From a virus, in IMG/VR virus record IMGVR_UViG_3300035703_000062, positions 10,338 through 74,337 of that record: a DNA stretch of 64,000 bases; one strand, given 5' to 3'. Numbering within the stretch: the stretch's first letter is position 1; each line of letters opens with the position of its first letter. Shown in pieces: positions 1 to 64,000 of the stretch. The notes under the pieces are model-generated. The model was not told the DNA's origin. It did no database searches and saw only the letters and a list, made by a program, of their open reading frames with translations. The position numbers and the translations under genes were made by a program.

Positions 1-780
1 GCAGTGGGCATGCTGCAGCTCTGTGAGCTGCATGCCACCACTGGCGTTGGTGACACTGGAGAGTATTTGCCCGCTTCCATTGATCGTCAAGTGGGCCTCG
101 GCATGTTGGGCCTGGCTAATTTCCTCGCGCAGGAAGGCATCTCCTATAAGGATTTCGGCCTGGCCCTGAAGGATGTGAACGATGGGAAGGAAGTGGCGTT
201 GGCCCCTGGCCGTGCTGCTGCCGTGATGCTGAAGCGCTCCATCATGGAAGCCGCGTCGATTGCCCGTGAATACAACATGGACCGGGCGTTCTGCATTGCA
301 CCCACTGCATCCTGCTCCTACCGCTACCAGGATCTCAATGGTTTCACTACAACGCCTGAGATTGCTCCTCCTATTGCTCGCCATGTCGACCGCGATAGCG
401 GCACATTTGGCGTGGAAAGCTTTGACTATGGCAATGTCGAAACGGCGGCAGATGTGGGCTGGGAGGATTACAAGCGCGTCGCTGACGAGCTGGTACGCAT
501 GTATCAATCAACAGGCCTCTTCCATGGATATAGCTTCAATTCTTGGAGCGATGTGGTTATTTATGACGAAGCCTTCCTTCGCGATTGGCTAGCATCTCCT
601 CAGACGAGCCTCTACTACTCGCTGCAAGTTCTCCCGGACACGCAGCGTAAAGATGACGCCTACGCGGCGCTAGATGACGACTTTAAGAGCATGTTTGGTC
701 TCGACGAAGAGTCTGAGGCCAGTCAGAGTTCTGCGGCCTGTGATCTAGAGGCTGGCTTCTGCGCGGCCTGCGCTGAATGA
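1..780 (+). CDS. nrdA: Ribonucleotide reductase class I alpha subunit, C-terminal part (5'-truncated by window), cyanophage Cyano-SP type
   Basis: LCEL active-site Cys/Glu, GLGMLGLAN, IAPTASCS, SLYY tyrosine pair, C-terminal Cys pair (FCAACAE). Confidence 0.93.
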   Translation, partial: AVGMLQLCELHATTGVGDTGEYLPASIDRQVGLGMLGLANFLAQEGISYKDFGLALKDVNDGKEVALAPGRAAAVMLKRSIMEAASIAREYNMDRAFCIAPTASCSYRYQDLNGFTTTPEIAPPIARHVDRDSGTFGVESFDYGNVETAADVGWEDYKRVADELVRMYQSTGLFHGYSFNSWSDVVIYDEAFLRDWLASPQTSLYYSLQVLPDTQRKDDAYAALDDDFKSMFGLDEESEASQSSAACDLEAGFCAACAE

Positions 781-807
781 GGAGCTATTCCTCCCATTGA
801 TAAAGAA

Positions 808-837
808 AAAGGGGAGCTTTAGGGCTCCCCTTTGTTT
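808..837 (+). terminator. Hairpin between nrdA and nrdB (terminator/attenuator)
   Basis: AAAGGGGAGC-tttagg-GCTCCCCTTT followed by GTTT. Confidence 0.55.
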
Positions 838-873
838 CCATCACACCAAACCATCGAACTATACCATCCTCCG

Positions 874-1611
874 ATGAGCACTGCAGTGAAGAGCCCCTAT
901 TTGGATACCATCGCTAAAAAGCGCCCGTGGCAAGCGGTGCCCGTTAGCAAAGGTGCCGTCGTTTCTGGTAGTGAAGAGACGATTTTCCGCGCATTGGCAC
1001 TGCGTCACCTTGAACTGCCCGTAAAAGATCTGCTTCAGCAGGGCCTAGAGCGTGACCTGCCTTCCACACATGGAGTGGTTGAAGCACTGATGTCAAACAT
1101 GGAAGATGAGGAGCGCCATGATCAAGCTCTGAACTACGTTGCCGCAGCTCATGGTGTTGACGAGAAGGCAGAGCGTGACGTGATGAACATTCTCAAGGTA
1201 TGGAATGAGCATCCGGCCCACCCTGTTCACAAGGCTGCCATCCTTGAGCGTTCCATTTTCTTTGTTGCATTGCCCTTCTTCCGTCAGAACGGCGATATTG
1301 GCATGCGCACCGTTAGCGCGGACATTAGCCGCGACGAGCGTGTTCATACTGCCATCCATGGAATGGTTGCCAAGGAGCTGAACCAGGAGGACTCTGCGAG
1401 CTTGAACAAGCTGCGTGCTGCCACTGCTGCATGGCTGTTTGAACGGCTTGGCCGCAGCGAAAACCAATGGCTTGATAAGGACTTTTGGATGCGCCAGTCC
1501 GAGAATTTGTTCTATACGGGCAAGGCTCCTGAGATGGTCGAAACGCGCCGCGCCCGCCAGATTGCTTTCTTTGAAGCAGCCAACACCGACCTTCCTAGTT
1601 ACGGTCGCTGA
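874..1611 (+). CDS. nrdB: Ribonucleotide reductase beta subunit (ferritin-like)
   Basis: Dimetal ligands E(LELP), EERH, E(ILER), DERVH; directly downstream of nrdA; ATG 874 preferred over TTG 832. Confidence 0.88.
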   Translation: MSTAVKSPYLDTIAKKRPWQAVPVSKGAVVSGSEETIFRALALRHLELPVKDLLQQGLERDLPSTHGVVEALMSNMEDEERHDQALNYVAAAHGVDEKAERDVMNILKVWNEHPAHPVHKAAILERSIFFVALPFFRQNGDIGMRTVSADISRDERVHTAIHGMVAKELNQEDSASLNKLRAATAAWLFERLGRSENQWLDKDFWMRQSENLFYTGKAPEMVETRRARQIAFFEAANTDLPSYGR

Positions 1612-1635
1612 AGAACACACGCCACCACTGCTTTT

Positions 1636-1678
1636 AGAAAGGCGCTAGGCTTGTCGTCTAGCGCCTTTCTTATTCTTT
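1636..1678 (+). terminator. Rho-independent terminator after nrdB
   Basis: 13-bp stem AGAAAGGCGCTAG/CTAGCGCCTTTCT, T-rich tail. Confidence 0.75.
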
Positions 1679-1680
1679 GA

Positions 1681-2220
1681 ATGAAACAGTGTATTAAATG
1701 CGGCGAAACGAAGGCGCCGTCAGAGTTCTACAAAGAAAAGAGGGTGATCGATGGACTCACTGCTCGATGCAAGACGTGCATGAAGGGCGATGCGTCCTCT
1801 AGTTATGCAGGGAGACGTGAGGCTGTGGCAGCGAGAAACAAGGCAAACTATTCAGCTCAAAAGGAAAAAGACAAATCATTGCGTCTCAACTACGGAATCA
1901 CGCTCGATCAGTGGAATGAGATGTTTGATTTGCAGGGCCGCCAATGCGCAATTTGCGGAAGCGCCAAGCCAAATCATGCGAGTGGTCAATTTGTCGTTGA
2001 TCATTGTCATGAGTTTGGCCAAGTGCGCGGCATTTTGTGCGGGAATTGCAACATCATGCTCGGGCACGCCAAAGACGACGTGAACACGCTGTTCGCTGCG
2101 GCGATGTACCTTGTTAGCAATTCCACGCCTGAGTCCATCCAGGAGCGCAAGAACCGCCTCAAGGCCGCGCCTGAGGCTATAGTTACTAGCGATAGAGGCC
2201 AAGCCTCTGAAGCGATTTAG
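1681..2220 (+). CDS. Endonuclease VII-like (His-Me finger) nuclease, probably a free-standing homing endonuclease
   Basis: N-terminal CxxC Zn ribbon, YGIT..QGRQCAIC, VVDHCH..VRGILCGNCNIMLG. Confidence 0.88.
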   Translation: MKQCIKCGETKAPSEFYKEKRVIDGLTARCKTCMKGDASSSYAGRREAVAARNKANYSAQKEKDKSLRLNYGITLDQWNEMFDLQGRQCAICGSAKPNHASGQFVVDHCHEFGQVRGILCGNCNIMLGHAKDDVNTLFAAAMYLVSNSTPESIQERKNRLKAAPEAIVTSDRGQASEAI

Positions 2221-2280
2221 TATTTCTAATTGCTTCACGCTTGGTCCATCACCCCCGCTCTGCTTCCGTAGCATCGGGCT

Positions 2281-2442
2281 GAACGCTCCTCAGGCTTAGC
2301 TCTCAGACGGGGACCATTTTGTTGGCGCCAACAATATGGTCTCTAGAGATGATGCCCAAACAGAGGAGCCTCTGGATCCGAGGTGTTGGCACACGCCGTG
2401 CAAATAGCATGGAATACTGGGTTCGATTCCCAGCGGTCCCCA
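2281..2442 (+). ncRNA. Putative structured RNA: long rod (2285-2369) followed by a tRNA-like cloverleaf (2374-2442)
   Basis: Perfect T-arm CTGGG-TTCGATT-CCCAG; D stem GTGT/ACAC; anticodon-like stem CCGTG/CATGG; imperfect acceptor stem; upstream TAGCAT -10-like hexamer at 2269-2274. Confidence 0.6.
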
Positions 2443-2458
2443 TTTTCACGGCACTCTC

Positions 2459-3010
2459 GTGAGCCTCTTCATCACGTCAGATACGCATTTTGGTCACACC
2501 AAGATGCTTACTTTTCTGCATACTGACGGTACTCCCGTGCGTCCGTTCTCTTCTGTGGAGGAAATGCACGAGACAATGGTGGAAAGGTGGAATAAGACAG
2601 TCAATCCTGGTGACACTGTTTACCACCTAGGAGACGTGGCCATCCCGCGCAGTGGACTGCGCGTGCTGGAGCGTCTCAATGGAAGGAAGATTTTGATTCG
2701 CGGCAATCACGACATCTTCAAGATGGCTGACTATGCGAAGTATTTCTATGACATTCGCGGATGTCATTACAGGGATGGCTTAGTGTTTAGTCACATTCCC
2801 CTCCATCGTGATTGTTTCATTTCAGAGCGCTATTGGGGCAATGTGCATGGCCACCTTCATCGTCACACTGTGATGTATCAGGGAATGCCCGATCCCTTCT
2901 ATTTCAATGCCTGCGTTGAAGTAAATGGCTTTACGCCAGTAGCATATGAGGAGATAAAGGCGCATTTCGCGGATGTCCGAGCGTCGAACGTTCAACACGC
3001 CGCTGCGTGA
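2459..3010 (+). CDS. Calcineurin-like metallophosphoesterase
   Basis: SDTHFGH, YHLGDV, IRGNHD, SHIP, VHGHLH motifs. Confidence 0.92.
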   Translation: MSLFITSDTHFGHTKMLTFLHTDGTPVRPFSSVEEMHETMVERWNKTVNPGDTVYHLGDVAIPRSGLRVLERLNGRKILIRGNHDIFKMADYAKYFYDIRGCHYRDGLVFSHIPLHRDCFISERYWGNVHGHLHRHTVMYQGMPDPFYFNACVEVNGFTPVAYEEIKAHFADVRASNVQHAAA

Positions 3011-3218
3011 GCCGCTCAACCCAATCATCCATCGCCTCTTGCAGGCTGTGGATTGGCATAACTCTCAGTATTTCAAAGACCACAATCCTTGGCACCTACA
3101 GAAGGCCGATATCATCAGACAATACGTGAGAGAACTGAAGGCTTGGGTGTATGAGCAAGAGAAAAACAGCGTGGAGACTTTGGGCTCTAGCTCTGGGGGA
3201 GAAAGCAGGGAAGCATGA
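2973..3218 (+). CDS. Hypothetical protein
   Basis: ORF in the same operon, phage-like composition. Confidence 0.6.
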   Translation: MSERRTFNTPLREPLNPIIHRLLQAVDWHNSQYFKDHNPWHLQKADIIRQYVRELKAWVYEQEKNSVETLGSSSGGESREA

Positions 3219-3363
3219 AAAAGAGGCAGATATTATTGCTTTAGTGCGAACTTTTATCTTGTTTTCATACATGGCCACCAATGTGTTTATTGTGGCTGGC
3301 GTTATTCGACACTGGAACAAGCAACTGCCTAGCTGTGTGCAGACACTAAGAAAGGGGGCCTGA
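3151..3363 (+). CDS. Small membrane protein (cyanophage-type WRLWAxALGEK family)
   Basis: One hydrophobic helix, NxFIVAGVIRHW motif; terminator at its end. Confidence 0.65.
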   Translation: MSKRKTAWRLWALALGEKAGKHEKEADIIALVRTFILFSYMATNVFIVAGVIRHWNKQLPSCVQTLRKGA

Positions 3364-3378
3364 GCCCCCTTTCCCTTT
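3350..3378. terminator. Bidirectional terminator between convergent units
   Basis: GAAAGGGGGC-ctga-GCCCCCTTTC. Confidence 0.75.
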
Positions 3379-3481
3379 GCCTAGCGCTTTGATCATCTGA
3401 ACGACGAGCAAACGTCGTGAGAGAGTGAAAAGCGCGTCAGCTCGCCAAGCTTACCACAGTGGCTCAAAACCAGTGACAGGT

Positions 3482-3601
3482 TCAGAACCAATGGGGCTTG
3501 GGAACGTAGGCAACGCCTCGATAAACGAGCGACGCCATTTGTGCTTCACGCAAACGAGCAGCTTTTTCAAGCTGTTGCTTGATCAGAGCGAGAGGGTTCA
3601 T
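3482..3601 (-). CDS. DUF4278-like small protein (39 aa; putative glutamine synthetase inactivating factor-like peptide)
   Basis: MNPLALIKQQLEKAARLREAQMASLVYRGVAYVPKPHWF with LxYRGVxY motif; GGAG RBS; directly downstream of a Gln-II riboswitch. Confidence 0.85.
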   Translation of the reverse strand: MNPLALIKQQLEKAARLREAQMASLVYRGVAYVPKPHWF

Positions 3602-3614
3602 GGTTGTTCTCCAT

Positions 3615-3667
3615 GATGCTGGCCCCGTTCCGTGCCAGCGCGTCATGCGCCCCTTGCGGGGTGAACG
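3615..3667 (-). promoter_or_regulatory. Glutamine-II riboswitch (Downstream-peptide RNA motif)
   Basis: CGUUCACCCCGCAAGGGGCGCAUGACGCGCUGGCACGGAACGGGGCCAGC: P1 CGUUC/GAACG, P2 CCCC-GCAA-GGGG, short P3, pseudoknot GCUGGC/GCCAGC just 5' of the RBS. Confidence 0.9.
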
Positions 3668-3674
3668 TACCTTC

Positions 3675-3683
3675 AGTGTATCA
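3675..3683 (-). promoter_or_regulatory. Extended -10 promoter for the riboswitch-DUF4278 transcript
   Basis: TGA-TACACT 7 nt upstream of riboswitch P1. Confidence 0.6.
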
Positions 3684-3697
3684 AAGCTTGCGCAAGG

Positions 3698-4061
3698 GTA
3701 GGAGCGGGGCGCATTAGCCCCATAACGTCCGTGCGGCGGACCTCCTACTTGCTTCATCGTCGCCTGGTACGGCAACAGCAGAAAGGACTTCCCCACCCTT
3801 TCTGCAACCGAGGATGCCTGATACATCCTCTAAACCACTCGGGCGTCCCCTCGTGGCTGCATCGCGAATGCCCAGAAACTATAGCGGTTTTTTCAGCTTT
3901 TCGTAATATTCGCCGGGAATGAAAATTTGCCAATACTTGGCAGCTATTGGCGCCAGGACCAATACACCACGCCACCTTGCTCGATCACCCATCGATGGTG
4001 GTGCCTAGCTTCCCGGAGCGGGACGCAAGCTTGGTGCTTGCGCCCCTTGAGGAAGTATTGC
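3698..4061. ncRNA. Hairpin-dense non-coding region, probably one or two structured RNAs
   Basis: About nine stems including a 3-way junction GTAGGAG/CTCCTAC and a long-range CAATACTT/AAGTATTG pair; -10-like TATAGT and TACAGT on the minus strand. Confidence 0.5.
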
Positions 4062-4080
4062 ATGCAGACTGTATCGCCGT

Positions 4081-4323
4081 TCACACGTCGTAAATGCGGC
4101 ACTCCAGTGCGCTGGGATTGAGGCTGCAGAAACTGCCCCAGTGTGTTGCAGCGTCGAAAGGGCGCTTTGCATCCCTTTGATAGTCAGCCATGGCCTTTTC
4201 GTAGGCCCTCATGGCCTGATGGGCCTCTTCGCTGTCGGCGCCATGCGTATTGAAGGCCATGGTGAAATCGAAGGAAGCGTCTACCACTTTGGCGAATGCC
4301 TGATGGAGAGTTTCGTCGTCCAT
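4081..4323 (-). CDS. cp12: CP12-like Calvin-cycle regulator (divergent)
   Basis: C-terminal FCSLNPSALECRIYDV matches the CP12 CxxxPxxxEC(R/K)xYD motif; lacks N-terminal Cys pair and canonical AWDxVEEL. Confidence 0.75.
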   Translation of the reverse strand: MDDETLHQAFAKVVDASFDFTMAFNTHGADSEEAHQAMRAYEKAMADYQRDAKRPFDAATHWGSFCSLNPSALECRIYDV

Positions 4324-4342
4324 TGAAGAACTGCGAACACCT

Positions 4343-4540
4343 TCAGGCTACTTCTGTTTCGGAAGATTGTTGTAGTTTTTGTTGTTTTTTCAACACTTGA
4401 TAAACTTTACGCAAACGCGGCAGTAGAGAAGGCTGATAGAAATGCTCTGCGGCAAGAAGTTGCAGGGCTGTTTGACGATCGCCTTCAAAGATGGCTAGCA
4501 GGAACTGTGCTTCCTGAAGATTAAGCTCAAGTGTTTCCAC
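4343..4540 (-). CDS. Hypothetical protein
   Basis: ORF between terL and cp12, same strand. Confidence 0.55.
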   Translation of the reverse strand: METLELNLQEAQFLLAIFEGDRQTALQLLAAEHFYQPSLLPRLRKVYQVLKKQQKLQQSSETEVA

Positions 4541-4577
4541 TTCATGGTGAAGATAAATTCTTGAACATACTAGAGGC

Positions 4578-5942
4578 TCACAAGAAATTTTCTAGCCAAT
4601 TGGACTCATCGTCTTTATTAGCTGCATGAATTGCCGCGGCCAGGGCGAAAGCATGGTCGTCAATACCAGTTTGTTTGCCGCCAGTGACACTCCATTGTCC
4701 TCCTGCTTTGTATACAACAGTGAGCCCTTTAATTTCACTAATAGCCTTCTCGTGATTGTAAATGTTCACTTGTCCTGCGTTGAACAGTTCACGCATCTTT
4801 GAGAATGCTTTTGTTTTAGAAGAAATGGTCCAAGTGAGTTCTTCAATGGGGTAGTCGCCAGTGAGGGCCTGGATTGTGCCCGCACTGTTGTACTGGTCCA
4901 TCACAATCTTTTCAAACACATAGAGCTTATGTTGCTCCCTTATCCAATCTTCAACGGCGTTAATGTTAACTTCCTTCCTGCCGTTAATTTCAAAATCCGC
5001 CACGAACGTGTGGAACTTGTCCACAACTAATATTCCATTGTCAAAGTGAACAATACAGGCGGTGTAATTATCTCTTCCAATGCCGCCACGGGCAGGGTCA
5101 AGCGATAGCACGTAGGAGCCAACGAAGCGCTCCTCTGGGGGGAGCGCTTTGCGTTTGTCATCAATGCAGGCCTCAACCACATCGGGGGAGATGAGGGCTG
5201 AAAGGTTGGCGGAGAACTGCGCTCCGTATTCAACGTTGAACTTATCGGGATCGCGCTGGCGCTCCAGTTCCAGGAAATCGCGAGAGATGGTTGGGTTCAT
5301 CTCCCACGTTGGGAGGTTGACCGCTTGTAGGTGTGGAAAGCGACCGGAGGCTGCCTCCTTGAAATGTTGGTAGAAGAGACCGTCAGTCAGCCATGGTGAA
5401 GACAGCTCAAGGATTTTGCCGTCGCTGCCGAACTGTGCCACTGCAGGAGAGAGTGCCTGATAGATGCCGTTGGCGCCAGAGTTTGCGTCGCCGTCCACGG
5501 CGAACGCAAGCTCGTCGAACACACAGGCGCAGCAGGCAAGACCACGAGCAGCACGACCCGATGTAGGAATAGCCTTGAACACACATCCATTGCTCATCTC
5601 AATTTGATCAGCGGTTTCGCGGGAGATTTCCTGCGCGAATGGGCTATCAAGAATGAGCTGGCGAATGTTATTAAGAGCAATGCGGCTCTGGTCCTGACTG
5701 TTTGCAACAGTAAGCACGTACCACTTCTCTCCTTTCCGTACTTTTGCTTTGTACTTGTCTTCTAGGACAAAGCAGATGTAGACGCACGCAACGGCGGCCA
5801 TGAGCGTTTTGCCGCTACGGCGGCCCAACGCCCACGTCGCCTGTGAAAACCCCCCTTCAAAGAACGAATCGAGGATTTCAGCCTGTTTGGGATAGAGGGC
5901 TAATCGAAGGGCGTGCTTTGCGAAGTCTGAACATCTAAGCAT
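4578..5942 (-). CDS. terL: Terminase large subunit
   Basis: YPKQ Q-motif, Walker A GRRSGKT, Walker B VFDE, LSSP coupling motif, RNase H-like SLDPA..D..DDHAFALA. Confidence 0.95.
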   Translation of the reverse strand: MLRCSDFAKHALRLALYPKQAEILDSFFEGGFSQATWALGRRSGKTLMAAVACVYICFVLEDKYKAKVRKGEKWYVLTVANSQDQSRIALNNIRQLILDSPFAQEISRETADQIEMSNGCVFKAIPTSGRAARGLACCACVFDELAFAVDGDANSGANGIYQALSPAVAQFGSDGKILELSSPWLTDGLFYQHFKEAASGRFPHLQAVNLPTWEMNPTISRDFLELERQRDPDKFNVEYGAQFSANLSALISPDVVEACIDDKRKALPPEERFVGSYVLSLDPARGGIGRDNYTACIVHFDNGILVVDKFHTFVADFEINGRKEVNINAVEDWIREQHKLYVFEKIVMDQYNSAGTIQALTGDYPIEELTWTISSKTKAFSKMRELFNAGQVNIYNHEKAISEIKGLTVVYKAGGQWSVTGGKQTGIDDHAFALAAAIHAANKDDESNWLENFL

Positions 5943-6430
5943 TGTTTCAGCTCCTCCATGGAGCGAAGATTGTCTTTAGGAACGAAATAACACGGGCGCC
6001 CCGGCACATGCTCTTTCTTCCATTGTTTTTGCTTGGCTTGATGGGCATGTAGCCAACCATGGAGCCTAATTTCCTGGTTTTGTATCGTAACCAATACCAG
6101 GGTCTTGTCTTCACTTTCATCGAGAAGGCAGATTAGATCATAGTAATGGCGTGAACGTGTTTTCACATCAATATTGAAGGGCAGGTCGCAGCTTCCTCTG
6201 GTGGCTTCTGTTTCTTGAAATACGAAATCTTTTAGGCCAAGAAAGCTCGCCACTGCCATTTCGCCACCGGCACCAAGGATGTGCATGCGGAGGGCGTCGT
6301 CGCCCAAGGCTGGGCCGTTATTTCGGCCCAGCTTCCCTTGTTTTGCGTTGGTTTCTTGCCGGCGTTCGCCTTCGGCTATGGCCAACGCCTTCTCTGAAGG
6401 GGACAACTGCCACACAATGTGTTGGGGCAT
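5900..6430 (-). CDS. Hypothetical protein, possible PD-(D/E)XK nuclease fold
   Basis: GAGGEMAVASFLG..D..IDVKTR pattern; overlaps terL start. Confidence 0.55.
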   Translation of the reverse strand: MPQHIVWQLSPSEKALAIAEGERRQETNAKQGKLGRNNGPALGDDALRMHILGAGGEMAVASFLGLKDFVFQETEATRGSCDLPFNIDVKTRSRHYYDLICLLDESEDKTLVLVTIQNQEIRLHGWLHAHQAKQKQWKKEHVPGRPCYFVPKDNLRSMEELKQCLDVQTSQSTPFD

Positions 6431-6501
6431 GTTGAGGAATGTTTCAGTACACGACAATGTACCCAGTTCTAGAATGATTGCAATATCAGGATTCCTTATG
6501 C

Positions 6502-8604
6502 ATGGCTGACGTTACACAAGGTGGGGATATGGTGTCGCTCGGGCATGCCACAGCGGGTGGTATTCGCGCCGATGGCCTGCAAAATGTGTTCACCGGGATG
6601 GGCACGAGCCGTGATAAGACCACCCGCACCACTGTTAAGCCGGTGTCTTTCATGGGCCATGAAGACCTTGAAGGTCTTTATGCACATTGGCTCATGCGGC
6701 GCATTGTTGACCTCGTGGCGGACGAATGCACCCGCGAGGGCTTTGAGATTTTGTTTGGCGGGGAGGGCGTCAATGCTGAAACGCTTTCTGGCGTTGAACA
6801 GGCCATTGAAGACCTGGAAATTCTGTCCTTCTTCAACGAGGCGGCCAAAACTTCTCGCTTATATGGCGGCAGCGCGTTGCTGCTCTACATCGACGATGGG
6901 CGTCCGTCCGATATGCCCGTTGACAAGAATAATATTCGCGCTGTGGAGGGTATGGACTGCCTGGATCGGCATCAGATTGCGCCGATCATTAGTGAAGAAA
7001 GTCTGTACGACTATTCCAAGGCAACTTACTACCAAATCATTTCTGGCGATCTAATTCAGCAGCCCAACCTCCGTGCCATCCATAAGGACAGAATTCTGCG
7101 GTTTGACGGCATTTGGCTGCCGTATCGCACGCGGCAGAAGAACTATGGCTGGGGCATGAGCGTGCTGCAGAGCGTCTATGACAGCTTCAAGCACTACTAC
7201 AGCGGCACCGCATCCATTGCCACCCTTCTTACTGAGTTTGACATCTTTGTGCATAAGGTGAGGGGCTTGGCTTCCATGCTGGCCGCTGGCAAGGAAGGGC
7301 AGGTAAGAGATCGCCTGCAACTGAATGACATGAGCAAGAGCATCTATCGCGGCTACGCGATTGATGCGGAGAAGGAAGAGCTGGCCTTTGTTAGCCGGCA
7401 GTTTGGCGGCGTGAGCGAAATCCTGGAGAAGCTGCGCATCGATGTGATTGCCGCTGCTGGCATTCCCCATACATTGCTATTTGGCCAGTCACCGTCTGGC
7501 TTGGGCGCTACGGGCCGTAGTGAAGAGCGTGACTTTGCCAAGACTTGCCATCACTACCAAGAAACTAATTTCCGAAAGCCTCTGACAAAGCTGATGGAAT
7601 ACATCATGCTGAGTAAGACTGGCCCCACTGGCGGAAAAGTGCCTGATAACTGGCGCGTGAGCTTCAAGCCTCTGTTTGAAATGAACGAGCGTGAGCTGGC
7701 TGACGTGCGTGCGCGGGTGGCTGCGGTGGATGCTCGTTACATCCAGGTGGGTGTGCTTACGCCGCAGGAAGTGGCAGATTCGCGGTTCGGAAAGAGCGAA
7801 TACAGCATTGAAACCACCATTGATCCATCGATCAAGCGGGAAATGCCGCAGAAGCCTGGCGACGGCAAGATGGCCGTTCCTCCGGGTGGTCGCGATCCGC
7901 TGGATCAGCAGAACGGCAGCCTGCCTATGGATGGATCTCGCGAGGCTTCGGAAAGCGCAGCGGAAGAGACGATGGATGAAGCGGGCCTCTACATGTCTCG
8001 CGATCTAGAGAAGGTGCGTGGCGACGTGACATTCACCGACAAAACCCTGCATTCACGAGCCGTTAGCGCTGCCAAATCGAAGTTCAAGGTGTGGCCTTCT
8101 GCCTACGCCAGTGGTTATGTCGTGCAGAAATACAAGCAAATGTACAAGGAGAAGCATGGCTCTCTGAGCGGCGCCTTCAAAGGCGACGGCGAAGAGCTTC
8201 ATGCCGACGACCTTGATAAGTGGTTTAAGGAGAAGTGGGTGAGGATTGGGGCTAATGGCGAAATCATGGGGCCTTGTGGAGCCCGTGAGAAGGGCGAAGG
8301 CAAGCCGAAATGCTTGCCCCAGGCAAAAGCACAAGGGATGTCGAAGGAAGAGCGGCAGCGCATTGTTGCCCGCAAACGTAAGGCCGATCCCAATCCTGAG
8401 CGTCGCGGTCCGGCCAAGATGGTGAGCAGTAAAACTGATGCCATTGAACCGCTCAAAGCGGAAGGCCTCATCCTGGGTGACATTGACGAAGCCGCGCTGA
8501 TCACGCAGGCTGATATTGACGCAGCTTTGAACCAGTGGAAGCAGGAAGCTCCTGAGCGCTTCAAGGACATTCTGGAGGCCGGCAATGTTGAGCCCACTGA
8601 GTGA
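6502..8604 (+). CDS. Portal protein (DUF1073/HI1409 family) with long C-terminal extension
   Basis: DGLQNVFTGMG, RRIVD, SRLYGG, HKDRILRFDG, WGMSVLQ, IPHTLLFGQSPSGLGATG, FKPL; about 250 extra residues after the portal core. Confidence 0.9.
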   Translation: MADVTQGGDMVSLGHATAGGIRADGLQNVFTGMGTSRDKTTRTTVKPVSFMGHEDLEGLYAHWLMRRIVDLVADECTREGFEILFGGEGVNAETLSGVEQAIEDLEILSFFNEAAKTSRLYGGSALLLYIDDGRPSDMPVDKNNIRAVEGMDCLDRHQIAPIISEESLYDYSKATYYQIISGDLIQQPNLRAIHKDRILRFDGIWLPYRTRQKNYGWGMSVLQSVYDSFKHYYSGTASIATLLTEFDIFVHKVRGLASMLAAGKEGQVRDRLQLNDMSKSIYRGYAIDAEKEELAFVSRQFGGVSEILEKLRIDVIAAAGIPHTLLFGQSPSGLGATGRSEERDFAKTCHHYQETNFRKPLTKLMEYIMLSKTGPTGGKVPDNWRVSFKPLFEMNERELADVRARVAAVDARYIQVGVLTPQEVADSRFGKSEYSIETTIDPSIKREMPQKPGDGKMAVPPGGRDPLDQQNGSLPMDGSREASESAAEETMDEAGLYMSRDLEKVRGDVTFTDKTLHSRAVSAAKSKFKVWPSAYASGYVVQKYKQMYKEKHGSLSGAFKGDGEELHADDLDKWFKEKWVRIGANGEIMGPCGAREKGEGKPKCLPQAKAQGMSKEERQRIVARKRKADPNPERRGPAKMVSSKTDAIEPLKAEGLILGDIDEAALITQADIDAALNQWKQEAPERFKDILEAGNVEPTE

Positions 8605-9247
8605 TCCGTGGCCCCGCTTTGATGCGGAGTGGGGCTATGACGCCAACCTGGGGCGCTATAGGCGCCCCTCTGGGCAGTTCATGAGTCAGAAGGCCGTGAT
8701 GGCGCTTGTGGATGGTCGCATTGACAAACTCGGCCAGAATCTACGGCGATTCACGCAGATGCTGGCTGATGGCAACATCACAATTGACCAATGGCAAGGG
8801 AGTGTCCGCGAGGCAATTAAGGCTGCTCATATTCAGGCAACAGTGCTTGGGCACGGTGGTAAGGATGGTATGGGCAGCGCAGAGTATGGCCGCATCGGCC
8901 AGAGGCTTCGTGCGGAATACACTTTCCTTCAGGGCTTTGCTAGCGATATTTTGGCTGGCCGCGTTTCTCCTGCCATGGCTCTTGCTCGTGTGCAGCTATA
9001 TGCTGAAAGCGTGCGAAGCTCTTACTGGGAAGGTGCCAGTCTTCGTCAAGGCAAGCAGGGATACTCTCTGATGCGACGCATTTTGGACCCGCAGGCAAAG
9101 CATTGTGATGACTGTCTTCGTTATGCGAGGGCTGGTTTAGTCGCGATGGGGAGTTTGCCGATGCCGGGACAGCGTTGTGAATGTCGGGCGAGGTGTCGCT
9201 GTTCTGTCGAATACAAGCGCAACGCTATACCGACAAGTCCCGTGTGA
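8585..9247 (+). CDS. Head morphogenesis protein (SPP1 gp7/Mu gpF-like)
   Basis: Follows portal; HCDDC..P..CECRARCRC Cys motif. Confidence 0.75.
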   Translation: MLSPLSDPWPRFDAEWGYDANLGRYRRPSGQFMSQKAVMALVDGRIDKLGQNLRRFTQMLADGNITIDQWQGSVREAIKAAHIQATVLGHGGKDGMGSAEYGRIGQRLRAEYTFLQGFASDILAGRVSPAMALARVQLYAESVRSSYWEGASLRQGKQGYSLMRRILDPQAKHCDDCLRYARAGLVAMGSLPMPGQRCECRARCRCSVEYKRNAIPTSPV

Positions 9248-9285
9248 AAACTGGGCCTAACATTGCGCAAGACATTGCGCTTTGT

Positions 9286-10482
9286 ATGGCCAAGATTCTT
9301 TACTGCGGAGACGCAGCAGTGCAAACGGGCTTCGGACGAGTGGCGGAAAGCCTGCTTCCTGAGCTTGCGAAAGAGCATGAGATTGTCGTTCTTGCCGTGA
9401 ACTGGTGGGGCGATCCTCATGAGCTGCCGTACAAGATGTATCCGGCTATTGCTGGCGGCTCCGATCCGTTTGGATCCCATCGCATACAGGAGCTGCTGGT
9501 CAAGGAGCGCCCTGACCTTGTGTTTGCGGTGAATGATATTTGGATTTTGAATAGGCTTTGGCAGGTGGCCAAGCCCCTGAAGGAACAGCTTGGTTTTAAG
9601 TGGTACGGCTATTTCCCCACTGATAGCTATGGCTTCTTCCCTGAGGTGTTTGAAGACTGCAAAGAATGGGATGGCATGGGCACTTATACACAGTTTGGCC
9701 TTGAGGAGGTACGCAAGGCTGGCTGTGAAATGCCGTGCGATGTGATTCCCCATGGTATTGACACATCGACATTCTTCCCTGTGAAGAAGGAAGAAGCGCG
9801 GGAGGCTATGGGCCTTCCGCAGGATGTGTTCTTTGTATTTAATGGCAATCGAAATCAACCGCGTAAGCGAATTGATTTGACTATTAAGGCCTTCATTGAA
9901 TTTGCCCTTGACAAGCCTGATGCTCGCCTATGGCTCAATATGGGCAAGAAGGACCAAGGATGGGATTTGATTCCACTGTTTAAGCGCATTGCTCGTGACA
10001 TGGGCTATGACGCTACTGGCAAGTTGGTGCTGACAAGCAAAGACTTTGACGTGACCAATTGCCTACCTGTTGATCGCCTTAATCTTGTTTATAACTCAGT
10101 GGATGTAGGCATTAACACTTGCATCGGCGAGGGCTGGGGACTTGTTAATTTTGAGCACGCCGCCACGGCTACTGCTCAGATTGTTCCAGACCACACATCG
10201 CTGAAAGAAATCTTCTACGAAATTCCGCGCATTCCCATTGAGAGCTGGGAAGTGGATTGCAATTATGGCCTTGATCGTGGAGTGCCTTCTGTTGAAGGGC
10301 TAGTGACAATCTTGAATCACTATTACAACAATCGCGAAGACCTCGACAAAGTGGCTGGATGGTGCTATGAACGTCTTCAGGCAGATGAATATAAGTGGGA
10401 AAACATCGGCGCCTTGGTGAACGGTATTATTAAGCGCACGCTTGAAGAGCCCACTGCTGGCAAGGGATTTGGCGATGACTAA
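9286..10482 (+). CDS. Glycosyltransferase, GT-B fold (GT4-like)
   Basis: TGFGRV, IPHGIDT, NRNQPRKR, YNSVDV..GEGWGLVNFEHAA. Confidence 0.92.
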   Translation: MAKILYCGDAAVQTGFGRVAESLLPELAKEHEIVVLAVNWWGDPHELPYKMYPAIAGGSDPFGSHRIQELLVKERPDLVFAVNDIWILNRLWQVAKPLKEQLGFKWYGYFPTDSYGFFPEVFEDCKEWDGMGTYTQFGLEEVRKAGCEMPCDVIPHGIDTSTFFPVKKEEAREAMGLPQDVFFVFNGNRNQPRKRIDLTIKAFIEFALDKPDARLWLNMGKKDQGWDLIPLFKRIARDMGYDATGKLVLTSKDFDVTNCLPVDRLNLVYNSVDVGINTCIGEGWGLVNFEHAATATAQIVPDHTSLKEIFYEIPRIPIESWEVDCNYGLDRGVPSVEGLVTILNHYYNNREDLDKVAGWCYERLQADEYKWENIGALVNGIIKRTLEEPTAGKGFGDD

Positions 10483-11161
10483 ACGTCGTATTAGCGTGGG
10501 AATTCCCACGCTTTCTTGTTATGACAAGCTTATTCGTTTGTGCAATCATTTATTGAATGATGAACACCCTTGCATTGAAGCAGAGGTGTTGATTCTCGAC
10601 AATGGTGGGCGGATGAAAGATAGTTCAGCAGTGGATGCACTGGCTGAATGTTGCGACTTGTCGAAATGGAAAGTGGCTGTGCCGCCATATAACCTTGGCG
10701 TGGCAAAGTCTTGGAACTATCTCATCCATCAACTTGGACAATGCATTATTGCCAATGACGATGTGGTGTTTGGTCTGAACGACATTGCGGCATTTTTAGA
10801 TGCCGCAACTGCCAATCCTGGATGCATTTTGCTGGAGACAAATCATTCAGTGGGAGGATTCTCTACGTTCTATGTAAATCGCCCCGAAAGGTGGCTTGAC
10901 ATGGGAGGTTTTGACGAGCTATTTGCGCCAGCTTATTTTGAAGACAACGATTGCCGCTGGAGGCTATTAGTTGCCGATAATCCGGCGGTCAAGGTGAATC
11001 TCCCATCGTGGTCGCATGACAACAGCAGCACACTAGAAAGCGGTGATGATCGCTATAAGCGCATGCATTGGTGTTGCTTTGAGCGCAACAAAGCTTATTA
11101 CAAGACGAAGTGGGGCGGATTGCCTGGGCATGAAGAATTCACTGTTCCTTTTGATAAATAG
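10475..11161 (+). CDS. Glycosyltransferase, GT-A fold (GT2-like)
   Basis: VGIPT, ILDNG, NLGVAKSWN, IANDD, GGFDE.FAPAYFEDND. Confidence 0.9.
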   Translation: MTKRRISVGIPTLSCYDKLIRLCNHLLNDEHPCIEAEVLILDNGGRMKDSSAVDALAECCDLSKWKVAVPPYNLGVAKSWNYLIHQLGQCIIANDDVVFGLNDIAAFLDAATANPGCILLETNHSVGGFSTFYVNRPERWLDMGGFDELFAPAYFEDNDCRWRLLVADNPAVKVNLPSWSHDNSSTLESGDDRYKRMHWCCFERNKAYYKTKWGGLPGHEEFTVPFDK

Positions 11162-11163
11162 TT

Positions 11164-11706
11164 ATGGCTCACGCTGAGCAGCAACAATTCGTTCAGAGCG
11201 TCAAGGCTTCTTTCTCATCGTTCTTTAAGGGTGGGCGGATTGTCGAAATTGGCAGCCTTGACATCAACGGCACCGTGCGCGGGTTCTTTGAAGAACCCGC
11301 TGAATACATTGGCGTGGATCTTGGTCCTGGCCGTGGCGTAGACGTGGTATGCGAAGGGCAAGATTATGACGGCGCTACAGATGGCTTCGACGTGGCTATT
11401 TCGGTGGAGTGCTTTGAGCACAACCCGCATTGGAAAGAGACCTTTGCAAATATGTTTCGCATGGTTCGCGACGAAGGGCTCATCGTGATGACTTGTGCAA
11501 CTACGGGCAGGCCGGAGCATGGCACTTCTCGCAGTGATGCGGGCAGCAGCCCTCTAACGGTGGGCAAAGGCTGGGAATACTACAAAAATCTCACTGAAAA
11601 CGATTTTCATGCTGCGTTTGAACTGAATAGCATGTTCTCGGATTATTGTTTTAGTGTGAATACAAGTAGTCACGATCTTTATTTCTGGGGGCTCGTCGAG
11701 AAATGA
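11164..11706 (+). CDS. Class I SAM-dependent methyltransferase
   Basis: VEIGSLDINGTVR, YIGVDLGPGRGVDVV, FDVAISVECFEH. Confidence 0.9.
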   Translation: MAHAEQQQFVQSVKASFSSFFKGGRIVEIGSLDINGTVRGFFEEPAEYIGVDLGPGRGVDVVCEGQDYDGATDGFDVAISVECFEHNPHWKETFANMFRMVRDEGLIVMTCATTGRPEHGTSRSDAGSSPLTVGKGWEYYKNLTENDFHAAFELNSMFSDYCFSVNTSSHDLYFWGLVEK

Positions 11707-11987
11707 CCGCAAAGCAGAAGCAGGCAAAAGTTCGTAAGGTGATGCGTGAATTTAAAGCCGGCACCCTTAAGGGCAGCGATGGCAAGCCCGTGAAGAATCG
11801 TCAGCAAGCTATTGCCATTGCCTTGAGCGAGGCTGGCATGGCTAAGAAAGATAAGAGCGACGCTTATTGGGATACCTACATCGACACAATGTGTGGTTCG
11901 ATGAGCAAAGAGGGCATGGAAGAAGAGGAAGAGGAGGAAGGTGAAGAGGAGGAGATGGAAGATGGCTCCTGCGGAAAAAAGCGCTGA
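11703..11987 (+). CDS. DUF6496-like basic protein with acidic tail; extended by a -1 frameshift
   Basis: KVRKVMREFKAGTLK..VKNRQQAIAIALSEA; ends at A AAA AAG CGC TGA. Confidence 0.8.
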   Translation: MTAKQKQAKVRKVMREFKAGTLKGSDGKPVKNRQQAIAIALSEAGMAKKDKSDAYWDTYIDTMCGSMSKEGMEEEEEEEGEEEEMEDGSCGKKR

Positions 11988-12014
11988 GGGGCGACGCTGA
12001 AGGCTTCGCCCCTC
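11975..12014 (+). promoter_or_regulatory. Programmed -1 ribosomal frameshift signal
   Basis: A AAA AAG heptamer 11975-11981 in the correct phase; perfect 9-bp stem GAGGGGCGA (11986-11994)/TCGCCCCTC (12006-12014). Confidence 0.8.
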
Positions 12015-12328
12015 CTCGGGCAGTAAGGAATGCTGCGCGGCGCGGACTTGAGCTGCGTCGCAAGCATGGCAAAGGAGGGCTTACCACTGGCGAAGCCGGT
12101 AAGCAAGGGATTGGCAGTGGCGTGGCCAGGGCAACCAGTCTGGCCAATGGCCAGAAAGTGAGTGAAGCTACATTGCGTCGTATGGTTGCGTTCTTTTCGC
12201 GCCACGAAAAGAACAAGAGCGGCGGAGAAGATGACGCTGGTTACATCGCCTGGCAACTATGGGGAGGCGATGCGGGGAGAGCGTGGGCAAATCGCACGCT
12301 TAAGATGTTGGAAAACCGTTCAAAGTAG
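11981..12328 (+). CDS. Frameshift-accessed conserved phage head-associated domain (PP.AVR.AARRGLELR..GVARA..L..RM..FF.RH..IAW.LWGG)
   Basis: -1 frame open from 11945 to 12328 with no ATG/GTG/TTG before 12122, yet the protein-like motif begins at about 12005. Confidence 0.75.
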   Translation, partial: ALRGDAEGFAPPRAVRNAARRGLELRRKHGKGGLTTGEAGKQGIGSGVARATSLANGQKVSEATLRRMVAFFSRHEKNKSGGEDDAGYIAWQLWGGDAGRAWANRTLKMLENRSK

Positions 12329-12330
12329 CG

Positions 12331-12645
12331 ATGGAAGGGATCAGGATCGTGCGCGAAGAAGAGGACGGTATCAGTGTGATGCAAGCGCTGCAGATCCTGT
12401 CTCGCAACGCCCATCGCAATACTTCCCGTTGGGAGCTGGTGGAAAAGCAGGTGTTCAAGAATGGACGCCTTGAAGAAACGCATGAATACGTAGTGAGTGT
12501 CTATGACATTCCTGATCCGCAGTTTGAGCCAGCCAAGTTTCTTGTTTTTGAGGCTGTAGCAATGGCGAAGGCCTATGTGATGGAAGGCATTGAAGAGCAG
12601 CTTGCTTCCATCCGTGACGAAGACGAAGAAGAAGACGAAGATTAA
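12331..12645 (+). CDS. Hypothetical acidic protein
   Basis: ORF tightly packed behind the previous stop. Confidence 0.65.
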   Translation: MEGIRIVREEEDGISVMQALQILSRNAHRNTSRWELVEKQVFKNGRLEETHEYVVSVYDIPDPQFEPAKFLVFEAVAMAKAYVMEGIEEQLASIRDEDEEEDED

Positions 12646-12932
12646 TCTTGCGTGGCGTGAACAACGAATGATGGGTAGCCCATCAGCCACAGTACACTGA
12701 GTTGAAATACGCCGCTCATTACTTTGATTTGAGCAATGTCCGGGGCCAGGATACCGTTTTCAATGCGAGATATTGTTGCTTGATCGCAATAAAGAATTTC
12801 TGCAAGGGCTCGCTGCGAAAGTCCGCAGCTAAGACGAGCTTCCCGCACTCGGGAACCTATTAGAAGCTTGGCTTCGGAGAGGGAGCTTTGCGGGCTTTTT
12901 ACTTTACGAGCCGTTAGATTCTTTTGTGTCAT
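12642..12932 (-). CDS. XRE-family helix-turn-helix transcriptional regulator
   Basis: IGSRVREARLSCGLSQRALAEIL..QATISRIENG..P..V.WLMG. Confidence 0.9.
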   Translation of the reverse strand: MTQKNLTARKVKSPQSSLSEAKLLIGSRVREARLSCGLSQRALAEILYCDQATISRIENGILAPDIAQIKVMSGVFQLSVLWLMGYPSFVVHATQD

Positions 12933-12992
12933 TTCATGCAGAATAGCATAATGACTACTATACTATTGAATTGAAGCCCTTACAGTATATGT

Positions 12993-14189
12993 ATGAGCAC
13001 CACATCTTGTCGGTACGACGTTTCTCCTATTGAGAAATATGAAATGACGCCTGAAGGTTATCTTCGGGTGTGGGCTTCAATTGCTCGTACTGGCATTCAG
13101 CATTACACCGATGCTGACGGTTCAATCAGGAAGGAATTCCGTCCTGAAACTGAAGTGGCGTCTCCAGAAAGCCTTGCCTCATTTGCGGGGAAGGCAATCA
13201 CGATGGAACATCCTCCTGTTCTTTTGGACAGTGAGAACACCAAGGATTACCAAATCGGTTTCACTGGCTCAGAAATTGTTTATGACAATGGCTTTGTTAA
13301 AGCCGTCATGACCGTGACTGACCGCGAAACCATTGATAAGGTGATGCGCGGCGATGTTCGTGAAGTGAGCGCTGGCTATAGGGTCAATTATGATCCGACG
13401 CCTGGCGTTACCGATAGCGGTGAGCATTACGACGGCATCCAAAAGGAGATCAGTGGTAATCACGTCGCTATCGTTCGTCGAGGCCGAGCTGGCCCGCAGG
13501 TGAGGTTGCATTTGGATCGTCTAGATGCCGCTGATCCATCTCTAATTTCCACAGAGGAAAACCAAACCATGAGCGCAAAAGTCAATTTTGACGGCGCTGA
13601 GTTTGAGGTGAGCGAGAGCGTTGCTCTGGCGATCACCAAAGAACGAGAAGACGCCAAGATGTCCTACGAGGACATGAAGAAGAAGTACGACGAGCTGCAG
13701 GCCGCTGCTGATTCCATGAAGTCCGAAATGGACGCCATGGCTGAGGAAATGAAGGGCAAAATGGATTCCGCCGAAGGGCGGGCCGATGCTCTGGCCGAGC
13801 AGGTTGACTCCCTGAAGGCTGAACTGGAAGAAGCCAAGCAAATCAACGTTGATTCCATCGTTGAAGATCGTCTGGCTCTGATTTCCAAGGCCAAGCCTGT
13901 GCTGGATTCTGCTTATGAATTCAGCGGCAAGAGCGCCCGCGAGGTGATGGTGGATGCCATCAAGGCAGTTCGCGGTGATTCTGTTGCTCTGGACGAGCGT
14001 TCCGACGATTACGTTCAAGCAATGTTCGACACCATCTCTGAAGACGCTGCCGGTCGCGCTGATTCCACCGAGGATCTGCGTAAGGCCGTGGCTTCCATTG
14101 CCACCCCTGCTTCCGCACCTTCTTCCTACATGGAGAAGCTGCAGAATGCCTGGAAGTCCCCTCTCTCCATTTCTAAGGAGGCTAAGTAA
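12993..14189 (+). CDS. DUF2213 prohead protease fused to coiled-coil scaffold
   Basis: TPEGYL..ARTGIQ.Y, ITMEHP, EVSAGY, NHVAIV.RGRAG; C-terminal coiled coil. Confidence 0.92.
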   Translation: MSTTSCRYDVSPIEKYEMTPEGYLRVWASIARTGIQHYTDADGSIRKEFRPETEVASPESLASFAGKAITMEHPPVLLDSENTKDYQIGFTGSEIVYDNGFVKAVMTVTDRETIDKVMRGDVREVSAGYRVNYDPTPGVTDSGEHYDGIQKEISGNHVAIVRRGRAGPQVRLHLDRLDAADPSLISTEENQTMSAKVNFDGAEFEVSESVALAITKEREDAKMSYEDMKKKYDELQAAADSMKSEMDAMAEEMKGKMDSAEGRADALAEQVDSLKAELEEAKQINVDSIVEDRLALISKAKPVLDSAYEFSGKSAREVMVDAIKAVRGDSVALDERSDDYVQAMFDTISEDAAGRADSTEDLRKAVASIATPASAPSSYMEKLQNAWKSPLSISKEAK

Positions 14190-14192
14190 TCC

Positions 14193-14765
14193 ATGGCCGT
14201 AACTTTTACCACCACTGTCACTGGCGTTGCCGGCGGCGTGCAGTCCAGCTACGAGCTGGAACTGACTGCTGCTCTGGAAGGTCAGTTTGCTGACATTGCC
14301 GACAATAATGTCGCCACTTTCGTGAATGAAACTGGCGCTGGCGTTGCTTTTGGTGATCTGCTGGTTGTTAACACCGCAGGCACCGTGGGCAATTCTGCCA
14401 AGACTATCGCTGCTACTGGCGACACCGTGGTGGGCGTTAACGCTCTCACCTACATCGAAGAGAAGGCCACCGACGCTAATGGTCGCCCCGCTGCTTCTGA
14501 TAAGCAGGCTCTGAATGTTGTGAATCAAGGCGTGGTTGCCGTTTACGTGACTGGCGCTGTTGATCTCACTTCCCCTGTGCGCGTGTACTACGCCACTCAC
14601 ACTGGCACCACTGCTGGCGCACATCCTGGCCGTTTCTCGCATGCATTTGTGAGCGGCAAAACCCGCCGTCTGAGCAGCGCCCGCTGGGTGTCGAAGACAA
14701 CTGGCGCTGGCATCGCCCTGCTGGAGCTGAATGGCCCCAGCTTCACCCTTGACGCTGATTCCTGA
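14193..14765 (+). CDS. Capsid decoration/cement protein
   Basis: Between scaffold and MCP; Ala/Thr/Gly-rich beta protein with xFG and GxVxV motifs. Confidence 0.75.
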   Translation: MAVTFTTTVTGVAGGVQSSYELELTAALEGQFADIADNNVATFVNETGAGVAFGDLLVVNTAGTVGNSAKTIAATGDTVVGVNALTYIEEKATDANGRPAASDKQALNVVNQGVVAVYVTGAVDLTSPVRVYYATHTGTTAGAHPGRFSHAFVSGKTRRLSSARWVSKTTGAGIALLELNGPSFTLDADS

Positions 14766-14776
14766 TAGGAGGCACC

Positions 14777-15691
14777 ATGAGCGAATTTCGTATGGATGAA
14801 GCGGGTCTGTTTCTTGAGCGCCAGCTTGAGTACATCCGCCCTCAAGTATTTGAAGTCGAATATGCCGACATCAAATACCCCACAATCCTGCCTGTAACCA
14901 GCGAAGCTGGTCCTGGCGCACAAACCTTCACCTATCGCATCATGGATGCGACTGGTGACTTCAAGCTCATCTCGGACGCTGCAGACGATCTGCCGCGTGC
15001 TGATGTGAGCCAAACCGAGAAGAGCCTCAACATCCGCTCCTTCGGTGGTTCCTTCGGTTACACCGTCCAGGAACTGCGTGCCGCTCAAATGGCCAACGTG
15101 GCTCTTGAGCAGCGTCGTGCCGCCGCTGTGCGTCGCGCTTACGAAGAGAAAGTGGAGCAAGTTGCTCTGTTCGGTGAGGCTTCGGTGAGCCTGGCTGGTT
15201 TCTTCAACAACGCAACTGTTGACGTGCTGGCTGCTGATAAGTGGTTCACTGGCGCTACCGCCACTGGCACCACTGCACAGGACATGCTGGAGCTGCTGAA
15301 CCAGGGTGTTACTGCCATCATCAATGGCTCCAACATGAAGGAGCAGCCCGACACCATCCTGATGGCTTGGGAAGATTACAACGTGGTTTCCACCACTCGT
15401 AACTCTGACTCTTCGGATGTGACTGTGCTGGAGTACTTCCTGCGCACCAACCCCTTCATCCGTAACGTTGAACCCATCAATCAGCTCGATGCCGACAAGA
15501 GCGAGCTGAGCAAGAACCGGATGGTCATCTACAAGCGTGATCCCGGCAAGGTGCAACTGCACATTCCTCAACCCCTGGAACTCTTCCCGCCCCAACAGCG
15601 CGGTCTTGAGTTCATCGTTCCCGCCCATGCTCGCGTGGGTGGTGTCGCTCTGTACTATCCGAAGAGCGTCATCTACGTTCAGGCTCCCTGA
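14777..15691 (+). CDS. Major capsid protein (DUF2184, HK97 fold)
   Basis: FLERQLEYIRPQV, DLPRADV, FGYTVQELRAA, GGV.LYYP; AGGAGG RBS. Confidence 0.93.
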   Translation: MSEFRMDEAGLFLERQLEYIRPQVFEVEYADIKYPTILPVTSEAGPGAQTFTYRIMDATGDFKLISDAADDLPRADVSQTEKSLNIRSFGGSFGYTVQELRAAQMANVALEQRRAAAVRRAYEEKVEQVALFGEASVSLAGFFNNATVDVLAADKWFTGATATGTTAQDMLELLNQGVTAIINGSNMKEQPDTILMAWEDYNVVSTTRNSDSSDVTVLEYFLRTNPFIRNVEPINQLDADKSELSKNRMVIYKRDPGKVQLHIPQPLELFPPQQRGLEFIVPAHARVGGVALYYPKSVIYVQAP

Positions 15692-15759
15692 GGAAGCCCC
15701 TAGGTAGTTCATCAAGAAAAGGGTGGTTAAGCTAATTTGCAGTTCTTTTTGAACACACA

Positions 15760-16146
15760 ATGCTTATTGCTTACCGCCCTGAACTTGAGAATCCGCCGCG
15801 AGAGGCCAGTTTCGGAGTGATTACAAAGCGAGGCATGATTAGCCTCGCTCCCGGTCTTAATCAGGAAATTCCTGATGAACAATGGGAAGAAGCAAAACTG
15901 AACCCAACGGTGCAGGGTCTTCTTCGTATTGGGGCCATTGAGGAAATGAAAGAGAGGGTGGAGATTGAGACCATTCCCAAATCCGCCGAAAATCTTTCAC
16001 AACTTCCTCTTAGTCAGGCCATCCAGGCCATCGAACTTCTCCACGATGAGGACAAACTCGGGGATTGGAAGAAGATTGAAGGTCGCGTGAGGGTGCGCAA
16101 CGCGATTAACCGTCGCCTTGAAGCTATTCGCACAGGAAAGGCATGA
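15760..16146 (+). CDS. Hypothetical virion-module protein
   Basis: ORF after MCP; LAPGLN and R..VR.AI..RL motifs. Confidence 0.65.
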   Translation: MLIAYRPELENPPREASFGVITKRGMISLAPGLNQEIPDEQWEEAKLNPTVQGLLRIGAIEEMKERVEIETIPKSAENLSQLPLSQAIQAIELLHDEDKLGDWKKIEGRVRVRNAINRRLEAIRTGKA

Positions 16147-16454
16147 CAGTCACTTACTCTGGTTTCCTTGAGCGTTTTCCTGAGTTCAGTCCCCATCCAT
16201 CGGGAATTGTGAACGGCGCCATTGAAAGCGCTTCTGCAGACGTATCGTCCGACATCTTTGGTGATCAGACTGACCGAGCTGTACGTTTTCTAGCTGCTCA
16301 CATTATTTCCATCCAGCTTGCTCAAATGGGCGTTCAAATTGGCGCTACAGACGGCAAGGTGTATGGCAAGGGACTAGAAGCCACATTGTATGGCCAGGAG
16401 TTCAAGCGTCTCACTGAAGCGGCATCATCTTCTCTGCTTGGTTTTGTTGTCTGA
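16143..16454 (+). CDS. Head-tail adaptor (DUF4054-like)
   Basis: FLERFPEF, LAAH, T.YGQEF.RL. Confidence 0.85.
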   Translation: MTVTYSGFLERFPEFSPHPSGIVNGAIESASADVSSDIFGDQTDRAVRFLAAHIISIQLAQMGVQIGATDGKVYGKGLEATLYGQEFKRLTEAASSSLLGFVV

Positions 16455-16843
16455 TGACTAATCCTGCCCCGCCACTAGCTAATGCCACCCTGGTATTTGC
16501 AGTGGCGAGCGGATATGCAACAGATTCGGCCACTGGTAATTACGTGGAACTCACAGGAGACGCTACGTACTACGCCACATTGAAGCAGAGCAGGGATCCT
16601 CGGTATGATCAGCGGCTTGGGGCTGATGAAACTGCCGTCTATATGAAAGGCAGATTAGTTGGCCCGTTAGCTTTTTCGGGAGTGCCCCCTGGAAGTGTGG
16701 CAGCAGCCACCATTGAAAATCAGGAGGGGCGTTTTGAACTACTCCCTACGACCGAAATGACTGACCACTACCGTCAGTTTTTGGGCACCCCTATCCACGG
16801 CTACTTTAGAGTTGTGGGAGCAGGAAGTGTCCTTAATCGTTAA
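16454..16843 (+). CDS. Putative head closure/stopper protein
   Basis: Synteny and size only. Confidence 0.55.
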   Translation: MTNPAPPLANATLVFAVASGYATDSATGNYVELTGDATYYATLKQSRDPRYDQRLGADETAVYMKGRLVGPLAFSGVPPGSVAAATIENQEGRFELLPTTEMTDHYRQFLGTPIHGYFRVVGAGSVLNR

Positions 16844-16866
16844 TCACGCTCCTTCGCATTGTTTCA

Positions 16867-17445
16867 ATGGCCATTCAACATCCCACTCAGATCATCAAGA
16901 GTCAGGACACCATCGTGTATGTGGGTGCCCTGTCTGGCGCCACTCGTCCTGTGATCACCCCGGCTTCTGCCGGCGTCCTGTCCCGCCCCACTTCTGGCGT
17001 TCCCGCCAATATGTATTTCCTGGGCGGCGTGACCAATGCCACCGTTTCGTTTAACGATGGCGAACAAGAATACTACCTGCTTGGTGGTGGCGGTTTCGCT
17101 GATAGCGTGAAAGTTACTCAGCGTTGCCAGGCTTCCATCACTTCTTACTTCCAGAAAGATCTGGATGGTAGCTCCATCGACAACACTGCTTTCGATGAAG
17201 CCATGGATGTGATCCTGCGTGGTCGCACCGAGAAGGACTTTGAAATCTACGTGGAGATCTTCAAGTTTCTGGGCGGTCAGACTTATGACCTCACCTGCTT
17301 TGCCGGCACTGTGATGAACTACAACGAGAGCTATCCCGCAGATAACCTCGTTGAGACCACCTTTGATCTGATGAGCCGCAGCACTTATGGTGCTGGTCGT
17401 TGCACCATCTCCGGCGCAATCCTGCCCACCGCTCCTAACTCCTGA
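16867..17445 (+). CDS. Major tail tube protein
   Basis: Biased highly-expressed codon usage, beta-rich, NESYPADNLVETTFDL.S ending, terminator follows. Confidence 0.8.
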   Translation: MAIQHPTQIIKSQDTIVYVGALSGATRPVITPASAGVLSRPTSGVPANMYFLGGVTNATVSFNDGEQEYYLLGGGGFADSVKVTQRCQASITSYFQKDLDGSSIDNTAFDEAMDVILRGRTEKDFEIYVEIFKFLGGQTYDLTCFAGTVMNYNESYPADNLVETTFDLMSRSTYGAGRCTISGAILPTAPNS

Positions 17446-17470
17446 TCCTTTCCATAGAGAAAGTCCCGCA

Positions 17471-17496
17471 AGCCCCCGAAAGGGGGCTATTTTATT
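17471..17496 (+). terminator. Terminator after tail tube gene
   Basis: AGCCCCC-GAAA-GGGGGCT-ATTTTATT. Confidence 0.8.
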
Positions 17497-17499
17497 GAT

Positions 17500-17910
17500 A
17501 TGAACATCCTGCAAGTTAGGGATACAGTTTCGCAGTTACTGGCAGATTTGTTGGGCAGTTATACACTGCCCAACGGCACGACAGTGCCAGCACTATGGGT
17601 GGATGGCAGGAGCGGCGTGCCGAAGGGGTGGAAGGTGCGTGGTATGGAAGCATCCATCAAGCAGTATCCAACGCGCCGTAGCCGGCCCCTGATGGGCATG
17701 GTGGAGATGCGGAAGGCATGGGAAGTTGTGCTTTCACAATACGATCCGTCGAGCGAAGACATGGATGACGCTGTTGATCGCATATTGAGACATTTCCCTG
17801 ACGCTACATTGCAGGGATTTCCGTCAAGCGATAGAGAGTATCAATACGCTCGCTTTATTATTCCTGACATTGAAATTGCCACGCAGTACCGTCCGGTAGC
17901 AAACGAATAG
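17500..17910 (+). CDS. Putative tail terminator/completion protein
   Basis: Size and synteny. Confidence 0.5.
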   Translation: MNILQVRDTVSQLLADLLGSYTLPNGTTVPALWVDGRSGVPKGWKVRGMEASIKQYPTRRSRPLMGMVEMRKAWEVVLSQYDPSSEDMDDAVDRILRHFPDATLQGFPSSDREYQYARFIIPDIEIATQYRPVANE

Positions 17911-17918
17911 AGGGCGCC

Positions 17919-18371
17919 ATGGCTGGTATTGCAAGGATTGTTGGCACTAAAGCATTAGAGCGGGCGCTTTTAAGCGCCTTCCAGCAATGGACAGAGGATG
18001 ACGTGAATGGGGAGTATTGGAGGGAACGATTTGAAGAAAAGTATCCTTATGCTGATCGGATTACGGACAGAAAAGAAAAACCGCCGGCCGGAAATCCTCG
18101 CGACATCCTTGACACGGAAGAACTGTATGAGAGCGGAGTGAGATCTTACGATTATTCCGAAAATAATACTGGCGCTCGCGCTGATTGGCATTGGGATGCG
18201 AAAAACAGCAGTGGCCAAGAATATGCTTGGTATGTTCATGAAGCAGAAGAAGGCCCAAGCCGTGGCTATCCTCGTCGATGGACAGACGAACTCGCGTCAG
18301 AGTATTTGTTTGAAGGCAGCGAGATCAAAGGTAGACTAATGGCCCGCATCGATCAAAGTCTTAATGGTTGA
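17919..18371 (+). CDS. HK97 gp10-like neck/tail completion protein
   Basis: PRDILDT.EL, YAWYVHE, PRRWT motifs. Confidence 0.65.
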   Translation: MAGIARIVGTKALERALLSAFQQWTEDDVNGEYWRERFEEKYPYADRITDRKEKPPAGNPRDILDTEELYESGVRSYDYSENNTGARADWHWDAKNSSGQEYAWYVHEAEEGPSRGYPRRWTDELASEYLFEGSEIKGRLMARIDQSLNG

Positions 18372-18630
18372 CGGCCCCATTGACTATCTGCAGAGCGACT
18401 CTGGAGAGGTGCATGTTATTAATGCCCAAGTGGATGGCCCCACTCTTGAGGCCGGCATTCTCTGCGTTATTTCTTTTTCCGAAACCACCATTAGAATCTC
18501 AAACGAGCAACATTCGTTTCTGATTGAACTGCCGGAAGACGTGCGAACAAAAGGCGAACGTCTTAAAGCGTTTAATGTGCCATTGGCAATTCTGAGTTAT
18601 GAGCAAGTACAGCTTCCTACTGGCATCTGA
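18364..18630 (+). CDS. Hypothetical protein
   Basis: Overlapping ORF in the tail operon. Confidence 0.55.
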   Translation: MVDGPIDYLQSDSGEVHVINAQVDGPTLEAGILCVISFSETTIRISNEQHSFLIELPEDVRTKGERLKAFNVPLAILSYEQVQLPTGI

Positions 18631-19144
18631 AGAAGTCAGTTACTTTGAACTCACTCCGACGCTGCGTTTGCAGCGTCATGGTGGCTGGCTCGTTGCTGAA
18701 AGCATTGAGCAGGAGGAGATTTCCAAGTCTCAAAGCCAGAGCACTATTAAGGCAGTGCAACTTGCAAAGAAAATTGCAGCGGCCAAGGATATTCCCCTGG
18801 ATGAAGCCTTTGAAATGCTTCAGGGTGGTGGCGGCTTCTCTGAGGCTGAGCTTCTGTCGGAATACACCGAAGAAACTCTTTCCATGGTCACATCTGGCGG
18901 CTCTGCAGAGCTTGGCAATGCCAAGCTCATCACGGCATTTATGCGTTGCCGTGGTGAAGGCAAGATTGGCGAAAACTGGAAGCGCCTTGATGACTGGTCT
19001 ATTGATGACACCAAGACCATGACTCGTGAGATGCAAACCAGGATGCTGGAATTTATTGCAGAAGAGCAAGATGCGGAGGTGAAAGCAGCACAAGCAAAAA
19101 AATCGAAGAGGAAGGCGAGGCAGGAAGCCTCGCCGAACGAGTAG
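18599..19144 (+). CDS. Tail assembly chaperone (gpG-like)
   Basis: Upstream of TMP; A AAA AAA slippery site at 19096-19102. Confidence 0.8.
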   Translation: MSKYSFLLASEEVSYFELTPTLRLQRHGGWLVAESIEQEEISKSQSQSTIKAVQLAKKIAAAKDIPLDEAFEMLQGGGGFSEAELLSEYTEETLSMVTSGGSAELGNAKLITAFMRCRGEGKIGENWKRLDDWSIDDTKTMTREMQTRMLEFIAEEQDAEVKAAQAKKSKRKARQEASPNE

Positions 19145-19569
19145 AGAAGAAGGCGCGGGCGTTTCTGAAAGGACTCACTGACTGGAACGCCATTTTTTTC
19201 CGGCTTAATGCATCGTGCCTTAAGGATGATCGATGGGGGCCTGAAAATTTTTCTAAGCAAAAAGTGAAGGATGTGCTAGCCGCCCTCAAATTCCTAGAGC
19301 GGCACGATCACACACAATTCAATTTGCAGAGCGTTTCAGTGGCCAAGATGGCCACGATGGTTGCTCATGCATTAGGCGGAAAGAAGGTGTCGGTAACTGC
19401 CGACGACTTCTTGCCATTTGACACTCGTAAGCTCAAAAAAGAAACTGGCATTACAGAAGAAAGCGCTGCCGTACTGAAGCGTCTGATGAAGACGCGCAAG
19501 ATGGACTCACGAGTGGTTTCCATGCTGGCAGAAGAGCTTAAAAACTCTTCAATGCGCAGTGATGAGTAA
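19102..19569 (+). CDS. Tail assembly chaperone gpT-like extension via -1 frameshift (G-T fusion about 323 aa)
   Basis: -1 frame is open from the slippery site to 19569; hairpin GGCGAGGC/GCCTCGCC at 19114-19134. Confidence 0.8.
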   Translation: MEEEGEAGSLAERVEKKARAFLKGLTDWNAIFFRLNASCLKDDRWGPENFSKQKVKDVLAALKFLERHDHTQFNLQSVSVAKMATMVAHALGGKKVSVTADDFLPFDTRKLKKETGITEESAAVLKRLMKTRKMDSRVVSMLAEELKNSSMRSDE

Positions 19570-19621
19570 TATGATGCGGCGTAAAGGCTACACTTAATAG
19601 AAGAATGCTGTAAGCGCAGTA

Positions 19622-22600
19622 ATGGCGGCGGAACTCCGGCTTGGCGTATCGTTTGATCTTGTATATTTCCGCCAGCAGCTTCAAAAGCTTGGCCGAATTG
19701 CCGCGTCGGAATTTACTGCGCCTATCAAGATCAAGCTTGATCGGCAGGTTGTTGACCGAGAGCTGAATAATTTACAAAAGTCGATAAAAAGACGTAAATA
19801 CAATATTGAGCTAAACATTGCCGGTAATTTAAGCAAAAAAAGCTTTGACGAGCTTCAAGAGCGTTTAGACACTCTTAGTCAGCGTAAAAAAATCGAGGTG
19901 CCTGTCAGCATTAAAAATGCTGCCACCGGCAAAGAAATCTCCGATGCTATTGCGGCGCTGCGATCACGCATTACTCAAAATCAGTCGGTCAAGCAAGGCG
20001 GAGGGAAGCTGCGCATTGGTGTCAGCATTCAGGCATCCATTTCAAATGACGATATTGCAAAATTTAAGAATGCAGTCAAAGAAAAATTTGCCGGGATAAC
20101 CAATAAGGCTGATGTATCTATCGGTGTTAAAAATGCCGCTAGCGGGAAGGATGTCGCGGATACCATCGCTGGGATTAGGAGCCGAATAAATCAGAATCAA
20201 GGAGTCAAGCAAGGTGGAGGCAAGCTCCGCGTTGGACTTAGTATCAAGCCTGCAATCACGAATGCAGACATTGCTGGATTCAAGAGGACTGTAGAGGAGA
20301 AATTCTCGGGACTTAGCGTCAAAATCAAGGCAGACGTACAAGCCGGTTTTGCATCAGGACCGACTGGCGCCGCTGGTTTGTATGAATACATGCGGAACGA
20401 AGGGCTTTCGGGGGGCAACGTGCCCGGAGCCGCACAGGCTGGTCGTCGCGCTCAATTTGAAGCTCGCGTAGCGCAAGCCAATACCGAGCAATTGCAGAGC
20501 ATGTTGCGGCGAGCAGATGTTCCTGGCAGGAGCGGACTTCGCACGAAAGCTGCAATGCAGGAGCGTTTGCGGCAGTTAGATGATGCCGCGATGGAAGGCC
20601 TTCTCGGCAACCTTGAGATGAGAATGCGTGAGCCTAGGAAGGTCGAGCGCTCGTTTTTGGACAAGGTGGCACGAGCCGTCTTCTGGATGGCTGGTGTTGA
20701 TCCCGAATATTTGCGTCAACAAGCAGCACAACGACGAGCGCTACCAAATGTTAGCTTTCCTGCGACTGTCCCACCTGGCCCTTCCATTGGCCCCTCTTCC
20801 ACAGGAAGAGCACTGCCCCCTGGGGCGATCCCTGGCGCACTTCCTGGATCAGCATTTGCACGTCAGCGCTTTCTCCCTCCGCAGATAGGACAAGACCTCA
20901 ACAATATCTTGCGCAATGCAGCGTTTGCGTTTGTTGACTCGCTGAATTCTCGCATTCGTCAAGTGAGCGTGAGGGAGGTCGGCAGGCAGGCTCTCCCCCC
21001 ATCGATGATTCGCGGGCTATTGCCGGCAGGTGTAGGTAGAGAGCCTTCCATCTATGGTGGACCGGCAGAGACTGATCGCACATCCTTCTTGCAGCGTCGC
21101 ATTGATGAAGCGTTGGCAAGATCGGCAGAACGCGGCGCCGCCATCATGGCCAACGAGCCCAGGAAAGGCGTGCTTGGTGCTGGCGGCAGTGGTACCGCTG
21201 GTCCTTACAGGCCCTTTGCTCAGCCTCCCAGGGGAGGGGCGATTGTCCCATATCAGCCCCAGCCATCTCGGCCTTCTGCCGCCTCGCCGATTGACTTTTC
21301 CTTCTTTCAGCAATCAAAGCTGCCATTAACTGGTGCCATTAGGGAGCTAGGCGATGAATTTGGTACTGCAGTTAAACAGGTTTTGCTATTTGGCACAGCT
21401 TACAAAGCATTAGCTTTTGTCACAAGTCTGCCCAGCGAAGCGTTAAATGCAGCGACAGCGCTTCAAACGTTTAGGAACCAGCTTGAAGCCGTTACAGGAG
21501 GAACCGCGCAGGCCGAGCAAGCGTTTGCTTTTGTTAGCGATGTTGTATCGCAACTAAATATCCCTCTGGAAAGCGCACGCGCCGGTTTTATTCGGATGTA
21601 TGCCTCGATGGAGCCAGCAGGGATCGCAAAGGGTGACATTGAAAATCTGTTTGTGGGCATCTCCAAGGCTGCTGCCACCTTTGGCATGAGCACCGACGAG
21701 GTGAATCGCGTGACGAATGCCTTTGCTCAAATGGCAAGCAAGGGGCAATTGTCGGCAGAAGAGGTGAAGAACCAGCTTGGCGACGTGATGCCTGGCGCTT
21801 TGTCTTTGTTCGCAAGGGCCGCGCAGATGGACATCGGAACGTTCTTGAAGGCCATGGAAGATGGCGCATTCAAGGCGGATGCGATGGGGCAGGTGCTTCG
21901 CAACGTAGGTAAGTTACTGAACACCGAATACGGGGGCGCTGCTACCAACGCTGCCAACACATTGCAGGGGGCACTGAATGGCCTGACAACGGCGGTGAAG
22001 CTGATGTACGAAAGCTTTGAGCCGCTTGTCAGTGTTGTCGCTTCCACTCTTTTCCCTCAAATTGAAACGGTTGTTATCGATGCGGCGGAAGCGGTAAAGG
22101 CTTTTGCTGCCGGAATGCAAGGAGCGGCTAATCCGACGGCAGAGCTTAGCTCTAATGGCCTTGCCATGTACAATGCACTGGGGCAGGTTGTTGAAATTGC
22201 GAAATCTTTAGAAGGCATTATCACTGGAGAACTGGGCACTGCGCTAGTAAGACTTGGCGGGCTGTTTTTAACAGTAACTGAATATATTGCCCGCTTGTTT
22301 AATACTGGCCTTGGTCAATGGTTGACGCGAATTGCCATTGAAGTGGGCTTGCTAACAGCGGCGTGGGGCTTGCTTAGCGCATCTGGAATTATTCCTGCAA
22401 CAGTGGCGTTGCTGCGTTTTGTTGCGACTCTGAACATCGCGCAACTTCGCGTGTACATTGCAGGCATCATGTCAATGGTGAGTGCATTCCTTAGCCTGAT
22501 CAATACAACAAACCTTGCAAAGGTTGCAGTGCTTGGCTTTAAGACTGTTGTATTAGGGGCGGTTGGTGCCGGCGTGTTGTTTGCTATTGATGCACTGGTT

Positions 22601-24376
22601 CAGCGGTTCATGAATGTCGGTAGCGCCATTCGTGACGTGGCGGCAGAAGCCAGAAGGGCAAAAGTAGATCTGGACTCTCTTGCCGCCGCCGGCCAGATTG
22701 CTGAAATCCAAGGCAAAAAACAGCTTGTTGAGCCACAGCTACAGTCCATTGAAAAAGCGCAAAGCATTCTTCAGAGGATGCAACAAGCTCGCGGTCAAGG
22801 ACAAGCGCTGCAAATATCCCAGCAGGAATTTGAGACACTTCAAAGAACCGGGCTTGCATCGGGGGTTGATTACAGAGGTGGAGTTGCAAGAGCTGGCCGC
22901 GGTCAAATTGAGGCCAATCTTGAAGCGGCGCGTCGTGGTCGGGTTTCTCTTCTTAATCAACTTGGCGACTTAGACGAAGCCGAGCAGGAAGCATCGCGGC
23001 AAGCGATTATGGCAAGCGAGCGAAATCAAAGGCTTGAAAAAATAACTCTTGCCCCTGGAAAAGAGAAAAAAGATAAAAAACAAAGCATGTCTGATTTAAT
23101 TGGAGGAGATATCGAAAGGTGGCTTGATGAAAGCCTTGCGGCGTTGGAACAGAATATACAAACGCAACTTACTAACGTTGTCCGTGGAACAGACCTCACA
23201 GGAAAAATCAAGTACGGCGAAAACACGGAAGATGCCGAGCGTATGATCAAATACGCCGGCCAATATCAAGAGGTGAGCCTTAAGGTGCTGGCTATTGATG
23301 AAACAATCAAGAAAGTCAGGGAGCAAGCTTCTGCTTTAGTCGCAAATGGCATCGACCCGGCAGAAAAGCTTGCAGCTCTTGAGTCAAAGAGACGAAATCT
23401 TGCATGGGAAGCTGCGACTATCTTCCAAAAGCATTCTGCCGATGCCATTGTGGCCGCAAAGAAAAGGGATGAGGAGCTTGAAAAAGAAAAGCAAAAACGC
23501 ATGCAAATTGTTGAGCTTATCGAAGAGGCTGAAGTTGCTGCGGGCCTGCTCAGTCCCTTGGAAGCCGCTCGCCGCAAGCAGCAAAGGGGATTTGAGACGA
23601 ACTTGGCAGAGGCCAAAAAGAATGGAACGCCAGAGCAAGTAGCGCGGCTAGAGGCGCTACAGGCAGCCACTCCAGTGGTCGGAAGCCTTGGTGAGGCCTA
23701 TCAAAAGGCAAAGAATGAGCTTGATTTACTCCTGGATGGGACGACCGTAATTACTAGCGCTGCACAAGGGTTTGGCGATGCGTTTAGCAAGGCATTCACT
23801 GACATCATTACAGGCGCACAAAGTTGGAAAGAAGGGCTTGGCAATGCGTTCAAAAGCGTTGCCAATATGTTTGCTGACATGGTTGCTCAAATGCTTGCCA
23901 AATGGGCTTTCATGCAAATCGTTGGTATGTTCTTGCCTGGTGCAGGTTCTTTTGCTGGTGGAACGAAGCTTGGCGGATCGGTAGCAATGCCTTCAAGTGT
24001 GGGCATAGGCGCTGGCGGCGGCATCCTTCAGAACACTGGAGGTCAAGGATTTGGTACATTTGGTCCGAACTTTGGCATTCGTCAATTTGCAACCGGAGGC
24101 CTTGTAACTGGTCCCACCCTGGGTCTTGTGGGCGAAGGGCGCTTTAATGAGGCTGTGGTGCCGCTGCCTAACGGCAAGAGCATTCCCGTGGATCTTGGCC
24201 AGGGTGCTGGCAATAACATTTCTACTAACATTGTTGTCAATATGAACAATGGCCAATCGAACAGTCAGATGAGCGGACGCGGTGGTCAAGCACTGGGTCG
24301 CGAACTTGAAGGCGCTGTTCGTAATGTCATCCTGAAAGAAACCCGCCCAGGCGGCCTCATCTACAGCGCACGCTAA
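19622..24376 (+). CDS. Tape measure protein
   Basis: 1584 aa; AFAQMASKGQLSAEEVKNQLGD tape-measure domain; C-terminal FATGG.V.GPT..GEG..EAVVPL and E.RPGGL. Confidence 0.95.
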   Translation: MAAELRLGVSFDLVYFRQQLQKLGRIAASEFTAPIKIKLDRQVVDRELNNLQKSIKRRKYNIELNIAGNLSKKSFDELQERLDTLSQRKKIEVPVSIKNAATGKEISDAIAALRSRITQNQSVKQGGGKLRIGVSIQASISNDDIAKFKNAVKEKFAGITNKADVSIGVKNAASGKDVADTIAGIRSRINQNQGVKQGGGKLRVGLSIKPAITNADIAGFKRTVEEKFSGLSVKIKADVQAGFASGPTGAAGLYEYMRNEGLSGGNVPGAAQAGRRAQFEARVAQANTEQLQSMLRRADVPGRSGLRTKAAMQERLRQLDDAAMEGLLGNLEMRMREPRKVERSFLDKVARAVFWMAGVDPEYLRQQAAQRRALPNVSFPATVPPGPSIGPSSTGRALPPGAIPGALPGSAFARQRFLPPQIGQDLNNILRNAAFAFVDSLNSRIRQVSVREVGRQALPPSMIRGLLPAGVGREPSIYGGPAETDRTSFLQRRIDEALARSAERGAAIMANEPRKGVLGAGGSGTAGPYRPFAQPPRGGAIVPYQPQPSRPSAASPIDFSFFQQSKLPLTGAIRELGDEFGTAVKQVLLFGTAYKALAFVTSLPSEALNAATALQTFRNQLEAVTGGTAQAEQAFAFVSDVVSQLNIPLESARAGFIRMYASMEPAGIAKGDIENLFVGISKAAATFGMSTDEVNRVTNAFAQMASKGQLSAEEVKNQLGDVMPGALSLFARAAQMDIGTFLKAMEDGAFKADAMGQVLRNVGKLLNTEYGGAATNAANTLQGALNGLTTAVKLMYESFEPLVSVVASTLFPQIETVVIDAAEAVKAFAAGMQGAANPTAELSSNGLAMYNALGQVVEIAKSLEGIITGELGTALVRLGGLFLTVTEYIARLFNTGLGQWLTRIAIEVGLLTAAWGLLSASGIIPATVALLRFVATLNIAQLRVYIAGIMSMVSAFLSLINTTNLAKVAVLGFKTVVLGAVGAGVLFAIDALVQRFMNVGSAIRDVAAEARRAKVDLDSLAAAGQIAEIQGKKQLVEPQLQSIEKAQSILQRMQQARGQGQALQISQQEFETLQRTGLASGVDYRGGVARAGRGQIEANLEAARRGRVSLLNQLGDLDEAEQEASRQAIMASERNQRLEKITLAPGKEKKDKKQSMSDLIGGDIERWLDESLAALEQNIQTQLTNVVRGTDLTGKIKYGENTEDAERMIKYAGQYQEVSLKVLAIDETIKKVREQASALVANGIDPAEKLAALESKRRNLAWEAATIFQKHSADAIVAAKKRDEELEKEKQKRMQIVELIEEAEVAAGLLSPLEAARRKQQRGFETNLAEAKKNGTPEQVARLEALQAATPVVGSLGEAYQKAKNELDLLLDGTTVITSAAQGFGDAFSKAFTDIITGAQSWKEGLGNAFKSVANMFADMVAQMLAKWAFMQIVGMFLPGAGSFAGGTKLGGSVAMPSSVGIGAGGGILQNTGGQGFGTFGPNFGIRQFATGGLVTGPTLGLVGEGRFNEAVVPLPNGKSIPVDLGQGAGNNISTNIVVNMNNGQSNSQMSGRGGQALGRELEGAVRNVILKETRPGGLIYSAR

Positions 24377-24381
24377 TCACC

Positions 24382-24735
24382 ATGGCACAACCCACTCTCA
24401 CTCTTGAAGTTGAATATGGCCTTACAGCGCGTAGAGGCACGCGCGTCAGGCGCGTGCAATTTGGCGATGGCTATGAACAGGTGGTACCTGATGGCGCAAA
24501 CACTGACATCAGACGCTACGACATTAGGACTGTGCCAATCACTGATGCACAGGCGAGTGCATTAGACGATGATCTTTCCTCGTTGTCTGGTGATTTCTTC
24601 TATGCCCAATTCTTTCAAGATGATGCTAAGTACAAATACAGGCTCGATCCAAATGAATGGGCATGGGAAAGCGTCGGTCCCGATGTGAATATAATTTCAT
24701 TCTCTTGTAAGCGCGTGTACGACTCTAGGGATTGA
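24382..24735 (+). CDS. Distal tail protein (lambda gpM-like)
   Basis: QFGDGYEQ..DG.N motif. Confidence 0.88.
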   Translation: MAQPTLTLEVEYGLTARRGTRVRRVQFGDGYEQVVPDGANTDIRRYDIRTVPITDAQASALDDDLSSLSGDFFYAQFFQDDAKYKYRLDPNEWAWESVGPDVNIISFSCKRVYDSRD

Positions 24736-24737
24736 CG

Positions 24738-26138
24738 ATGACTATTGAAGCTGATGTAGCACAAACATGGCATGACGCCATCATTGAGCTGTTTGAACTT
24801 GATCTAAAGCCAATTACTGGTAGCTCGACGGATAAGTATTATTTCACGGCCAATTTGATGCCAGATAATACGAAGATCAAGTGGAAAGGAATCACGTATG
24901 AGCCACTTCCCATTGCTGCTGCTGGCTTTGAGCGCACGACCAAAGGACAGATTCCGGCGCCTGAATTGACAGTGGCCAACGTCTTAGGGACGTTGGCTTC
25001 AGTGGTTAATACGCTCGACGACTTGGTAGGAGCAAAGGTTACCAGGCGTCGTACATTGTTGAAATATCTTGATGGCGGAAGCACTCCCGATCAGTCGCAA
25101 GAGTTCCCTGATGACGTATTTTACATTGAACGCAAAGTAGCGGAAAGCAGTATCACTATTACGTGGCAACTTGCTAGCAAAATTGATCTGGAAGGGGTGC
25201 AGCTTCCAAGGCGAATTATCACGCAAAACTATTGCCTCTGGGAATATCGCGGGTCTGAATGCGGATATAACGGACCAGCAGTGGCCAATGAATTTGACAG
25301 GCCAATCACTGTCAGCGGGGCATCGTCTGCATCAGGACAGGCATATTTAGCTGCATACGAAGCATATGATGCGGCAAAGAAAAAACTTGCAACGGCGGAA
25401 GCAAAAAAGAATAACTTGCTTGGACAAAAAAATGCCGCCTGCGATGAGAATGCCGCAGATACTGAGCAGGTAAGTTTTGTATTTAAATCAGGAGGATTTC
25501 AAGATTATTCTTTCGTCATTCAAGACGGTGATGGAAACAATATTGTTGCAGTGTGGGACGGAGAAAAAGCTCGCATAAGCGGCACGCAACCTCCTTATCG
25601 CCCAGACTTCAAGCAGAACACAGGTAGAGGCCCCGGTAGCGACCGCAACGGCACAGGGCCTGCGTACAAGGTTGTTCAATACGTTGCAGCCAGTGGCGGC
25701 ACTCTCGACAAAGTAGATGTTGGGTTTAGTAGCGACACGTTTGGCATTAAAGACCTCAATAACGTCGCATTGCTTTTTGTCAATGGATCTCCTGTGCAAG
25801 TAAGGGCTAATTCGTTTTCTGCTGGATATGACCTCGGCAGTCAAGGTAGCGACGGTTTTGCACCGATGAGAAGCATTGCCAAGTTGGATTACGGTGGCTC
25901 TAGTTGTTCAACAATTAGTGATCAATACGACAGCGCCTTGGCCGCTTATAACACTGCGGTGTCTGAGCTTGCCGCTGCTGAAGCAGCGCTAGATGCCGCC
26001 TATGCAGCATTGCCATCAAGTGATGAAGTGAAAAAACGTGACAAATGTGGCAAGCGTCTTCAAAGTTGTCAGCTACGTTTTGGAATTAAAAGCTCACTTC
26101 CATTTGGTGGGTTCCCAGGAGCCAACCTCACACGATGA
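24738..26138 (+). CDS. Minor tail protein L (lambda gpL-like) with large internal insertion
   Basis: IELFELD, GAKVTRRRT..KYLD, LPRR, C.W.YRG.ECGY..DKCGKRL.SC.LRFG..LPFGGFPG. Confidence 0.9.
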   Translation: MTIEADVAQTWHDAIIELFELDLKPITGSSTDKYYFTANLMPDNTKIKWKGITYEPLPIAAAGFERTTKGQIPAPELTVANVLGTLASVVNTLDDLVGAKVTRRRTLLKYLDGGSTPDQSQEFPDDVFYIERKVAESSITITWQLASKIDLEGVQLPRRIITQNYCLWEYRGSECGYNGPAVANEFDRPITVSGASSASGQAYLAAYEAYDAAKKKLATAEAKKNNLLGQKNAACDENAADTEQVSFVFKSGGFQDYSFVIQDGDGNNIVAVWDGEKARISGTQPPYRPDFKQNTGRGPGSDRNGTGPAYKVVQYVAASGGTLDKVDVGFSSDTFGIKDLNNVALLFVNGSPVQVRANSFSAGYDLGSQGSDGFAPMRSIAKLDYGGSSCSTISDQYDSALAAYNTAVSELAAAEAALDAAYAALPSSDEVKKRDKCGKRLQSCQLRFGIKSSLPFGGFPGANLTR

Positions 26139-26842
26139 TTAGCCTTTCTATCAAGCAGGCAATAGCAGGAGAAGCCCGTAAGGCTTCTCCTGAGGAATGT
26201 TGTGGCTTTGTCGTGAATGGTGAGATAGTGCCATGCCACAACACCTCTCCATGTCCTGAGGATCATTTCACCATTGCTGCAGAGGATTACGCGAGGGCGT
26301 CGGCCATGGGAGATATTGAAGCTGTATATCATTCGCATGTGAATGGCGTCAGGGGATTTTCACGCCCCGACATTGCTGCGTGCAAGCAAAGTAATTTGCC
26401 GTGGATTGTTTTTCATGCTCCATCGGCAGATTTCTTCTACGCCAACCCCACCGGCGACGCCCCGTATGTAGGAAGGCAGTGGAGTTATGGCATCCACGAT
26501 TGCTATGGTATTCTGCGTGATTTTTATAAGCGTGAATTTGGAATAGAGCTAGACGATTTTGAACGCGGCGAAGAAAACGAATGGGAAAGTAAAAGTTGGA
26601 CGATGTTTGTTGACAATTACTCCGAGCAGGGCTTCTATGAAATTGAAACGCCGGAGCGGAAGGGGGATTTCCTGTTGATGCAAATTGGGGCTCCGTCTCC
26701 AAATCATGCGGGAGTGATGAGCGGAGACGGCAATTGTTTTTACCACCATCTCATGGATAGGCTGTCAGAGAAGAGTGTCTATGGAGGATATTGGGCTAAA
26801 GTAACAACTAAAGTGCTGCGACATAAGGACGTAAAGGAATGA
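26135..26842 (+). CDS. Tail tip assembly protein K (JAB/MPN + NlpC/P60)
   Basis: PEECCG, YHSH..S..D, G.HDCY, PNHAG, HH. Confidence 0.92.
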   Translation: MISLSIKQAIAGEARKASPEECCGFVVNGEIVPCHNTSPCPEDHFTIAAEDYARASAMGDIEAVYHSHVNGVRGFSRPDIAACKQSNLPWIVFHAPSADFFYANPTGDAPYVGRQWSYGIHDCYGILRDFYKREFGIELDDFERGEENEWESKSWTMFVDNYSEQGFYEIETPERKGDFLLMQIGAPSPNHAGVMSGDGNCFYHHLMDRLSEKSVYGGYWAKVTTKVLRHKDVKE

Positions 26843-27450
26843 AGCGGCGAATGGTGCAAGTGAAGCTCCTAGGGGAGCTTGGACGGCGTTTTGGACGTTC
26901 GTATAGCTTTATGGTGCGCAACCCTCGTGATGTCATTTCGGCGCTAGCCAACCAGCTTGATGGATTTAAGGAGTATCTTTGCGGGGCTCACGAGAACGGA
27001 ATGGGCTTCAAGTTGGTGGACAATGATCCAACTGGCATGAGCTACGAGGAGATGATGATGAGCTGCCAGCAGTTAATTATTGCTCCTGTGATTAGCGGAT
27101 CTGGCGGCAAGGGTTTTTCAATTGGACAGATCTTGGTTGGTGCTTTGTTGATTGGCCTGGCATTTATTCCAGGCGTTGGCGCTGCTGCTGCAACAGGGGC
27201 GCTAACAAAAGTTGGCACGGTTTTATTTGGACTTGGTGCAAGCTTAGTCCTTACTGGTATTGCGGGCCTTCTCACGCCTCCCGTACAAACGCCAAGTTCC
27301 GACTCCAAGAAAAAGGATAGCTTCATGTTTGATCGGGCAGTGGAGCTTACCACTCAGGGCTATCCCATCCCATTGCTGTACGGGCGTTATCTGGCCGTTT
27401 CCCCATTGACCATTTCTTCTGCCATTAGCACTGAAAGCATTCCTGTTTGA
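26839..27450 (+). CDS. Tail assembly protein I (lambda gpI-like)
   Basis: LLGELGRRFG, I.PVISGS, QG.PIPLLYG. Confidence 0.9.
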   Translation: MKRRMVQVKLLGELGRRFGRSYSFMVRNPRDVISALANQLDGFKEYLCGAHENGMGFKLVDNDPTGMSYEEMMMSCQQLIIAPVISGSGGKGFSIGQILVGALLIGLAFIPGVGAAAATGALTKVGTVLFGLGASLVLTGIAGLLTPPVQTPSSDSKKKDSFMFDRAVELTTQGYPIPLLYGRYLAVSPLTISSAISTESIPV

Positions 27451-27452
27451 CG

Positions 27453-29438
27453 ATGGAAGAAAACCTTGCTGGCGATGTTCAATATTGGTCTCTCAGCGGA
27501 TCCGGTGGCGGCAAGAGCGGCGGTGACGCGCCAACGGAAGACCCAGATTCTCTACGGAGCAAGGCGAAGGCTAGTGTGTTGTCCTTGTTTTGCGAAGGAG
27601 AGATTCAAGGGTTTCCAGATGATTTCACTGCAAATCAAAGAAATCAGCGCATCTTCCTAAACGACACAGCTTTAGTTGGAAAGGATGGAAAAGAAAATTT
27701 TGAAGACGTGGAAGTTGTCTTTGCTCGTGGGACACAAAACCAGGCGTCCCTGCGGGGCTTCAATGAAATTCGCGTTGAGCAATCAATTGGCACAAAAGTA
27801 ACAAAAGATATTGGCCCTGTAGTTGCTACCACTAGCAGCTCAAGTCTTGATCGCCTTAATGTGCGAATTGGCGTGGCCTCCTTGTTTCAAGTGGAGGATG
27901 ACGGCGACACAAAGGGAACGGAAGTGGAGTTTAATATTCAAATATTTTCCTCTACTGACGATAGTACTCCCATCGTTGACAAGAACGAAAAGATCAAGGG
28001 AAAGTCGCGTGGCCCATATGATGTGGAATACAATTTTAATCTTTCTGGTACTGGCCCATGGACAGTGAAGGTCAAAAGATTGACCAAGGATCCCGAAAAC
28101 CTAAGGACTAATAGCGATCTTTATTTCAAAGCAATCGTCGGCATTATTCAAGAAACATTGCGCTATCCAAACTCGGCGCTTATTGGATTCACTGTTTCCT
28201 CTGAGTTTTTCCAAAGCGTGCCCGACATTTCGGCAGAATTGCTTGGATTAAAAATAAAGGTGCCGGTCAACTATGACAGAGCAGCAAATAAATACTCTGG
28301 AGTTTGGAATGGGCAATTCAAGACTGAATACAACAATAATCCAGTGTGGGTTTTCTATGATTTGTTGACTAATCCTCGTTATGGATGTGGTCAGTTCATC
28401 GAGAAAAAGGATATTGATATTTATTCGCTTCTTCCCATTGCAAAATATTGCGACGAAAAAGTAAGCGATGGAAAAGGTGGCGAGGAAAAGCGCTTTGAAT
28501 TCAATGCCTACATTAATAATCGTGGCGAGGCCTATGAAGTACTGAACTCTTTAGCCGCAGCATTTCGCGGAATGATTTATTACGCACAGGGACAGATTGT
28601 CGCCACACAAGACCGCCCTGCTTCCGTTGTCAAGCAATTTTCACCAGCCAATGTGATCGTAGAAGTGGCGGAAGGCGGAGAATTAACTCAACCTGCTTTT
28701 GTGTACGAAGGCACGGGGCTTAAAGCACGCAAAACTGTGGCCTTGGTTTCGTGGAATGACAAGAATGATCGATATAGGAGCAAGATTGAATATGTGGAAG
28801 ATAGGAATGCAATTGAACGCTATGGCATTCGTGAATTGGAAGTCAGGGCATTGGGCTGCACTTCACAAGGGCAAGCTCAGCGCGTAGGGCGCTGGGCGCT
28901 TGTTACCAATTTGAATGAAACGGAAACTGTTACGTTCAAAGTGGCAGCAGAAGGCTTTTTCTTGATGCCTGGCGAAGTTATTGAAATTGCTGATCCTTAC
29001 AAAAATGTTGGCATTTACGCAGGAACGCTTGCTGCCGCAGGCACGAGTGCAGTAGTTCTTGACAGGGAAGTTCCACTAGAGGCAGGCAAGACTTATGAAA
29101 TTATCATTCGCACTGCTGACGGACTGGATCTCACTTCAACTATTACCAGTAGCCCAGGCTCCGTTGACAATATCAGCTTTTCACCATCATTTACTGAAGA
29201 GCCAGACCTCCCTGCTGCATGGATTATTCGAGAGGCTGGCGCAGAGCCAAGAAAATACCGCGTAATTGCGTTGAATGAAGACGACAACGTGGTAACAGTG
29301 CTGGCTTCTGCTTACTATGAAGACAAGTATGACATTGTTGATGACTCAACGATACTGTCATCACAGACCACTTCCATCGCTGGATTTGTCGTCACGCCAA
29401 CAGTGAGCGTCGGAAGTATTGTTTTACGAGGAACGTAA
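27453..29438 (+). CDS. Tip attachment protein J (lambda gpJ-like), C-terminally short
   Basis: GGGK..PTEDPD.L.S, CEGEI.G, YPNSA, NNPVWVFYDLLTNPRYG, YCDE.V, GCTSQGQAQR.GRW. Confidence 0.92.
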   Translation: MEENLAGDVQYWSLSGSGGGKSGGDAPTEDPDSLRSKAKASVLSLFCEGEIQGFPDDFTANQRNQRIFLNDTALVGKDGKENFEDVEVVFARGTQNQASLRGFNEIRVEQSIGTKVTKDIGPVVATTSSSSLDRLNVRIGVASLFQVEDDGDTKGTEVEFNIQIFSSTDDSTPIVDKNEKIKGKSRGPYDVEYNFNLSGTGPWTVKVKRLTKDPENLRTNSDLYFKAIVGIIQETLRYPNSALIGFTVSSEFFQSVPDISAELLGLKIKVPVNYDRAANKYSGVWNGQFKTEYNNNPVWVFYDLLTNPRYGCGQFIEKKDIDIYSLLPIAKYCDEKVSDGKGGEEKRFEFNAYINNRGEAYEVLNSLAAAFRGMIYYAQGQIVATQDRPASVVKQFSPANVIVEVAEGGELTQPAFVYEGTGLKARKTVALVSWNDKNDRYRSKIEYVEDRNAIERYGIRELEVRALGCTSQGQAQRVGRWALVTNLNETETVTFKVAAEGFFLMPGEVIEIADPYKNVGIYAGTLAAAGTSAVVLDREVPLEAGKTYEIIIRTADGLDLTSTITSSPGSVDNISFSPSFTEEPDLPAAWIIREAGAEPRKYRVIALNEDDNVVTVLASAYYEDKYDIVDDSTILSSQTTSIAGFVVTPTVSVGSIVLRGT

Positions 29439-29833
29439 TGGCGCAAATTGACGCAACTTGGCAGTGGCCACAGTACACGGGCTATTCAGTGCTCAATGCG
29501 ATCAATCCCGCCATCTGTTGGCAGGAACCTCGCAACAATCCTTTGATTAAGGAGTTTGCAGTAGAACTGTATCGCGAAGAAGACGACCACTGGGTGGATC
29601 TTGGTCATACAACTAACGACTACGTAAAGATTGACACTGGCGATTACGACATTAGATCTTCTTATCAGATCAGGATTGCTACAATCGGGGTAAATAGACG
29701 GCAATCCCCGTGGTCTTATAGCCAGCGGTTCATTGCATCGCCATTGAGGTTTGACTTCACGTCGTCCAATACGGTACGACTTCCCGATGGCTCCTCTAAA
29801 TTAAACCAGCGTCTGTTGTTTTTGCTTTTTTAA
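29438..29833 (+). CDS. Fibronectin type III-like tail tip protein (detached gpJ C-terminal part)
   Basis: TAATG coupling to J; W..P..Y.IRIATI....SPWS FN3 pattern. Confidence 0.6.
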   Translation: MAQIDATWQWPQYTGYSVLNAINPAICWQEPRNNPLIKEFAVELYREEDDHWVDLGHTTNDYVKIDTGDYDIRSSYQIRIATIGVNRRQSPWSYSQRFIASPLRFDFTSSNTVRLPDGSSKLNQRLLFLLF

Positions 29834-29835
29834 TC

Positions 29836-30240
29836 ATGGCACTGTTTGGTCTTGATGCCGCTGGTAACTCTGCTTACGTGCAGGCCGTTGGCAATGGCGC
29901 GGAAGAAACTCCCTATATTTTGCAGCACGATATTTTGCCTTCCGGCATCAAGAGCGCGTGGGTGGCTAGCACGAGCGGAGAAATTGTAGTTTCTGGCGTG
30001 GCTACCAAAGCGCTGCGAGTATTGAACGTGGCCATTACGGCAACAAGCGGCGGCACCGTCCAGTTCCGTAGCGGCGCATCTGGAATTACTCTCACCCCTC
30101 CTTTTCTCATTCCATCGTCTGGTCAGTTCATCCTGTCCAACCCCATGGGCATCATTTCTACCACTGCAGGCGAAGCATTGCAGACAGTGGTGAGCAGCGG
30201 AATTGAATATCAAGCTTTTGTCACCTATCGCGAGGTGTGA
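29836..30240 (+). CDS. Virion structural protein (beta-rich)
   Basis: Synteny, composition. Confidence 0.6.
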   Translation: MALFGLDAAGNSAYVQAVGNGAEETPYILQHDILPSGIKSAWVASTSGEIVVSGVATKALRVLNVAITATSGGTVQFRSGASGITLTPPFLIPSSGQFILSNPMGIISTTAGEALQTVVSSGIEYQAFVTYREV

Positions 30241-31067
30241 GCATGACACGTATTGTCGGCAGGCTTGACGGCCCTGAGGGGCCATTGAATGGCCGTTTGT
30301 TTGTCAAGGCTGGGGGCGCCTTCATTGGCGCCCCTGCTGGCGATTTGGTGTTCAAGATTGCCGATGGCATTGTTGACATTGAACTGCCTCCATGTCCTGC
30401 GGGATTGCCGTATGCCGTGGACTGGCGGGCGATTGGCGACACGCGCCGCCTCTCCTATGTAGAGCGATGGAGGGTGGCTCCAGTGGAAGAGATGAGCCTT
30501 GACGAGGCTCGTGGGCTTATCAGAGCAGATGGCCGGCGTGTTGCCAGAGCAAGCAAGGGTGATTTAATCGAGGCCACTATGCTTCGTAACGAGGCGGAAG
30601 AGCTTAAGCGCAGGGTGGCTGAGCTTGAAAGCGAAAACAGCTCTCTCCTTCGTCAACTAAGCCAGTCTGAAGGCGGGGCCGCCGCAGCACAAGCGCAGGC
30701 GGCTTCGCTGTCTGCAGAGCTTGGCAAAGTGAAGCAACAACTGGCTGCAGCACCTAAGCCACAAGTCATCGAAACCGAGCGCGTGATTGAGCGCGTTGTG
30801 TCTGATGGTGAGAAAGCGGAAGAAATTGCAGGCTACGTGCAAAAGATTGCACTGCTGGAAGAAGAAAACCAGCGACTAGCGGAAGGGTTTAACGAAACGC
30901 TTTCTCTTAGCACGCATTTTGCGAACCTGCATGCACAGATTGATAGACTGAGCAATGAGAAGCAGCAACTTCTTCTTCGCATTGAAGAGCTGAAGGCGCC
31001 CATGCGTACCACGTCTTCACTGCGCAGTGAAGCCATTGCAAACCTCGACAAATTAACTAACGGCTAA
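30237..31067 (+). CDS. Coiled-coil protein
   Basis: Heptad-rich C-terminal two-thirds. Confidence 0.65.
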   Translation: MSMTRIVGRLDGPEGPLNGRLFVKAGGAFIGAPAGDLVFKIADGIVDIELPPCPAGLPYAVDWRAIGDTRRLSYVERWRVAPVEEMSLDEARGLIRADGRRVARASKGDLIEATMLRNEAEELKRRVAELESENSSLLRQLSQSEGGAAAAQAQAASLSAELGKVKQQLAAAPKPQVIETERVIERVVSDGEKAEEIAGYVQKIALLEEENQRLAEGFNETLSLSTHFANLHAQIDRLSNEKQQLLLRIEELKAPMRTTSSLRSEAIANLDKLTNG

Positions 31068-31744
31068 TGGAAAGCATTAACGTCACAGTTCGCGAAGGGG
31101 ACAGCTTTGACGAGCTGTATCTTGCTTTCCAGAAGCCAGTTGGCACTCCTCGTAACTTTACGAGCAGCGAAGTAGTTGCTCAAATCAAAGAAACTTTTGG
31201 CGGGAACGTAGTTGATACTTTTGGTATCACAAAACTACCGACGACAGGTCATCTGAAACTCGCGCTCACTTCTTCTCAAACTGAAGCGCTTCGTCGCAAC
31301 ATTGCCACTGGTTACGACGAGCGTGCCATCACTTATGACGTGGGCCGTCAAGCTGCAGACCCCGCTGATATTGGTGCTCTCTATCTATGGGATTTGAAAG
31401 AGCTGTACTACGTCGATGAGGGCAGTGGAATTGCTTCTATCACTCAAGGCACTGTCGTGGATGTGGGGCTCGGCACCTATCGCATGCGGGTTACAACCAG
31501 TGGCAATCATAATTTGACCTCCACTGACATTGTTCGCCTTTCTGGGACTAGCGTTTCTGGCTACAATCTCACTTACACCGCTAACACTTTGAATATTGTT
31601 TCTAACACAGTGTTTGAAGTGGTGCCAAGTGGTGGTACTCCCTTGTTTAGTTCCGTTGCCTCTGGTGGCACTCTAAAAGTGCTGAAAGAGGATACGATTG
31701 TATTAGGAACACTGCAAGTGAAGCCTCGCATCACTTCAATCTGA
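31067..31744 (+). CDS. Baseplate/fibre adaptor (BppU N-terminal-like) with inserted beta domain
   Basis: I.VREGDSF..AQIK..L.LTSSQT..Y.WDL..V.G.L.V.PRIT. Confidence 0.6.
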   Translation: MESINVTVREGDSFDELYLAFQKPVGTPRNFTSSEVVAQIKETFGGNVVDTFGITKLPTTGHLKLALTSSQTEALRRNIATGYDERAITYDVGRQAADPADIGALYLWDLKELYYVDEGSGIASITQGTVVDVGLGTYRMRVTTSGNHNLTSTDIVRLSGTSVSGYNLTYTANTLNIVSNTVFEVVPSGGTPLFSSVASGGTLKVLKEDTIVLGTLQVKPRITSI

Positions 31745-31772
31745 GCCTCGCATTACAACGACTTAAGGAACA

Positions 31773-33323
31773 ATGCCTGACATCGAAGAAGGTAAACAGG
31801 TAGTAACGGTTGGCCGCAGTGAGCCGATTGCTGCCGGTCAGGCCACGATGGCCAACTCGCTGCCGGTTGTAATTGCGAGCGATCAAAGTCCAGTGCCCAT
31901 CCTGGACAATCTCAGTGCGCCTTCCGAGGTGCATGATGACCTGCTGGGCAACCCTCGCGTGCAGAGCAGTCTGCAACTGTGGGACAGCACAAACATCCTT
32001 GCCATCGATCCAAAGGCATGGAAGATCACTGCTGACCCCACGGGCACGCCTGATTATTCCAGCGTGACGCACCTGCCGCAGGAAAGCGGTGCGCAGTTGC
32101 TGATTAACACAAACGCACCGAACAGCACTATTGCTCGGATGCAAAGCCGTCTGGTATTTCCGTATCAGACAGGCCGCATTACTGACGCCAGCTTTGGCGT
32201 GAGCATGCTGAAGGACACAAATGCCACTATTGAGTTTGGCATTTTCGATGGAAGCAACGGTTATATCATTCGCATTATTGGCAACGATTTGTATTTCGTT
32301 CGCCGCACTAATTCTGGCGAAAGCCCGCAGAATCACGGCGCACCAGTGGGTAGCACTGACTTCACAGTGAGCGACCCCAGCAGCCTGTACAACAACCATC
32401 GTTATCGCGTGCTGCCTTCTGATCCTTCCGTGATGGAAGAGATTGTTCCGCGCAGTGCTTTTAATGGTGACAAGCTCGATGGCGCAGCTCCCAGCGTTCA
32501 CACGCTGAGTCTGTCCAACGTGACGATGTTCCGCATCATGATGGGCTGGTACGGCGGCTCTGCGGCGCGTCTGATGGCCTATGTGCCGGTGGATGAGAAT
32601 CTGCCCGCTGGCGCTACTGCTAAGAATGCACGTTGGGTGACCATTCACCAGCTCAACACTTGCGACCGCATTCCATTCCCCAGCCTGGGCAATCCCAATT
32701 TGCCCATGACCTTTGAGGTGACTAAGACTGGCAATATTGCACAGGCTGTCTATCTCAAGGTGTATGGCACCAAGGCTGAAATCGATGGTGGTGACGCTAG
32801 TAAGTACGACATTTTCTCTCAGGAAAGCGCCGCTGCCAGCATCAACCCTGGAACAGTGCGTCCGCTGCTGACCATCCGTTGCAAGGAGAACATCACCAAC
32901 GATGATGGCAATAGCAAGCAGAACATCATGCGGGTGGTGCCACTTATGGCCAACCTCTCCTCGCAATATCGTGCCAAGTTTGCGCTTGTAAAAAATCCCA
33001 CTGCGCTGCTGATTAGTGGCAGCACTGTTAATCCAGCCACTGCTTCTGGCGTGTTCACGTCGACTGCATCACTGTCCGCCATTGAATACAACACCACTGC
33101 TACTGGCCTGACTGGCGGCGAGCCTGTTGCGACGTTCTTTACTGGTGATGATGACGGTCAAAACATTATCCTTGAAGAAATTTTCCGTTACAACCGTGAA
33201 TTCCTCACTCGTCCCATCTCTAATGACACTGGCGAAAGTGGAGACATTCTCGTTCTGACTGCTCAGTCTGTTGCCGACAGCGGCAACACTGTCGCCGGCT
33301 CCATTACCTGGGGCGAACGTTAA
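31773..33323 (+). CDS. Virion structural protein, lectin-like family paralog 1
   Basis: FPYQTGR, FGIFDGSNG, PRSAFNGDKLDG, WYGG. Confidence 0.7.
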   Translation: MPDIEEGKQVVTVGRSEPIAAGQATMANSLPVVIASDQSPVPILDNLSAPSEVHDDLLGNPRVQSSLQLWDSTNILAIDPKAWKITADPTGTPDYSSVTHLPQESGAQLLINTNAPNSTIARMQSRLVFPYQTGRITDASFGVSMLKDTNATIEFGIFDGSNGYIIRIIGNDLYFVRRTNSGESPQNHGAPVGSTDFTVSDPSSLYNNHRYRVLPSDPSVMEEIVPRSAFNGDKLDGAAPSVHTLSLSNVTMFRIMMGWYGGSAARLMAYVPVDENLPAGATAKNARWVTIHQLNTCDRIPFPSLGNPNLPMTFEVTKTGNIAQAVYLKVYGTKAEIDGGDASKYDIFSQESAAASINPGTVRPLLTIRCKENITNDDGNSKQNIMRVVPLMANLSSQYRAKFALVKNPTALLISGSTVNPATASGVFTSTASLSAIEYNTTATGLTGGEPVATFFTGDDDGQNIILEEIFRYNREFLTRPISNDTGESGDILVLTAQSVADSGNTVAGSITWGER

Positions 33324-33332
33324 TTAAAAGAC

Positions 33333-35417
33333 ATGGCTTATTACCAGCTTCCCCATGAGGTGGGGCAACGACGTGTTGTCGTTGCCAGTGGCGCTAATGC
33401 AGGTACAGTCCTCCAGGAGGCTGGTGATTTTCCTTTCGGTCAGGACGTAAAGGCATCAGGCCTTCCCATTGTCCTGCCACGATTTGGTGGCGACATGGCA
33501 GTGAGCTTCTATAAAGAGAAGCCCACTGAAATCAGAGGTGATATTTTTGGCAATCAAAGGGTTGAGAAAAGCCTCAGCCTGTTTAACTACACGGATGATT
33601 ACGACCTCCGTGAAGACATTTATGTCAGTGAAATTCAAGGTTTGAATGAAACTGGCGAGGATGATCTAGAAAGCGCAAAGTGGAGCCAGCTTCAAGATGT
33701 GCTAGTGGAATACAGCCCGCTGCCAACGGGCTACATTCAGCACGATCCTGACCGTCGCGCTGTTCGCATTGAACTAGCAAAAGCAGGCGGCGGCTTCCAG
33801 CGCGTAAGGATTAGCACGAAGAAACGTTTCCGCTACCAAACTGGTCGCGTCATTCGCTCTTCAGTGTGCTTGCAGATGAGCTTGGCAGATTTGCCAGCCT
33901 GTGAGAAGCTATGGGGAATTGGCGACACGCTGGATGGATTCTTCTTCCAGATTATTGCCGATGGTAGTGGAGACAATTTCCGCATTGTTCATCGTCGCTC
34001 TTCGGGCGACGGCCTGCCCAAGGAAATCATTGTTCCGCGCAGTCTGTTTAATGGTGACAAGCTTGATGGCACCGGCAGCAGCAATGCCGCTATCGACTTC
34101 ACCAAGAACTGCATGTATCTGGTGGAGTGGGGCTGGTACGGCGCCAGTTCTGCTAGGTTCTATGCCTTTGTCGTAGACGAGGCTACAGACCTCCCTGCAA
34201 CCGTTTCAGGCATCCCTCGTGGGCGCTGGGTGCTGATGCACGAGCTGCTCATTCCTGACAGTCTGGATGCCCCTAGTCTCGGCACTCCCGCGCTGCCTTT
34301 CACCATTGAAATTAGCAATAGCGGCTACCTCGTCGAGCCTCAGTACATCATCAAATATGGACTGAGCCTGCAGATTGATGGTGGTGAAAGTGAAAAAGCT
34401 GATATGCATGGCCTCGACCTTTCAGAAGGTCGCGATATTGGTCCCGTGCTGGGCGGCTCTGAAGCCGCCCACTATTTCCCGTTGTTTGCACTGAGAGCAA
34501 AAGACTTTGCCCCAGGGCGTATCCTGAACACACTCCAGGGCCTGCCAAAGTCCATGGATGTGATGAGCAATTATCGCACCGAGCTTGCCATCATTCGTGA
34601 TCCTGAGTTTGGCTCGATCAACGAGGAAGTGGGCCATATTAATGGCACGCTTCCTGCCGGTAGCGAAGGCAGCTATGGTTTGGCTGAATCCATCCTGCAA
34701 GGGCTTGATGAATTTGGCGATGTAATTGATTTGGTTACAGAAGCGCCAGAGGAGCTTCCCATCTCAGTGGAGGATGCCTATTCGGCCACTGACATGGGAA
34801 CTCTGGAGGGCAACTTTGTTCTCAAGCAGACCGTTAATGGTAAGAAGCTTGGCACGTTCTTCATGGCTGCGAACAAGCCAGAGCGTGTTGATCTGACAAA
34901 GATTTATGACTTGGTGCGTGAAGCTATTACCACTGAATACGACAGTAAGTTCGATTTCCCCATTGTCAATGAAAAATATGAAATTACAAACATTGGTGGC
35001 GATGGCACGCTGACACTGGGGCGTAAGCACACGCTTGAAATTGGCTTCCGCTTTGTTATTGGTCTCACCACTTATTACATTGTTGCCACGCCAGGCGTAA
35101 GCACCATTCGCGTTAGTACATCTCGTGGAGGGGCGGTGTTTACCGGCTTCACTGGAGCTGGTATCACCGCTGGGGACTTTGGTACTGCTTTTTACGATTT
35201 GGTGATTAATCAGGCTATTGCATCTCGCGCTCGCCCCATTGATCAAGGCGCTGTTGTATTTGCAGCTCGTCGTGTTGATGATGCATTGCTGACAACATCA
35301 CTGGCCGAGAAGGATGCTGAATGGATGAAGCTCTATAACTGCACTACCACAAACACGTATAATGTGGTTAGCCCAGCGCCCGAAACGCGAGTGTTCTTGA
35401 ACTACGGGCTGCGATAG
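33333..35417 (+). CDS. Virion structural protein, lectin-like family paralog 2
   Basis: FRYQTGR, WGIGD..DG, PRSLFNGDKLDGTGSS, WGWYGA. Confidence 0.7.
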   Translation: MAYYQLPHEVGQRRVVVASGANAGTVLQEAGDFPFGQDVKASGLPIVLPRFGGDMAVSFYKEKPTEIRGDIFGNQRVEKSLSLFNYTDDYDLREDIYVSEIQGLNETGEDDLESAKWSQLQDVLVEYSPLPTGYIQHDPDRRAVRIELAKAGGGFQRVRISTKKRFRYQTGRVIRSSVCLQMSLADLPACEKLWGIGDTLDGFFFQIIADGSGDNFRIVHRRSSGDGLPKEIIVPRSLFNGDKLDGTGSSNAAIDFTKNCMYLVEWGWYGASSARFYAFVVDEATDLPATVSGIPRGRWVLMHELLIPDSLDAPSLGTPALPFTIEISNSGYLVEPQYIIKYGLSLQIDGGESEKADMHGLDLSEGRDIGPVLGGSEAAHYFPLFALRAKDFAPGRILNTLQGLPKSMDVMSNYRTELAIIRDPEFGSINEEVGHINGTLPAGSEGSYGLAESILQGLDEFGDVIDLVTEAPEELPISVEDAYSATDMGTLEGNFVLKQTVNGKKLGTFFMAANKPERVDLTKIYDLVREAITTEYDSKFDFPIVNEKYEITNIGGDGTLTLGRKHTLEIGFRFVIGLTTYYIVATPGVSTIRVSTSRGGAVFTGFTGAGITAGDFGTAFYDLVINQAIASRARPIDQGAVVFAARRVDDALLTTSLAEKDAEWMKLYNCTTTNTYNVVSPAPETRVFLNYGLR

Positions 35418-35426
35418 AGCAAAAGC

Positions 35427-36236
35427 ATGGCAAACGGCAGTTCCATTATTAACACGTCTCCTAGCGGCCTTCCCGTGGAGCTGGAAGATCGTGCTTATGC
35501 CTTCTGCATTGGCACGCAAATCTTTCAAAACCCATCACAAGAACCGCGAAATGGTAGGTTCAGTTTTAAGATTGAACCCCAACTGTTTGACGTGACAGTG
35601 AGCGGTGATGCTGTAGGCACCACCGCCATTGGCCTTGCCACTTCGACCAACATTTCAACGGTGTCCACGTGGACTGCCGCCAATGAGATTAGGGACAATG
35701 GTTCTAACTACGGCATCTATTCCGTAAGCTTTGCCGAAAGCACAAGCAACAATAAAAAAGTGAACGTGTGCTGCGCCGGCAGCACCGTTGCATCAGTGGT
35801 GAAGAACACTGTTAGTTCTTCCACTGACATTGCCTTTGATACGCTGACCATTTCTGGGCATGGCTATGCCACTGGTGATGCAGTGGTTATTTACAGCGGC
35901 TCCACTCCCACCCCATTGCAAAGTGGCGTTACTTACTACGCCATCCCTTCGGGTGCTGACAAGATTAGGCTTGCATCTTCTCGTGCTAATGCACTTGCAG
36001 GAAGTGGCATTGATATTACCGTGAGTGGTGGCCCTGTCTATTTGAAGAGCGACGATGTGTTTGAACTGCGTCGCGACGGTCTTACTGGAGCCGTTGATTT
36101 ATATAGGAACAATACTGCTGTCTATGCATTTAGCGGCACCACTGCAACCCTGAGGCCGTTTTTTTGGACGAGGGAGTCTAGCAATAGTGCTACGATACCA
36201 GTATTCAAGGAAATTAAAGTTAGCGGGGCTTCCTGA
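35427..36236 (+). CDS. Virion structural/tail-associated protein
   Basis: HGYATGDAV..PL..G.TYY.I....IRLA.SRANA module typical of tail proteins. Confidence 0.65.
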   Translation: MANGSSIINTSPSGLPVELEDRAYAFCIGTQIFQNPSQEPRNGRFSFKIEPQLFDVTVSGDAVGTTAIGLATSTNISTVSTWTAANEIRDNGSNYGIYSVSFAESTSNNKKVNVCCAGSTVASVVKNTVSSSTDIAFDTLTISGHGYATGDAVVIYSGSTPTPLQSGVTYYAIPSGADKIRLASSRANALAGSGIDITVSGGPVYLKSDDVFELRRDGLTGAVDLYRNNTAVYAFSGTTATLRPFFWTRESSNSATIPVFKEIKVSGAS

Positions 36237-36239
36237 TCC

Positions 36240-38087
36240 ATGGCGCAAACGCGATTGATTTCGGATCTTGTTGAGCTTGTAACGCCCAACAATGACGATG
36301 TGTTTGTCGTTGTAGATAATACGACCAACCCCTCGCTTTCTGTTACAAAGCGCATCACTTATGCCAATCTGAAGGAAGGTCTTCAGGACATGATTGATCT
36401 GCTCGTGTCTGGTGGCACGGGCATCAATGCATCGTATAACGACGGCAGCAATACTCTTACATTGTCAGTTGTTGCTGATACTACTGTTCAGCAAAGTGTT
36501 ATTTCGTCTGGCGGCACCACCATTGGTACGCGGCGCGAAATCAATTTTATTCCTGGTGCATCAATCCTGCTTTCTGGTACTGATAATCCTGGAAGCAACC
36601 GTGTTGATCTTGCCATTCGCACTAATGCAGTTTCGACTGCTAGCAATCTGGTAGGCGCTGGCACCACTTATAACGTGCTGTCCAGCATTTCAACGCTGGG
36701 CGATGGCACGCAGGATCTGCGCTTCCGCACTCTCAAGGCTGGTAGCGCGAAAGTATCGCTTGGCTTGGCCGATGGTGGTAACTCTGTAACGGTTGACATT
36801 GTTCCCAGTGGCATCAGTATTAACGATCTGAACACTGCATCGCCTCTTGCTATTGGCCTTGGTGGCACAAATGCCACCACGGCCTCGGATGCACGAAGCA
36901 ATCTTGGTGCAGCCAAGGCTGGTGACAATACGGACATCACAAGCCTGTCTGGCCTGACCACTGCCTTGTCAGTGAACCAAGGCGGCACGGGCGGCAATAC
37001 TGCTCAAGTGGCACTGCGTAACTTGCAGGGCCTCAACAGCGTGGCAAACGTCGCCACTGCTGGTCAGAGCATTGTTGCCAATGCTTCTACGCTTGTTGCT
37101 GGCAATTATCGAGCTGAACTGCGCGGCATTCGCGCTGGTAGCAGCAAGATCACTGTCGGCGTGGTGAGCAATGACATTAGTATCAATGCCAACTCCGATT
37201 TGATTCTTGCTGGCGCCACGCAAGATGTCAATTTCAATGGCTACAAGCTGACTAATATTGGTTCGCCTGTGTCATCTACTGACGCAGCCACTAAAGATTA
37301 TGTGGACAGCGTTGCACAGGGTCTGGTTGTTAAAGAGGCTGTGCTGCTGGCTACGACTAGCGGGCAAGTTGGTACGTATGCAGCTAGCGGCCAAACCTTC
37401 ACTTATACAGCCACTGGCACTCCCTCCATCGATGGCGTGAGCGTTACCGCCACTGGCACGCGAGTGCTGTTTAAGAACCAGGCGACGGCCAGCGAGAATG
37501 GTATTTATGAGCTGACCACTTCTGGTGATACTGGCATTAGCGCCATCTTCACTCGCGCATTGGACTACAACACCGATGTGGAAGTAGAAGCTGGTAGCTT
37601 CGCCTTTGTACTGAGCGGCGCAACAAATGCTGGTAAGCAATATGTGCAGACCACTCAAGCAGCAGTGCTTGATACCGACCCATTGGTCTTCACTGTTCTG
37701 AATGATCTTGTCATTCCAGACGACAGTATTTCTAATAGCAAGCTGGAGCATATGCCAGCATTGCGCGTTAAGGGCACGGTTGTTAGCGGCACGCCGCAAG
37801 ATCTGACGGCAGATCAAATTATTGAAATTGTGAACAGTGGTGGTACTACTGCCATTGATCAAGCTCGCGTGACCATCACTGGTGCGCTGGATAGCAATGC
37901 ACGAGTGGGCGTGAGCGTCACGGGCGTGACTGCCGGAACCCGCCGTAAGATCAACTTTATCCCCAGCGGCATTGCAGAGATTAGTGCTGCAGATGATGCT
38001 GGCAATGAAGAAATTGATGTGGTGATTAACGTGCCTGCACCAACTGCAGGAGGCGTCAGTCTCGGTTTGGCCGTTGCACTCGGCTAA
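36240..38087 (+). CDS. Tail fibre protein
   Basis: L.I..GGT.A..A..AR.NLG repeats, DAATKDYVD, RVLFKNQ....NGIY; C-terminal SLGLAVALG. Confidence 0.85.
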   Translation: MAQTRLISDLVELVTPNNDDVFVVVDNTTNPSLSVTKRITYANLKEGLQDMIDLLVSGGTGINASYNDGSNTLTLSVVADTTVQQSVISSGGTTIGTRREINFIPGASILLSGTDNPGSNRVDLAIRTNAVSTASNLVGAGTTYNVLSSISTLGDGTQDLRFRTLKAGSAKVSLGLADGGNSVTVDIVPSGISINDLNTASPLAIGLGGTNATTASDARSNLGAAKAGDNTDITSLSGLTTALSVNQGGTGGNTAQVALRNLQGLNSVANVATAGQSIVANASTLVAGNYRAELRGIRAGSSKITVGVVSNDISINANSDLILAGATQDVNFNGYKLTNIGSPVSSTDAATKDYVDSVAQGLVVKEAVLLATTSGQVGTYAASGQTFTYTATGTPSIDGVSVTATGTRVLFKNQATASENGIYELTTSGDTGISAIFTRALDYNTDVEVEAGSFAFVLSGATNAGKQYVQTTQAAVLDTDPLVFTVLNDLVIPDDSISNSKLEHMPALRVKGTVVSGTPQDLTADQIIEIVNSGGTTAIDQARVTITGALDSNARVGVSVTGVTAGTRRKINFIPSGIAEISAADDAGNEEIDVVINVPAPTAGGVSLGLAVALG

Positions 38088-38120
38088 TCCTTTTATACTA
38101 AACAAAGCACACGAACGATC

Positions 38121-38513
38121 ATGGCCGAGCGTTTCCAGGCAAAAAGCACAAAACTTAGCAGTGCTAATAGCGTCACTGACATTTTCAATCCCACCAGCGG
38201 AGCTGACGGCCTGTTGGATAGCAGCGATGACCGTTCAGTGGTACTATCTATTCTTGGTGCCAATGCTGACGGTTCCAGTGCAGTGGATGTAAGCGTGTTC
38301 GTTACTGCTACTGGCTCCACGTCTACGACAGTGGCCACTGTGGAAGGAGAGGCTACTAGCTTCTATCTTGCGAAGACCATTACTATTCCCGCTGATGCAT
38401 CGCTGGAATTCGTGGCGAACAAGGTGATTTTGAAGCATGGCCAGAAGCTTCGTGCTTATGCATCGGCGGCCAGTGACTGTGAAATCACAGTGAGCGCACT
38501 GGACATCTATTGA
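38121..38513 (+). CDS. Tail fibre-associated small beta protein
   Basis: YLAKTITIPADASLE..KVIL..G.KL pattern; follows the LAVALG-ending fibre. Confidence 0.65.
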   Translation: MAERFQAKSTKLSSANSVTDIFNPTSGADGLLDSSDDRSVVLSILGANADGSSAVDVSVFVTATGSTSTTVATVEGEATSFYLAKTITIPADASLEFVANKVILKHGQKLRAYASAASDCEITVSALDIY

Positions 38514-38518
38514 GAAAC

Positions 38519-38540
38519 GGCCCCTGAAGGGGCCACTTAT
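38519..38540 (+). terminator. Hairpin after 38513
   Basis: GGCCCC-TGAA-GGGGCC, weak U tract. Confidence 0.45.
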
Positions 38541-38565
38541 AATTGATTACGACTTAGGAAGGATT

Positions 38566-40542
38566 ATGGCTCGCAACACCTTGGCCCCTGGTGGATATAT
38601 TGGTGGCGAGCCGCCGAGGCGGCCATATTTAAATCAGCTTAGTGGCGTATGGAAGCTGGAAGACGCAGTGGAGCGTCAGAAGGCTGGTACGTGGACCAAC
38701 CCGCTAGGCATTGAAGACCTGTTTTCCACCTATCTTTACACAGGCAACGGCAGCACGCAGACGATCACGAATGGGATTGATCTGGCAGGTAAGGGTGGGT
38801 TGGTTTGGATTAAAAGCCGAAGCACAGTAACTGACAACGCTCTTTTTGACACTGCGCGAGGAGCATCTAATGGGTTTCTGCGTTCAAACACCACAGACAC
38901 GCCTTATGCAAACCCAAGCAGTGACCTGACCAGTTTTGACGCGTCCGGTTTCTCGATCACTAATAGCACAGGAAATGTCAACGTAAGCCCTCGCACCTAC
39001 GCCTCCTGGACCTTCCGCAAGGCCGCGAAGTTCTTTGATGTAGTGACGTGGACGGGGGATGGTGCATCTTCTCGCAACATCTCTCACGCTCTTGGTTCTA
39101 CGCCCGGCTTCATCGTTGTTAAACGAACAAGCGCATCCTCAGACTGGTGGTGTTGGCATAGGTCCATATCAACTGGTGATCTTTCTGGCAACAACTTGAT
39201 TGTATTAAACACAACAGCAGCCCAAACTAATATTGGCACAGTAATCGGAACGGCATCTTCCACGTCGTTCCAAGTTGGTGGTGATAGCTCTGTCAACGCC
39301 TCTGGCGCCACCTACGTCGCCTACCTATTCGCGCACGACGCTGGCGGGTTTGGCGATAGCGGCAATGACAGCGTGGTGAGTTGCGGTACATTTACAGGTG
39401 ATTCCACTGTTACTCTTGGTTGGGAGCCGCAGTGGCTTCTTTTTAAGCGTACTGATTCAACGGGTAACTGGAGAATTCTTGATAATATGAGGGGGATGCC
39501 AGTAATTGCAAGTTCTACTGGTAGTCAACAAGTTCTTTTTCCCAATACATCAGGAGCAGAATCAACTGATGGCGTAGCCAGTCCGACGCCAACAGGTTTT
39601 CAGGCGTTTTTAGGTGCTGGCACCTACATCTACATCGCCATCCGCCGTGGGCCGATGAAGACGCCTACGGATGCGACGAAGGTGTTTTCTCCTTACATTG
39701 CAGCAGGCAATACGGCTACTGGCTTTGTTACTGATTTGCAGTTTGCCTTAGAACGAGCCGGTAGCGCCAATAATGCCCAGACGTATGATCGTCTTCGCGG
39801 TGGCAAAACCTTAAGAACAAGCAGCACGGGTGCTGAGTTTAACTTCGATGTAGGTTTTGCGACAAATGACGGCACGACATATTCATGGACATCCGGTTAT
39901 CTACGGTATTCTTTCCGCCGCGCCCCCGGCTTCTTCGACGTGGTGGCTTATACGGGCACGGGCAGCGATCAGACTATCACTCATAATCTCGGCGTTACGC
40001 CGGAGCTAATAATTGTAAAATGCAGAAGCGCAGTCGATGATTGGTATGTTTATAGTCAGAGTTTGCCAACCGCTACGCAGAACTGGGTAAGGCTTAGTAC
40101 TAACGCTTCTGCAAATGGCGCTATTGGACAAGATCTTTGGGGGCCGCCAACTTCGACAACGTTCAAGGTGGATACTTATTTAGCACTGTCCACTTCTGCT
40201 GGCACCTACATCGCCTACCTCTTCGCCTCCTGCCCCGGGGTCAGCAAGGTCGGCAGCTATACCGGCACTGGCACCACGCTGAGCATCGACTGCGGCTTCA
40301 CAGCAGGCGCACGGTTCGTTCTGATCAAGCGCACTGACAGCACCGGTGACTGGTACGTCTGGGACACCGCTCGCGGCATCATCAGTGGTAACGATCCATC
40401 ACTTTTATTGAACTCTACTGCTGCGGAAGTGACGAACACTGACTACATCGACCCGCTGAATGCTGGCTTCCAAATTAGCTCTACTGCCCCTGCCGCCATC
40501 AATGCAAACGGCGGAAGCTTCATCTTTTTTGCAGTGGCTTAG
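38566..40542 (+). CDS. Receptor-binding/adhesin-like protein with repeated beta domains
   Basis: Repeats of Y/WTG.G...I.H.LG..P..IIVK.....W..Y(V/I)AYLFA; N-terminal GGYIG..SGVW anchor. Confidence 0.75.
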   Translation: MARNTLAPGGYIGGEPPRRPYLNQLSGVWKLEDAVERQKAGTWTNPLGIEDLFSTYLYTGNGSTQTITNGIDLAGKGGLVWIKSRSTVTDNALFDTARGASNGFLRSNTTDTPYANPSSDLTSFDASGFSITNSTGNVNVSPRTYASWTFRKAAKFFDVVTWTGDGASSRNISHALGSTPGFIVVKRTSASSDWWCWHRSISTGDLSGNNLIVLNTTAAQTNIGTVIGTASSTSFQVGGDSSVNASGATYVAYLFAHDAGGFGDSGNDSVVSCGTFTGDSTVTLGWEPQWLLFKRTDSTGNWRILDNMRGMPVIASSTGSQQVLFPNTSGAESTDGVASPTPTGFQAFLGAGTYIYIAIRRGPMKTPTDATKVFSPYIAAGNTATGFVTDLQFALERAGSANNAQTYDRLRGGKTLRTSSTGAEFNFDVGFATNDGTTYSWTSGYLRYSFRRAPGFFDVVAYTGTGSDQTITHNLGVTPELIIVKCRSAVDDWYVYSQSLPTATQNWVRLSTNASANGAIGQDLWGPPTSTTFKVDTYLALSTSAGTYIAYLFASCPGVSKVGSYTGTGTTLSIDCGFTAGARFVLIKRTDSTGDWYVWDTARGIISGNDPSLLLNSTAAEVTNTDYIDPLNAGFQISSTAPAAINANGGSFIFFAVA

Positions 40543-40588
40543 AGCTAGTCCTTTCCATTGCTACCATTAGTTTACTGACGATTTAACC

Positions 40589-41341
40589 ATGGGACAAGGC
40601 GGATACATCGGCGCAAGCCCTGCTTGGCAAGGAGGACCTACTAATCCCTATCCCTATCTGCCTGGTGCATGGCAAATTCAGGAAGCGTATCGCAGAGGGC
40701 GCAGTGGCACTTGGACTCGGGCAGGTATTCCAGTGATTGGTGAGCCTTATCAAGGCGGCTTTTTTGCTGGATTTATTAGTCATACTGCTGACGGCAACGC
40801 CACGCACGCATTAATTGTGGCGCCACGTGCCACCGGGGGCATGGGTGGCTCTTATCCGCGTGACTCGCGGTGGAAGACCAGTCAAACCACGACAGTTGGC
40901 ACTACAAGCCCGTTTGATGGCGCCGCAAATACCGCTGCAATAGTTACTGCTGGGATTGCCGCTCATCCCGCTGCTCAATTTTGCGTCAGCCTTAGCATTG
41001 GCGGATATACAGATTGGTATCTTCCCTCGCGGTATGAGCTTGATATTGCCTATCAAAACTTAAAGCCAACAACCTACAATAACGACACATCTTGGGGCGT
41101 CAACCCTTATTCAGTGCCAGCGCGTACAGTCAATCGCACCACTGGAACCCCCTTGAGAACGTCAGTAGCCGCCTTTCAAGATGGCGGAACAGAATCCTTT
41201 GTTACGAGCTACCACTGGTCATCCACTGAGGGCAGCGCCGCGAATGCGTGGACAGTGTACTTCATTGATGGCTCCCATCTAAGTACTACCAAGACCGACA
41301 CCACATGGTACGTTCGTGCCTTCCGCAAAGTAGCGCTTTAA
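40589..41341 (+). CDS. DUF1566/Lcl C-type-lectin-fold adhesin, DGR target-type protein
   Basis: IGEPYQGGFFAG, GGYTDWYLPSRYEL, C-terminal WSSTE..NAW.V.F..G......K......VRAFR variable-region pattern. Confidence 0.85.
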   Translation: MGQGGYIGASPAWQGGPTNPYPYLPGAWQIQEAYRRGRSGTWTRAGIPVIGEPYQGGFFAGFISHTADGNATHALIVAPRATGGMGGSYPRDSRWKTSQTTTVGTTSPFDGAANTAAIVTAGIAAHPAAQFCVSLSIGGYTDWYLPSRYELDIAYQNLKPTTYNNDTSWGVNPYSVPARTVNRTTGTPLRTSVAAFQDGGTESFVTSYHWSSTEGSAANAWTVYFIDGSHLSTTKTDTTWYVRAFRKVAL

Positions 41342-41403
41342 TACTTTCGTTCTTTAGACAGCAAGCGAGCATGCCCTAAACTAAGACTTTCTCGCTTTTT
41401 TCT

Positions 41404-41460
41404 TTGGCTAAATACAAGCATCTGCCAATATACAAATCAACCTATGACCTTGGTGAATAG
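41404..41460 (+). pseudogene. avd: 5' remnant of DGR accessory variability determinant (Avd four-helix bundle)
   Basis: TTG-MAKYKHLPIYKSTYDL then premature TAG; matches the Avd N-terminal (Y)xxLP(I/V)YKxxYDL pattern. Confidence 0.7.
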
Positions 41461-41578
41461 CTATTTAGGATTTTTGCGGCACATGAACAGCTATGGCGCC
41501 AGAGAAAAGATATGCAGAAGGTTTTCTTGGCTAGGCTATGAATCAAATGCAGAAATGACAAAAATTATTTCGCTTTAG
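41453..41578 (+). pseudogene. 3' remnant of DGR reverse transcriptase (thumb region)
   Basis: VNSYLGFLRHMNSYGAREKI..* matches the RT C-terminal NSYLGxxxHxNSYxxR motif; no catalytic YxDD part present. Confidence 0.7.
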
Positions 41579-41589
41579 GAGGGTAAGAA

Positions 41590-41730
41590 ATGGCAGCAAA
41601 AAGCAAAGTAGGGCTGTCTGGTGGCAGGCGCTTGATTATTGGCAAGCCCAAGCGCACCCGACAGGGAGAGGGCAAAAACAGCAAGCCTTCTCATGGTCGC
41701 AAGCCATCACGAGGGCAGGGCAAGAGCTGA
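41590..41730 (+). CDS. Small basic protein (46 aa; KPK.TRQG.G..SK..RGQG cyanophage-type)
   Basis: AGGAGG RBS; MAAKSKVGLSGGRRLIIGKPKRTRQGEGKNSKPSHGRKPSRGQGKS (below ORF-track cutoff). Confidence 0.75.
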   Translation: MAAKSKVGLSGGRRLIIGKPKRTRQGEGKNSKPSHGRKPSRGQGKS

Positions 41731-41758
41731 TTATCATTAAGAAAAGCCTTGATACACC

Positions 41759-42100
41759 GTGATTGATCCCGCTAAATACGACATCACTATTCATCAGGGT
41801 GCCACATTTGAGCTGAATTTACAGCTTAAAGATGGCAATGGCAGTCCAGTGGCAATGTCAGGCTACACAGTGGCTGGCAAAGTGTACGACAGATATGGCG
41901 CCACATTATTGGCCACGTTTGTCCAAGAATGGACCACCCAAGCAAGCGGCTTGTTCAAACTTTCCATTCCAGCATCAGGCACTGCCACTTTGAGTGGCAG
42001 CGCCCAATATGACGTGCTAGTTACAGAGCCCACTGGTCGAAAATACTACCTCCTTGAAGGGGCTGCCATTATCAATCCAGGCCTTACAGGGAGGGCGTGA
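41759..42100 (+). CDS. BppU N-terminal-like fibre adaptor
   Basis: YDITIHQGATF..YDVLV....YLLEG...PG.T. Confidence 0.7.
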   Translation: MIDPAKYDITIHQGATFELNLQLKDGNGSPVAMSGYTVAGKVYDRYGATLLATFVQEWTTQASGLFKLSIPASGTATLSGSAQYDVLVTEPTGRKYYLLEGAAIINPGLTGRA

Positions 42101-42375
42101 TGGAAGTTGTTATTAGTGGAGCATCATCTCCGCAGGTGCAAATTGTAGAGAGTGGTAATACTGTCGTCGTCACTCGTCCAATAATTTCTACTGTTTCGCT
42201 GACTATGGCTGGCCCTCAGGGGCCAGCCTTCACAGGACAGCAACTATTTAACATTGGAGCAATTGAGCAGCTTACTGTAGCAAATAGCGGCTCCACGCTA
42301 CAGTGGAATGGCACGCAATATGTGCCAGCCTCAGAACTTGGCACAAACTTAACGATTAACGGGGGAGCGTTTTAA
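42097..42375 (+). CDS. Short fibre-associated protein
   Basis: GPQGP, L.WNG, INGGAF ending. Confidence 0.65.
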   Translation: MMEVVISGASSPQVQIVESGNTVVVTRPIISTVSLTMAGPQGPAFTGQQLFNIGAIEQLTVANSGSTLQWNGTQYVPASELGTNLTINGGAF

Positions 42376-43115
42376 TGAGCGGCAGCATTATTAAACTGAA
42401 AAGGCGAGCTGCAACTGGAGCAACTGGCGCCCCTGCTTCTCTAAAGAGTGGCGAACTTGCCTTTAACGAAAACGTTTCCGACAAGAGCCTGTACTATGGC
42501 TATGGCGATGATGGCAGCGGCAATGCCACGTCGATCATTTCCATTGGTGGCGAAGGTGCCTTTGCTACTCTAAGCACCAACCAAACGCTCACTGGCAATA
42601 AAACTTTTACTGGCACAGTCACGCTTACAGGCGCCACTGTTGCATTGAATACAAGCCAGCTCACTGAGAGCGGCAGCTTGTTCTTTACAAACGCTCGCGC
42701 TCGTGCTGCTCTTTCTGGGAGCAGCACTGTTTCGTTTGATCAAAATACAGGCATTATTAGCCTGCCAAATGATCTCACCATTGCAAGCGGCCTTACCGTA
42801 GGCGGCGACCTCGCTGTTAATGGCACACTGACAACAATTAACAGTACCACTGTTACTGTTGACGACAAGAATATTGAGCTTGGCTCCACTGCATCGCCCA
42901 CGGATGAAACTGCCGATGGTGGTGGTATCACGCTCAAAGGCGCCACTGACAAAGAAATTAAGTGGTTGAATGCCACTGACTCTTGGACTTTTAATCAAAA
43001 TGTCAACATTTCATCTGGCGGCCTCAGAATTGGCGGCACTGAAGTGATTAGTTCTGCTCGCGTGTTGAGCAATGTGACGGTTAGCGGCGTCACCATCGAT
43101 GGAGGAGAATACTAA
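42375..43115 (+). CDS. Tail fibre protein
   Basis: IKLKR..P..L..GELA.N N-terminus; NSTTVTVDDKNIELG, ADGGGITLKGATDK; IDGGEY ending. Confidence 0.8.
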   Translation: MSGSIIKLKRRAATGATGAPASLKSGELAFNENVSDKSLYYGYGDDGSGNATSIISIGGEGAFATLSTNQTLTGNKTFTGTVTLTGATVALNTSQLTESGSLFFTNARARAALSGSSTVSFDQNTGIISLPNDLTIASGLTVGGDLAVNGTLTTINSTTVTVDDKNIELGSTASPTDETADGGGITLKGATDKEIKWLNATDSWTFNQNVNISSGGLRIGGTEVISSARVLSNVTVSGVTIDGGEY

Positions 43116-43150
43116 TCCATCGTCAGGCTATATAGCCAATTGGAGGCCAA

Positions 43151-43525
43151 ATGGCAAATCGCATTCGCATTCGCAGGAGTGCAGTTCCAGGGAAGATTCC
43201 CGCTGTTAGCGACATTGAGCTTGGCGAACTTGCTGTCAACACTTTTGACGGAAGAGCATTCCTCAAAAGGGACAATGGCGCAGAAAGTATTGTTGCTCTC
43301 GGCACTGTCACGTCAGTAAGTGGCGGCACTGGCATTTCAGTGGCCAGTGGAACAACCACTGCTGTTGTTTCGCTGAATAATACTGGCGTGGCGTCTGGCG
43401 TCTACGGAAGTAGTAGTCAAGTGCCTGTAATTACAGTGGATGCTCAAGGGCGCATCATTGCAGTGTCTGGCGTTGCAATTAGTGCTGGCGGCACTAGCTT
43501 GGGCCTTGCAGTTGCATTGGGCTAA
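43151..43525 (+). CDS. Short tail fibre protein
   Basis: IRIRRSAVPGK.P...GELAVNT.DG; P.ITVDAQGRI; C-terminal SLGLAVALG. Confidence 0.75.
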   Translation: MANRIRIRRSAVPGKIPAVSDIELGELAVNTFDGRAFLKRDNGAESIVALGTVTSVSGGTGISVASGTTTAVVSLNNTGVASGVYGSSSQVPVITVDAQGRIIAVSGVAISAGGTSLGLAVALG

Positions 43526-43559
43526 GTCTTTCTACAATTAAAACAATCACCTTCCGACC

Positions 43560-44105
43560 ATGGCTCTTTACAGCTTTCTCAATGGCTACCCTCAGCCTCT
43601 GCCATTTCGCATTGAAGTGGATGGACTGCCGCGCACTGATCCGTCCACTTTTACTGCTGAGGAGATTTACCGCGCCGGTTATCGCGGTCCCATCGGATTT
43701 CCTGGCTACGACGGCGCGACGGAGCGCTTGCTGTGGAATGGTGATGAATTTGAAGTGGTGCCACTGACGCAAGAGGAGCTGAATGCCGCCGCAGAACAAG
43801 CTCGCCGTGGTCGCGTAAATTACGAGCAATTGTGGCAAGTGCTGAAGACTACCAGCGTCTATCAGACTTTACGGCAGGCAGCAGCAAGTGATTTGCCGGC
43901 CAACATGATCTGCACCGAACTACTGGTGGCACTATCGGACGCACGCGCTGGTAAGGCCGACGAAGAAGCAATTGGTGCTCTCTTGGGGCAGTTGCTTGAA
44001 GCACTGTCCCTTACGAAGGAAGATAAAGATGGTTTGTACGCTGCGCTGAAGGCTGGTGGCGTTGAATGGCTCTATGTTATTCCTGGCTATGTTCCTGCTG
44101 ATTGA
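43560..44105 (+). CDS. Putative tail fibre assembly protein
   Basis: P..LPFRI....RTD..TFT.EEI..AGY..P..YD....L.W.G pattern. Confidence 0.55.
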   Translation: MALYSFLNGYPQPLPFRIEVDGLPRTDPSTFTAEEIYRAGYRGPIGFPGYDGATERLLWNGDEFEVVPLTQEELNAAAEQARRGRVNYEQLWQVLKTTSVYQTLRQAAASDLPANMICTELLVALSDARAGKADEEAIGALLGQLLEALSLTKEDKDGLYAALKAGGVEWLYVIPGYVPAD

Positions 44106-44107
44106 TC

Positions 44108-45319
44108 ATGGGACAAATTAGAGTTAATGATGAACAGTTTGAAACTGGCATTCTCGCTGATCATCGAGGCCAGCTTCTTTCAGTGGGGCCTGATAGTGGC
44201 CGCGTAGATGCTTTTGGCCGGGCTCGCATGAGCGAGCCTTATACGCTGTTTGATTCCACATTGCGTTATGACGAACGCAGTGATCAATGGAACACCATTC
44301 TTGGCGGGACTGGCGGCACTACGTTCTTGTCCAATCAAAGCTCGTTGCAGCTTTCAGTGAGTGGCAATGGTGATAGTGTGCTGCGCCGCACCAAGCGGCG
44401 CTTCCCTTATCAGCCTGGCAAAAGTCTCCAGCTCATTCAAAGCTTTGTAGGCACCACGCCCACTGCTGGTCTTATTCAGGAAGTTGGCTTCTTCGATGAT
44501 GACAATGGCGTCATACTTCGCGCTAATGGCGCCACCATTGAATTTGTTATTCGCGGCAAATACAGCGGGAGTGTAACTGAGGCTGTCATTCCACAGAGCC
44601 AGTGGAATATTGATCGCTTTGAAGATTTAGATTTTTCCAAGGCCAATCTATTCACTGCTGATATTGAATGGCTTGGAGCTGGTCGAACAAGACTTGGTTT
44701 CATCATCGACGGCGAATATTTGTATTGCCATGAGCAAAATCATGCCAATGCTATTGATCACGTTTATATGAGTACGGCTATTTTGCCGTGCTCTTATAGG
44801 ATTGCTAGCACTGGCCCTGCTGGCACGATGAAGCAGATATGTACGACTGTTATTAGCGAAGGTGGCTACGAACCCACTGGGCCTATTTACACTGCTGGAC
44901 CTTCTGCAGTAGGCGTATCGTCAATTAGTGCCGAGCAGCCAATCGTTGGCATTCGCATGGCTAGTGGTCGCACTGGCAATGTGATCATTCCATCGCAAAT
45001 TGAAGCAACCATTGAAGGAAACACCACTGCCAAGTGGCGGCTTCGTCTCAATCCGACGATTACCAGTGGCACATGGAGTCCCGCCCTTAACGGTCGCGGT
45101 AATGTGGAAATGATCACATCTGCAACCATTTCTGGTGGCACAGTGATCGGCGCAGGCCTTGTCGGCACGCGATCTAGTTCTTCGCTGCCCGCAGAGGCTG
45201 CATTATCTTTGAGCTTAGGGACAAAGGCTGATGGCACCTCTGACATTCTTGTGCTCACCATGGAAGCAGACACATCCACGAAGGGCACTGGCTTGATTGG
45301 ATGGCGTGAAGTGGTGTAG
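44108..45319 (+). CDS. Virion structural protein, lectin-like family paralog 3
   Basis: DAFGR.R.S.P.TLFD, FPYQPGKS, GFFDDDNG, QSQWN.D, D.EWLG.G. Confidence 0.7.
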   Translation: MGQIRVNDEQFETGILADHRGQLLSVGPDSGRVDAFGRARMSEPYTLFDSTLRYDERSDQWNTILGGTGGTTFLSNQSSLQLSVSGNGDSVLRRTKRRFPYQPGKSLQLIQSFVGTTPTAGLIQEVGFFDDDNGVILRANGATIEFVIRGKYSGSVTEAVIPQSQWNIDRFEDLDFSKANLFTADIEWLGAGRTRLGFIIDGEYLYCHEQNHANAIDHVYMSTAILPCSYRIASTGPAGTMKQICTTVISEGGYEPTGPIYTAGPSAVGVSSISAEQPIVGIRMASGRTGNVIIPSQIEATIEGNTTAKWRLRLNPTITSGTWSPALNGRGNVEMITSATISGGTVIGAGLVGTRSSSSLPAEAALSLSLGTKADGTSDILVLTMEADTSTKGTGLIGWREVV

Positions 45320-45354
45320 GGCGTTAAGCTTCCTTCATCCTTTGTGGCTTCCCT

Positions 45355-45504
45355 ATGGAGCCCGTTAGTCGAGACGATGTGCAGGAGATGATTGATGCCG
45401 CCATTAGGCGGCACAATCGCAATGCAGGCATCATTTCAATGGTGGTGGGATGGGCCGTGTTGGCTTTCTATGCTGATGGCCTGTTTCGCATTGTGGCCCC
45501 ATGA
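45355..45504 (+). CDS. Small membrane protein (49 aa)
   Basis: MEPVSRDDVQEMIDAAIRRHNRNAGIISMVVGWAVLAFYADGLFRIVAP; ATGA-coupled to the next gene. Confidence 0.7.
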   Translation: MEPVSRDDVQEMIDAAIRRHNRNAGIISMVVGWAVLAFYADGLFRIVAP

Positions 45505-45740
45505 TTAAAGATGCTTGGCGGACACAGCACGTTGATCACATTGCAGAAAGTCTGCATGAGTTCATCACGGATGGCGGAGCTGATGCTGCGCACGAGGCAT
45601 TGTGCGACGCCATAATGACTTGGATTGACTACCACCAGAAAGAACTAAACGAATGGCGCTATTTGGCGGCACGTCTAAACCTTCCATTACCAAGCGACTC
45701 TTCAACCTATTCAGGATCGAGCAGCAAGAAAAGCAGCTAG
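45501..45740 (+). CDS. Hypothetical protein
   Basis: Coupled ORF. Confidence 0.55.
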   Translation: MIKDAWRTQHVDHIAESLHEFITDGGADAAHEALCDAIMTWIDYHQKELNEWRYLAARLNLPLPSDSSTYSGSSSKKSS

Positions 45741-46027
45741 AGGAGCTGCGGCAAAGCGCTCACGAGCGCACGAAGAAGATTGCTCAGGAAGACTACGAAT
45801 GGTGGAATGCCTTGCCTTATGAAGAGAAGCTGAAGGCCTTTCGCAGCGTATGCCGGCGCATTCAACAGGGTGACGTTGTAGAGCGTGGATCGTATCGCCA
45901 CGTCCTGTATGAAGTGTTTGGCTTTGATGCCGATGCTTACGTTGATGGGATGGACTGTGGCTATATGGACATTCACAATCTCATCGCTCGTGGGCACGAG
46001 GAGGCTCCCCATCGAGAGTCCATGTAA
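45653..46027 (+). CDS. Hypothetical protein
   Basis: WW..L.YEE.L.AF..GSYR.VLY.VFGF..GM..GY..HN phage-type motif. Confidence 0.65.
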   Translation: MALFGGTSKPSITKRLFNLFRIEQQEKQLEELRQSAHERTKKIAQEDYEWWNALPYEEKLKAFRSVCRRIQQGDVVERGSYRHVLYEVFGFDADAYVDGMDCGYMDIHNLIARGHEEAPHRESM

Positions 46028-46397
46028 TCCTCATCTCGCCGCCCAGGGCCTTCACTGCATCGCTCGCATCCACTGGTGGTGGATGCTCAATCATTACCGA
46101 TGGCACGATTGCATTTGGAAGCGGCGTTATTTTTGCCTTTGGGAATAGCTCCTGTGCTTTATCAGCTAACTTATCAGCTACATCATGCCGATGTTCAGCT
46201 TCCCATTGCTGAACTAATTCTTTCGCTTGCTTATCTACTTTTTGGAGGGTGAGAGAAGTTTTCCACTCTGTCCAGTCTGGGCGACACCATTCCAGAAGCC
46301 GTTTCATCAATGGATGGAAAGCCAGAGAAGGCCTCTTCCTGATGAGGAAGAGGCCCAGCTCGTAGCACAACGCATTGAAGATGGCTTGATTGCTCAT
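45981..46397 (-). CDS. Hypothetical protein downstream of endolysin
   Basis: ATGA-coupled to endolysin. Confidence 0.6.
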   Translation of the reverse strand: MSNQAIFNALCYELGLFLIRKRPSLAFHPLMKRLLEWCRPDWTEWKTSLTLQKVDKQAKELVQQWEAEHRHDVADKLADKAQELFPKAKITPLPNAIVPSVMIEHPPPVDASDAVKALGGEMRITWTLDGEPPRAHER

Positions 46398-47341
46398 CCT
46401 TCCTGGTAGACGCTGATGAACAGAGCGCCAGAGCGAAGCAATGGGATGACGTGATCACGCAGGTGAGCATTGTGCATACGCACACAACCGTGGGTAGCCA
46501 GGAGGGGCTGCATGGGCGCCCACGCACCAGGCCAACCATTGCCGCTGCCACCACCGTGGAGCATGATCCCTGCCCTTCCATTGCCACTCTCTTGACCCTC
46601 TAAGTCAATCATGTCAAGGCTGTACCAGCCATAGGCCATGAGCGTGCGGTCGTATGCAGGCTTGTCTCCATTGATCTCATAATCACGGTAGACAGTGCCT
46701 ACTTTGTACAGACCAGGCGGCGTGTCAGTGTTGCGCAGCTTCCATTCGTAATCGCTTCCCTGGCCGCGTGCCAAAGCAGGAAGCTCCCAAAGGAGCTTCC
46801 CTTCGGAATTGAAACACTTAGCAGTCTCTACGGCGTCATTCACGATGATGTGATGGTCGCCTTTCTTGAAGCCAAATTCTTGAGGACGTTTCTTGGGGCC
46901 GATCATGGGAGAAATGCGCGAAGACTCAGGAGCATATTCCTTCATCAGTCGCGATAATTTAGCTGGATATTCGGGATCAGTAGCATACGACTGCTCCTTC
47001 AGCATGCGTGCTGCAGCGTAACGATTAGGTGCATGATTAACGCCTTTGAACTGGCGATAATCTTTGTACCAGCGCGTTACAAGATATTCAATGCAGGCAG
47101 CAAGGCTAGGGAAGTCAATGAAGCCCGCCTTAATCGTCACCCATTGTCCGTCGTACCATTCCTGAGTAGTAGTGGTGGCGCCACTACCTTTCAAGCCAAG
47201 GTAGTTATGGGTGCCAGAAACGTGTCGCCCGAATCCACTCTCAAGGCAGCATTGTGCTGCAGCAAGTTCAGGATATCGAGCGCCACATCTACGTGCAATC
47301 TGAAAGCATTCGTCCCAGAATGCCCGATTAGTGGGCCACAT
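46394..47341 (-). CDS. Endolysin: GH73 glucosaminidase fused to a YkuD/L,D-transpeptidase-like domain
   Basis: AQ..LESG.G, NYLGLK, YATDP.Y (GH73); DTPPG, IMLHGGG..THGCVRMHN (YkuD). Confidence 0.9.
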   Translation of the reverse strand: MWPTNRAFWDECFQIARRCGARYPELAAAQCCLESGFGRHVSGTHNYLGLKGSGATTTTQEWYDGQWVTIKAGFIDFPSLAACIEYLVTRWYKDYRQFKGVNHAPNRYAAARMLKEQSYATDPEYPAKLSRLMKEYAPESSRISPMIGPKKRPQEFGFKKGDHHIIVNDAVETAKCFNSEGKLLWELPALARGQGSDYEWKLRNTDTPPGLYKVGTVYRDYEINGDKPAYDRTLMAYGWYSLDMIDLEGQESGNGRAGIMLHGGGSGNGWPGAWAPMQPLLATHGCVRMHNAHLRDHVIPLLRSGALFISVYQEG

Positions 47342-47345
47342 GGCC

Positions 47346-47489
47346 TCAGTCCTTCACACGGAAGATAGCCTTCAAGCCTGTCAGAACAAGCTGAAGAACG
47401 TTGTTTTCCTTATAGGGAGTGCGCTCGATAATTTGATCAAGAGCTGCGACGATGATGCCACCAATAACGAACCACTCAATGCCGCTCAT
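47346..47489 (-). CDS. Putative holin (47 aa)
   Basis: MSGIEWFVIGGIIVAALDQIIERTPYKENNVLQLVLTGLKAIFRVKD, directly upstream of endolysin, AGGAG RBS. Confidence 0.65.
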   Translation of the reverse strand: MSGIEWFVIGGIIVAALDQIIERTPYKENNVLQLVLTGLKAIFRVKD

Positions 47490-47519
47490 GGTAATTCTCC
47501 TAGAGAGTTTACTTTCAGC

Positions 47520-47720
47520 TTAGCGCCGAATCTCCAAGCTTCTCACTCGCGCTTCTAGCTGCTGAACGTTTTCAGTGAGGGCCTCAAGATTCTTGGTTAT
47601 TCCTTCTACTTGCGTGGTAATGCGAATTTGCTGATTTCCCACGGCAATCATCATGCCGCCAGATGCCAATAGCATCCCGGCAGTGACCGTAGCCACAAAG
47701 TTAGCTAGCCCTTCCTTCAC
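47520..47720 (-). CDS. Membrane-anchored coiled-coil lysis-module protein
   Basis: N-terminal TM helix + heptads ending RVRSLE. Confidence 0.6.
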   Translation of the reverse strand: MKEGLANFVATVTAGMLLASGGMMIAVGNQQIRITTQVEGITKNLEALTENVQQLEARVRSLEIRR

Positions 47721-47813
47721 TGCTCGCTTTGCGGCATTTTTATAAAGTATAGCACTGTCTCATCGTTCATATTTTGAAGGTAGATTAGGGACAGCCAATT
47801 GAAGATAGGCGTC

Positions 47814-48320
47814 ATGTTTGTGGCGTTTGAGCCTGATGATTACATCACTGGACTCATTGAACTGCGCAAGTCGGATGCCACACGACGCTTTAGGAAATCT
47901 ATCTTCGATGACTATCCCCTTCGTGGGCCGTTAAACCAGGCAGCCTGTGCATATTGCGGGCGATGGAATGAGAAGCTGACCATCGACCACATTGTTCCCA
48001 AGAGCAAAGGTGGGCCGCATTTCGCTCGTTGGAACATGGTGCCCGCGTGTAAGCGTTGCAACCTGGCGAAAACTGATCTACCAGTGTTTGAATGGTGGCG
48101 GCCAATGCAGCAATGGAGTCAGCAGCGGGAGGAGATTCTGATGGCATGGACCTACGCCAACAGCTTCATCGACGCTCACACTGACTCCGCCGAATACTGG
48201 CGGTTCCTGGCTGAGAAGCGGGTGGTGCAGCAGGAAGTATCGCGTCGCATGAGAAAAGGGCCATTTCGTGGCCCTTTTTCTTTAGCCGATTTGGGAGACG
48301 TTGGCTGGGCTGCTGCTTAG
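47814..48320 (+). CDS. HNH endonuclease
   Basis: CAYCG..LTIDHIVPKSKGG..NMVPACKRCN..K. Confidence 0.92.
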   Translation: MFVAFEPDDYITGLIELRKSDATRRFRKSIFDDYPLRGPLNQAACAYCGRWNEKLTIDHIVPKSKGGPHFARWNMVPACKRCNLAKTDLPVFEWWRPMQQWSQQREEILMAWTYANSFIDAHTDSAEYWRFLAEKRVVQQEVSRRMRKGPFRGPFSLADLGDVGWAAA

Positions 48321-48467
48321 TCGTAGCAATTGTATTTTCCGCTCTTCGACGAGATGAGCGGAACTTACGCAAGATACGAGCCCAAGTTCGGGATAGGAGA
48401 TTTCGTACACTTCTTGATCGTGCGAGTCCACGTAGAAGCGCACCTGTGCGTCATTGATGGATGTCAT
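48282..48467 (-). CDS. Hypothetical protein
   Basis: MTSINDAQVRF.. overlapping the previous stop; start uncertain. Confidence 0.4.
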   Translation of the reverse strand: MTSINDAQVRFYVDSHDQEVYEISYPELGLVSCVSSAHLVEERKIQLLRLSSSPANVSQIG

Positions 48468-48693
48468 TGATGGCAGCCAGAGCTTTGTCCATGTTGACGA
48501 TCTGACGCTGCGGCCACTCACGGGCGTAAATGATCGCCTTTTTCAGATCGCGAATTAAAGGCTCAGCGCCGCAGTCTTCCCCATCGTCACAGAGATACTC
48601 ATCAACAGTGTCGAGGAGCCGCTCATAGCGGCTTTCAGACCACTTCTTACGCCAGTCTGCGTCAAAGCCTGGAGGGGTGCCTTCAATCGTCAT
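48451..48693 (-). CDS. Hypothetical protein
   Basis: Internal ATG 48693 overlapping the DUF3310 stop region. Confidence 0.6.
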   Translation of the reverse strand: MTIEGTPPGFDADWRKKWSESRYERLLDTVDEYLCDDGEDCGAEPLIRDLKKAIIYAREWPQRQIVNMDKALAAINDIHQ

Positions 48694-48985
48694 TGGAAGT
48701 GCGTGGGTAGCGGCGGTCGAGACGAACGGCATCATCGATGAGATCGTCGGCAACGGCCATGGCCGCGTCCAGTTTATTAAGCCTGTCCAGATACCACGCA
48801 GCCTTCTTAAGACTATCTTTCCCTTTGTGTCGTTCTCGCCACACGTATTTGGCGATGTTGCCCTTAAGGAACCCGCGATACTCCTCGATGGTGAGCTGGG
48901 CCTCGATGGCCTCAATACATTCCACTCCCGTGCCGCTTGTGTAGTGCGGCGGGTGATTCACCATGAGGTCAGAAAGTTTGTCCAT
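48683..48985 (-). CDS. DUF3310 protein (T7 gp1.7-like putative nucleotide kinase)
   Basis: VNHPPHY..ECIEAI..GFLKGNIAKY.WR..K..L.KA.WYL. Confidence 0.9.
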   Translation of the reverse strand: MDKLSDLMVNHPPHYTSGTGVECIEAIEAQLTIEEYRGFLKGNIAKYVWRERHKGKDSLKKAAWYLDRLNKLDAAMAVADDLIDDAVRLDRRYPRTSNDD

Positions 48986-49697
48986 TAGCTTTGAAGGCTG
49001 CAAAGGATTCGGCCACGATAGGCTCAGCAAGCTCAGCCATACAGTCTGCATAGGCACGGATTTCCCATTGTGAATCTGCTGGCTGACGCAGGCTCAGAAA
49101 GTGCAACAGGGCCTGGAGGCTGCACGTCCAAACGAACGATGTGTAGTGGCACGTCGGCAGAATGCCTCGTGCCTGCTCCTTGCTCACGCCCACTGCGAGC
49201 AGCGTGGCATAGGCTTCCTTGACTGCCTGCAGAGCCTCTGCGTATTTCAGCTCGGCCACACGGGCGCTGCCCACATCGAGCGGGCCTGCGGAGGCTTGCT
49301 TGTTGCTTTCGCTCTGCTTCCTGAATTCCTTCGGGAAATAAAATTCCTCGCTATCAGCGGCGCAATAGCGGAAGCTCTTCTCGTTCCAGCCCAGTTGATC
49401 GTTGGCATAGGTGCCGCCGATGACGTGTTTCCACCATTGCCGCGCCACAAATAGTGGCGCTTTCACTTGCCATTTGAAGACAACGCCTCGGAACGGGCTG
49501 GTGTGGCGATGGGCGACAAGGTAATTGAGAAGCTTCTTCTCCCTTGGGCCGAAGTCAGGCGTCTCAAGGTCAAAGCTTTGCCTGGCATCACAAACGATGT
49601 CAATGTCACTTCCCATCCAATCGAGAAGCCGAACAGAGCTAATGCCGTCACCGAGGGGATCATGCACCTTAAAGGTTTCAGAAGGGAGGGCGATCAT
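48969..49697 (-). CDS. thyX: FAD-dependent thymidylate synthase
   Basis: HTSPF, APLFVARQWWKH..WNEKSFRY, EQARGILP, LR....QWEIR. Confidence 0.95.
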   Translation of the reverse strand: MIALPSETFKVHDPLGDGISSVRLLDWMGSDIDIVCDARQSFDLETPDFGPREKKLLNYLVAHRHTSPFRGVVFKWQVKAPLFVARQWWKHVIGGTYANDQLGWNEKSFRYCAADSEEFYFPKEFRKQSESNKQASAGPLDVGSARVAELKYAEALQAVKEAYATLLAVGVSKEQARGILPTCHYTSFVWTCSLQALLHFLSLRQPADSQWEIRAYADCMAELAEPIVAESFAAFKANGQTF

Positions 49698-49927
49698 TGT
49701 TCGTGGCGGAGTCGCGAAAGAGCTGTGTAACCAATGCGGGAAGGATGGTGCTTACATTCATCCCATACCACCTGTGCTCGTGGGACGGAACGCCCCAGTG
49801 AGTCTTGCTTGGTTTCAAGAGCCAATATTTGTCCCCTGAATCCTGAGTCAATCCATCCATCTGCAGTGAGTGAAAGAAGGACCACTCGCTGCCCGGCTTG
49901 GAATTGTCCATGATGATGGGCTTTCAT
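49694..49927 (-). CDS. Small SH3-like hypothetical protein
   Basis: F..GQRV..G.I....V.WD pattern; ATGA overlap with thyX. Confidence 0.5.
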   Translation of the reverse strand: MKAHHHGQFQAGQRVVLLSLTADGWIDSGFRGQILALETKQDSLGRSVPRAQVVWDECKHHPSRIGYTALSRLRHEQ

Positions 49928-50054
49928 CGAACGACGGAAGGGCACCCTAGGCAAAACCGTAATTTTTTGTTCGGCAGTTTCGCCAGATTCCACGGTGCAA
50001 ACAAAAGTCTTCCGCCTATCGCGCAGGGCTACGCTAGAGGAAAACGAAAGAGTC

Positions 50055-50435
50055 ATGCAGTACAGCTTGCCTGTGATCTTGGATTACGATGGGAGGAAAA
50101 GAATTGCAACCATGGGACCATTTGAGCGGAGCATGGAGCGGGAGTTCTCATTGGCTGTCAACAAGAAAGCCATTGATGAATGCACCGATCTCAAGCAGCT
50201 CAAGGAAGTGGCGACTAACTTGCTCGTCGGTTGGAGCAATATGCAGGGCGCCGTAGGCGAGCTGATCAAAGAAAACATGAACCTGCGTCATGCCATCGGC
50301 CTGCGAGAGGCTGATTTACAAGCAGCAGAGGAGCTGATGAACCACGCAGCTAGCCTTCTGGAGAAGCAAGCTGTTGATCGAACCAGCAAGCCTTCCCGAT
50401 CTTCTCAATCCAAGTGGCGTCTGTGGCCGTGGTAG
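50055..50435 (+). CDS. Helical protein with possible NblA-like segment
   Basis: SMEREFSL....AIDECTDLKQLKEVA..LL..W...Q followed by coiled coil. Confidence 0.5.
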   Translation: MQYSLPVILDYDGRKRIATMGPFERSMEREFSLAVNKKAIDECTDLKQLKEVATNLLVGWSNMQGAVGELIKENMNLRHAIGLREADLQAAEELMNHAASLLEKQAVDRTSKPSRSSQSKWRLWPW

Positions 50436-50736
50436 ACGTGAGCAAATAAACCTTCCAGCCAGAGATCATGGCCAGGTTGTATTTACGAGCATCACGGTCA
50501 TAGCCACTCCCTGACACATGGCGGCCACGCATGTAGGTGCCGCCTTGGATTTCGATGAGGGACTGTGCTTGTGGCAGGGCAAAGTCAGCTCTGTAGCGCT
50601 TTGATCGCTTGCTTTTGGCGTAGCGCTCTTGAAAATCTTCCTCCCACATCGGCACATCACTGAACTCGCGAACAAGTTCTAATTGTGGCCAGTGAAGCTT
50701 CCACTCAGCGTGGAACTTATCCTCAAGAGCGCTCAC
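50350..50736 (-). CDS. PD-(D/E)XK (DUF559/Vsr-like) endonuclease
   Basis: SALE.KF, YRADFA, IEIQGG...GRH..G.GY..D..KYN.A...GW. Confidence 0.85.
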   Translation of the reverse strand: MSALEDKFHAEWKLHWPQLELVREFSDVPMWEEDFQERYAKSKRSKRYRADFALPQAQSLIEIQGGTYMRGRHVSGSGYDRDARKYNLAMISGWKVYLLTSTTATDATWIEKIGKACWFDQQLASPEG

Positions 50737-50776
50737 TGGAACAACACAAAGTTATTCCACGTTAAACGGAAAAACG

Positions 50777-51124
50777 TTAACGATTGTCGCCACTGCCTTG
50801 AAGTTGCCCGCGTTGAGCGCGGTCAGCAAGCTTATCCAGATTGCCTTGGGCAACATTGGAAAGGTCAAGGTCTAGCTCGGAAGCAATTTGCGCCACATAC
50901 CAGAGCACATCACCAAGCTCCTTGGCGATGGCAGTGCGCGTGGCGGCATCAAACACTCCAGCTTTGTCACGAATGACCTTCTTCACCTTCTCAGCCACTT
51001 CACCGGCTTCACCAGCAAGGCCAAGAGTGGGATAGATCATGTTGCGGCCTACATCTGGATAGATGGCTGTGCTGCGAGCCGCTTGCTGGTATTCGTTGAT
51101 GTCCAAAGAGGAACAGTGAGTCAT
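50777..51124 (-). CDS. mazG: MazG-like nucleoside triphosphate pyrophosphohydrolase
   Basis: YQ..A..TAIYP, LGLAGEAGEVAEKVKK, ELGDVLWY, GSGDNR. Confidence 0.93.
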   Translation of the reverse strand: MTHCSSLDINEYQQAARSTAIYPDVGRNMIYPTLGLAGEAGEVAEKVKKVIRDKAGVFDAATRTAIAKELGDVLWYVAQIASELDLDLSNVAQGNLDKLADRAQRGQLQGSGDNR

Positions 51125-51145
51125 GATCAGAATGAGAAGGGCCAG

Positions 51146-51170
51146 AAAGGGGGCGCTTAAAGGCGCCCCC
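51146..51170 (-). terminator. Terminator after SSB-like gene
   Basis: Minus strand GGGGGCGC-ctttaa-GCGCCCCC-TTT. Confidence 0.65.
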
Positions 51171-51177
51171 AGACAGA

Positions 51178-51453
51178 TCAGAAGAGATCGTCAGATGCCT
51201 TCTTGCTGGAACCACCACCAGCACGGCCAGAGTTGTCCCACATGGACGCATAGCCCTTGGCACCATCCATCTTGCCTTTCACCTGCACTTGACCAGTGAA
51301 GGCGGGCTGGGAATCATTGGTCTTGCGATCATTGTTCCACAGGGAAGCCTGGAGGCTGTACATGCCACGATCATTCGGGCCTGCCTCCTTGGCCTCACGG
51401 AACACGTCAGCAGGGATGTCGATGGCGACTTTGTAAAGAGGCTGGGTAGCCAT
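51178..51453 (-). CDS. Putative single-stranded DNA-binding protein
   Basis: NDRK....QP.FTG motif; Gly-rich linker and acidic-aromatic tail DDLF; next to exonuclease and Sak3. Confidence 0.6.
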   Translation of the reverse strand: MATQPLYKVAIDIPADVFREAKEAGPNDRGMYSLQASLWNNDRKTNDSQPAFTGQVQVKGKMDGAKGYASMWDNSGRAGGGSSKKASDDLF

Positions 51454-51501
51454 GGAAAGAAAACAGAGAACGGAACAACAGTAGCGACTACGGACGGGGG
51501 A

Positions 51502-52263
51502 TCAAGCTCCCTTATCCATAGAAATTGTGAAGGGCACACCACCTGGATAGTGGTCGAAGAAAAACTGTTGAGTTTTTTGCACCATCACACCAGCTTGCGC
51601 TACAAGCTCGCTGGAATCGAGGCTCACAATTTGAGCCTCCTGCCCTTTCCCTGTATCAGGGTCGTAAATGGCAATAGCGCAATGTGCTTGCTCGATTTCG
51701 ATGTCATACATCTGCTCGATGGCTTGCACATAGGCACCAAGCTGCATCCGATAGTCGGCGAGCTGGTAGTCAGGCTTCTCTTTGTAGCTGGTCTTCCAAT
51801 CGAGCAGCGCATAGGCGCCGCTCTTCATGGTGGCCAACATGTCAAAGGTGCCTGAGTAGCCAATTTGTCTGGAAGGGCAGTACCAGGCGATAGCGCTCTC
51901 CACTAACAGAGGCTCATCAATGGAATCAAGAAAATCTTGGATGGATGTGTAGTAGGGGATGTATTGAGGAGAATGGTTGAAATGCTCTTCAATGTCTTCC
52001 CCATTGAACAGATCCTCTAAGACGCCATGGAGCCAATTGCCGCGTTCCACAGCATTGCGGGTGCGGCGATTTGCCTCTACATCCCCCACTTTCTTCCGCC
52101 AGTTGATCAGCGCCATGGTCTTACCAACGGGGGCAGTGGCCGACGCGACAGTAGTGACGGAAGGGAGCGCTATCCCAGCAGGTGCATTTGGAAATTCATC
52201 AAGAACGTAGAAACGTTTCTTGTTGATTTGCAGCCTGTTTGGTTCAAAGCGGGGGAATTTCAT
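51502..52263 (-). CDS. PD-(D/E)XK exonuclease (RecB/Cas4-like)
   Basis: LPSVTTV, RGN.LH..LE, YSGTFD, LLDWKTS, QLGAY. Confidence 0.9.
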   Translation of the reverse strand: MKFPRFEPNRLQINKKRFYVLDEFPNAPAGIALPSVTTVASATAPVGKTMALINWRKKVGDVEANRRTRNAVERGNWLHGVLEDLFNGEDIEEHFNHSPQYIPYYTSIQDFLDSIDEPLLVESAIAWYCPSRQIGYSGTFDMLATMKSGAYALLDWKTSYKEKPDYQLADYRMQLGAYVQAIEQMYDIEIEQAHCAIAIYDPDTGKGQEAQIVSLDSSELVAQAGVMVQKTQQFFFDHYPGGVPFTISMDKGA

Positions 52264-52270
52264 CGGAAGG

Positions 52271-52462
52271 CTAGCGGGTTTGTTTGCAGTAGGAGCCGGT
52301 GGAGTAGTAGCCGAGTGGGCAGGTGGAGCCTTCCTTGACGATTGCTGGTTTTGCAGTGCGCGATGGCACGCAATAGCCAGCGGAGATGTAGTAGCCGATG
52401 GGGCAGCTCCCGACGCGCTGAATTGGCTGAGGGAGCTGAGCCAGGAGAATGAAGGAGATCAT
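52271..52462 (-). CDS. Small Cys-rich protein with duplicated CP.GYY..G.YC motif
   Basis: GSCPIGYYISAGYC and STCPLGYYSTGSYC, hydrophobic N-terminus. Confidence 0.65.
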   Translation of the reverse strand: MISFILLAQLPQPIQRVGSCPIGYYISAGYCVPSRTAKPAIVKEGSTCPLGYYSTGSYCKQTR

Positions 52463-52767
52463 TTCTCGTTCATGTCCCAGAAATACTCGCAGCCTTCCTC
52501 GGTGAATGGCGGCGCCGCGAACTGTGACTGATAACGATCAGGAGGCGCCATGTAACGCCAGCAGTTTTCCTTGACAGGGCATTCGTCTCCTGTGCACATC
52601 GCAATGTCAGGCATGAGATGGCGATTAATAAATGGCTTGAGAAAAGCAGGGTCCAGTAGACCGGCACCAATAAGAGAAGAAAGCAACGCAGCAACACGTC
52701 GTGGACTATCCAGCGTGTCGTCTGGGAAGCTCCAATAAGCTTCATTGGCCTTCTCCCACCACGTCAT
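52459..52767 (-). CDS. Hypothetical protein ending in a DI.MC....CP....C.RY..C domain (start may be 52614)
   Basis: Four-Cys small phage domain. Confidence 0.6.
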   Translation of the reverse strand: MTWWEKANEAYWSFPDDTLDSPRRVAALLSSLIGAGLLDPAFLKPFINRHLMPDIAMCTGDECPVKENCWRYMAPPDRYQSQFAAPPFTEEGCEYFWDMNEK

Positions 52768-52996
52768 CGAGGCGCTTTGCGCTGTTGATGAAGGCTTGCT
52801 TGTGCTCGTCAACATAACTTTCAAATGCCTGAATAATGTTGCTCTGAAAGAAGCCAACTGCCATTAAATAGTTAGCTAGCTCTTCTACCACTTCATCGCA
52901 AAATACGTGGTGATTCTTGAAGGTCACCTCTGTTTTTGCCTCGTTGTTGTAGATGTAATGCCAGGTGTGCTGGCCGTATTCATGAAGAGTGGTCAT
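52742..52996 (-). CDS. Hypothetical protein
   Basis: ORF in the recombination operon. Confidence 0.55.
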   Translation of the reverse strand: MTTLHEYGQHTWHYIYNNEAKTEVTFKNHHVFCDEVVEELANYLMAVGFFQSNIIQAFESYVDEHKQAFINSAKRLDDVVGEGQ

Positions 52997-53184
52997 GGCA
53001 GGAGGCGACTGGCGATGAAGATGACGAGGAAGCTGGCCATAAGCGCAATTGCGCTAACAACCAGAAATAAACCAAGCGGGTCATGCTGGAAATAGCTCGG
53101 GAGGAAGGAGAGTAATGGGCTGATCATCGGGGTCAGTACATACGATTCCAGAGAAGGCGGCAGCTAATGCCGCCGCCGCCAGAT

Positions 53185-54090
53185 CTACTTTTTTGCCTCC
53201 GCGAAAGCCTTGACTGCCTCCACAGCGCCCTGTGCATTCACGGCAGCTTCGCGAATGGCATCGAGTTCTTTGGTCATGGCAGCCTTGGTAATCTTGATGC
53301 CGCTGTCCTTTGTCCACGATGAAACAAGGGTGGTGATCACATTGCCAAAATCACCAATGGTTTTGACATTGGCGCCAGTGGTGAGGCCAACAGTGTCAAG
53401 GGCATTCTTCACTGCCACTTGACAAGCCCTCACGTCAGCAAGGCCAAGAGGGTTGGCATTGCAGAATTCAACGAGGGCTTCTTTGCCATCAAAAGTGCCA
53501 CCAGTAGTCTCCGGTGCAGCCTGACTGACCGCAGGTGCAGGCTTCGGAGATTCCTGCTGCAACGGCAGCTTTGGGCTGCCTTTCTGGTCTTCATCCTTGG
53601 GAATGTCTTCGCCTGCATAAAGACGAAGGCCAAGGCCGGTGAAGGTGGCGATGCACTTAACTGCAGCACGCTGGCAGTTGTCGCTGATTGCACGGCCATC
53701 TAGTTCTTTGATGGCATTGTGCTTCCTGTCCATCACAGGAAAGATGAGCGCAACTGTACGCCTTACACCATCGGTAAGATAAGGACGAAGATAGTAATAA
53801 CCAGGGCCACCAAAGACCACTTCACCAACAGTCTTTTCCTCAAACGCGACGAAGAGCGTAGGAAAGTGCTCCTTGAGGTAGCGATATGCAAATGGCCACG
53901 AGAGATAGGAGAGGCCTTTGTAGTCCTTCTCAATGTGTGGACCAATGTCAGGCGTGTCATAGGCAGCCTTAAAAGCTTCAGCAGTAATTTCAAGAGGAGA
54001 AAAGATGCCGTTGTAACGGTCCATCATTGCTTGCTGTGCAGGGTCAGTAGACATGATCGAAGGATCGTAAAGAGTGAAGGAGTGCTTCAT
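53185..54090 (-). CDS. Sak3/DUF1071-like single-strand annealing protein
   Basis: LSYLSW..A, PVMD...AI, I....QR..VK.IA..GLGL.LYAGEDIP. Confidence 0.88.
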   Translation of the reverse strand: MKHSFTLYDPSIMSTDPAQQAMMDRYNGIFSPLEITAEAFKAAYDTPDIGPHIEKDYKGLSYLSWPFAYRYLKEHFPTLFVAFEEKTVGEVVFGGPGYYYLRPYLTDGVRRTVALIFPVMDRKHNAIKELDGRAISDNCQRAAVKCIATFTGLGLRLYAGEDIPKDEDQKGSPKLPLQQESPKPAPAVSQAAPETTGGTFDGKEALVEFCNANPLGLADVRACQVAVKNALDTVGLTTGANVKTIGDFGNVITTLVSSWTKDSGIKITKAAMTKELDAIREAAVNAQGAVEAVKAFAEAKK

Positions 54091-54368
54091 AGACGGCTAA
54101 GGAGTCCACTGGCGTAGCGTTTCTTGGTCTCTTCGTTTGAGTCGTAGAAGATGACGAGATACTTGCCAGGAGCTTCGGCATTGCCAGTGATGATGCTTTC
54201 ACCAGGAAGTGGCCAATCATTCACTGCGCGAATGTCGGAAATCACTTCGTGAGTGTGATCGTCATAGCAATCGTCGTAGACAACGCTCTCGCAGTACAAA
54301 CGAAGATCGCAATCTTCGTTGAATTTGAGATAGTCGTCGAGATGTTTTAGGAGTTCAGATGCTTTCAT
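54087..54368 (-). CDS. Hypothetical protein
   Basis: ATGA-coupled ORF. Confidence 0.6.
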   Translation of the reverse strand: MKASELLKHLDDYLKFNEDCDLRLYCESVVYDDCYDDHTHEVISDIRAVNDWPLPGESIITGNAEAPGKYLVIFYDSNEETKKRYASGLLSRL

Positions 54369-54603
54369 CGGGAAAAATGGAATCAGGATTTACTGATTCT
54401 TGAGTGTGATCGAAGCACTCTTCCCATGCATGATCTGCAAGGACAGCGCTTCCTTCCCATATGGGAGTGGAGCGAATGAGACGCTCCAGTGTTTCGCTGT
54501 TGCTTTTTCTTGCTTCGTGGGCGATTTCTCCCAGGTGAGAAAAAGCGGTGTCAGTGAGACAGACATTGCGACGACGCTTGGGTTCACCATGAACATTTGC
54601 CAT
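54355..54603 (-). CDS. Ribbon-helix-helix DNA-binding protein
   Basis: KRRRNVCLTDTAF..L..IA.....S.SE.LERLIR. Confidence 0.7.
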   Translation of the reverse strand: MANVHGEPKRRRNVCLTDTAFSHLGEIAHEARKSNSETLERLIRSTPIWEGSAVLADHAWEECFDHTQESVNPDSIFPDESI

Positions 54604-54839
54604 GACTAGAAATACCGAGTGATGACAAAGCCGAAGCAGAATGCTGCAACGAAGATGAGGAGGGTTTCCATCGGGGGTGGCAACTCGACACACCTTACAC
54701 ACCTTTTTCTGGGGTGCCAACCCCCAATCCTTAAGAGACTATTGAGACTGCTCTTAATGCTTAAGGGAACATTAAAACCCAAGGACGGGGTGGCAGGGGC
54801 CGTTTTTCTTGCTACAACAGCCCCATCTCCAAATCCCCC

Positions 54840-56846
54840 ATGGCGTTTGACATCCTTGACCACGTAGGCAAGCTGGAGCCCGCGAAGGAAGCTGGCAAAT
54901 ATATATGTCCTGCATGCCAAGGCACTAATTTCAGTTTCAACAAGGCTGACGGTTCGTACAATTGCTGGAACGATCCATCAGCCAAACATCGCGCTGAAAT
55001 TCGTCAAATACTGGCGCCCATGGACCGCTGGGAACGGCCCGCTCGTCAAGACGGTCGCTATATCTTCCCTTACGAGAACCGCGATGGCAACAGGGTTCTT
55101 GAGGTGGTGCGCAGTGATAGCAATGGCAAAAAGCAAATCTTTCAGGAATATCCAGGCGTGTCTAGTGACACGCCGCAGCGCAAGAAGGTTATTGACTCTC
55201 TGCGCAGTGAAATCCTCCCCTATCGTTATAAAGAAGCCGTAGAAGCATCGAAGGTCACACAACATCCAATCTTTGTTGTTGAAGGTGAACTTTGCTGCGA
55301 TAAGTTGTGGGAGATTGGTTTACCATCCGTCACATTCCTCGGCGGTAGCAAACAATACCGTTCCAACGGGGACTATTCCAAGCTCTTCCGCAACCAGCGT
55401 CTCGTCCTGTGTCCAGATCGAGATGAGCCAGGCGTGGCACTTATGCGGGAGGTTGCAGCAGATAATCCCGGAGCGCAGTGGCTTTATGCAGATCCTGAAT
55501 CATTTGAGTGGGAGACGCTGCCGCAGAACAACGGCTATGACCTGGCCGACTGGATCGACGAGGGCGCGTCCCAAGACTTAATAATTAATTCCATTGTTTC
55601 CAAGGATCGTCACGAGGGACAGGATGGCCTGCCCTCCTACGAGGAGATCATTGGAGCCCTGGAGACCATGGTTGGCCTCTATGGCAACGATGCTCGCGTG
55701 CTGTTTGAAGCTCGCCAGTGGATGACGAACCACGGCCTCAAGATTGCCACTACCGAGCTGGACAAGCTCATCTCCGAAGCCAAAACCAGAGTCGATGGGA
55801 AAGAGGAGATCGAGGTTTTGGACGCCAAGGCCATCGCCCTGTCCAATGACGTGAGGCGCTGGACCATTGCCGGCATCCTTCCCGAAAGCAGCGTGATGCT
55901 TCTGGCCGCTGCTCCCGGCAGCGGCAAATCTACGTTGGTTTACAACTGGGCGATGAACATCGCCCTTGGCTCAGCCTGGAGCGGAAGGCGCTGCCTGCAG
56001 GGTAAGAGCCTGATCATCCAATGTGATGAGCCAGTGGTGGATGCAGCAGAGAAGATGCAGGTGATCGGCTATGACCGCCCCGATCTCCCCGAGGATGCCA
56101 TTGGCTTCGTTGAGCGCTGGCGTTTCTCCAACATTGGTTGGCTGGCGGATCGCATCAAGCGTGAGCGCCCTCGTTTCGTTGCCATTGACAGCCTCACCGC
56201 CTGCCTGGCTGGCATGGAAGTCGATCTGATCAAGAGCGATGCCGGCAACGTCATCTACGAACTGCGAGACATTGCCAACACCTATGGCTGCTCCATCGTC
56301 ATCCTTCACCACTTGAACAAAACTGGCGGCATCCGCGATAGCTCCAGTTTTGAAGCCAACGTCTCAGAAGTGGTGAAGCTCTACCGCCCTGAGAACAACC
56401 CCACTCCCAATGAATTCTTGTTGGAGTGGACAAAAAGCCGCTCTGGCCTGAGCGGCAAGCACTTCCTCATCCGAGAGCCTGACACCTATGGCTGGTTCTA
56501 CAAAGGGCCAGTGGATGGTGATCCTGAGGGCCTGATGCGCACGGTGAATATTGTGAATAATCGTGGCAATGAACGATTCAGTCCTGCTCAGATCAACATG
56601 ATGCTTGGCCTTAGCAGCACTGGATCGGCGCGTCGCCTGCTGGAGCAGGCTCGCCGCCAAGGCTTGCTCGATTCTTCCTGGCAGCTTGGCCCTACTGGTG
56701 AGCGTGATCGTCTCTACCAGAGCTGGAACTACCAGGAGCAAGAGCCCGAGGATGTTCCTCCTAATGATCTTCTAATTTCCGCCAAAGTAGAAGATGAGCA
56801 GGAGGAGGCCGCCCCTGATGGGGCGGACGACGACATTTGGTTCTAA
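54840..56846 (+). CDS. Primase-helicase (Zn finger, TOPRIM, RepA/AAA_25 helicase, C-terminal wHTH)
   Basis: CPAC, FVVEGE, CPDRDEPG, Walker A AAPGSGKS, VAIDSL, ILHHLNK, KSR; acidic tail DDDIWF. Confidence 0.92.
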   Translation: MAFDILDHVGKLEPAKEAGKYICPACQGTNFSFNKADGSYNCWNDPSAKHRAEIRQILAPMDRWERPARQDGRYIFPYENRDGNRVLEVVRSDSNGKKQIFQEYPGVSSDTPQRKKVIDSLRSEILPYRYKEAVEASKVTQHPIFVVEGELCCDKLWEIGLPSVTFLGGSKQYRSNGDYSKLFRNQRLVLCPDRDEPGVALMREVAADNPGAQWLYADPESFEWETLPQNNGYDLADWIDEGASQDLIINSIVSKDRHEGQDGLPSYEEIIGALETMVGLYGNDARVLFEARQWMTNHGLKIATTELDKLISEAKTRVDGKEEIEVLDAKAIALSNDVRRWTIAGILPESSVMLLAAAPGSGKSTLVYNWAMNIALGSAWSGRRCLQGKSLIIQCDEPVVDAAEKMQVIGYDRPDLPEDAIGFVERWRFSNIGWLADRIKRERPRFVAIDSLTACLAGMEVDLIKSDAGNVIYELRDIANTYGCSIVILHHLNKTGGIRDSSSFEANVSEVVKLYRPENNPTPNEFLLEWTKSRSGLSGKHFLIREPDTYGWFYKGPVDGDPEGLMRTVNIVNNRGNERFSPAQINMMLGLSSTGSARRLLEQARRQGLLDSSWQLGPTGERDRLYQSWNYQEQEPEDVPPNDLLISAKVEDEQEEAAPDGADDDIWF

Positions 56847-56885
56847 CTAGCGCAAAGAGAGGGAGACTTCAAAAGGCGTCTCCCC

Positions 56886-56916
56886 GCCCGCCCGACGCTA
56901 CGAGGCGGGCTTTTTT
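56886..56916 (+). terminator. Terminator after primase-helicase
   Basis: GCCCGCC/GGCGGGC + T6; preceded by a second hairpin GGGAGAC/GTCTCCC. Confidence 0.8.
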
Positions 56917-56922
56917 AATGCT

Positions 56923-56964
56923 ACTCAATGTGGGGGTGGTATCACTCAATGTGTGAGTGGTATC
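56923..56964. repeat. Two tandem 21-bp repeats next to an AT-rich tract
   Basis: ACTCAATGTGGGGGTGGTATC / ACTCAATGTGTGAGTGGTATC (19/21 identical); AT-rich 57002-57024. Confidence 0.8.
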
Positions 56965-57045
56965 GAGATTCTCAATAAACGGCTTTTATCGGGAATCCGC
57001 GTAATATAATAATTATTAAGTTAAGGGCTCGGCCCAGTATTTGCA

Positions 57046-57234
57046 ATGGTTTTCCAGAATCCTGGCCTCGAAGCACTGCATCAATACATCACTGGTGAGC
57101 AAAAATCCGCTGCTCCCATTGAACAAAACGTGACTGCCGAAGCTGAGAAGAAGGCGGAAATCGAGGAAATCACCAAGGAAGTGCAGGAGGACGCTCGCAT
57201 CGAGCGCCCGGTTTGGAAGGGGTTTGGACAATAA
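57046..57234 (+). CDS. Hypothetical protein ending in KGFG
   Basis: ORF followed by hairpin GCGGCC/GGCCGC. Confidence 0.6.
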   Translation: MVFQNPGLEALHQYITGEQKSAAPIEQNVTAEAEKKAEIEEITKEVQEDARIERPVWKGFGQ

Positions 57235-57258
57235 AAAGCGGCCCTTAGGCCGCCTTCA

Positions 57259-57423
57259 TCATTGCAGTTTGCGCTTTCCGTTAAAGGCTTGCTGTTCCTT
57301 GCGCCTTTGGAATTCCCGTTCTTCGCGCCCTTTCCCATAAAGCCATGAATTTGTACTTTGTCCTGGCTTGGGACCGTTTCGAGGAAGTTTGACTACCTTG
57401 AACTCCTTGAAGTCTTCGTTCAT
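57259..57423 (-). CDS. Small hypothetical protein (54 aa)
   Basis: MNEDFKEFKVVKLPRNGPKPGQSTNSWLYGK..; converges on the hairpin at 57238-57253. Confidence 0.5.
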   Translation of the reverse strand: MNEDFKEFKVVKLPRNGPKPGQSTNSWLYGKGREEREFQRRKEQQAFNGKRKLQ

Positions 57424-57872
57424 AATTTAAACTGCGGCAAAGAGGACAATGAAGCTGTGGGATGAGGCGATAGTCGCTGTATTGGTGATGGGTGAGCCAC
57501 TCTGTGATAGCAGCCTGATCGTTTTCGCCTGACGTGAACCAAACACCGGGCTGGTCCTTGCCTAAATCATCCATTGGGAGATTTCGGTGCCCTGTAAGCA
57601 TGCCGCAGTCTCAAGGCAAAATCCCAACGCCTTGTGCCAGGCATAAAAGCTGCATGAATCCTCTTGATTTTGCCTCCAACTCCCTTTACCCTCACCACTG
57701 GATAAGTCAGTGCCTTTCGCTAGCCAGCCTCCGTAAGCGCAGGCAGCTTATCGGCATTGCCCTCCAGCACCAGCGACGCCCCCAAAGGGCGGAGCGGAAT
57801 CCAGCTCCTGGGCAAAAGAAACCTTCAATAACCAAAACGGTTTCTATCATCGCGAAGGAAAAACACTTCGTA

Positions 57873-58121
57873 ATGATCCACCCTCCTCAGCCTGTCGAGC
57901 AACTCCCCTCGCTGGAGCACAACGGCGTTGAAATTGTCTGCCGTATTCATCACGGCTTCTCAACTCCAGAACGTGGTCCGCAGCCTCAAGCTCGCTATCT
58001 ATATGGTGCCGTGAGCCCCGAAGGCGAACGGCATTGGCGGCGGAGTTTGAACGACATTCAAGCTTTGATCGACGCTGGGTTTAAGCTGAATGCTGCCGCA
58101 GCAGCGAAAAGTGACGCATGA
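57873..58121 (+). CDS. Hypothetical protein
   Basis: Internal ATG with AAGGA upstream. Confidence 0.55.
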   Translation: MIHPPQPVEQLPSLEHNGVEIVCRIHHGFSTPERGPQPQARYLYGAVSPEGERHWRRSLNDIQALIDAGFKLNAAAAAKSDA

Positions 58122-58302
58122 TCGTCCGCTGTCTGATTCCGAATGGAATGAGATGGATGCCCTAAGGAGGGCCATTAAAGATGGCCCTCCGTCTGTAGCC
58201 TTCCACAAAATGGAACGCTTCTCAGAGTTGTTTGTAAGAACTCTGCCATACGAAGGCGATACAATTCCGGCAGCGTTGAAACCACCTGATGGCACAGCCT
58301 GA
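58111..58302 (+). CDS. Hypothetical protein
   Basis: L...EW.EM.ALR.AI...P.SV...MERF.ELF pattern. Confidence 0.55.
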   Translation: MTHDRPLSDSEWNEMDALRRAIKDGPPSVAFHKMERFSELFVRTLPYEGDTIPAALKPPDGTA

Positions 58303-58993
58303 AATTATCTTCAAGGACAAAGAAGAATGCACTCGGTATGCATTGAAAATTCTCACCGATGCAGGATTGTCCCCTGAAGAAATTGAGCGCGTAAGAGCCA
58401 AAAATAAGCCTGGCGTCAACATGGCAAAAGACCTTGTTGGCCTCAGGCGTCACATGGTGCAGGAGCTGTTGGCTGCCAACATGAGCAACCGACAGATTGC
58501 TGATGCATTGCAAATTGGCAAGGACACCGTAAATGCTGACCGGCACTACGCTCGTCAGCTCTATACGGAAAAGCTTCTCGCTTCCGCAGACGTGCATCGA
58601 GCACGTCTGCTCAAGGAGCAAATTGATCTCAAGGAAAAGGCCATGGAAGCCTTTGAGACCAGTAAGAAGAAAAAGACCACCACCATTCAAGATGGTGACG
58701 ACGGCCGCGGCGGCACGCAAATCAAAGTGGAAGAGAGTGCTGGCGATGCATCGTTCCTCAATGTGGCCAAGAACGCTCTAGTGGAGCAGGCTCGGCTCCT
58801 GGGCCTGCACGAGCTGAAGCGCGAAGAGCAGCAGGACAAGACGTATCAACAATTTCTTAAGGATTTGACTGTCACCATCGATAAGGAAAAACAGCTAAAG
58901 GAGGCCGACGATCTACGTGCAAATGCCTTGCCAGTGCAGGCTGGAGACGTAGTGGACGCTACAACAGTGCTGCCATCTACAGAATCTCTTTAG
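58289..58993 (+). CDS. Putative terminase small subunit (HTH)
   Basis: RR..V.ELL...MS.RQIADAL.I...TV..D HTH; GD.SFL.......QARLLGL. Confidence 0.6.
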   Translation: MAQPEIIFKDKEECTRYALKILTDAGLSPEEIERVRAKNKPGVNMAKDLVGLRRHMVQELLAANMSNRQIADALQIGKDTVNADRHYARQLYTEKLLASADVHRARLLKEQIDLKEKAMEAFETSKKKKTTTIQDGDDGRGGTQIKVEESAGDASFLNVAKNALVEQARLLGLHELKREEQQDKTYQQFLKDLTVTIDKEKQLKEADDLRANALPVQAGDVVDATTVLPSTESL

Positions 58994-59002
58994 CCACAGC
59001 GG

Positions 59003-59031
59003 TTGACGAGCTTCGTTATGGTCGGCAAGAT
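59003..59031 (+). promoter_or_regulatory. Sigma70-like promoter
   Basis: TTGACG-17-CAAGAT. Confidence 0.5.
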
Positions 59032-59051
59032 ACAAGCGTTGCTCTTTCCCA

Positions 59052-59489
59052 TTGTCGTTCTCCTTCAACAGCGTCGATGACTTCCTGCGTAAAGCGCAGG
59101 AAGCCAAAAGCGAAAAACGCGAGGAAATGCACGAATGGGTGCAGGACTTCGTAAATGATCCTTCCATGGTGGGAGTGCCAGTGGAGATGTCTGAGGACAT
59201 CAACACCCTCATGGAAAAATACGGCGACGAATGCCTTCGTCAGATTGCCCTGTTCACATTGGGCAAATGGTACGGAGTGCATGTGGGCGTCGTTCAAGAA
59301 ATGGTGGCTACTGAAGACTTTGCTTCTGCCATAGCTGCGTCTATGGACGCAGCCAAGATCAACACCGCCGTTCAAACGCTGGAAAACGTGGGCAGCTTTG
59401 GTGGTGATGACGACTGGCGTCAGATGCTCAGCGACAGCATCGTTTCAGAGGTGGATGAACACAGGGCAAGGAATGGCGATGACAGTTGA
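59052..59489 (+). CDS. Hypothetical acidic protein
   Basis: ORF downstream of promoter. Confidence 0.6.
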   Translation: MSFSFNSVDDFLRKAQEAKSEKREEMHEWVQDFVNDPSMVGVPVEMSEDINTLMEKYGDECLRQIALFTLGKWYGVHVGVVQEMVATEDFASAIAASMDAAKINTAVQTLENVGSFGGDDDWRQMLSDSIVSEVDEHRARNGDDS

Positions 59490-59670
59490 AATGCCCAACG
59501 CCATGCGTACCTTCCTCATCACTACAAGCAGAGATGAGGCAATCACCATGTCAGCCACATGTGAATGGGAAGTAAGGAAGCTATTCGCTTCCACATTCCC
59601 TCGCAAGCGCATTTCTACGGTGCATGAATACCCGCAGGATGTGCTGAAAGTATCCGGCTCTTTTGAATGA
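59479..59670 (+). CDS. Hypothetical protein
   Basis: Overlapping operon ORF. Confidence 0.5.
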   Translation: MTVEMPNAMRTFLITTSRDEAITMSATCEWEVRKLFASTFPRKRISTVHEYPQDVLKVSGSFE

Positions 59671-59852
59671 CTCGTTTTCGTTTCCCATCGTTTCGCATTT
59701 CCATTTCCCATGCAGGAGGCATCATCCAAATTGGCCCAGCAACCATCGAATGGGCAAATACAGTCCCGCCAGGTACTCAACTCATGGGGGCGCCCTTCTT
59801 TGGGTGGACAACAGTCATTTTCCCAACTCATTATTGGTTCTTCGGAGACTGA
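59667..59852 (+). CDS. Hypothetical protein
   Basis: ATGA-coupled. Confidence 0.5.
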   Translation: MTRFRFPSFRISISHAGGIIQIGPATIEWANTVPPGTQLMGAPFFGWTTVIFPTHYWFFGD

Positions 59853-59859
59853 AACCATC

Positions 59860-60267
59860 GTGAGCCGGCGCAAGGCGTATATATGCGTGCCGCCTGCACT
59901 GGCTGAGGAGATTGCGGCCAAGGCATCAGACAGCCCACTAGCTCATCCCGTGTGGGCCAAAGGCGTTCAACGGAATCGTTATTTCGTGATCACGGCGGAA
60001 TGCCTGGAAGACCTCACCGAGATTGCAGACTTTGCTCGCGTGGAGCTGGAGGAGCCGGAAGTGCCCCTCACAAAAGTACGCCGGCATGCCTTCCAGGCGC
60101 TCCTGGACCGCACCCATCGTTATGCAGTGCTGGAGCCGCTAGGCGATTGCCATTGCATGGCCACTGCATGGCGTGATCAGCCCCTGCGCAGCAGCAAGGC
60201 ATCGTCTCGTGTGGTGAAGGAGCTGCGTGAAATGAAAGTACGCAAAGGCTTGACACCCTGGTTCTGA
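59860..60267 (+). CDS. Hypothetical protein
   Basis: GTG start after previous stop. Confidence 0.55.
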   Translation: MSRRKAYICVPPALAEEIAAKASDSPLAHPVWAKGVQRNRYFVITAECLEDLTEIADFARVELEEPEVPLTKVRRHAFQALLDRTHRYAVLEPLGDCHCMATAWRDQPLRSSKASSRVVKELREMKVRKGLTPWF

Positions 60268-60278
60268 GTCGGCACAAT
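60250..60278 (+). promoter_or_regulatory. Sigma70-like promoter
   Basis: TTGACA-17-CACAAT. Confidence 0.65.
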
Positions 60279-60319
60279 GCCGGCACGAGGCGCGAGCCTC
60301 ACCGTTTGCTTCTGGAACC

Positions 60320-60712
60320 ATGCATCGCATTTTGTCCGTCTCCGGCCACGCCAGTGAGCGTGGCCTTTCCGTGTTCGTCAAGAACATCCTTGGCAACACA
60401 GTGCCCGTCATGTTTGCTGACGAGCCTGTGGCTGAGGGCGTGTTCCGCATCAGCGAGCTACTGTCAGCCTGTCAGGCTCTAGAAACAGCGCTATGCATCA
60501 TGGAAGGCGAACGCTCAAACGTTCGCCCATACCCTGAGCTGGAAACTGCCATTAACGAACTGAACAGCCTGCAGATTCGCTTGGACAACATGGTGCGGCA
60601 AACTGCTGCCGTGCATGCTGAAGTGGTGGAGCACATGGCTCAGGACAAGCCTGAGATGATGCAGCACTACCTTTCAGCCTTCACCAAGGCAGTTGGCCAA
60701 GGAGAGGTGTGA
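60320..60712 (+). CDS. Hypothetical protein
   Basis: ORF downstream of promoter. Confidence 0.65.
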   Translation: MHRILSVSGHASERGLSVFVKNILGNTVPVMFADEPVAEGVFRISELLSACQALETALCIMEGERSNVRPYPELETAINELNSLQIRLDNMVRQTAAVHAEVVEHMAQDKPEMMQHYLSAFTKAVGQGEV

Positions 60713-60714
60713 CA

Positions 60715-60882
60715 ATGGAAGGAATGTCACAGCGTGAACTTATGCAGTGGATGATGAAGCCTTCTGAATTCTTTGATGAGATGGCCTATCGAGCAAGGCG
60801 CCTAGAAAAGCGCCTTGCCAAGCTCAAACAGAAAGAAGAAGAGAAGATCTTGGAGCTTTATCGTCAGTCAGTTTCCATTTGA
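60715..60882 (+). CDS. Small hypothetical protein (55 aa)
   Basis: GGAGAGG upstream; hairpin GGCCCC/GGGGCC + T tract follows (60888-60912). Confidence 0.55.
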   Translation: MEGMSQRELMQWMMKPSEFFDEMAYRARRLEKRLAKLKQKEEEKILELYRQSVSI

Positions 60883-61028
60883 TTATTGGCCCCATCAGGG
60901 GCCTTTTCTTTTGCCCATGTGTGATCACCGGGAATGGGCTCGGTTCCATAGGCCCAGTCGTCATAGTGCTCACCATTGCGCAACCACCTGGCCAGGCGTT
61001 CACGCTCTTGCTCTGGGGACAGCTTCAT
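60864..61028 (-). CDS. Small hypothetical protein (54 aa, DW.YGTEPIPGD motif)
   Basis: MKLSPEQERERLARWLRNGEHYDDWAYGTEPIPGDHTW.. Confidence 0.55.
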   Translation of the reverse strand: MKLSPEQERERLARWLRNGEHYDDWAYGTEPIPGDHTWAKEKAPDGANNQMETD

Positions 61029-61075
61029 CGGGGTCCGGCTTCGCTCGTATAGAGACTAGCTAGGTCCGTATAAGC

Positions 61076-61108
61076 AAAAGAAAAGGAGGGCTTTCGCCCT
61101 CCCTTTCT
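61076..61108 (-). terminator. Strong terminator
   Basis: Minus strand GGAGGGC-GAAA-GCCCTCC-TTTTCTTTT. Confidence 0.85.
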
Positions 61109-61110
61109 CT

Positions 61111-61292
61111 GTGGCTTCCGATAAGCGATTTAGCAGGAGATGAACTCGACCGCAGGTACAGTGCGCTCCTGAGGCTCATGCGTGCCTTGGCTTGGTCGCA
61201 ACGACCGCGCCCACACTGTCACGCCCGTCCACCCTTACGGCCCGCTGCTAGGGAACAACGAGGAGAGCCGTTAAGCCCTCAGGACCAACCAC
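61111..61292 (-). ncRNA. Unassigned pseudoknotted ncRNA (about 180 nt plus terminator)
   Basis: Extended -10 TGC-TACTAT (61307-61299), closing stem GUGGUU/AGCCAC, several nested stems with G-U pairs, 8-bp pseudoknot, terminator. Confidence 0.7.
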
Positions 61293-61443
61293 TCCGAAAT
61301 AGTAGCACCTGCCACTCCGAGCGCTCCCAGGAATCCTGTAGCAAATGTGAAGAACCCGGCAGCGGAGCCTGCAGATGGGACACAATGGTGGGACTGCGAC
61401 TGGGCGACTGGCGCAAGCTCCTGGACTTACCCCCCTCTTCTTG

Positions 61444-61800
61444 ATGCTTCGTTTCCTTTCTTCTGTCCTGCTGCTCAGTGCCATTGCCCCTCAGGCACAA
61501 GCAGCAGCGTTTCAATGCGGCCAGGCAAGCCATTACGGCATCGGTGATGGCTACCACGGCCAGCGCACTGCAAGCGGCCAGCGCTTTGATGCCTACGCCA
61601 TGACTGCCGCCCATCCATCGCTGCCACTGGGTTCCCGCGTCCGCGTAAAGAATCGTGACAATGGGAAAACCGTGCTTGTGACCATCAATGACCGTGGCCC
61701 TTACGCTGGTGGCCGCGTGCTTGATCTGTCCTACGGCAGCTTCTCGCGCATTGCTTCGCCCGGTCAGGGCGTAGCCAACGTCTGCATCTCCCGAGCCTGA
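61444..61800 (+). CDS. rlpA: RlpA-like lytic transglycosylase (DPBB) with signal peptide
   Basis: GQASHYG, HGQRTASG.RFD...TAAH.SLP.G, V.INDRGPY..GR.LDLS. Confidence 0.93.
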   Translation: MLRFLSSVLLLSAIAPQAQAAAFQCGQASHYGIGDGYHGQRTASGQRFDAYAMTAAHPSLPLGSRVRVKNRDNGKTVLVTINDRGPYAGGRVLDLSYGSFSRIASPGQGVANVCISRA

Positions 61801-61823
61801 TTAGCTCACCCCCTCCTGGAACC

Positions 61824-62006
61824 ATGCTTGACCGTCTTGCTTCTCTGAGCCTGCTGCTCACCGTCTTTGGCCTAGGTGCCTTTGCCGTGTTTGCAGCTCC
61901 ACAAGTGCAGCCAAACCATCAAGGTTTCGCAAAGTGCCAAAAGCTCCATCCTGAACGGTATTGTCGCATTGCCAACGGCTTTCCCGTGGAGCCGCTTAAG
62001 CCGTGA
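61824..62006 (+). CDS. Small membrane/secreted protein
   Basis: Hydrophobic N-terminus, C.KLHPERYCR. Confidence 0.6.
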   Translation: MLDRLASLSLLLTVFGLGAFAVFAAPQVQPNHQGFAKCQKLHPERYCRIANGFPVEPLKP

Positions 62007-62032
62007 TAGCTTGCTCGCGGAATGTTCTGCAG

Positions 62033-62070
62033 AGCCCGTGCTTGACACGGGCTTTTTTATGCCCTATAGT
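62033..62070 (+). promoter_or_regulatory. Terminator hairpin overlapping a near-consensus sigma70 promoter
   Basis: AGCCCGTG/CACGGGCT + T tract; TTGACA (62042-47)-17-TATAGT (62065-70). Confidence 0.8.
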
Positions 62071-62172
62071 CTTGGGCACAGGCGATTCATTCAGTCACGA
62101 CGTTCGCTCGTCGTTCACTCCTTCATCGCCTTACCATTTCGCCCGCGAGGGCATCCCCCCCCCTGGAACACC

Positions 62173-62568
62173 ATGACAACAACTGCCCACCATCGCGTCA
62201 CCAAGAAAGCTCAAGAGGCCCTTGGCATCACAGTGCTCAACGTGCTGCAGCACTGCGTGGTCATCCGCACTGAGCGTGGCCCTCGCTTCATGAGCCGCAA
62301 GGTGTTTGATTCCTGGGAAGCCAAGCAGCGCATGGCTCGCGCCCAGGCTTGCCACGCTCGCTACATCGCTAACAATGTGTGGATGGTGTTTGATCCCACC
62401 ACCAACACTGACGCCCACACCGTCATTCGCACTGGCGCTAATGCAAAAGGGATCGAAGGCAAGTGGGGCTGCACTTGCACTGACGCTCATTTCATGATGG
62501 AGCGTGGTCAGGAGCCCTGCTGTAAGCACATCCTGGCTGCCCACCTTCAACTCGCTATGGGCTCATGA
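62173..62568 (+). CDS. SWIM zinc-finger protein
   Basis: CTC.D........CKHI.A. Confidence 0.8.
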   Translation: MTTTAHHRVTKKAQEALGITVLNVLQHCVVIRTERGPRFMSRKVFDSWEAKQRMARAQACHARYIANNVWMVFDPTTNTDAHTVIRTGANAKGIEGKWGCTCTDAHFMMERGQEPCCKHILAAHLQLAMGS

Positions 62569-62804
62569 CCGAAATCATCCATCCACCATTGGACTCTCTT
62601 GAAGACAGGCTGGGCGACGCGCTAGGCGTCGCCCTTGGCATGTTGCGTCAGCCAGATACCATCACGAATGCCTCAATGGCAATGGTTGAGAAGGTATTTC
62701 TGGAATGGTGCGACAAGCAGATTGATGCTTTTGGCGGCGAGTCTGTCGAAACAGTGCATCCTGAAGACATTGGAATTTCCTTGGAGCCAGACAACGATGA
62801 CTGA
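62565..62804 (+). CDS. Hypothetical protein
   Basis: ATGA-coupled. Confidence 0.6.
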   Translation: MTEIIHPPLDSLEDRLGDALGVALGMLRQPDTITNASMAMVEKVFLEWCDKQIDAFGGESVETVHPEDIGISLEPDNDD

Positions 62805-62979
62805 AGCTGAAGAAATGGCCGTGAAAGCCGTCATTAAGAAAATCACGCAAGAATCAATTGATGATGGCATCATGGCTGCCGTTGAAATGATTCGCATTGC
62901 AGCTCAAAAGCATCCCGAGTGGAGTTTTGATCAGCTTGCTAACTGCATTGAAGCGACAGTCACCAAGGATAAAGCGTAA
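62797..62979 (+). CDS. Hypothetical protein
   Basis: Overlapping start. Confidence 0.55.
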   Translation: MTEAEEMAVKAVIKKITQESIDDGIMAAVEMIRIAAQKHPEWSFDQLANCIEATVTKDKA

Positions 62980-63004
62980 GTTCTACACACTACGAGGTTC
63001 AACA

Positions 63005-63376
63005 ATGACTCAAGAACACCCGATTACTCCGCCGCCTGAGCTGGTGAACTTGTGGATGTCTGAAGACGCGCCGTGGGACAGTGACAGCTTCGGCGTGCTC
63101 ACTGCCCGCCCTTCACAGCTCCGCCACATCGCCACCCAAGCCGCCCGCTGGGGCGCTGATCAGGAGCTGGATGCGTGCCGTCTATGGGTTTCTGAAAACT
63201 GCGACATCTACAGCGCAGTTGAACTCATCCAGTTCCGCCGCCCCAAGCCGCCGAGCTTGAAAGAGCAGGCGCTGGAGCAGTTGGATGGAATCGCAGCGGT
63301 ATTTCGTATGTTTCACGGTGGCGATCTCGTATGCGACAAAATCCGCCGCGCCCTGGAGGCCCTGCCCGATGACTGA
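63005..63376 (+). CDS. Hypothetical protein (HPITPPPELV..WGADQEL.AC..RRPKPPSLKEQAL family)
   Basis: GAGG RBS; motif pattern recalled from aquatic phage early genes. Confidence 0.7.
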   Translation: MTQEHPITPPPELVNLWMSEDAPWDSDSFGVLTARPSQLRHIATQAARWGADQELDACRLWVSENCDIYSAVELIQFRRPKPPSLKEQALEQLDGIAAVFRMFHGGDLVCDKIRRALEALPDD

Positions 63377-63689
63377 CCACCTCACCTCCCGCGCCCAGTG
63401 TCTAATTGAAGAGTTTGAGTACGGCGAAAGCGTTCGCGAGGGCATTGCCAATGTGCTGCTGCACCTTGCCGTCACCTGGGATAACTACAGCGACGGTGAC
63501 GAGTACTGGCACGGAGTCACGACTGACACCCTTGAAGAGCTTGCCACTGAACTCACGGCTCCAACCCTGCTTGATCGCGCCTTGGCTGGGGATCGTGCTG
63601 CTGCGAGACAGTTCCTGCAGGAGGCGGGCTTTGTTGACGAACACGGCCAACTCACTGCTCCTTATCGACCCGACAATTTCGATGGCTAA
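63369..63689 (+). CDS. Hypothetical protein
   Basis: Overlapping start. Confidence 0.6.
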   Translation: MTDHLTSRAQCLIEEFEYGESVREGIANVLLHLAVTWDNYSDGDEYWHGVTTDTLEELATELTAPTLLDRALAGDRAAARQFLQEAGFVDEHGQLTAPYRPDNFDG

Positions 63690-63930
63690 ACCTCTCTCCC
63701 CCGCCGCGCAGGCGGTGCTGGCCGCCTGTGGCTGCCCCGACCCAGACTCTCCGTTTCGACTGGTAGCGCGAGGCTTTGCCGGCGCCGCCCTGCGAGCTGC
63801 TGCGGATCAGGTAGTGCCGGAGGAGCCGCTTTACGGGGGTGATCAGCGATGGATGTTTGAGCGCGATGCCCGTCAGGCTTGTCGCAAGAAACTCCTCGCC
63901 ATCGCTACCGAATTGGAGGGCATTGAGTGA
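63682..63930 (+). CDS. Hypothetical protein (LSPAAQAVL..AALRAAADQVVP..IA.ELE family)
   Basis: Overlapping start. Confidence 0.65.
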   Translation: MAKPLSPAAQAVLAACGCPDPDSPFRLVARGFAGAALRAAADQVVPEEPLYGGDQRWMFERDARQACRKKLLAIATELEGIE

Positions 63931-64000
63931 AACTTGAGCATAAACGAGCTCTCCGCTGCTTCATCCTTGAGAAACTCAAAGAGGTGACTTGTGTAGACCT

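Follow-up and report, generated by a model that had tools for sequence, protein, structure and literature searches.

The window analysed here, 64,000 nucleotides of virus DNA (bases 10338-74337 of a 74,337-bp IMG/VR virus record), carries on its minus strand what by its sequence is a bona fide glutamine-II riboswitch aptamer, placed in the 5' leader of a genuine gene for a 39-aa peptide. In our best explanation, which as a whole we consider to have a probability of about 0.6, promoter, riboswitch and peptide gene make up a self-contained unit of an S-CBS4-like Synechococcus siphophage.

The virus record represents the complete genome, about 74 kb long, of a Synechococcus phage. It has direct terminal repeats and a CheckV completeness of 100%, the region round the cassette has about 80% nucleotide identity to the Synechococcus siphophage S-CBS4 (host Synechococcus sp. 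CB0101), and the gene order portal, terL, small genes is common to the window and S-CBS4. The claim of a preliminary description of this DNA that the riboswitch is encoded by a phage is thus borne out. The features of the cassette and its surroundings are as follows.

4084-4323, minus strand: CP12-domain protein of 80 aa (Pfam PF02672, 32.7 bits against a threshold of 22.7)
3683-3675, minus strand: extended -10 element TGaTACACT (TG at 3683-3682, hexamer at 3680-3675), read from the sequence
3670-3618, minus strand: glutamine-II riboswitch aptamer (RF01704, 42.2 bits)
3667-3663, minus strand: 5' strand of the pseudoknot, CGUUC (C1-C5), read from the sequence
3662, minus strand: A6, mapped on the structure in PMC6698751
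3661-3658 with 3653-3650, minus strand: helix P1, CCCC/GGGG, with a GCAA loop, read from the sequence
3649-3647, minus strand: linking strand CGC (C17-G18-C19), mapped on PMC6698751
3639-3634 with 3623-3618, minus strand: helix P2, GCUGGC/GCCAGC, read from the sequence
3633-3624, minus strand: loop A-C-GGAACGGG, read from the sequence
3633 and 3631-3624, minus strand: A33 and G35-G42, mapped on PMC6698751
3630-3626, minus strand: 3' strand of the pseudoknot, GAACG, followed by G41 (3625) and G42 (3624)
3598-3616, minus strand: predicted hairpin UCAUGG/CCAUGA (RNAfold minimum-free-energy and centroid folds), a candidate part of the expression platform
3612-3609, minus strand: Shine-Dalgarno sequence GGAG, 7 nt upstream of ATG 3601
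3601-3482, minus strand: peptide gene (ATG 3601, TGA 3484-3482), 39 aa, MNPLALIKQQLEKAARLREAQMASLVYRGVAYVPKPHWF
3345-3372, minus strand: probable intrinsic terminator, AAAGGGGGC-UCAG-GCCCCCUUU and then CUU
2374-2441, plus strand: tRNA-Ile, anticodon AAT (ARAGORN)

The riboswitch aptamer and the borders of the cassette

A search with cmscan against Rfam 15 placed RF01704 at 3670-3618 on the minus strand with 42.2 bits, compared with a gathering score of 33 (E = 6.7e-7, model positions 1-60 of 60). This was the sole Rfam family at gathering score in the 64-kb window, and the same match has an E-value of 1.8e-10 in the whole phage record. RF01704 (Glutamine-II) is the family formerly known as the Downstream-peptide motif; another name for it is type 2 glutamine riboswitch. 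The preliminary description had recognized a complete Downstream-peptide motif with all its stems and had proposed this very comparison with the Rfam model; the match, above the gathering score and over the full model, confirms the assignment. The type 1 glutamine riboswitch (RF01739) had no match in the whole phage record.

Nucleotides were numbered by placing a direct reading of the sequence on the crystal structure of Huang et al. (PMC6698751). The conserved core defined in that study (C1, G2, U3, A6, C17-G18-C19, A33, G35 and C39-G42) is present in its entirety, and the nucleotides that contact the ligand in the crystal (C1, G2, G18, C19, C39, G40 and the A33:G42 pair) are all at their expected positions. 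One point of the preliminary description was wrong: it took GCUGGC/GCCAGC for the pseudoknot, whereas in the nomenclature of PMC6698751 these strands are helix P2, and the pseudoknot helix is CGUUC/GAACG plus the long-range pair C19:G41, which is present here as C3647 with G3625.

The 3' end of the aptamer lies 16 nt before ATG 3601 with GGAG in between, and the promoter element lies 5 nt upstream of the aptamer. That the cassette has its own extended -10, as previously proposed, is backed by S-CBS4, in which the element is kept as TGaTATAGT and the sequence farther upstream diverges. A -35 element is absent at this promoter; the consensus promoter scan demands one and hence did not flag the extended -10. 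Transcription would start at about 3671-3668. At the place of the Shine-Dalgarno sequence, S-CBS4 and S-CRES3 have GGAG or GGGA. We also considered an NtcA box at the promoter and rejected it: GCAAGCTTTGATAC (3691-3678), the sole GTA-N8-TAC-like site, departs from the pattern at one position, has not been retained in S-CBS4 and is within chance, about one such site being expected per 200 nt.

The probable terminator is a 12-bp hairpin in the fold of a 340-nt transcript, although the consensus scan gave no flag. No strong terminator-like hairpin comes before it downstream of the peptide gene, and a convergent plus-strand gene ending at 3363 shares it. In S-CBS4, the equivalent hairpin directly follows the stop codon, whereas in the window about 110 nt lie between stop codon and terminator. 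These extra nucleotides (3373-3481, minus strand), which are absent from S-CBS4, carry an extended -10-like sequence, TGgTAAGCT, at 3456-3448, and the stretch is strongly structured (z = -6.0 for the 340-nt transcript). With no terminator between it and the peptide gene, transcription from the riboswitch promoter could run on into it.

The upstream side differs as well. S-CBS4 has a tRNA immediately upstream of the cassette and a terminator immediately downstream, whereas the window lacks the tRNA and has its terminator about 110 nt farther away. The tRNA gene of S-CBS4 (locus L002, 3893-3980; Rfam, 64.8 bits) directly precedes the riboswitch promoter, and the corresponding part of the window (3684-3720) contains none. 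Metagenome contigs align over 3485-3686 and pass into unrelated sequence from 3482 and from 3686. Because they leave the alignment at these points, the cassette behaves as a module bordered by the stop codon and the -10 element, and its border appears to be a recombination hotspot. Beyond 3686, the loose contig letters resemble a tRNA's 3' half, which recalls the situation in S-CBS4. In relatives, 3488-3680 is covered by contigs of one RNA library; start, strand and even transcription cannot be read from them, so that they may be taken as a weak hint of expression. Elsewhere in the window, the tRNA-Ile called at 2374-2441 precedes a metallophosphoesterase gene and is apparently an atypical tRNA-like element: the Rfam tRNA model reached its gathering score nowhere in the 64 kb, this position included.

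Covariation and sub-types of the aptamer

We examined base pairing in a set of 13 aptamers of one sub-type, made up of the window, S-CBS4, eight viral contigs and three host copies. Standard pairs occupied 95.9% of the pair cells, compared with 28-55% when the partners were slid. Changes on both sides were seen in 11 pairs, and the pseudoknot and C19:G41 were invariant among these sequences; in six larger host genomes the pseudoknot covaries as CGUUG/CAACG. Between the window and S-CBS4 alone, P1 shows a compensatory change from C-G to U-A and P2 one from G-C to U-A.

Two layouts were apparent among the 45 distinct aptamers that we sorted. In the majority of host copies the linker is CGCAGUUCGA and P2 contains a bulged A. 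The second layout, in which the linker is CGCAUGA and an uninterrupted P2 follows directly on G42, is that of the window, of S-CBS4 and of eight among nine viral contigs, and it also occurs in three sampled host copies (L285-L287), one of which (L286) matches the crystallized Prochlorococcus RS01 aptamer in its P1 sequence. That the window belongs to this CGCAUGA/RS01 sub-type explains its moderate score, 42 bits as opposed to 55-75 bits in typical host copies: its P2 is shorter and has no bulged A.

The window RNA shares the P1-PK-P2 architecture with the glutamine-II RNAs of Prochlorococcus and marine Synechococcus (RS01, PMC6698751; the MED4 Yfr6 leader, PMC6212724), as well as all conserved ligand-site nucleotides and the place before a short ORF with a YRG motif. 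With the RS01 sub-type it further shares its linker, CGCAUGA, and the unbroken P2 that follows G42. It differs from the host RNAs in being encoded by a siphophage and in having a P2 of only 6 bp and a P1 of only 4 bp with a GNRA loop. The RS01 aptamer was crystallized with glutamine bound (PMC6698751); glutamine binding is therefore demonstrated for this layout, and by analogy the window sequence would bind it too.

RF01704 was also found above its cut-off before homologous peptides in S-CBS4 (44.9 bits), S-CBS2 (66 bits) and S-CRES3 (52 bits). It further exceeded the cut-off in 9 of 50 sampled IMG/VR records (the sample being matches to a loose DNA pattern) and, with one to seven copies per genome, in 57 of the 101 genomes sampled from the host family. 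A DNA pattern applied to genome contigs proved too unspecific, most of its matches being chance ones from outside cyanobacteria. In picocyanobacterial chromosomes of 2.3-3.7 Mb, a single RF01704 copy precedes a peptide of 59-64 aa. Six such host loci (L317-L322, from genomes G074, G152, G105, G120, G082 and G113 of the same GTDB family) combine RF01704 at 44-55 bits with a downstream MNxLELIR..AQ..AYRGVxYVDAHHD..YRG peptide, so that the phage cassette has a direct cellular counterpart. The peptides of these loci match phrog_545 over its full length (E about 1e-15) and are 47% identical to the window peptide (E = 3e-9), but they have 59-64 aa and two YRG motifs, compared with 39 aa and one motif in the window. 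Their aptamers are of the other sub-type, with a CGCAG linker, a bulged A in P2 and the pseudoknot CGUUG/CAACG.

The cassette of the window is accordingly not new, for S-CBS4, S-CBS2, S-CRES3, 9 of the 50 sampled viral contigs and host chromosomes carry the same one; the form in the window is plain and canonical. Descriptions of the Downstream-peptide motif go back to 2010, and several papers already mention that cyanophages have glutamine riboswitches (PMC9602691, PMC9964418, PMC9004378). In the GenBank phage records the riboswitch is apparent from any Rfam scan, although we found no paper that links S-CBS4 or S-CBS4-like siphophages to it. The RNA family, its occurrence in cyanophages and the peptide family are all on record, and the discovery is modest. 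What gives it interest is the high abundance of glutamine-II riboswitches, which in marine picocyanobacteria rank with the commonest regulatory RNAs.

The 39-aa peptide and its family

The peptide consists of an N-terminal MNxLxLIK...KAARLxxAQ module and a single LVYRGVAY motif. Its sequence is 100% identical to that of S-CBS4 gp007 despite 17 synonymous codon differences and no non-synonymous one, which indicates that the ORF is real and under strong purifying selection. By codon arithmetic, six population variants from metagenome contigs are likewise all synonymous, and the exact peptide sequence occurs on 341 public contigs. The S-CBS4 counterpart with its leader (NC_016766, 4251-4458) also has the same extended -10 and likewise lies downstream of terL and a CP12-like gene. 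In GenBank, S-CBS4 gp007, S-CBS2 gp099 and S-CRES3 gp46 are annotated only as hypothetical proteins. A 39-aa LVYRGVAY peptide next to a ribosome binding site was part of the preliminary description, and GGAG 7 nt before the ATG together with the identity of gp007 supports it.

The assignment of the peptide to DUF4278 did not hold. Pfam DUF4278 (PF14105) reached 12.9 bits against a gathering score of 25.3 (E = 0.15) and aligned over profile positions 43-57 only, its last 15; no other Pfam family matched the peptide at E up to 1. The DUF4278 cut-off was likewise missed by the longer homologues from phages and hosts (19.6-23.6 bits). The peptide matches phrog_545 instead (E = 1.4e-11, 45.2 bits, profile positions 1-33 of 55), and the match ends after the first YRG. 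It is, by this comparison, a shortened member of phrog_545 with a single YRG motif.

The phrog_545 family was found by tblastn in 228 cyanophage records, including Syn9 gp198, S-SM1, S-RIM2 and S-CBS2, and has two modules, an N-terminal helix and a C-terminal half with two YRG motifs. Only the YRG half is homologous to DUF4278 peptides: aligned with the 33-aa DUF4278 peptides of hosts, it gave an hhalign probability of 95% (E = 1.7e-8). The N-terminal helix is linked more weakly to the host class MNNLLQIREK..., with a profile probability of 82% and by profile methods only, as BLASTP of the peptide against this class gave no match. The window peptide has one such motif, LVYRGVAY, against two or three [LV]xYRGxxY motifs in host DUF4278 peptides. 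In the ESM Atlas, the best scores for the peptide were 0.77-0.84, which we regard as leads only.

The T4-like cyanophage cluster T4-GC_937 (Syn9 gp198, S-MbCM6_186) belongs to the same family, with the signature MNxLxLIK..KAARLxDAQ..YRGVxY. Its members have 54 aa and two YRG motifs, whereas the window peptide stops after the first. Directly upstream of the homologous peptide gene of T4-like phages, RF01704 gave no match at gathering score. In these phages (L004 2244-2300 and 2440-2500 in S-MbCM6; L157 1210-1257 in S-SM1), a sub-threshold match to the glutamine aptamer, of 25-29 bits, is seen upstream of the preceding small gene, and a GGAACGGGGG half-site follows that small gene. In other IMG/VR contigs (L126-L134), the aptamer sub-type of the window precedes peptides of 16-17 aa, for example MTVTYVYRGIAYTKIVK, which comprise little beyond one YRG motif.

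Might the cassette nevertheless be something other than a leader and a small gene? The 39-aa ORF is nested in a 114-aa ORF (3826-3482), as the preliminary description had correctly pointed out, and if the latter were the true gene, the putative aptamer would be coding sequence. The frame upstream of ATG 3601 is indeed open for 76 codons, and public gene callers have yielded similar extended proteins of 50-108 aa. Yet the open stretch is not conserved, being 27 codons long in S-CBS4, 23 in S-CRES3 and 6 in S-CBS2, and S-CBS4 has a tRNA gene at the position of the upstream part of the 114-aa ORF. Moreover, substitutions in the aptamer are compensatory in the stems and show no bias towards third codon positions, and the 114-aa product has no Pfam match. 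This possibility is therefore extremely unlikely; the longer ORF is an artefact that exists only because the aptamer happens to have no stop codon in that frame. A second alternative is that the phage passively carries a piece of host DNA, with a decaying aptamer and a non-translated ORF that have no function in it. Cyanophages often acquire host fragments, the peptide covers only positions 1-33 of a 55-position family profile, and T4-like phages such as S-MbCM6 have degenerate aptamer pieces beside the homologous gene. Such a passenger would hardly be expected to show 17 synonymous and no non-synonymous differences between phages that are about 80% identical, compensatory changes that maintain P1 and P2, ligand-site nucleotides that are all intact, a promoter and a Shine-Dalgarno sequence kept in S-CBS4, and an exact peptide on 341 contigs. 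Passive carriage is very improbable and, as far as sequence comparison can tell, close to refuted. On the contrary, several unrelated cyanophage groups keep the cassette under strong purifying selection, which argues for a real and portable function of the peptide.

Proposed switching mechanism and possible peptide function

If promoter, riboswitch and peptide gene form one functional unit, the RNA would be transcribed from the extended -10 promoter, starting a few bases 5' of the aptamer, and the leader would fold into P1 and P2. Glutamine would then stabilize the pseudoknot, as it does in the Prochlorococcus aptamer of the same layout (PMC6698751); we infer this for the phage RNA because every contact nucleotide is present. 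The bound fold would change how easily ribosomes reach their binding site 5-18 nt downstream, and more of the 39-aa peptide would be made at high host glutamine. In the proposal of Huang et al. (PMC6698751), the ribosome binding site becomes free once the ligand is bound, and the ON direction follows the type 2 leader of Prochlorococcus MED4, which raised GFP after ammonium addition (PMC6212724); this only in vivo test used the other aptamer sub-type (with the CGCAGUUCGA linker) in a heterologous host. By analogy with these systems, glutamine most likely stabilizes the pseudoknot and raises translation.

Folding predictions add a local feature. The 6-bp hairpin UCAUGG/CCAUGA takes in the AUG as well as the first half of the Shine-Dalgarno sequence and is only partly conserved in relatives. 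Against the mechanism just outlined, this hairpin would stay closed in both states, and constrained folding in search of the expression platform gave an accessibility of the ribosome binding site of 0.40 whether the pseudoknot strands were free or sequestered. A pairing between GUUCA of the 5' pseudoknot strand and UGAAC at the start codon, considered as an explanation of the conserved Met-Asn start, was rejected: RNAfold predicts it in host leaders of the RS01 type but not in the window, and it does not covary, as host leaders with a CGUUG strand still start with AUGAAC.

Two further alternatives concern the direction of the switch and the target of the peptide. The aptamer may bind glutamine and yet act as an OFF switch, the bound fold leaving UCAUGG/CCAUGA shut over the start codon; without ligand, GCAUGA of the linker (3648-3643) would pair with UCAUG (3616-3612) and release the AUG. 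The sequence offers three mutually complementary CAUG elements for this purpose (one each in the linker, ahead of the Shine-Dalgarno sequence and at the start codon), the hairpin is present in both the minimum-free-energy and the centroid fold of RNAfold, and the CGCAUGA linker is conserved in the sub-type of the window. RNAfold does not, however, choose the linker pairing, the CAUG before the Shine-Dalgarno sequence is not conserved in S-CBS4 (which has UCAUC) or S-CBS2, and the only in vivo data on type 2 leaders report induction by nitrogen excess (PMC6212724). We thus consider an OFF switch unlikely and prefer the ON direction. As to the target, the peptide could be a phage-encoded glutamine synthetase inactivating factor resembling IF17, lowering the activity of the host enzyme at high glutamine. 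The similarity to Synechocystis IF17 (GifB) is real up to a point: there, too, a glutamine-sensing leader precedes a small protein that shares the YRG-containing DUF4278 region, with the same feedback logic, and most glutamine riboswitches of hosts stand before gifB/IF17 or DUF4278 genes (PMC6212724). The homology of the YRG half of the phage family to host DUF4278 peptides points in the same direction, and a CP12 metabolic gene 480 nt upstream fits an island of host-metabolism genes. The IF17 leader, on the other hand, belongs to a different aptamer class, type 1 (three-way junction, RF01739), and IF17 has 149 aa, its inactivating part being the IF7-like C-terminal half, which is absent from the phage peptide. 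Within IF17, DUF4278 makes up the N-terminal part, which inactivation of glutamine synthetase does not require (PMC6316151). In addition, the short Prochlorococcus peptides lack the C-terminal IF17 residues needed to bind the enzyme (PMC6212724), and control of glutamine synthetase by inactivating factors has been reported to be absent in marine picocyanobacteria (PMC6316151). No IF7-like region with glutamine-synthetase-binding residues was found in the 39-aa window peptide, for which Pfam shows only DUF4278 below its threshold and nothing further at E up to 1. The role of such peptides as glutamine synthetase inactivating factors, named in the preliminary description, is a published hypothesis and no established fact, and PMC6316151 and PMC6212724 speak against it. 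The idea rests solely on the DUF4278 label, nothing in the sequence backs it, and we regard an IF17-like role as doubtful.

A role of the peptide in host nitrogen metabolism is plausible in more general terms. Tentatively, the peptide might be a glutamine-gated effector that retunes the nitrogen or carbon metabolism of the host during infection, through glutamine synthetase or another enzyme; we hold this to be possible rather than probable. If it is true, the peptide and the adjacent CP12 gene would form a small control island for carbon and nitrogen. The phage copy would also provide a simple, host-independent handle on the function of all picocyanobacterial YRG peptides, because host chromosomes hold the same pair of riboswitch and peptide. 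The window peptide is of the class with an MN-helix and YRG, whereas Klaehn et al. tested the DUF4278 class with tandem YRG motifs, of 33 aa or 55 aa. Apart from the peptides of 16-17 aa mentioned above, its 39-residue, single-motif form is the smallest natural one that we encountered, and it is convenient for binding and pull-down experiments. The CP12 gene is on the same strand as the cassette, and its product is the positional homologue of S-CBS4 gp008, which is annotated only as hypothetical.

Follow-up and report, generated by a model that had tools for sequence, protein, structure and literature searches.

How the portal is incorporated at one vertex of phage and herpesvirus capsids is only partly understood, and a copy of the coat protein N-arm carried on the portal would be a simple and testable answer for one group of cyanophages. 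In T4, internal head proteins share a short peptide, the capsid targeting sequence, which directs them to the prohead scaffold core. This peptide forms the N-terminus of several soluble cargo proteins, from which gp21 cleaves it at L-x-E sites. In the P22 procapsid, D14, E15, and E18 of the coat N-arm are bound by the hook of the scaffolding protein, and the hooks also mediate portal contacts (PMC12005531). One scaffold element touches both the portal and, via acidic residues, the N-arm of the coat protein; these contacts are asymmetric and tolerate the 12/5 mismatch (PMC12005531). In Pam3, the N-arm of the major capsid protein (MCP) is still present in the mature shell, where it pairs with the cement protein N-loop (PMC9942802). 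At the HK97 portal vertex, a 12-fold portal is joined to the 5-fold shell via flexible scaffold contacts (PMC10275583). In this study, we analyzed a phage portal protein whose C-terminal tail carries a peptide resembling the N-arm of the MCP of the same phage.

The window, which is the whole stretch of 64,000 nucleotides analyzed here, comprises bases 10338-74337 of the record of a complete virus of 74,337 bp with direct terminal repeats. The virus is an S-CBS4-like cyanosiphophage. Its portal DNA is 83.5% identical to that of Synechococcus siphovirus S-CBS4 (bases 1-1558), and the gene order agrees with that of S-CBS4. The features of the head module are as follows.

4578-5942, minus strand: terL
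6478..8604, plus strand: portal gene, 708 aa from TTG (PF06381 Phage_portal_3 at aa 67-418, E 5e-66; phrog_146 portal, E 7.5e-114)
7813..7971, plus strand: portal tail linker, about aa 446-498, with a variable stretch, a PPGGRDP..NG.LP.DG.R block, and a variable acidic stretch
7972..8019, plus strand: portal copy of the motif, MDEAGLYMSRDLEKVR, portal aa 499-514
8035..8373, plus strand: DUF5872 module, basic, aa 520-632 (PF19197, E 8e-12)
8434..8601, plus strand: acidic C-terminal end of the portal tail, aa 653-708
between the portal and protease-scaffold genes: glycosyltransferase/methyltransferase block
12993..14189, plus strand: head maturation protease fused to a scaffold-like coiled-coil C-terminal half (PF09979 DUF2213 at aa 18-172, E 5e-44)
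14193..14765, plus strand: cement or decoration protein (PF22758 Phage_cement, E217 gp24 / Pam3 gp6, E 1e-16)
14777..15691, plus strand: MCP, 304 aa, HK97 fold, DUF2184 family (PF09950, E 1.4e-56; phrog_264)
14792..14839, plus strand: MCP N-arm copy of the motif, MDEAGLFLERQLEYIR, MCP aa 6-21

The portal core covers positions 6-355 of the 357 positions of the PF06381 (DUF1073) profile, which places the protein in this family, and the Pam3 portal (8hds) matches it with E 3e-23. Since the S-CBS4 portal is annotated as beginning with MADVTQ, the ATG at 6502 is a likelier start than the TTG at 6478. Portal residues are numbered throughout from the TTG at 6478; with the ATG at 6502, the motif would be aa 491-506. 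The protease-scaffold protein matches the head maturation protease family phrog_530 (E 6.5e-106) and gives weak coiled-coil-type matches at aa 213-347. The solved relatives of the MCP are 8hdt, 9kmg, and 7kmx, with E 4e-34 for Pam3 gp7 (8hdt). The AlphaFold2 (AF2) model of the MCP has a mean pLDDT of 82.5, and profile and model together assign the protein to the DUF2184/PF09950 HK97-fold family.

The motif of the portal tail stands directly before the DUF5872 module and outside the PF19197 profile, whose match of 46.2 bits against a gathering cut-off of 27.5 supports assignment of the module to this family. Upstream of the acidic stretch, PPGGRDP..NG.LP.DG.R forms a second conserved block of the tail. 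The linker varies in length among relatives and contains acidic SREVEDSRE-type (EDSR-type) repeats in them. The acidic C-terminal end is kept in all relatives including S-CBS4. The S-CBS4 portal lacks the second half of DUF5872, and the tails of some relatives carry an extra Cys/His mini-domain. The AF2 model of portal aa 430-708, made from 28 sequences, was weak overall (pLDDT 53.8); within it, the DUF5872 helices reached a pLDDT of 70-80, and the linker of about 55 residues before the motif stayed below 50. The preliminary description had placed the motif on a flexible linker between the portal core and extra C-terminal domains, and this was borne out by the same model, in which aa 474-515 including the motif have a pLDDT below 50 and no secondary structure. 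We also considered the motif as part of the DUF5872 fold and set this aside, as AF2 does not pack the motif on the domain in this weak model. The Pam3 portal has its crown and barrel inside the capsid. To our knowledge, portal C-termini point into the capsid interior in all known portals. The portal C-terminal tail of S-CBS4-like phages must lie within the capsid.

The MCP copy of the motif is predicted to lie on the flexible N-terminus of an HK97-fold coat protein, where the model has a short helix of low confidence at 7-16 and the mean pLDDT is 43 over aa 1-10 and 50 over aa 11-20; the portal copy is internal. Because both copies fall in segments modeled by AF2 with low confidence, they look like peptides that need a partner and may fold on binding, which we count in favor of a functional link. 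Two explanations of the motif as a protein start were rejected. An internal portal start at M499 is contradicted by the relatives, most of which have a residue other than Met there. For the MCP, a second start at M6 does not fit the AGGAGG, which lies 4 nt ahead of the first ATG, and some relatives have Leu in place of M6.

We next compared the two peptides. Portal aa 499-514 and MCP aa 6-21 are identical at 10 of 16 residues, with conservative Y/F, M/L, and V/I changes, and the first 14 nt are the same. These figures and both sets of coordinates agreed with the original claim of a likeness. BLASTP of portal 495-517 against MCP 2-24 gave 12/23 identities at 28.1 bits with a pairwise E of 5e-4. 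A third copy of the motif was sought in six frames and in the whole 74-kb genome, and exactly two copies exist, one in the portal and one in the MCP, a further point for a functional link. The protease-scaffold protein and the other head proteins contain no D-x-A-G-[LIVM] or longer motif.

The likeness may be a coincidence. The portal peptide would then serve the DUF5872 tail module as its conserved leader or junction and have its own role; for example, it could position the cargo domain, help it fold, or bind DNA or a different head protein. When the 91 proteins of the window (20,000 aa) were compared all against all by BLASTP, the portal/MCP pair ranked 6th (database E 0.03, portal as query). 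At least one pair of at least 28.1 bits was present in 9 of 40 shuffled proteomes (mean 0.33 such pairs), which favors coincidence. So does a gapped match of similar strength between portal aa 486-540 and an unrelated ORF at 49995-50435 (pairwise E 4e-4), a chance-type match to the same portal stretch. The single-sequence match is at chance level proteome-wide. The shared 14 nt point the same way. In 64 kb, chance alone would give about 7.6 exact 14-mer pairs on the same strand, and direct-repeat families of at least 14 nt number at least 60 in the window, some of them exact over 15 nt. Since the 14-nt identity is expected by chance, it carries no weight.

The conservation of the portal peptide was then determined. 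A scan of IMG/VR for the portal gave 556 relatives, and the best 80 of the 556, which are 72-98% identical, were kept and analyzed together with S-CBS4. The motif was found at the same position in 81/81 of these sequences, in the core form D-x-A-G-L-[FY]-L-x-x-D-L-E-x-x-R. The fuller portal consensus is D-[SAE]-A-G-L-[FY]-L-[PSE]-[RGK]-D-L-E-[KEH]-[VI]-R-G-D-V. Across 28 non-redundant tails, L504, D509, L510, and R514 do not vary, and A502, G503, and E511 hardly do; a single locus of the 81 (L076) carries L510P. The motif is kept while its flanks drift and the linker before it varies in length, and this argues for a functional link with the MCP. On these alignments, the portal peptide is a real conserved linear motif that is lineage-specific and under purifying selection.

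This conservation allowed the comparison to be repeated with a profile. A 17-column HMM of the portal motif, built from 27 sequences, was searched against the window proteome without the portal. It matched MCP aa 8-21 at 14.2 bits (E 6.4e-5), and the next protein scored 0.2 bits. None of 300 shuffled proteomes reached 14.2 bits, the maximum being 7.0. As a control, 978 sliding 17-residue profiles were made from clade alignments of 10 conserved proteins, and each was searched against the rest of the proteome. The match of portal 499 to MCP 6-21 came out on top at 18.3 bits, and the next independent matches scored 12.8, 10.8, and 8.3 bits. The profile match thus stands far above the shuffles and above all 977 other control windows, which speaks against coincidence. 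Our own estimate of p, corrected for about 1200 non-overlapping proteome windows, is about 0.005-0.08. All the motif sequences descend from one ancestor, and they therefore represent one evolutionary event and not many. The profile-level match is nominally significant and, after correction, suggestive but not conclusive. The preliminary description had named a chance score against shuffled proteomes as the outcome that would speak against the likeness; this was obtained for the single sequence (9/40) and not for the clade profile (0/300).

The distribution of the motif outside the clade bears on the same question. When portal tail aa 401-591 was searched against 50,697 phage records, only S-CBS4 matched, and 1585 other phage records matched the portal core only, up to about aa 445-486. 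More distant Phage_portal_3 portals stop before the motif or carry other tails. Absence from homologous portals had likewise been expected to count against the likeness, and the motif is absent in these distant portals but present in every S-CBS4-like one examined. The portal of Manatee Spring phage (MW202455) has no tail. Beyond the clade, the closest relative in culture is Aphanizomenon phage CL131, whose portal of 1393 aa has another kind of tail that contains InPase-like and MuF-like parts. A search of this CL131 portal for likeness to the N-arm of the CL131 MCP (36962-37771 of that record) gave nothing, with a best E of 2.1. Like the portal studied here, CL131 gp012 and the proteins of phrog_220, annotated as "minor head protein and DNA pilot", have a Phage_portal_3 core and a long tail that takes extra domains into the head. 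They differ in having other tail domains and no N-arm-like peptide, whereas the S-CBS4-type tail carries DUF5872.

A HMMER search with portal aa 470-660 against 1.84 billion representatives found DUF5872 in 1931 clusters (50% identity) of very varied proteins. The carriers include other portals (P0014, P0029, and P0030) and multi-domain basic proteins, and nearly all matches begin past the motif. Judged from these matches, DUF5872 is a widely travelling module. The domain is very widespread, and we know of no described function for it. Searches of IMG/VR with two of the DUF5872 portals (P0030 and P0014) gave domain-level matches only, or a relative that lacks DUF5872 and has an MCP of another type. 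A limited literature search on DUF5872, DUF2213, and S-CBS4 found nothing bearing on the motif. In the HMMER search, the motif region was covered only by S-CBS4-like portals or fragments (P0008, P0009, P0010, P0015, and P0031) and weakly by a distant tail, P0012. In that tail the region reads DVLYDAVLDLENLRED, with one extra residue; it keeps LY..(L)DLE.LR.D and not the AGL part. No relatives of the P0012 tail were found in viral and metagenome scans. In unrelated proteins, the edge of the DUF5872 module reads R-x-D-x-x-F-T-D-K. R514 and D516 therefore represent the module edge, and the AGL-aromatic-L part is clade-specific. Both findings favor coincidence, as the last motif residue belongs to an edge common to unrelated DUF5872 proteins and the P0012 tail keeps its part of the motif without AGL. 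The second conserved block of the tail favors it as well, since that block has no likeness to the MCP.

We also examined how the N-arm varies among MCPs. In 23 loci with both genes, the S-CBS4-like N-arm is almost invariant, [ML]-D-[DE]-A-G-L-F-L-[EDQ]-R-Q-L-E-[YF]-I-R. Because it hardly varies in the clade, co-variation between portal and MCP cannot be read from it. When S-CBS4-like, CL131-like, and more distant MCPs (22-38% identity) were aligned, all had D7 and L17, and nearly all had R5 and E18. Distant MCPs usually read R-L-D-A-P-T-V-G-A-F-x-R-E-L-E-Y, one residue longer between D and L-E, and one distant MCP (P0320) has L-D-S-A-G-L-T-P-F-F. A profile of the distant, CL131-like N-arms searched against the proteome did not detect the portal motif, and its best portal score, -3.7 bits, fell elsewhere in the protein. 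A profile of all 33 N-arm sequences scored -2.0 bits against the portal. Since the distant profile is blind to the motif, the portal peptide resembles the S-CBS4-type N-arm specifically and not a signature of the family, a further point for coincidence. On the other side, the match falls on the N-arm, which in P22 is the scaffold-binding part of the coat protein (PMC12005531). We consider that coincidence, at somewhat under an even chance, is about as likely as a functional link, and that a shared protease site is less likely. If coincidence is correct, the portal would still have a modular cargo tail with DUF5872 and a linear motif conserved in it, a finding that is useful but ordinary.

A copying event at the locus was considered next. 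The 5' end of the MCP gene may have been copied into the portal tail while the tail was assembled, leaving a relic that today has no function connected with the MCP. Two features would suit a relic: the modular and recombinogenic make-up of the tail, as seen from the missing half of DUF5872 in S-CBS4 and the Cys/His mini-domain elsewhere, and the confinement of the likeness to this lineage. However, the DNA shows no trace beyond coding. The 48-nt stretch is identical at 31/48 nt, and synonymous sites in shared codons, counted by eye, agree at 5/9. A DNA-level copy or gene conversion was rejected on the same grounds, since chance accounts for the 14-nt repeat and the synonymous sites show no unusual likeness. 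The strong conservation of the motif across about 30% portal divergence also argues for a present function. A relic is thus improbable.

The two peptides may instead share a site for the DUF2213 prohead protease, at which a cut next to D-x-A-G-L would trim the MCP N-terminus and free the DUF5872 cargo in the head. In line with this, D-x-A-G-L is the best conserved core common to both, distant clades keep R5-x-D7 almost without change at the MCP N-terminus, and DUF5872 occurs on many carriers including other portals, as expected of packaged cargo. However, the shared stretch extends 14 residues beyond the putative cut and is longer than usual sites. No conserved R or K of the portal faces MCP R5, and the protease-scaffold protein, normally the main substrate, lacks the motif. 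The persistence of the Pam3 N-arm in the mature shell argues against a cut behind the motif, although the retained part may not cover the aligned residues (PMC9942802). A T4-like L-x-E site was looked for as well; the spacing does not fit, and none is present. Overall, we regard a shared cleavage site as unlikely.

The reading that we prefer is a functional link between the portal motif and the MCP N-arm, to which we give somewhat less than an even chance, with docking to the protease-scaffold protein as its likeliest mechanism on the analogy with P22. The portal motif and the MCP N-arm would dock onto the same partner in the procapsid. The P22 hook is the closest analogy, and on this ground the scaffold is proposed as the common partner. 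The most probable partner would be the scaffold half of the DUF2213 protease-scaffold protein; a socket on neighboring MCP subunits that normally takes the N-arm would be a less likely one. With twelve such flexible tails, the portal could be tethered to scaffold or shell during nucleation in spite of the 12/5 symmetry mismatch. The motif, its conservation, its place in a tail predicted to be disordered, and its lineage-specific likeness to the N-arm are observed; that the peptides bind, what they bind, and any part in assembly are inferred. That the portal recruits scaffold, or plugs into the shell, via twelve flexible peptides mimicking the N-arm is possible, and we lean somewhat against it.

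The described systems also differ from such docking. In P22, the portal is contacted via folded portal surfaces and not via a coat-like tail peptide, and the families are unrelated in sequence. In HK97, flexibility resides in the delta (scaffold) domain of the MCP itself (PMC10275583), whereas here it would be on the portal. Compared with the T4 capsid targeting sequence, only two copies exist in this genome and one of them is internal in the portal, so that the sharing among several head proteins seen in T4 is not found here. If docking is correct, it would represent a new mechanism by which the portal nucleates a procapsid and the 12/5 mismatch is bridged, and it would provide a short peptide tag to load proteins into such capsids. 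The phages concerned form an abundant freshwater and estuarine cyanophage group, of which S-CBS4 is in culture.

Single positions of the motif bear on the functional link in both directions. The portal motif retains the D, the aromatic residue, and the L-E of the MCP N-arm; it does not retain R5, and it has D for Q16. Against the link, the invariant portal D509 stands opposite the invariant MCP Q16, MCP R5 has no match in the portal, and most relatives have Pro-Gly or Pro-Arg facing [EDQ]-R of the MCP. For the link and against coincidence, the matched positions are enriched among the conserved ones, since by our own tally portal and MCP agree at 8/9 conserved portal positions versus 3/7 variable ones. 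The portals of some relatives are closer still to the MCP, for example those of L004 and L005 with AGLFLEKDLE.

The tail of the portal protein differed in its modules among related phages, and all versions of the tail retained the motif (portal residues 499-514, window 7972-8019), which resembles the N-arm of the major capsid protein (MCP). Many relatives carried an extra Cys/His-rich mini-domain of about 60 residues (GC.G.H ... MPCSTH) on the 3' side of the DUF5872 module. The second half of DUF5872 was missing from the portals of S-CBS4 and of loci L038 and L078. As judged from these sequences, the portal tail is modular. Directly upstream of the motif, the linker in the clade of 72% identity contained tandem acidic EDSR / SREVEDSRE units in variable copy number.

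Variable elements of the portal tail in related loci (L) and proteins (P)
Linker immediately before the motif: EDSR / SREVEDSRE repeats; L020, L021, L037, L039, L043 and others
Aligned between window 8433 and 8434: Cys/His mini-domain; L003, L009-L012, L015, L034, L079 and P0009

In Aphanizomenon phage CL131 (L082), gp012 (8800-12981) is predicted to be a portal fusion of 1393 residues, in which a Phage_portal_3 core is joined to a MuF-like region and to a domain similar to the InPase-like domain of L088. These domains of gp012 were assigned by reading the sequence. The CL131 portal is a putative example of polyvalent cargo borne by a portal.

The N-arm of the MCP was compared in an alignment covering the S-CBS4-like clade, the CL131-like clade and two more distant MCPs. 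As R5-x-D7 (window 14789-14797), L17 and E18 were kept across these clades, down to 22-38% identity, the N-arm conservation suggests a conserved contact or processing signal. The entire MCP gene is spanned by a longer antisense ORF of 387 residues (14597-15760, minus strand), which led longest-ORF gene calling astray and is probably spurious. The NCBI record of P0180, an MCP relative with 94% identity, assigns this S-CBS4-like MCP to an actinobacterial MAG (Candidatus Nanopelagicaceae), which reflects either faulty binning or a clue to the hosts of the freshwater clade.

Other matches were found within the proteome. In the control scan, the second-highest-scoring hit of a short profile, at 12.8 bits, paired these two genes:
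10442-11161, GT2-like glycosyltransferase (residues ~109-125)
57534-58121, unannotated ORF (residues 171-181)

The adjacent genes at 38566-40542 and 40589-41341 had a common N-terminal stretch of 45 residues (40% identity, E 4e-5), and three large genes at 31773-33323, 33333-35417 and 44102-45319 were paralogues (E 5e-41 to 1e-9). The two adjacent and the three large genes likely represent tail-fibre-type modules.

What the first reader, a model, noticed from the sequence alone, without database searches (positions are those of the whole stretch)
8020..8604. Basic cargo domains fused to the portal and delimited by [RK]xD motifs
Seen: the portal tail holds two basic modules (AKSKFKVWPSAYASGYVVQKYK; LDKWFKEKWVRIG..PCG..PKCLP..RKRKAD), bounded by VRGD, FKGD/HADD and SKTD. 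Similar motifs lie near the N-termini of the portal (IRAD-G), gpF-like protein (PRFD-A) and MCP (FRMD-E), at the protease/scaffold junction (RLD-A), through the scaffold (KMD-S, RAD-A, RSD-D, RAD-S) and at the start of the frameshifted domain (LRGD-A). Inference: the DUF2213 protease cuts after Asp in [RK]xD and releases internal head proteins that condense DNA or are injected, a polyprotein cargo-loading system.
Basis: inference. Interest (0 to 1): 0.7.

Follow-up and report, generated by a model that had tools for sequence, protein, structure and literature searches.

The report
Swappable basic modules on a phage portal
The portal protein of this cyanobacterial virus carries an optional, strongly basic add-on domain (Pfam DUF5872) joined by conserved Asp-containing linkers that look like cutting sites for the head protease, so it is probably a small packaged head protein; neither the cutting nor the function has been shown.

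Summary
Window 8020-8604 encodes the last 195 residues of a 700/708-aa portal in a complete 74-kb relative of Synechococcus phage S-CBS4. The two "basic modules" are the N- and C-halves of one uncharacterised Pfam family, DUF5872 (E 8e-12). An acidic 54-aa tail follows that is conserved in all relatives.

The region is a cassette. S-CBS4 and about 24 metagenomic relatives lack the second half. Others carry an extra DUF3721 module. A sister phage lineage encodes DUF5872 and DUF3721 as separate genes between MuF and the head protease.

The junctions keep [RK][GE]D|[VA] before the domain and K-x-D|A-x-[DE]-P after it. That seven-residue motif occurs only once more in the window, at the protease/scaffold junction.

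[RK]xD is not enriched in the portal (7 observed, 6.5 expected). [RK]xD[AVGSE] is enriched in the five head proteins (18 vs 6.1) and not elsewhere (32 vs 29.5). The capsid protein's RMD|E aligns with the first visible residue of Vibrio phage XM1 capsid protein.

The reading as a protease-released, portal-tethered cargo is therefore plausible but unproven. The general idea, effector domains fused to portal or MuF, was already proposed by Iyer et al. 2017. DNA condensation by 12 copies per virion is unlikely. "HADD" is a family-wide helix cap, not a boundary site.

The parts
6478..8604 (+). Portal gene. The TTG at 6478 gives 708 aa. The ATG at 6502 gives 700 aa and is the start used in S-CBS4.
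   Evidence: Pfam Phage_portal_3 E 5e-66 and PHROG 146 portal E 7.5e-114. 85-89% identical to S-CBS4 gp012.
6676..7731 (+). Portal core (Phage_portal_3, residues 67-418).
   Evidence: Homologous to the solved Pam3, XM1 and E217 portals.
7843..7971 (+). Acidic Pro/Gly-rich flexible linker (residues 456-498, net charge -4).
7972..8025 (+). Peptide resembling the MCP N-terminus (residues 499-516), ending in the conserved VRGD junction. Candidate cut sites are D500|E501 and D516|V517.
   Evidence: blastp-short: the MCP N-terminus is the best non-self hit, E 5e-4. The core AGL[FY]L..DLE..RGD|V is kept in 62 orthologues.
8026..8184 (+). DUF5872 module 1 (residues 517-569). A predicted helical hairpin carrying the KFKVWPSAYASG motif, net charge +8.
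   Evidence: It is the only module in S-CBS4-type portals.
8185..8214 (+). Acidic loop and helix cap between the modules (residues 570-579, containing FKGD and HADD).
   Evidence: Lower-confidence loop in the model. The acidic cap before L-x-K-W-F is family-wide. The loop is about 8 residues longer than in stand-alone DUF5872 proteins.
8215..8439 (+). DUF5872 module 2 (residues 580-654). A helix, a small sheet and further helices; two conserved Cys; a basic RKRKADPNP tail; ends in SSKTD; net charge +10.
   Evidence: Absent from S-CBS4 and about 24 metagenomic clusters.
8431..8451 (+). Junction motif K-T-D|A-I-E-P (D654|A655), the candidate protease site.
   Evidence: One of only two matches to [RK]xDAx[DE]P in the window. 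D and A are invariant in 62 orthologues. The motif is duplicated on both sides of the DUF3721 insert in variant portals. It sits where the ordered domain meets a segment with pLDDT below 50.
8440..8601 (+). Conserved acidic C-terminal tail (residues 655-708, net charge -9, predicted helix). It is always C-terminal whatever modules precede it.
8585..9247 (+). Next ORF (220 aa), overlapping the portal stop by 20 nt. It has a conserved N-terminal R-[FML]-D motif.
   Evidence: No Pfam hit at E up to 1 and no BLASTP similarity to two Phage_Mu_F proteins. PHROG 24776, unknown function.
12993..14189 (+). Head maturation protease (DUF2213, residues 18-172) fused to an acidic coiled-coil scaffold.
   Evidence: Pfam E 5e-44 and PHROG 530 E 6.5e-106. 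H73, S126 and H157 are invariant across five distant homologues.
13518..13538 (+). Protease/scaffold junction R-L-D|A-A-D-P, the second match to the extended motif.
   Evidence: Kept as R-[LQ]-D-A-A-D-P in 26 of 28 orthologues and as R-N-D|A-V-A-D in the sister lineage. Not kept in distant DUF2213 proteins.
14777..15691 (+). Major capsid protein (PF09950). Its N-terminal R-M-D7|E8 is a candidate maturation site.
   Evidence: D7|E8 aligns with D30|E31 of XM1 MCP, whose first 30 residues are not seen in the cryo-EM map.

Best explanation
The stretch encodes an accessory cassette grafted onto the inward-facing C-terminus of the portal. The order is: flexible acidic linker, short peptide resembling the capsid protein N-terminus, DUF5872 (two small basic sub-modules), and a conserved acidic C-terminal helix. 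Because it is fused to the portal, it should be built into the procapsid at 12 copies without needing a targeting signal of its own.

I propose that the DUF2213 serine protease, which is co-assembled as a protease-scaffold fusion, cuts after Asp in [RK]-x-D followed by a small residue or Glu. The proposed cuts are D516|V517 (possibly also D500|E501) and D654|A655. They would free a roughly 15.5-kDa protein of pI about 10 inside the head, and also the acidic tail. The same protease would cut itself from the scaffold at RLD|A and trim the N-termini of the capsid protein, the portal, the protease and the next ORF.

The freed basic protein would stay with the DNA near the portal and might leave with it on infection.

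Shown: the domain identity, its optional and cassette-like nature, the conserved junction motifs, and the link of the family to head modules and virions. Inferred: interior location, cleavage, DNA association and ejection.
For: Identity and modularity:
- DUF5872 sits at residues 520-632.
- Three architectures occur within one portal lineage: module 1+2, module 1 only, and module 1+2 plus DUF3721.
- The module-1-only form keeps a YFKE remnant of WFKE, so it looks like an internal deletion. S-CBS4, which has this form, is a cultured phage, so module 2 is dispensable.

Link to the head:
- A sister lineage has a portal 37% and an MCP 52-54% identical to this one. It encodes DUF5872 (169 aa, 65-70% identical) and DUF3721 as separate genes between MuF and the protease-scaffold.
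- Among 48 long DUF5872 proteins, partner domains include Phage_portal_3 (3), Portal_Mu, Mu-like_Pro, SLT, InPase and GNAT. PHROG partners include portal, minor head protein, virion structural protein and lytic tail protein.
- S-SCSM1 ORF29 contains both modules and is annotated 'virion protein' in a genome whose virion proteins were set by mass spectrometry (PMC9602691).
- The nearest portal outside this group, CL131 gp012, is portal+InPase+MuF in one 1393-aa chain. Iyer et al. 2017 proposed that such fusions are packaged and injected (PMC5512222).

Junctions:
- [RK][GE]D|[VA] before module 1 is kept in most of about 46 sequences and exactly as RGD|V in 62 viral-contig orthologues.
- K-x-D|A-x-[DE]-P stands before the tail in every architecture and on both sides of the DUF3721 insert.
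- The only other match to that motif in the window is the protease/scaffold junction. It is conserved there and in the sister lineage.
- The MCP site aligns with the first visible residue of XM1 MCP. KAD|A sits at the same aligned position in two phages, Klebsiella K50_evo11 and Escherichia phiA2-1.
- D654|A655 lies at the edge of a disordered segment in the AlphaFold model.
- The protease keeps an invariant His/Ser/His.
Against: - There is no direct evidence of cleavage. No virion proteome of S-CBS4 or a close relative was found, and the Pam3 paper does not discuss processing.
- In XM1 the missing 30 residues are only unseen, not shown to be cut off.
- [RK]xD is at chance frequency in the portal. 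The refined motif was defined after looking at the sites.
- The protease/scaffold motif is absent from distant DUF2213 proteins.
- R-x-D-G at the portal N-terminus and R-[YF]-D at the protease N-terminus are conserved over long distances. They could be fold elements.
- SSK before the Asp belongs to the conserved tail of the DUF5872 family, also in proteins not fused to portals.
- Two other portal-DUF5872 fusions, P0138 and P0139, have G-E|I, not [RK]xD, before the domain.
- The fold has no solved relative, so no function can be read from structure.
Confidence: 0.45

Rival explanations
1. The extension is a permanent, uncleaved portal appendage. The basic DUF5872 domains stay tethered to the crown as 12 DNA-contacting arms, for example to hold the last-packaged DNA end or to sense head filling. 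The conserved Asp junctions would be linker or helix-capping features.
For: - Portal C-termini face the capsid interior and often contact DNA (general knowledge of portal structures).
- The SSK..D tail belongs to the family even in non-portal proteins.
- The [RK]xD count in the portal is at chance.
- Long C-terminal extensions are common in this portal family: Pam3 621 aa and CL131 1393 aa.
Against: - It does not explain why the same seven-residue motif marks the protease/scaffold junction.
- It does not explain why the motif is duplicated on both sides of an inserted module.
- It does not explain why the domain is a separate gene in a sister lineage.
- It does not explain why the refined motif is enriched only in head proteins.
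Confidence: 0.3
2. The extension acts only during assembly. The basic modules and the capsid-N-arm-like peptide recruit the acidic scaffold/protease to the portal to nucleate the procapsid. They are then cut off and lost with the scaffold fragments before DNA packaging. This would resemble the C-terminal trimming of the Mu portal gpH, which I cite from memory.
For: - Charges are complementary: modules +8 and +10 against an acidic scaffold and tail.
- A peptide resembling the MCP N-terminus sits on the linker.
- The junction motifs are the same as in the best explanation.
Against: - Module 2 is dispensable in S-CBS4.
- A related two-module protein is annotated a virion protein in phage S-SCSM1, whose virion proteins were set by mass spectrometry on purified particles.
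- The family is fused to enzymes typical of delivered proteins, such as SLT, GNAT and InPase.
Confidence: 0.15
3. The motif pattern has no function. The region is a fused domain of unknown role, and the [RK]xD motifs arise from the charged composition of head proteins and from shared ancestry of closely related sequences.
For: - The motif is short and degenerate, with about 100 occurrences in the proteome.
- Orthologues are 72-98% identical, so conservation has little discriminating power.
- The motif was refined after the fact.
Against: - The composition-corrected enrichment is limited to head proteins, and an [RK]xE control is flat.
- The motifs persist in a lineage with only 37-54% identity while the flanks differ.
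- The extended motif has just two matches, both at domain junctions.
Confidence: 0.1

Closest known systems
Phage 'polyvalent proteins' with effector domains fused to portal or MuF (Iyer, Burroughs, Anand, de Souza, Aravind 2017, PMC5512222). Examples: BcepF1.124 portal-InPase and, found here, CL131 gp012 portal-InPase-MuF.
   Same: - An accessory domain is fused C-terminal to a Phage_portal_3 portal inside the head gene module.
- The domain is also found alone and in many other fusions.
- It is predicted to be packaged through its structural partner.
- DUF5872 shares proteins with InPase, GNAT and SLT domains.
   Different: - The cargo is a small non-enzymatic-looking basic domain (DUF5872, DUF3721) that I did not find named in the parts of that paper I read.
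- Only one or two modules are present, not 2-15.
- Processing is proposed to be done by the head maturation protease at Asp sites, not by an embedded zincin-like peptidase.
T4 internal proteins IPI-III and Alt, and phiKZ inner-body proteins. These are packaged head proteins processed by the prohead protease after Glu: [LI]-x-E for gp21 and [SAG]-x-E for gp175 (from general knowledge).
   Same: Small, basic, head-internal proteins released by the maturation protease at a short motif ending in an acidic P1 residue. The same protease trims the capsid protein and the scaffold.
   Different: - Targeting here is by covalent fusion to the portal, which fixes 12 copies. T4 uses an N-terminal capsid-targeting sequence and hundreds of copies.
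- The proposed P1 residue is Asp, not Glu.
- The protease belongs to the DUF2213 family.
Proteolytic trimming of portal proteins during head maturation: Mu gpH C-terminus, P2 gpQ N-terminus, T5 pb7 (from memory, not checked here).
   Same: The portal would be a substrate of the head protease, and the removed part lies at a terminus.
   Different: In those phages the removed piece is a short peptide or tail, not a folded, mobile and widely distributed domain.
MuF-fused polymorphic toxins of temperate phages (Jamet et al. 2017, from memory; also cited within PMC5512222).
   Same: A variable C-terminal cargo sits on a conserved head-internal carrier protein, and cassettes are swapped between relatives.
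   Different: The carrier is the portal, not MuF. The cargo shows no toxin-like features, and no immunity gene is evident.

Membership tests
Pfam PF19197 DUF5872 | Match to the family HMM above the gathering score. | tested here: met
   46.2 bits against a cut-off of 27.5, E 8.1e-12, residues 520-632 covering HMM positions 2-108 of 116. A single-sequence phmmer search found 1973 representative clusters. The Atlas nearest clusters are DUF5872 from Uroviricota and Nucleocytoviricota.
Pfam PF06381 Phage_portal_3 (portal) | Match to the portal HMM, position next to terminase, and homology to solved portals. | tested here: met
   E 5e-66. The terL gene is adjacent on the other strand. Sequence matches to the Pam3, XM1 and E217 portals.
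Polyvalent proteins (Iyer et al. 2017) | Two or more unrelated effector-type domains in one polypeptide of a phage or conjugative element, in a packaging/virion gene context, often on a portal or MuF carrier. | tested here: inconclusive
   The carrier and the context are met. However, this portal carries only DUF5872 (plus DUF3721 in some relatives), and neither has a known effector activity.
Polyvalent proteins (Iyer et al. 2017) | An embedded zincin-like (MPTase) peptidase for self-processing. | tested here: not met
   The portal has no peptidase domain. The only protease in the head module is the separate DUF2213 protein.
T4-type internal proteins | An N-terminal capsid-targeting sequence removed at [LI]-x-E by a gp21-type protease. 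| tested here: not met
   The domain is C-terminal to the portal, has no N-terminal targeting peptide, and the junctions end in Asp. The protease is DUF2213.
DUF2213 head maturation protease (PF09979), the proposed processing enzyme | HMM match, conserved catalytic-type His/Ser/His residues, and fusion to a scaffold. | tested here: met
   E 5e-44 for residues 18-172. H73, S126 and H157 are invariant in five homologues of 29-35% identity. A preprint places the catalytic Ser of a T1-like homologue at S121 (10.1101/2023.05.21.541620).
DUF2213 head maturation protease | Cleavage specificity after Asp in [RK]-x-D. | not testable with these tools
   The support is indirect only: motif statistics and the XM1 MCP model starting after the aligned Asp. 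No paper reporting a cleavage site for this family was found.
Phage_Mu_F (for the next ORF, 8585-9247) | Match to PF04233. | tested here: not met
   No Pfam hit at E up to 1. No BLASTP similarity to the MuF parts of CL131 gp012 or of the sister-lineage 290-aa protein. Only a C-terminal Cys-rich motif resembles MuF.

The most novel reading that the evidence does not exclude
Marine siphoviruses related to S-CBS4 may use the portal C-terminus as a loading dock for a set of small, basic, virus-specific modules. These are the two DUF5872 halves and DUF3721, with DUF6321 and DUF6496 possibly related. The modules would be exchanged as cassettes at conserved K-x-D|A-x-[DE]-P junctions. An Asp-specific DUF2213 prohead protease would cut at these junctions, as it cuts itself from the scaffold. 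The result would be a portal-tethered polyprotein that delivers exactly 12 copies of each module into the head and probably into the host. This would assign a first role to DUF5872, which has at least 1973 clusters and also occurs in giant algal viruses. It would also give the first cleavage rule for a very common phage protease family.
Probability: 0.3. Interest if true: 0.65.

Novelty: new variant of a known kind. Interest (0 to 1): 0.5.

Why it matters
- DUF5872 is abundant in marine phages (cyanophages, pelagiphages, roseophages) and in algal giant viruses, and it has no known function. Linking it to the head interior gives a testable role.
- DUF2213 proteases are found in more than 1,400 sequenced phages, including Klebsiella, E. 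coli T1-like, Vibrio and Acinetobacter phages. I found no published cleavage specificity for them. An Asp rule would let mature ends of head proteins be predicted across these phages.
- The cassette behaviour at a fixed junction suggests a natural site where foreign domains could be hung on a portal for packaging into capsids.
- The general concept of portal-fused cargo is not new.

Tried and rejected
- **Fold searches.** The AlphaFold model of residues 515-708 (pLDDT 74.6) gave no solved relative. Foldseek against PDB found nothing at E<=0.001, and the VIA-align wide search peaked at Z 4.5. BFVD returned only other DUF5872/DUF6321 proteins. The Atlas search added nothing on function.
- **Literature.** DUF5872 appears in one paper, in passing. 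DUF6321 appears in none. DUF2213 appears in seven papers, none on specificity. The Pam3 paper does not discuss processing. The CL131 paper does not discuss its giant portal. The Rtp (T1-like) genome paper, which might hold an N-terminal sequence of the capsid protein, is not held.
- **Portal-MuF fusion by frameshift.** I tested whether the acidic tail plus the next ORF form a split MuF, or whether a frameshift joins them into a portal-MuF fusion like CL131 gp012. There is no similarity and no slippery sequence in the 20-nt overlap. Rejected.
- **Internal start at Met499.** The Met is not conserved in orthologues. Rejected.
- **FKGD/HADD as a cut site.** It is a loop and helix cap inside one family-wide domain. 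Considered unlikely.
- **T4-type [LIV]-x-E sites.** They flank module 2 in two T4-like cyanophage proteins (VSE|G and MQE|G before, VKE|D and MKE|E after). This is suggestive, but the motif is too short and too few cases were seen to count as evidence.
Full report
**What the window is.** The window is 64 kb of a complete 74,337-bp uncultivated virus genome with direct terminal repeats. Its nearest cultured relative is Synechococcus siphovirus S-CBS4. The portals are 85-89% identical, the protease-scaffolds 96%, and the gene order is the same.

The head module runs as follows:
- terL, on the minus strand
- portal (6478/6502-8604)
- a 220-aa ORF overlapping the portal stop by 20 nt
- two glycosyltransferases and a methyltransferase
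- small ORFs
- DUF2213 protease fused to a scaffold (12993-14189)
- cement protein
- major capsid protein (14777-15691)

**The observation.** All quoted strings are present at the stated places. Region 8020-8604 covers portal residues 515-708, numbered from the TTG.

They do behave as separable units. S-CBS4 and about 24 metagenomic clusters have module 1 only. T4-like cyanophage proteins carry module 2 alone, or module 2 some 70 residues before module 1.

The anatomy of the extension:

| Residues | Element | Net charge |
|---|---|---|
| 456-498 | acidic Pro/Gly linker | -4 |
| 499-516 | peptide resembling the capsid protein N-terminus, ending VRGD | -2 |
| 517-569 | module 1, helical hairpin | +8 |
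| 570-579 | acidic loop | -5 |
| 580-654 | module 2, helix-sheet-helices, two conserved Cys, ends SSKTD | +10 |
| 655-708 | acidic helical tail | -9 |

**A cassette, not part of the portal fold.** Within one portal lineage there are three architectures:
- module 1+2+tail, as in this genome
- module 1+tail, as in S-CBS4
- module 1+2+DUF3721+tail

The module-1-only form keeps YFKE where the full form has WFKE, so it looks like an internal deletion. S-CBS4 is a cultured phage, so module 2 is dispensable.

A sister lineage of siphoviruses has a portal 37%, a protease-scaffold 38% and an MCP 52-54% identical to this one. It encodes DUF5872 as a separate 169-aa gene, 65-70% identical to the portal-borne copy. 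In at least one locus (L094), DUF3721 is also a separate gene. Both lie between MuF and the protease-scaffold.

More widely, DUF5872 has at least 1973 clusters at 50% identity. It sits at any position in proteins of 110-1700 aa. Partner domains include three portal families, a Mu-like protease, SLT, InPase, GNAT and DUF6321. PHROG partners include virion structural, minor head and lytic tail proteins.

One two-module protein, S-SCSM1 ORF29, is annotated a virion protein in a genome where that label comes from mass spectrometry of purified particles. The nearest portal outside the S-CBS4 group, CL131 gp012, is a 1393-aa portal+InPase+MuF fusion. Iyer et al. 2017 described such fusions as polyvalent proteins and proposed that they are packaged and injected.

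**The junctions.**
- Before module 1, [RK][GE]D|[VA] is nearly invariant although the flanks vary. It is RGD|V in all 62 viral-contig orthologues.
- Stand-alone DUF5872 proteins start about four residues after this Asp.
- Before the acidic tail, every architecture has K-x-D|A-x-[DE]-P.
- Where DUF3721 is inserted, the motif stands on both sides of the insert: SKVD|AKDP upstream and KSD|AIEP or KED|AIEP downstream.

I searched all six-frame ORFs of 60 aa or more (54,230 residues) for [RK]xDAx[DE]P. There are two matches: this portal junction and R-L-D|A-A-D-P directly after the DUF2213 domain. That second site is where a protease-scaffold fusion would be expected to cut itself. It is conserved in 26 of 28 orthologues and appears as R-N-D|A in the sister lineage.

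In the AlphaFold model, D654|A655 lies where the ordered domain gives way to a segment with pLDDT below 50.

**Statistics.**

| Test | Head proteins | Other proteins |
|---|---|---|
| [RK]xD, observed vs shuffles | 22 vs 15.0 (portal alone 7 vs 6.5; protease-scaffold 10 vs 4.5, p about 0.008 uncorrected) | 78 vs 78.4 |
| [RK]xD[AVGSE] | 18 vs 6.1 (0 of 1000 shuffles reach it) | 32 vs 29.5 |
| [RK]xE[AVGSE] control | 4 vs 6.3 | 23 vs 32.3 |
| [RK]xD within the first 26 residues | 4 of 5 | 2 of 44 (Fisher p 3e-4) |

The P1' set in the second row was chosen after seeing the sites. The Asp of [RK]xD is also more conserved than other Asp residues in the head proteins (0.93 against 0.81; p about 0.02). 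These tests are post hoc and the orthologues are close, so I treat them as moderate support.

**An outside anchor.** The capsid protein's R-M-D7|E8 aligns with K29-D30|E31 of the Vibrio phage XM1 capsid protein. The XM1 cryo-EM paper reports that the first 30 residues are not seen and suggests that they are cleaved off (PMC10457771). Klebsiella phage K50_evo11 and Escherichia phage phiA2-1 have K-A-D|A at the same aligned position, and a Vibrio phage has T-I-D|D. The protease keeps invariant His73, Ser126 and His157 across homologues of 29-35% identity.

**What weakens the reading.**
- No proteome or N-terminal sequence for this phage group was found.
- The protease/scaffold motif is not kept in distant DUF2213 proteins.
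- R-x-D-G at the portal N-terminus and R-[YF]-D at the protease N-terminus are conserved over long distances. They may be fold elements.
- The SSK before the second junction belongs to the family's own conserved tail.
- Two other portal-DUF5872 fusions have G-E|I before the domain.
- HADD is a family-wide acidic helix cap, and FKGD lies in an intra-domain loop.
- The fold has no solved relative, so DNA binding rests on charge alone.
- With 12 copies per virion, a general role in DNA condensation is not credible. A local role at the portal-proximal DNA end, or delivery into the host, fits better.

**Verdict.** This is an optional DUF5872 cassette on the portal, very likely a head-internal passenger, with good but indirect sequence evidence for release by an Asp-directed DUF2213 protease. 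The kind of system, portal- or MuF-fused packaged domains, is already described. The new elements are the cargo family, the cassette junction and the proposed protease rule.

I checked it, and it adds a further candidate site, D500|E501.

Noticed in passing
window 7972-8025: The portal linker peptide (residues 499-516) resembles the MCP N-terminus (residues 6-24). The MCP is the best non-self hit in the window (blastp-short E 5e-4), and the core AGL[FY]L..DLE..R is kept in 62 portal orthologues. It could be a second protease site or a scaffold-binding mimic.
   Followed up: partly
window 11703-12328: The 94-aa ORF at 11703-11987 is a DUF6496 domain (PF20106, E 8.5e-10) followed by K-S-D|A and a poly-Glu tail. 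The -1 frame (11945-12328) opens with L-R-G-D|A and has no Pfam match. This is another small basic module in the head gene block with the same junction motif.
   Followed up: partly
L097:6696-7205, L094:6567-7004 and L094:7001-7510: In the sister lineage, the stand-alone DUF5872 and DUF3721 proteins both carry a similar basic helix near the C-terminus, roughly R-[DE]-x-[LM]-x-K-[LM]-M-D-x-Y-[KR]-K. In DUF5872 it follows an SSK..D|A junction. It may be a shared capsid-targeting peptide.
   Followed up: no
L089:7944-12125 (Aphanizomenon phage CL131 gp012): The annotated 'putative portal protein' has 1393 aa and contains Phage_portal_3, InPase and Phage_Mu_F in one chain. The phage's genome paper does not comment on this.
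   Followed up: partly
window 8585-9247: The ORF after the portal overlaps its stop by 20 nt and sits in the +1 frame. It has no Pfam family and no detectable similarity to two MuF proteins. Only its C-terminal C-x2-C...C-x-C...C-x-C motif looks MuF-like. It occupies the position that MuF holds in related phages.
   Followed up: partly
L097:3033-5114 and L094:3466-5553: The sister-lineage portals (693-695 aa) have a different C-terminal extension, ending in a basic segment with a faint DUF6321-like match (E 0.31). The portal C-terminus therefore carries different passengers in different lineages.
   Followed up: no
P0147, P0267 (L002:3806-5359), P0268 (L003:4001-5284), P0053: A further small Cys-containing motif, roughly C-W-x-G-Y...G-x-K...P-N-C-V, recurs beside DUF5872 modules in cyanophage virion-type proteins. 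It has no Pfam family in these scans.
   Followed up: no

Follow-up and report, generated by a model that had tools for sequence, protein, structure and literature searches.

The DNA analysed here, referred to as the window, is a stretch of 64,000 nt corresponding to bases 10338-74337 of a virus record of 74,337 bp. With its 93-bp direct terminal repeat and a completeness of 100, the record is rated complete. Its gene order is that of a siphovirus: a tape-measure gene (19622..24376) is followed by minor tail genes, a J-like central fibre gene and then several fibre genes. The closest named backbone is that of Synechococcus phage S-CBS4 (NC_016766), whose J-like central tail-fibre protein shares 77.7% identity with that of the window along the entire length, and the window's phage is an S-CBS4-like Synechococcus siphophage, i.e., a cyanophage. 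Among the fibre genes we found a target gene of a diversity-generating retroelement (DGR) followed by fragments of the other DGR genes. The locus consists of the following features, all on the plus strand, with the basis of each assignment in brackets.

40589..41341, +, DGR target gene encoding a tail-fibre tip protein of 250 aa (ORF list, Pfam, PHROG, homologues)
41196..41330, +, putative former variable region (VR), now presumably fixed (aligns with the VR of the related locus L004, 5702-5833, and with the L004 template repeat, TR)
about 41311-41330, +, 3' end of the VR, resembling an IMH (initiation of mutagenic homing) site, CGTTCGTGCCTTCCGCAAAG (end of the TR/VR homology in relatives)
41342..41403, +, spacer of 62 nt from the target stop codon to the avd start (sequence; comparison of downstream regions)
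41404..41451, +, avd stump, TTG start and 15 codons, AKYKHLPIYKSTYDL (HMM, L004 alignment)
41451..41452, +, putative deletion junction (nucleotide and protein alignments to L004; spanned by one Logan contig)
41453..41578, +, RT stump, last 41 codons and TAG, VNSYLGFLRHMNSYGAREKICRRFSWLGYESNAEMTKIISL (HMM; comparison with L004 and the RT protein P0001)
41577..41730, +, AGGAGG ribosome-binding site and an ORF of 46 aa, basic (41590..41730) (sequence; ORF list)

The fibre gene preceding the target (38566..40542) is of the DUF7483 type. At 40200-40350, which encodes part of its C-terminus, many contigs of the same study with summed depths up to ~4,600 carry many differences and break off. The segment seems to be common to many phages that occur together, and recombination boundaries are likely to fall in it.

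The tip gene and its variable region

The target gene belongs to the tail-fibre module, which follows the tape-measure and J-like genes. Its product was assigned to PHROG 4245 and matches the Pfam family Lcl_C (PF07603) with 36.2 bits, above the gathering score of 34.9 used as cut-off. PF07603 is the former DUF1566. The protein has 2,095 homologues at E ≤ 1e-30, and its C-terminus, ...FVTSYHWSSTEGSAANAWTVYFIDGSHLSTTKTDTTWYVRAFRKVAL, is of the VR type. A previous reading of the window, made from the sequence only, had described a DUF1566-type gene ending in a typical variable region, and both the quoted peptide and the domain were recovered in this ORF.

Over its N-terminal ~43 aa the target is similar to the start of the fibre protein encoded just before it (41% identity, E 7e-9), and therefore it looks like a small tip protein docking on the fibre. 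From this similarity the shared part is probably a common docking peptide. The common module of ~43 residues, GGYIG...W.(L/I)(E/Q)(D/E)A...GTWT, is encoded at 38566-38700 and at 40589-40720. The remainder of the target corresponds to the Lcl_C/DUF1566 domain by sequence match (the structure prediction has a mean pLDDT of 33.8). Searching PDB sequences with a profile of the target family gave 8q4e_A ('HbP1', 165 aa) as the sole match (C-terminal 45 residues, E 2.7e-7); it covers window positions 41190-41330, that is, target residues 197-242, the VR segment. A distant-DNA search of GenBank phage records with the locus gave no match. The target has no tblastn match in S-CBS4 either. Consequently, the window's phage has acquired the fibre-tip module, together with the DGR scar, as a mosaic addition to its backbone.

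The search with the target protein led to 73 viral and 79 metagenome loci. Among 41 full-length homologues, all 17 alignment columns with an entropy of at least 2.5 bits fall in residues 207-240, and the mean entropy outside the VR residues is 0.59 bits. At the level of codons, too, the pattern fits a VR. Compared with the residues encoded by the L004 TR, the window has the same residue at 14/24 non-AAY codons and at only 1/13 AAY codons (p = 0.004). The sequence-only reading had pointed out that many variable codons end in C or T. Opposite the AAY codons of the L004 TR the window has 13 codons, and this applies to 12 of them, against 126/203 (62%) in the rest of the gene, although the effect is weak (p = 0.035).

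At the nucleotide level the window VR differs from the L004 and L079 TRs at 19 of 44 adenine sites and at 23 of 88 other sites. This excess is weak (p = 0.07), too weak to demonstrate an adenine signature of the window VR itself. Even with the best-fitting TR, 26% of the non-adenine sites differ. The segment is identified as a VR by homology and by the variability pattern, not by direct comparison with its own TR, which is lost. We infer that it was formerly written by the lost cassette.

Stumps of avd and RT and the missing part of the cassette

HMMs for Avd (119 positions) and RT (358 positions) were made from intact relatives and applied to the window, translated into 46,366 six-frame pieces. 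Each HMM gave a single match in the 64 kb. The Avd HMM matched with its positions 1-16 (21.3 bits, iE 5e-4) and the RT HMM with its positions 315-357 (30.3 bits, iE 8e-7). Both matches are on the correct strand, in the correct order and directly behind the target. Hence fragments of Avd and RT follow each other in cassette order right behind a VR-bearing target, as is expected of a DGR remnant.

The avd stump begins with TTG at 41404, 62 nt after the stop codon of the target, where the sequence-only reading had placed an Avd start about 60 bp past the gene. In its first 15 residues 13 are the same as in L004 Avd, and including the start context the DNA is 84% identical to L004 over 50 nt. After 41451 its frame continues with Gly-Glu and then a stop codon (41458-41460). 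From 41453 the sequence encodes the RT peptide in another frame, which ends with TAG at 41576-41578 and is 64% identical to the C-terminus of L004 RT. The break into RT-like sequence noted at about 41452 thus lies at 41451|41452. The statement that neither fragment appears among the listed open reading frames had to be corrected: the RT stump is contained in a mechanically called ORF of 44 aa (41444..41578). The AGGAGG motif that serves the next ORF (41590) as ribosome-binding site overlaps the stop codon of the RT stump.

The spacer is ~40 nt longer than in L004-type relatives. As RNA, spacer and stumps have no significant fold (z = 0.55). Promoter- and terminator-like sites in this part occur at the frequency expected from shuffled sequence, and the locus gave no match in Rfam.

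The best RT match of the stump was found in a database search. P0001, an intact DGR-type RT of 371 aa with an RVT_1 domain and a YVDD motif, is encoded on a Logan assembly contig of 3,117 nt, and its C-terminus is identical to the stump at 37 of 41 positions (90%, E 3e-25). Both fragments therefore match Avd and RT profiles or proteins, the comparison that had been proposed for them. The RTs nearest to P0001 are 70% identical in viral contigs (IMG/VR) and 28-37% in prokaryote genomes. P0001 probably marks the closest living cassette, and the closest TR would probably be on its contig.

For the layout of a complete cassette we relied on the related loci. In L004 (the same as L005) the target (5185..5844) is followed by Avd (5867..6232), the TR (6351-6482) and RT (6403..7596). 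This TR has its counterpart in the VR at 5702-5833; the two differ at 25 positions, every one of them a TR adenine. L004 Avd matches Pfam bAvd with 47 bits and has NCBIfam DivGenRetAVD as its best family; L004 RT matches RVT_1. The same order of target, avd, TR and RT, which the sequence-only reading had taken as the DGR order, is present in L004/L005, L079, L135, L025, L071, L060, L011 and L023. The TR/VR mismatches located at TR adenines amount to 25/25, 17/18, 19/19, 14/17, 15/15, 14/18, 17/17 and 5/5, respectively. L028 has the signature as well (20/21), with its RT cut by the contig end. Because the mismatches are adenine-specific, these reference cassettes are DGRs.

The window can be aligned to L004 until position 5914 and again from position 7474, and nothing remains between the stumps. 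Therefore the window lacks about 1,558 bp, which comprise all of avd after codon 16, the TR, and the part of the RT that precedes about profile positions 314-320 of 358. The proposed comparison with sister genomes carrying the full cassette was successful as far as intact relatives with adenine mismatches are concerned, but none of the relatives retrieved has a cassette close enough for testing the window VR against its own TR. The L004 and L079 targets are 64-65% identical to that of the window and the nearest relatives' targets 65-69%. Via the downstream LtfC-like gene 38 loci were retrieved; none has Avd or RT, and the closest one, L154, is rearranged.

The missing parts are not located elsewhere. 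In the window and in the whole genome of 74,337 bp there is no second copy of the VR and no TR, the best non-self match being 42 nt with 69% identity. RVT_1 has no match in the whole genome and the catalytic core of the RT is absent. Three [YF]xDD words occur in the six frames of the genome, all in unrelated frames. For bAvd there is no match in the genome, and only 16 of the 119 Avd profile positions are left before the stop codon. The earlier observation that the window shows neither a TR nor a YxDD core can thus be extended to the complete genome. Of the parts of a functional DGR, i.e., an RT with a YxDD core, a TR homologous to the VR and the accessory protein Avd, none is present in functional form.

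Cassette loss in related phages

The homologous loci amount to 129 distinct ones. The cassette is intact in nine of them and in two more that are cut by the contig end; in 93 the HMMs found no trace of it over at least 300 nt of downstream sequence. The following relatives carry scars or have lost the cassette completely (coordinates of the respective contigs).

L078, 2827-3050, scar: Avd 1-43 and the last ~19 RT codons; microhomology of 2 nt relative to L004
L077, 934-1030, scar: ~11 Avd codons and ~4 RT codons; microhomology of 5 nt
L066, 460-645, scar: two deletions, leaving Avd 1-19, the RT tail and, between them, a short stretch from the middle of Avd
L153, 4460-4810, scar: internal RT deletion, profile positions 64-307 missing and the RT core gone
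L080, 4699-4715, complete loss: blunt, the next gene directly after the target

The junctions of the four scarred relatives (L078, L077, L066, L153) are all different, with microhomologies of 0-5 nt. In L066 the remnants form one in-frame ORF of 52 aa. In L153 Avd and the TR are intact, and all 17 VR mismatches are at adenines. Across the lineages the RT stump varies from 0 to ~150 nt in length, which argues against the stumps having a function. From the avd start onward, the cassette has given way to unrelated DNA in L147 and in the group of L003, L083, L088 and L099. Judged from these loci, DGR loss is recurrent among the related phages, with at least four apparently independent internal-deletion scars in addition to clean losses or replacements.

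A weakly supported FastTree phylogeny of 125 target domains shows the DGR-bearing rows scattered, with 10 changes for 11 rows. In this tree the DGRs cluster no better than shuffled labels, and it gives no usable count of losses versus gains.

Replaced loci share a conserved noncoding stretch that contains GTGAGCACG...CTTCTAACCCCGTGGAAATCGACGGGTTTGC and is found at L003:6618-6790 and just after the target stop in L083, L088, L099 and L076. It follows the avd start codon, contains an extra insert of ~75 nt in L088 and L099, and has no match in Rfam.

Several relatives without a cassette have VRs that can be compared with the TR of L079. The L092 VR differs from it at 21/43 adenine sites and 0/88 other sites, the L003 VR at 19/43 and 1/88. 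Many of the cassette-less loci nearest to L079 have VRs of this pattern, differing almost only at adenines, and these were clearly written by such a cassette. L088 and L092, which come from two samples, were aligned over L088 1-2929. They show 20 differences, all inside the VR (L088:2599-2672), and no mismatch in ~920 nt upstream and ~257 nt downstream of it. With the exception of at most one site, each of the two VRs differs from the L079 TR at adenines. Apparently the VR of this pair went on changing once the cassette had gone. The change may be due to a helper phage, to patch recombination, or to a cassette in another part of these genomes, which are incomplete. The 27-kb contig of L003 contains no RT; this contig is only 34% of a genome, so the missing RT says little.

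Origin of the scar and present state of the tip gene

The reading that we hold to be very probably correct is that a canonical DGR cassette was lost by a single illegitimate-recombination deletion of ~1.5 kb, which left the tip gene fixed and the stumps as non-functional leftovers. The stumps are homologous to Avd and RT and syntenic with intact cassettes, the missing parts are lacking in a complete genome, and the junction is present in a second assembly. The ancestor phage would have carried a DGR of the order target(VR)-avd-TR-RT behind the tail-fibre tip gene. The deletion would have joined avd codon 16 to the last 41 RT codons and taken out the remaining avd codons, the TR and the whole catalytic core. 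By analogy with the microhomologies of 0-5 nt at the relatives' junctions, illegitimate recombination, either blunt or by short homology, may have removed the cassette. The sequence-only reading had proposed that one deletion took most of avd, the TR and most of RT. The extent agrees with the step from 5914 to 7474 in L004; that it was one event and not several is the most parsimonious assumption. A viable deletion would have to spare the 3' end of the target on one side and, on the other, the ribosome-binding site that overlaps the RT stop codon and serves the next gene. With bounds on both sides, small stumps of variable length would remain, and probably the stumps survive merely for this reason. 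As the genome is complete and contains neither a TR nor a further RT or Avd, the gene for the receptor-binding tip would now be an ordinary, fixed one. It may have become fixed because one specificity was favoured or because the cost of the cassette was not repaid.

It could be objected that the junction is an assembly artefact, i.e., a collapse or chimera of an intact DGR, since VR/TR repeats may mislead assemblers and the check was made with contig-level data from a sample that is the probable source. This sample, the subsurface metagenome run X1, has Logan contigs made by another assembler and thus provides an independent assembly of the same data. A single X1 contig of 3,060 nt with a depth of 261 spans 40563-42600 without any difference, gap, joint or VR variant, at the level of contigs, which hide rare variants and minor alternative junctions. 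It passes through the junction, so that the suspected collapse was not found. No alternative joint was seen among the loose ends listed. Moreover, the junction is situated in avd and the 3' end of RT, outside the VR/TR repeat, no repeat flanks it, and similar scars occur in independent samples. An artefact is therefore hardly conceivable. A different history would be that the stumps were joined by mosaic recombination between phages, in which case the lineage may never have had a working DGR. The tail-fibre region is indeed mosaic, with the backbone relative S-CBS4 lacking a target homologue, the genes downstream of the scar are unlike those of the L004 group, the replacement of the module begins exactly at the avd start in the L003 group and L147, and the contigs of many phages break at 40200-40350. 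But such an origin requires two breakpoints inside one cassette of 1.7 kb with the same end product, so the single deletion is simpler. The close pairs L078/L004 and L077/L004 show plain internal deletions at the locus, and the window VR has the DGR-type variability of its family. We consider the mosaic origin very unlikely.

A third alternative accepts the scar as real and concerns the present state of the tip gene: the target could still be diversified in trans, as the sequence-only reading had suggested, by a DGR that has a matching TR and belongs to the host or to a co-infecting relative. According to Wu et al. (PMC5758913), DGR parts can serve remote targets in trans. Among the relatives, the cassette-less VRs that differ from the L079 TR almost only at adenines, and the pair L088/L092 with the same post-loss junction, identical flanks and 20 differences inside the VR, point in this direction, and the window retains a conserved, IMH-like 3' end of the VR. 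On the other hand, the complete genome has neither TR nor RT, and the contig with depth 261 passes unbroken through the VR. A second contig of at least 85% likeness to the VR or the stumps was not found in the three runs of the study; the two other runs, X2 and X3, contain almost none of the stretch. Furthermore, no known TR fits the window VR, as seen from the non-adenine differences mentioned above. For the window's phage the suggestion thus found no support, and we give it a slim chance. Somewhat broader is the idea that orphan VRs like that of the window stay substrates for DGRs acting in trans from co-infecting relatives, at which L088/L092 hint; we regard this as improbable, with a small chance of being correct. 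If true, the retroelement would be a shared good of the phage community: genomes could shed the 1.5-kb cassette and still have their tip rewritten.

Compared with known systems, the window locus with its presumed single deletion is a decayed member of a known family, as both the DGR architecture and targets of the DUF1566 type are well described (PMC5758913). The DGR of Bordetella phage BPP-1 (mtd-avd-TR-brt, architecture B1; Wu et al. 2018, PMC5758913) has the same layout as L004, L079 and the inferred ancestor. Like BPP-1, L004 and L079 have a DGR behind a phage tail-fibre gene and adenine-specific differences between TR and VR. In contrast to BPP-1, the window retains 16 avd codons and 41 RT codons and has no TR and no catalytic RT, and its target domain is of the Lcl_C/DUF1566 type and not of the Mtd type. 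DUF1566 is one of the motifs defining DGR target category 'd', about half of which are short proteins consisting of that domain only (Wu et al., PMC5758913). As in DUF1566/CLec2 targets of this category such as LdtA of Legionella, the VR occupies the C-terminal ~45 residues of the domain. The category 'd' protein LdtA is a bacterial surface lipoprotein, whereas the window target is the tip protein of a phage fibre, begins with a probable docking peptide and has lost its cognate TR.

Inactivated DGRs have been described before. Schillinger et al. (2012, PMC3521204) reported RTs cut by IS insertion, nonsense mutation or frameshift, and also, close to distal targets, a second RT that is mutated. 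The orphan all3226 as well as the degraded cassette of Anabaena sp. 90 were reported by Vallota-Eastman et al. (2020, PMC7517822). Removal of components after a good variant has arisen was already proposed in these studies (PMC3521204, PMC7517822). In those cases as in the window, the diversification machine is lost and the diversified gene intact. Unlike them, the window shows a junction-resolved deletion fusing the 5' part of avd to the 3' part of RT in a complete virus genome, with parallels in sister lineages. Our limited literature search found neither a junction-resolved avd/RT deletion scar in a phage nor a recurrent series of such scars.

The locus would thus represent a clean natural switch-off of a DGR, in which the receptor-binding gene is left whole and avd, TR and RT are gone in one cut. 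This fits the idea of 'diversify, then freeze' proposed for cyanobacterial targets. The interest of the locus comes mainly from the comparative series, and the wider family may matter more than the single case: a large group of mostly freshwater phage fibre tips that mixes intact cassettes, scars, losses or replacements, and cassette-less VRs with a pure adenine signature. Here the rate and mode of DGR loss and diversification in trans are measurable from metagenomes. DGR surveys anchored on the RT will overlook such formerly diversified genes.

Apart from the DGR locus, the window contains at 3618-3670 on the minus strand a Glutamine-II riboswitch aptamer (RF01704), which scored 42.2 bits against a gathering score of 33. 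The Glutamine-II class is found in cyanobacteria and would suit a cyanophage.
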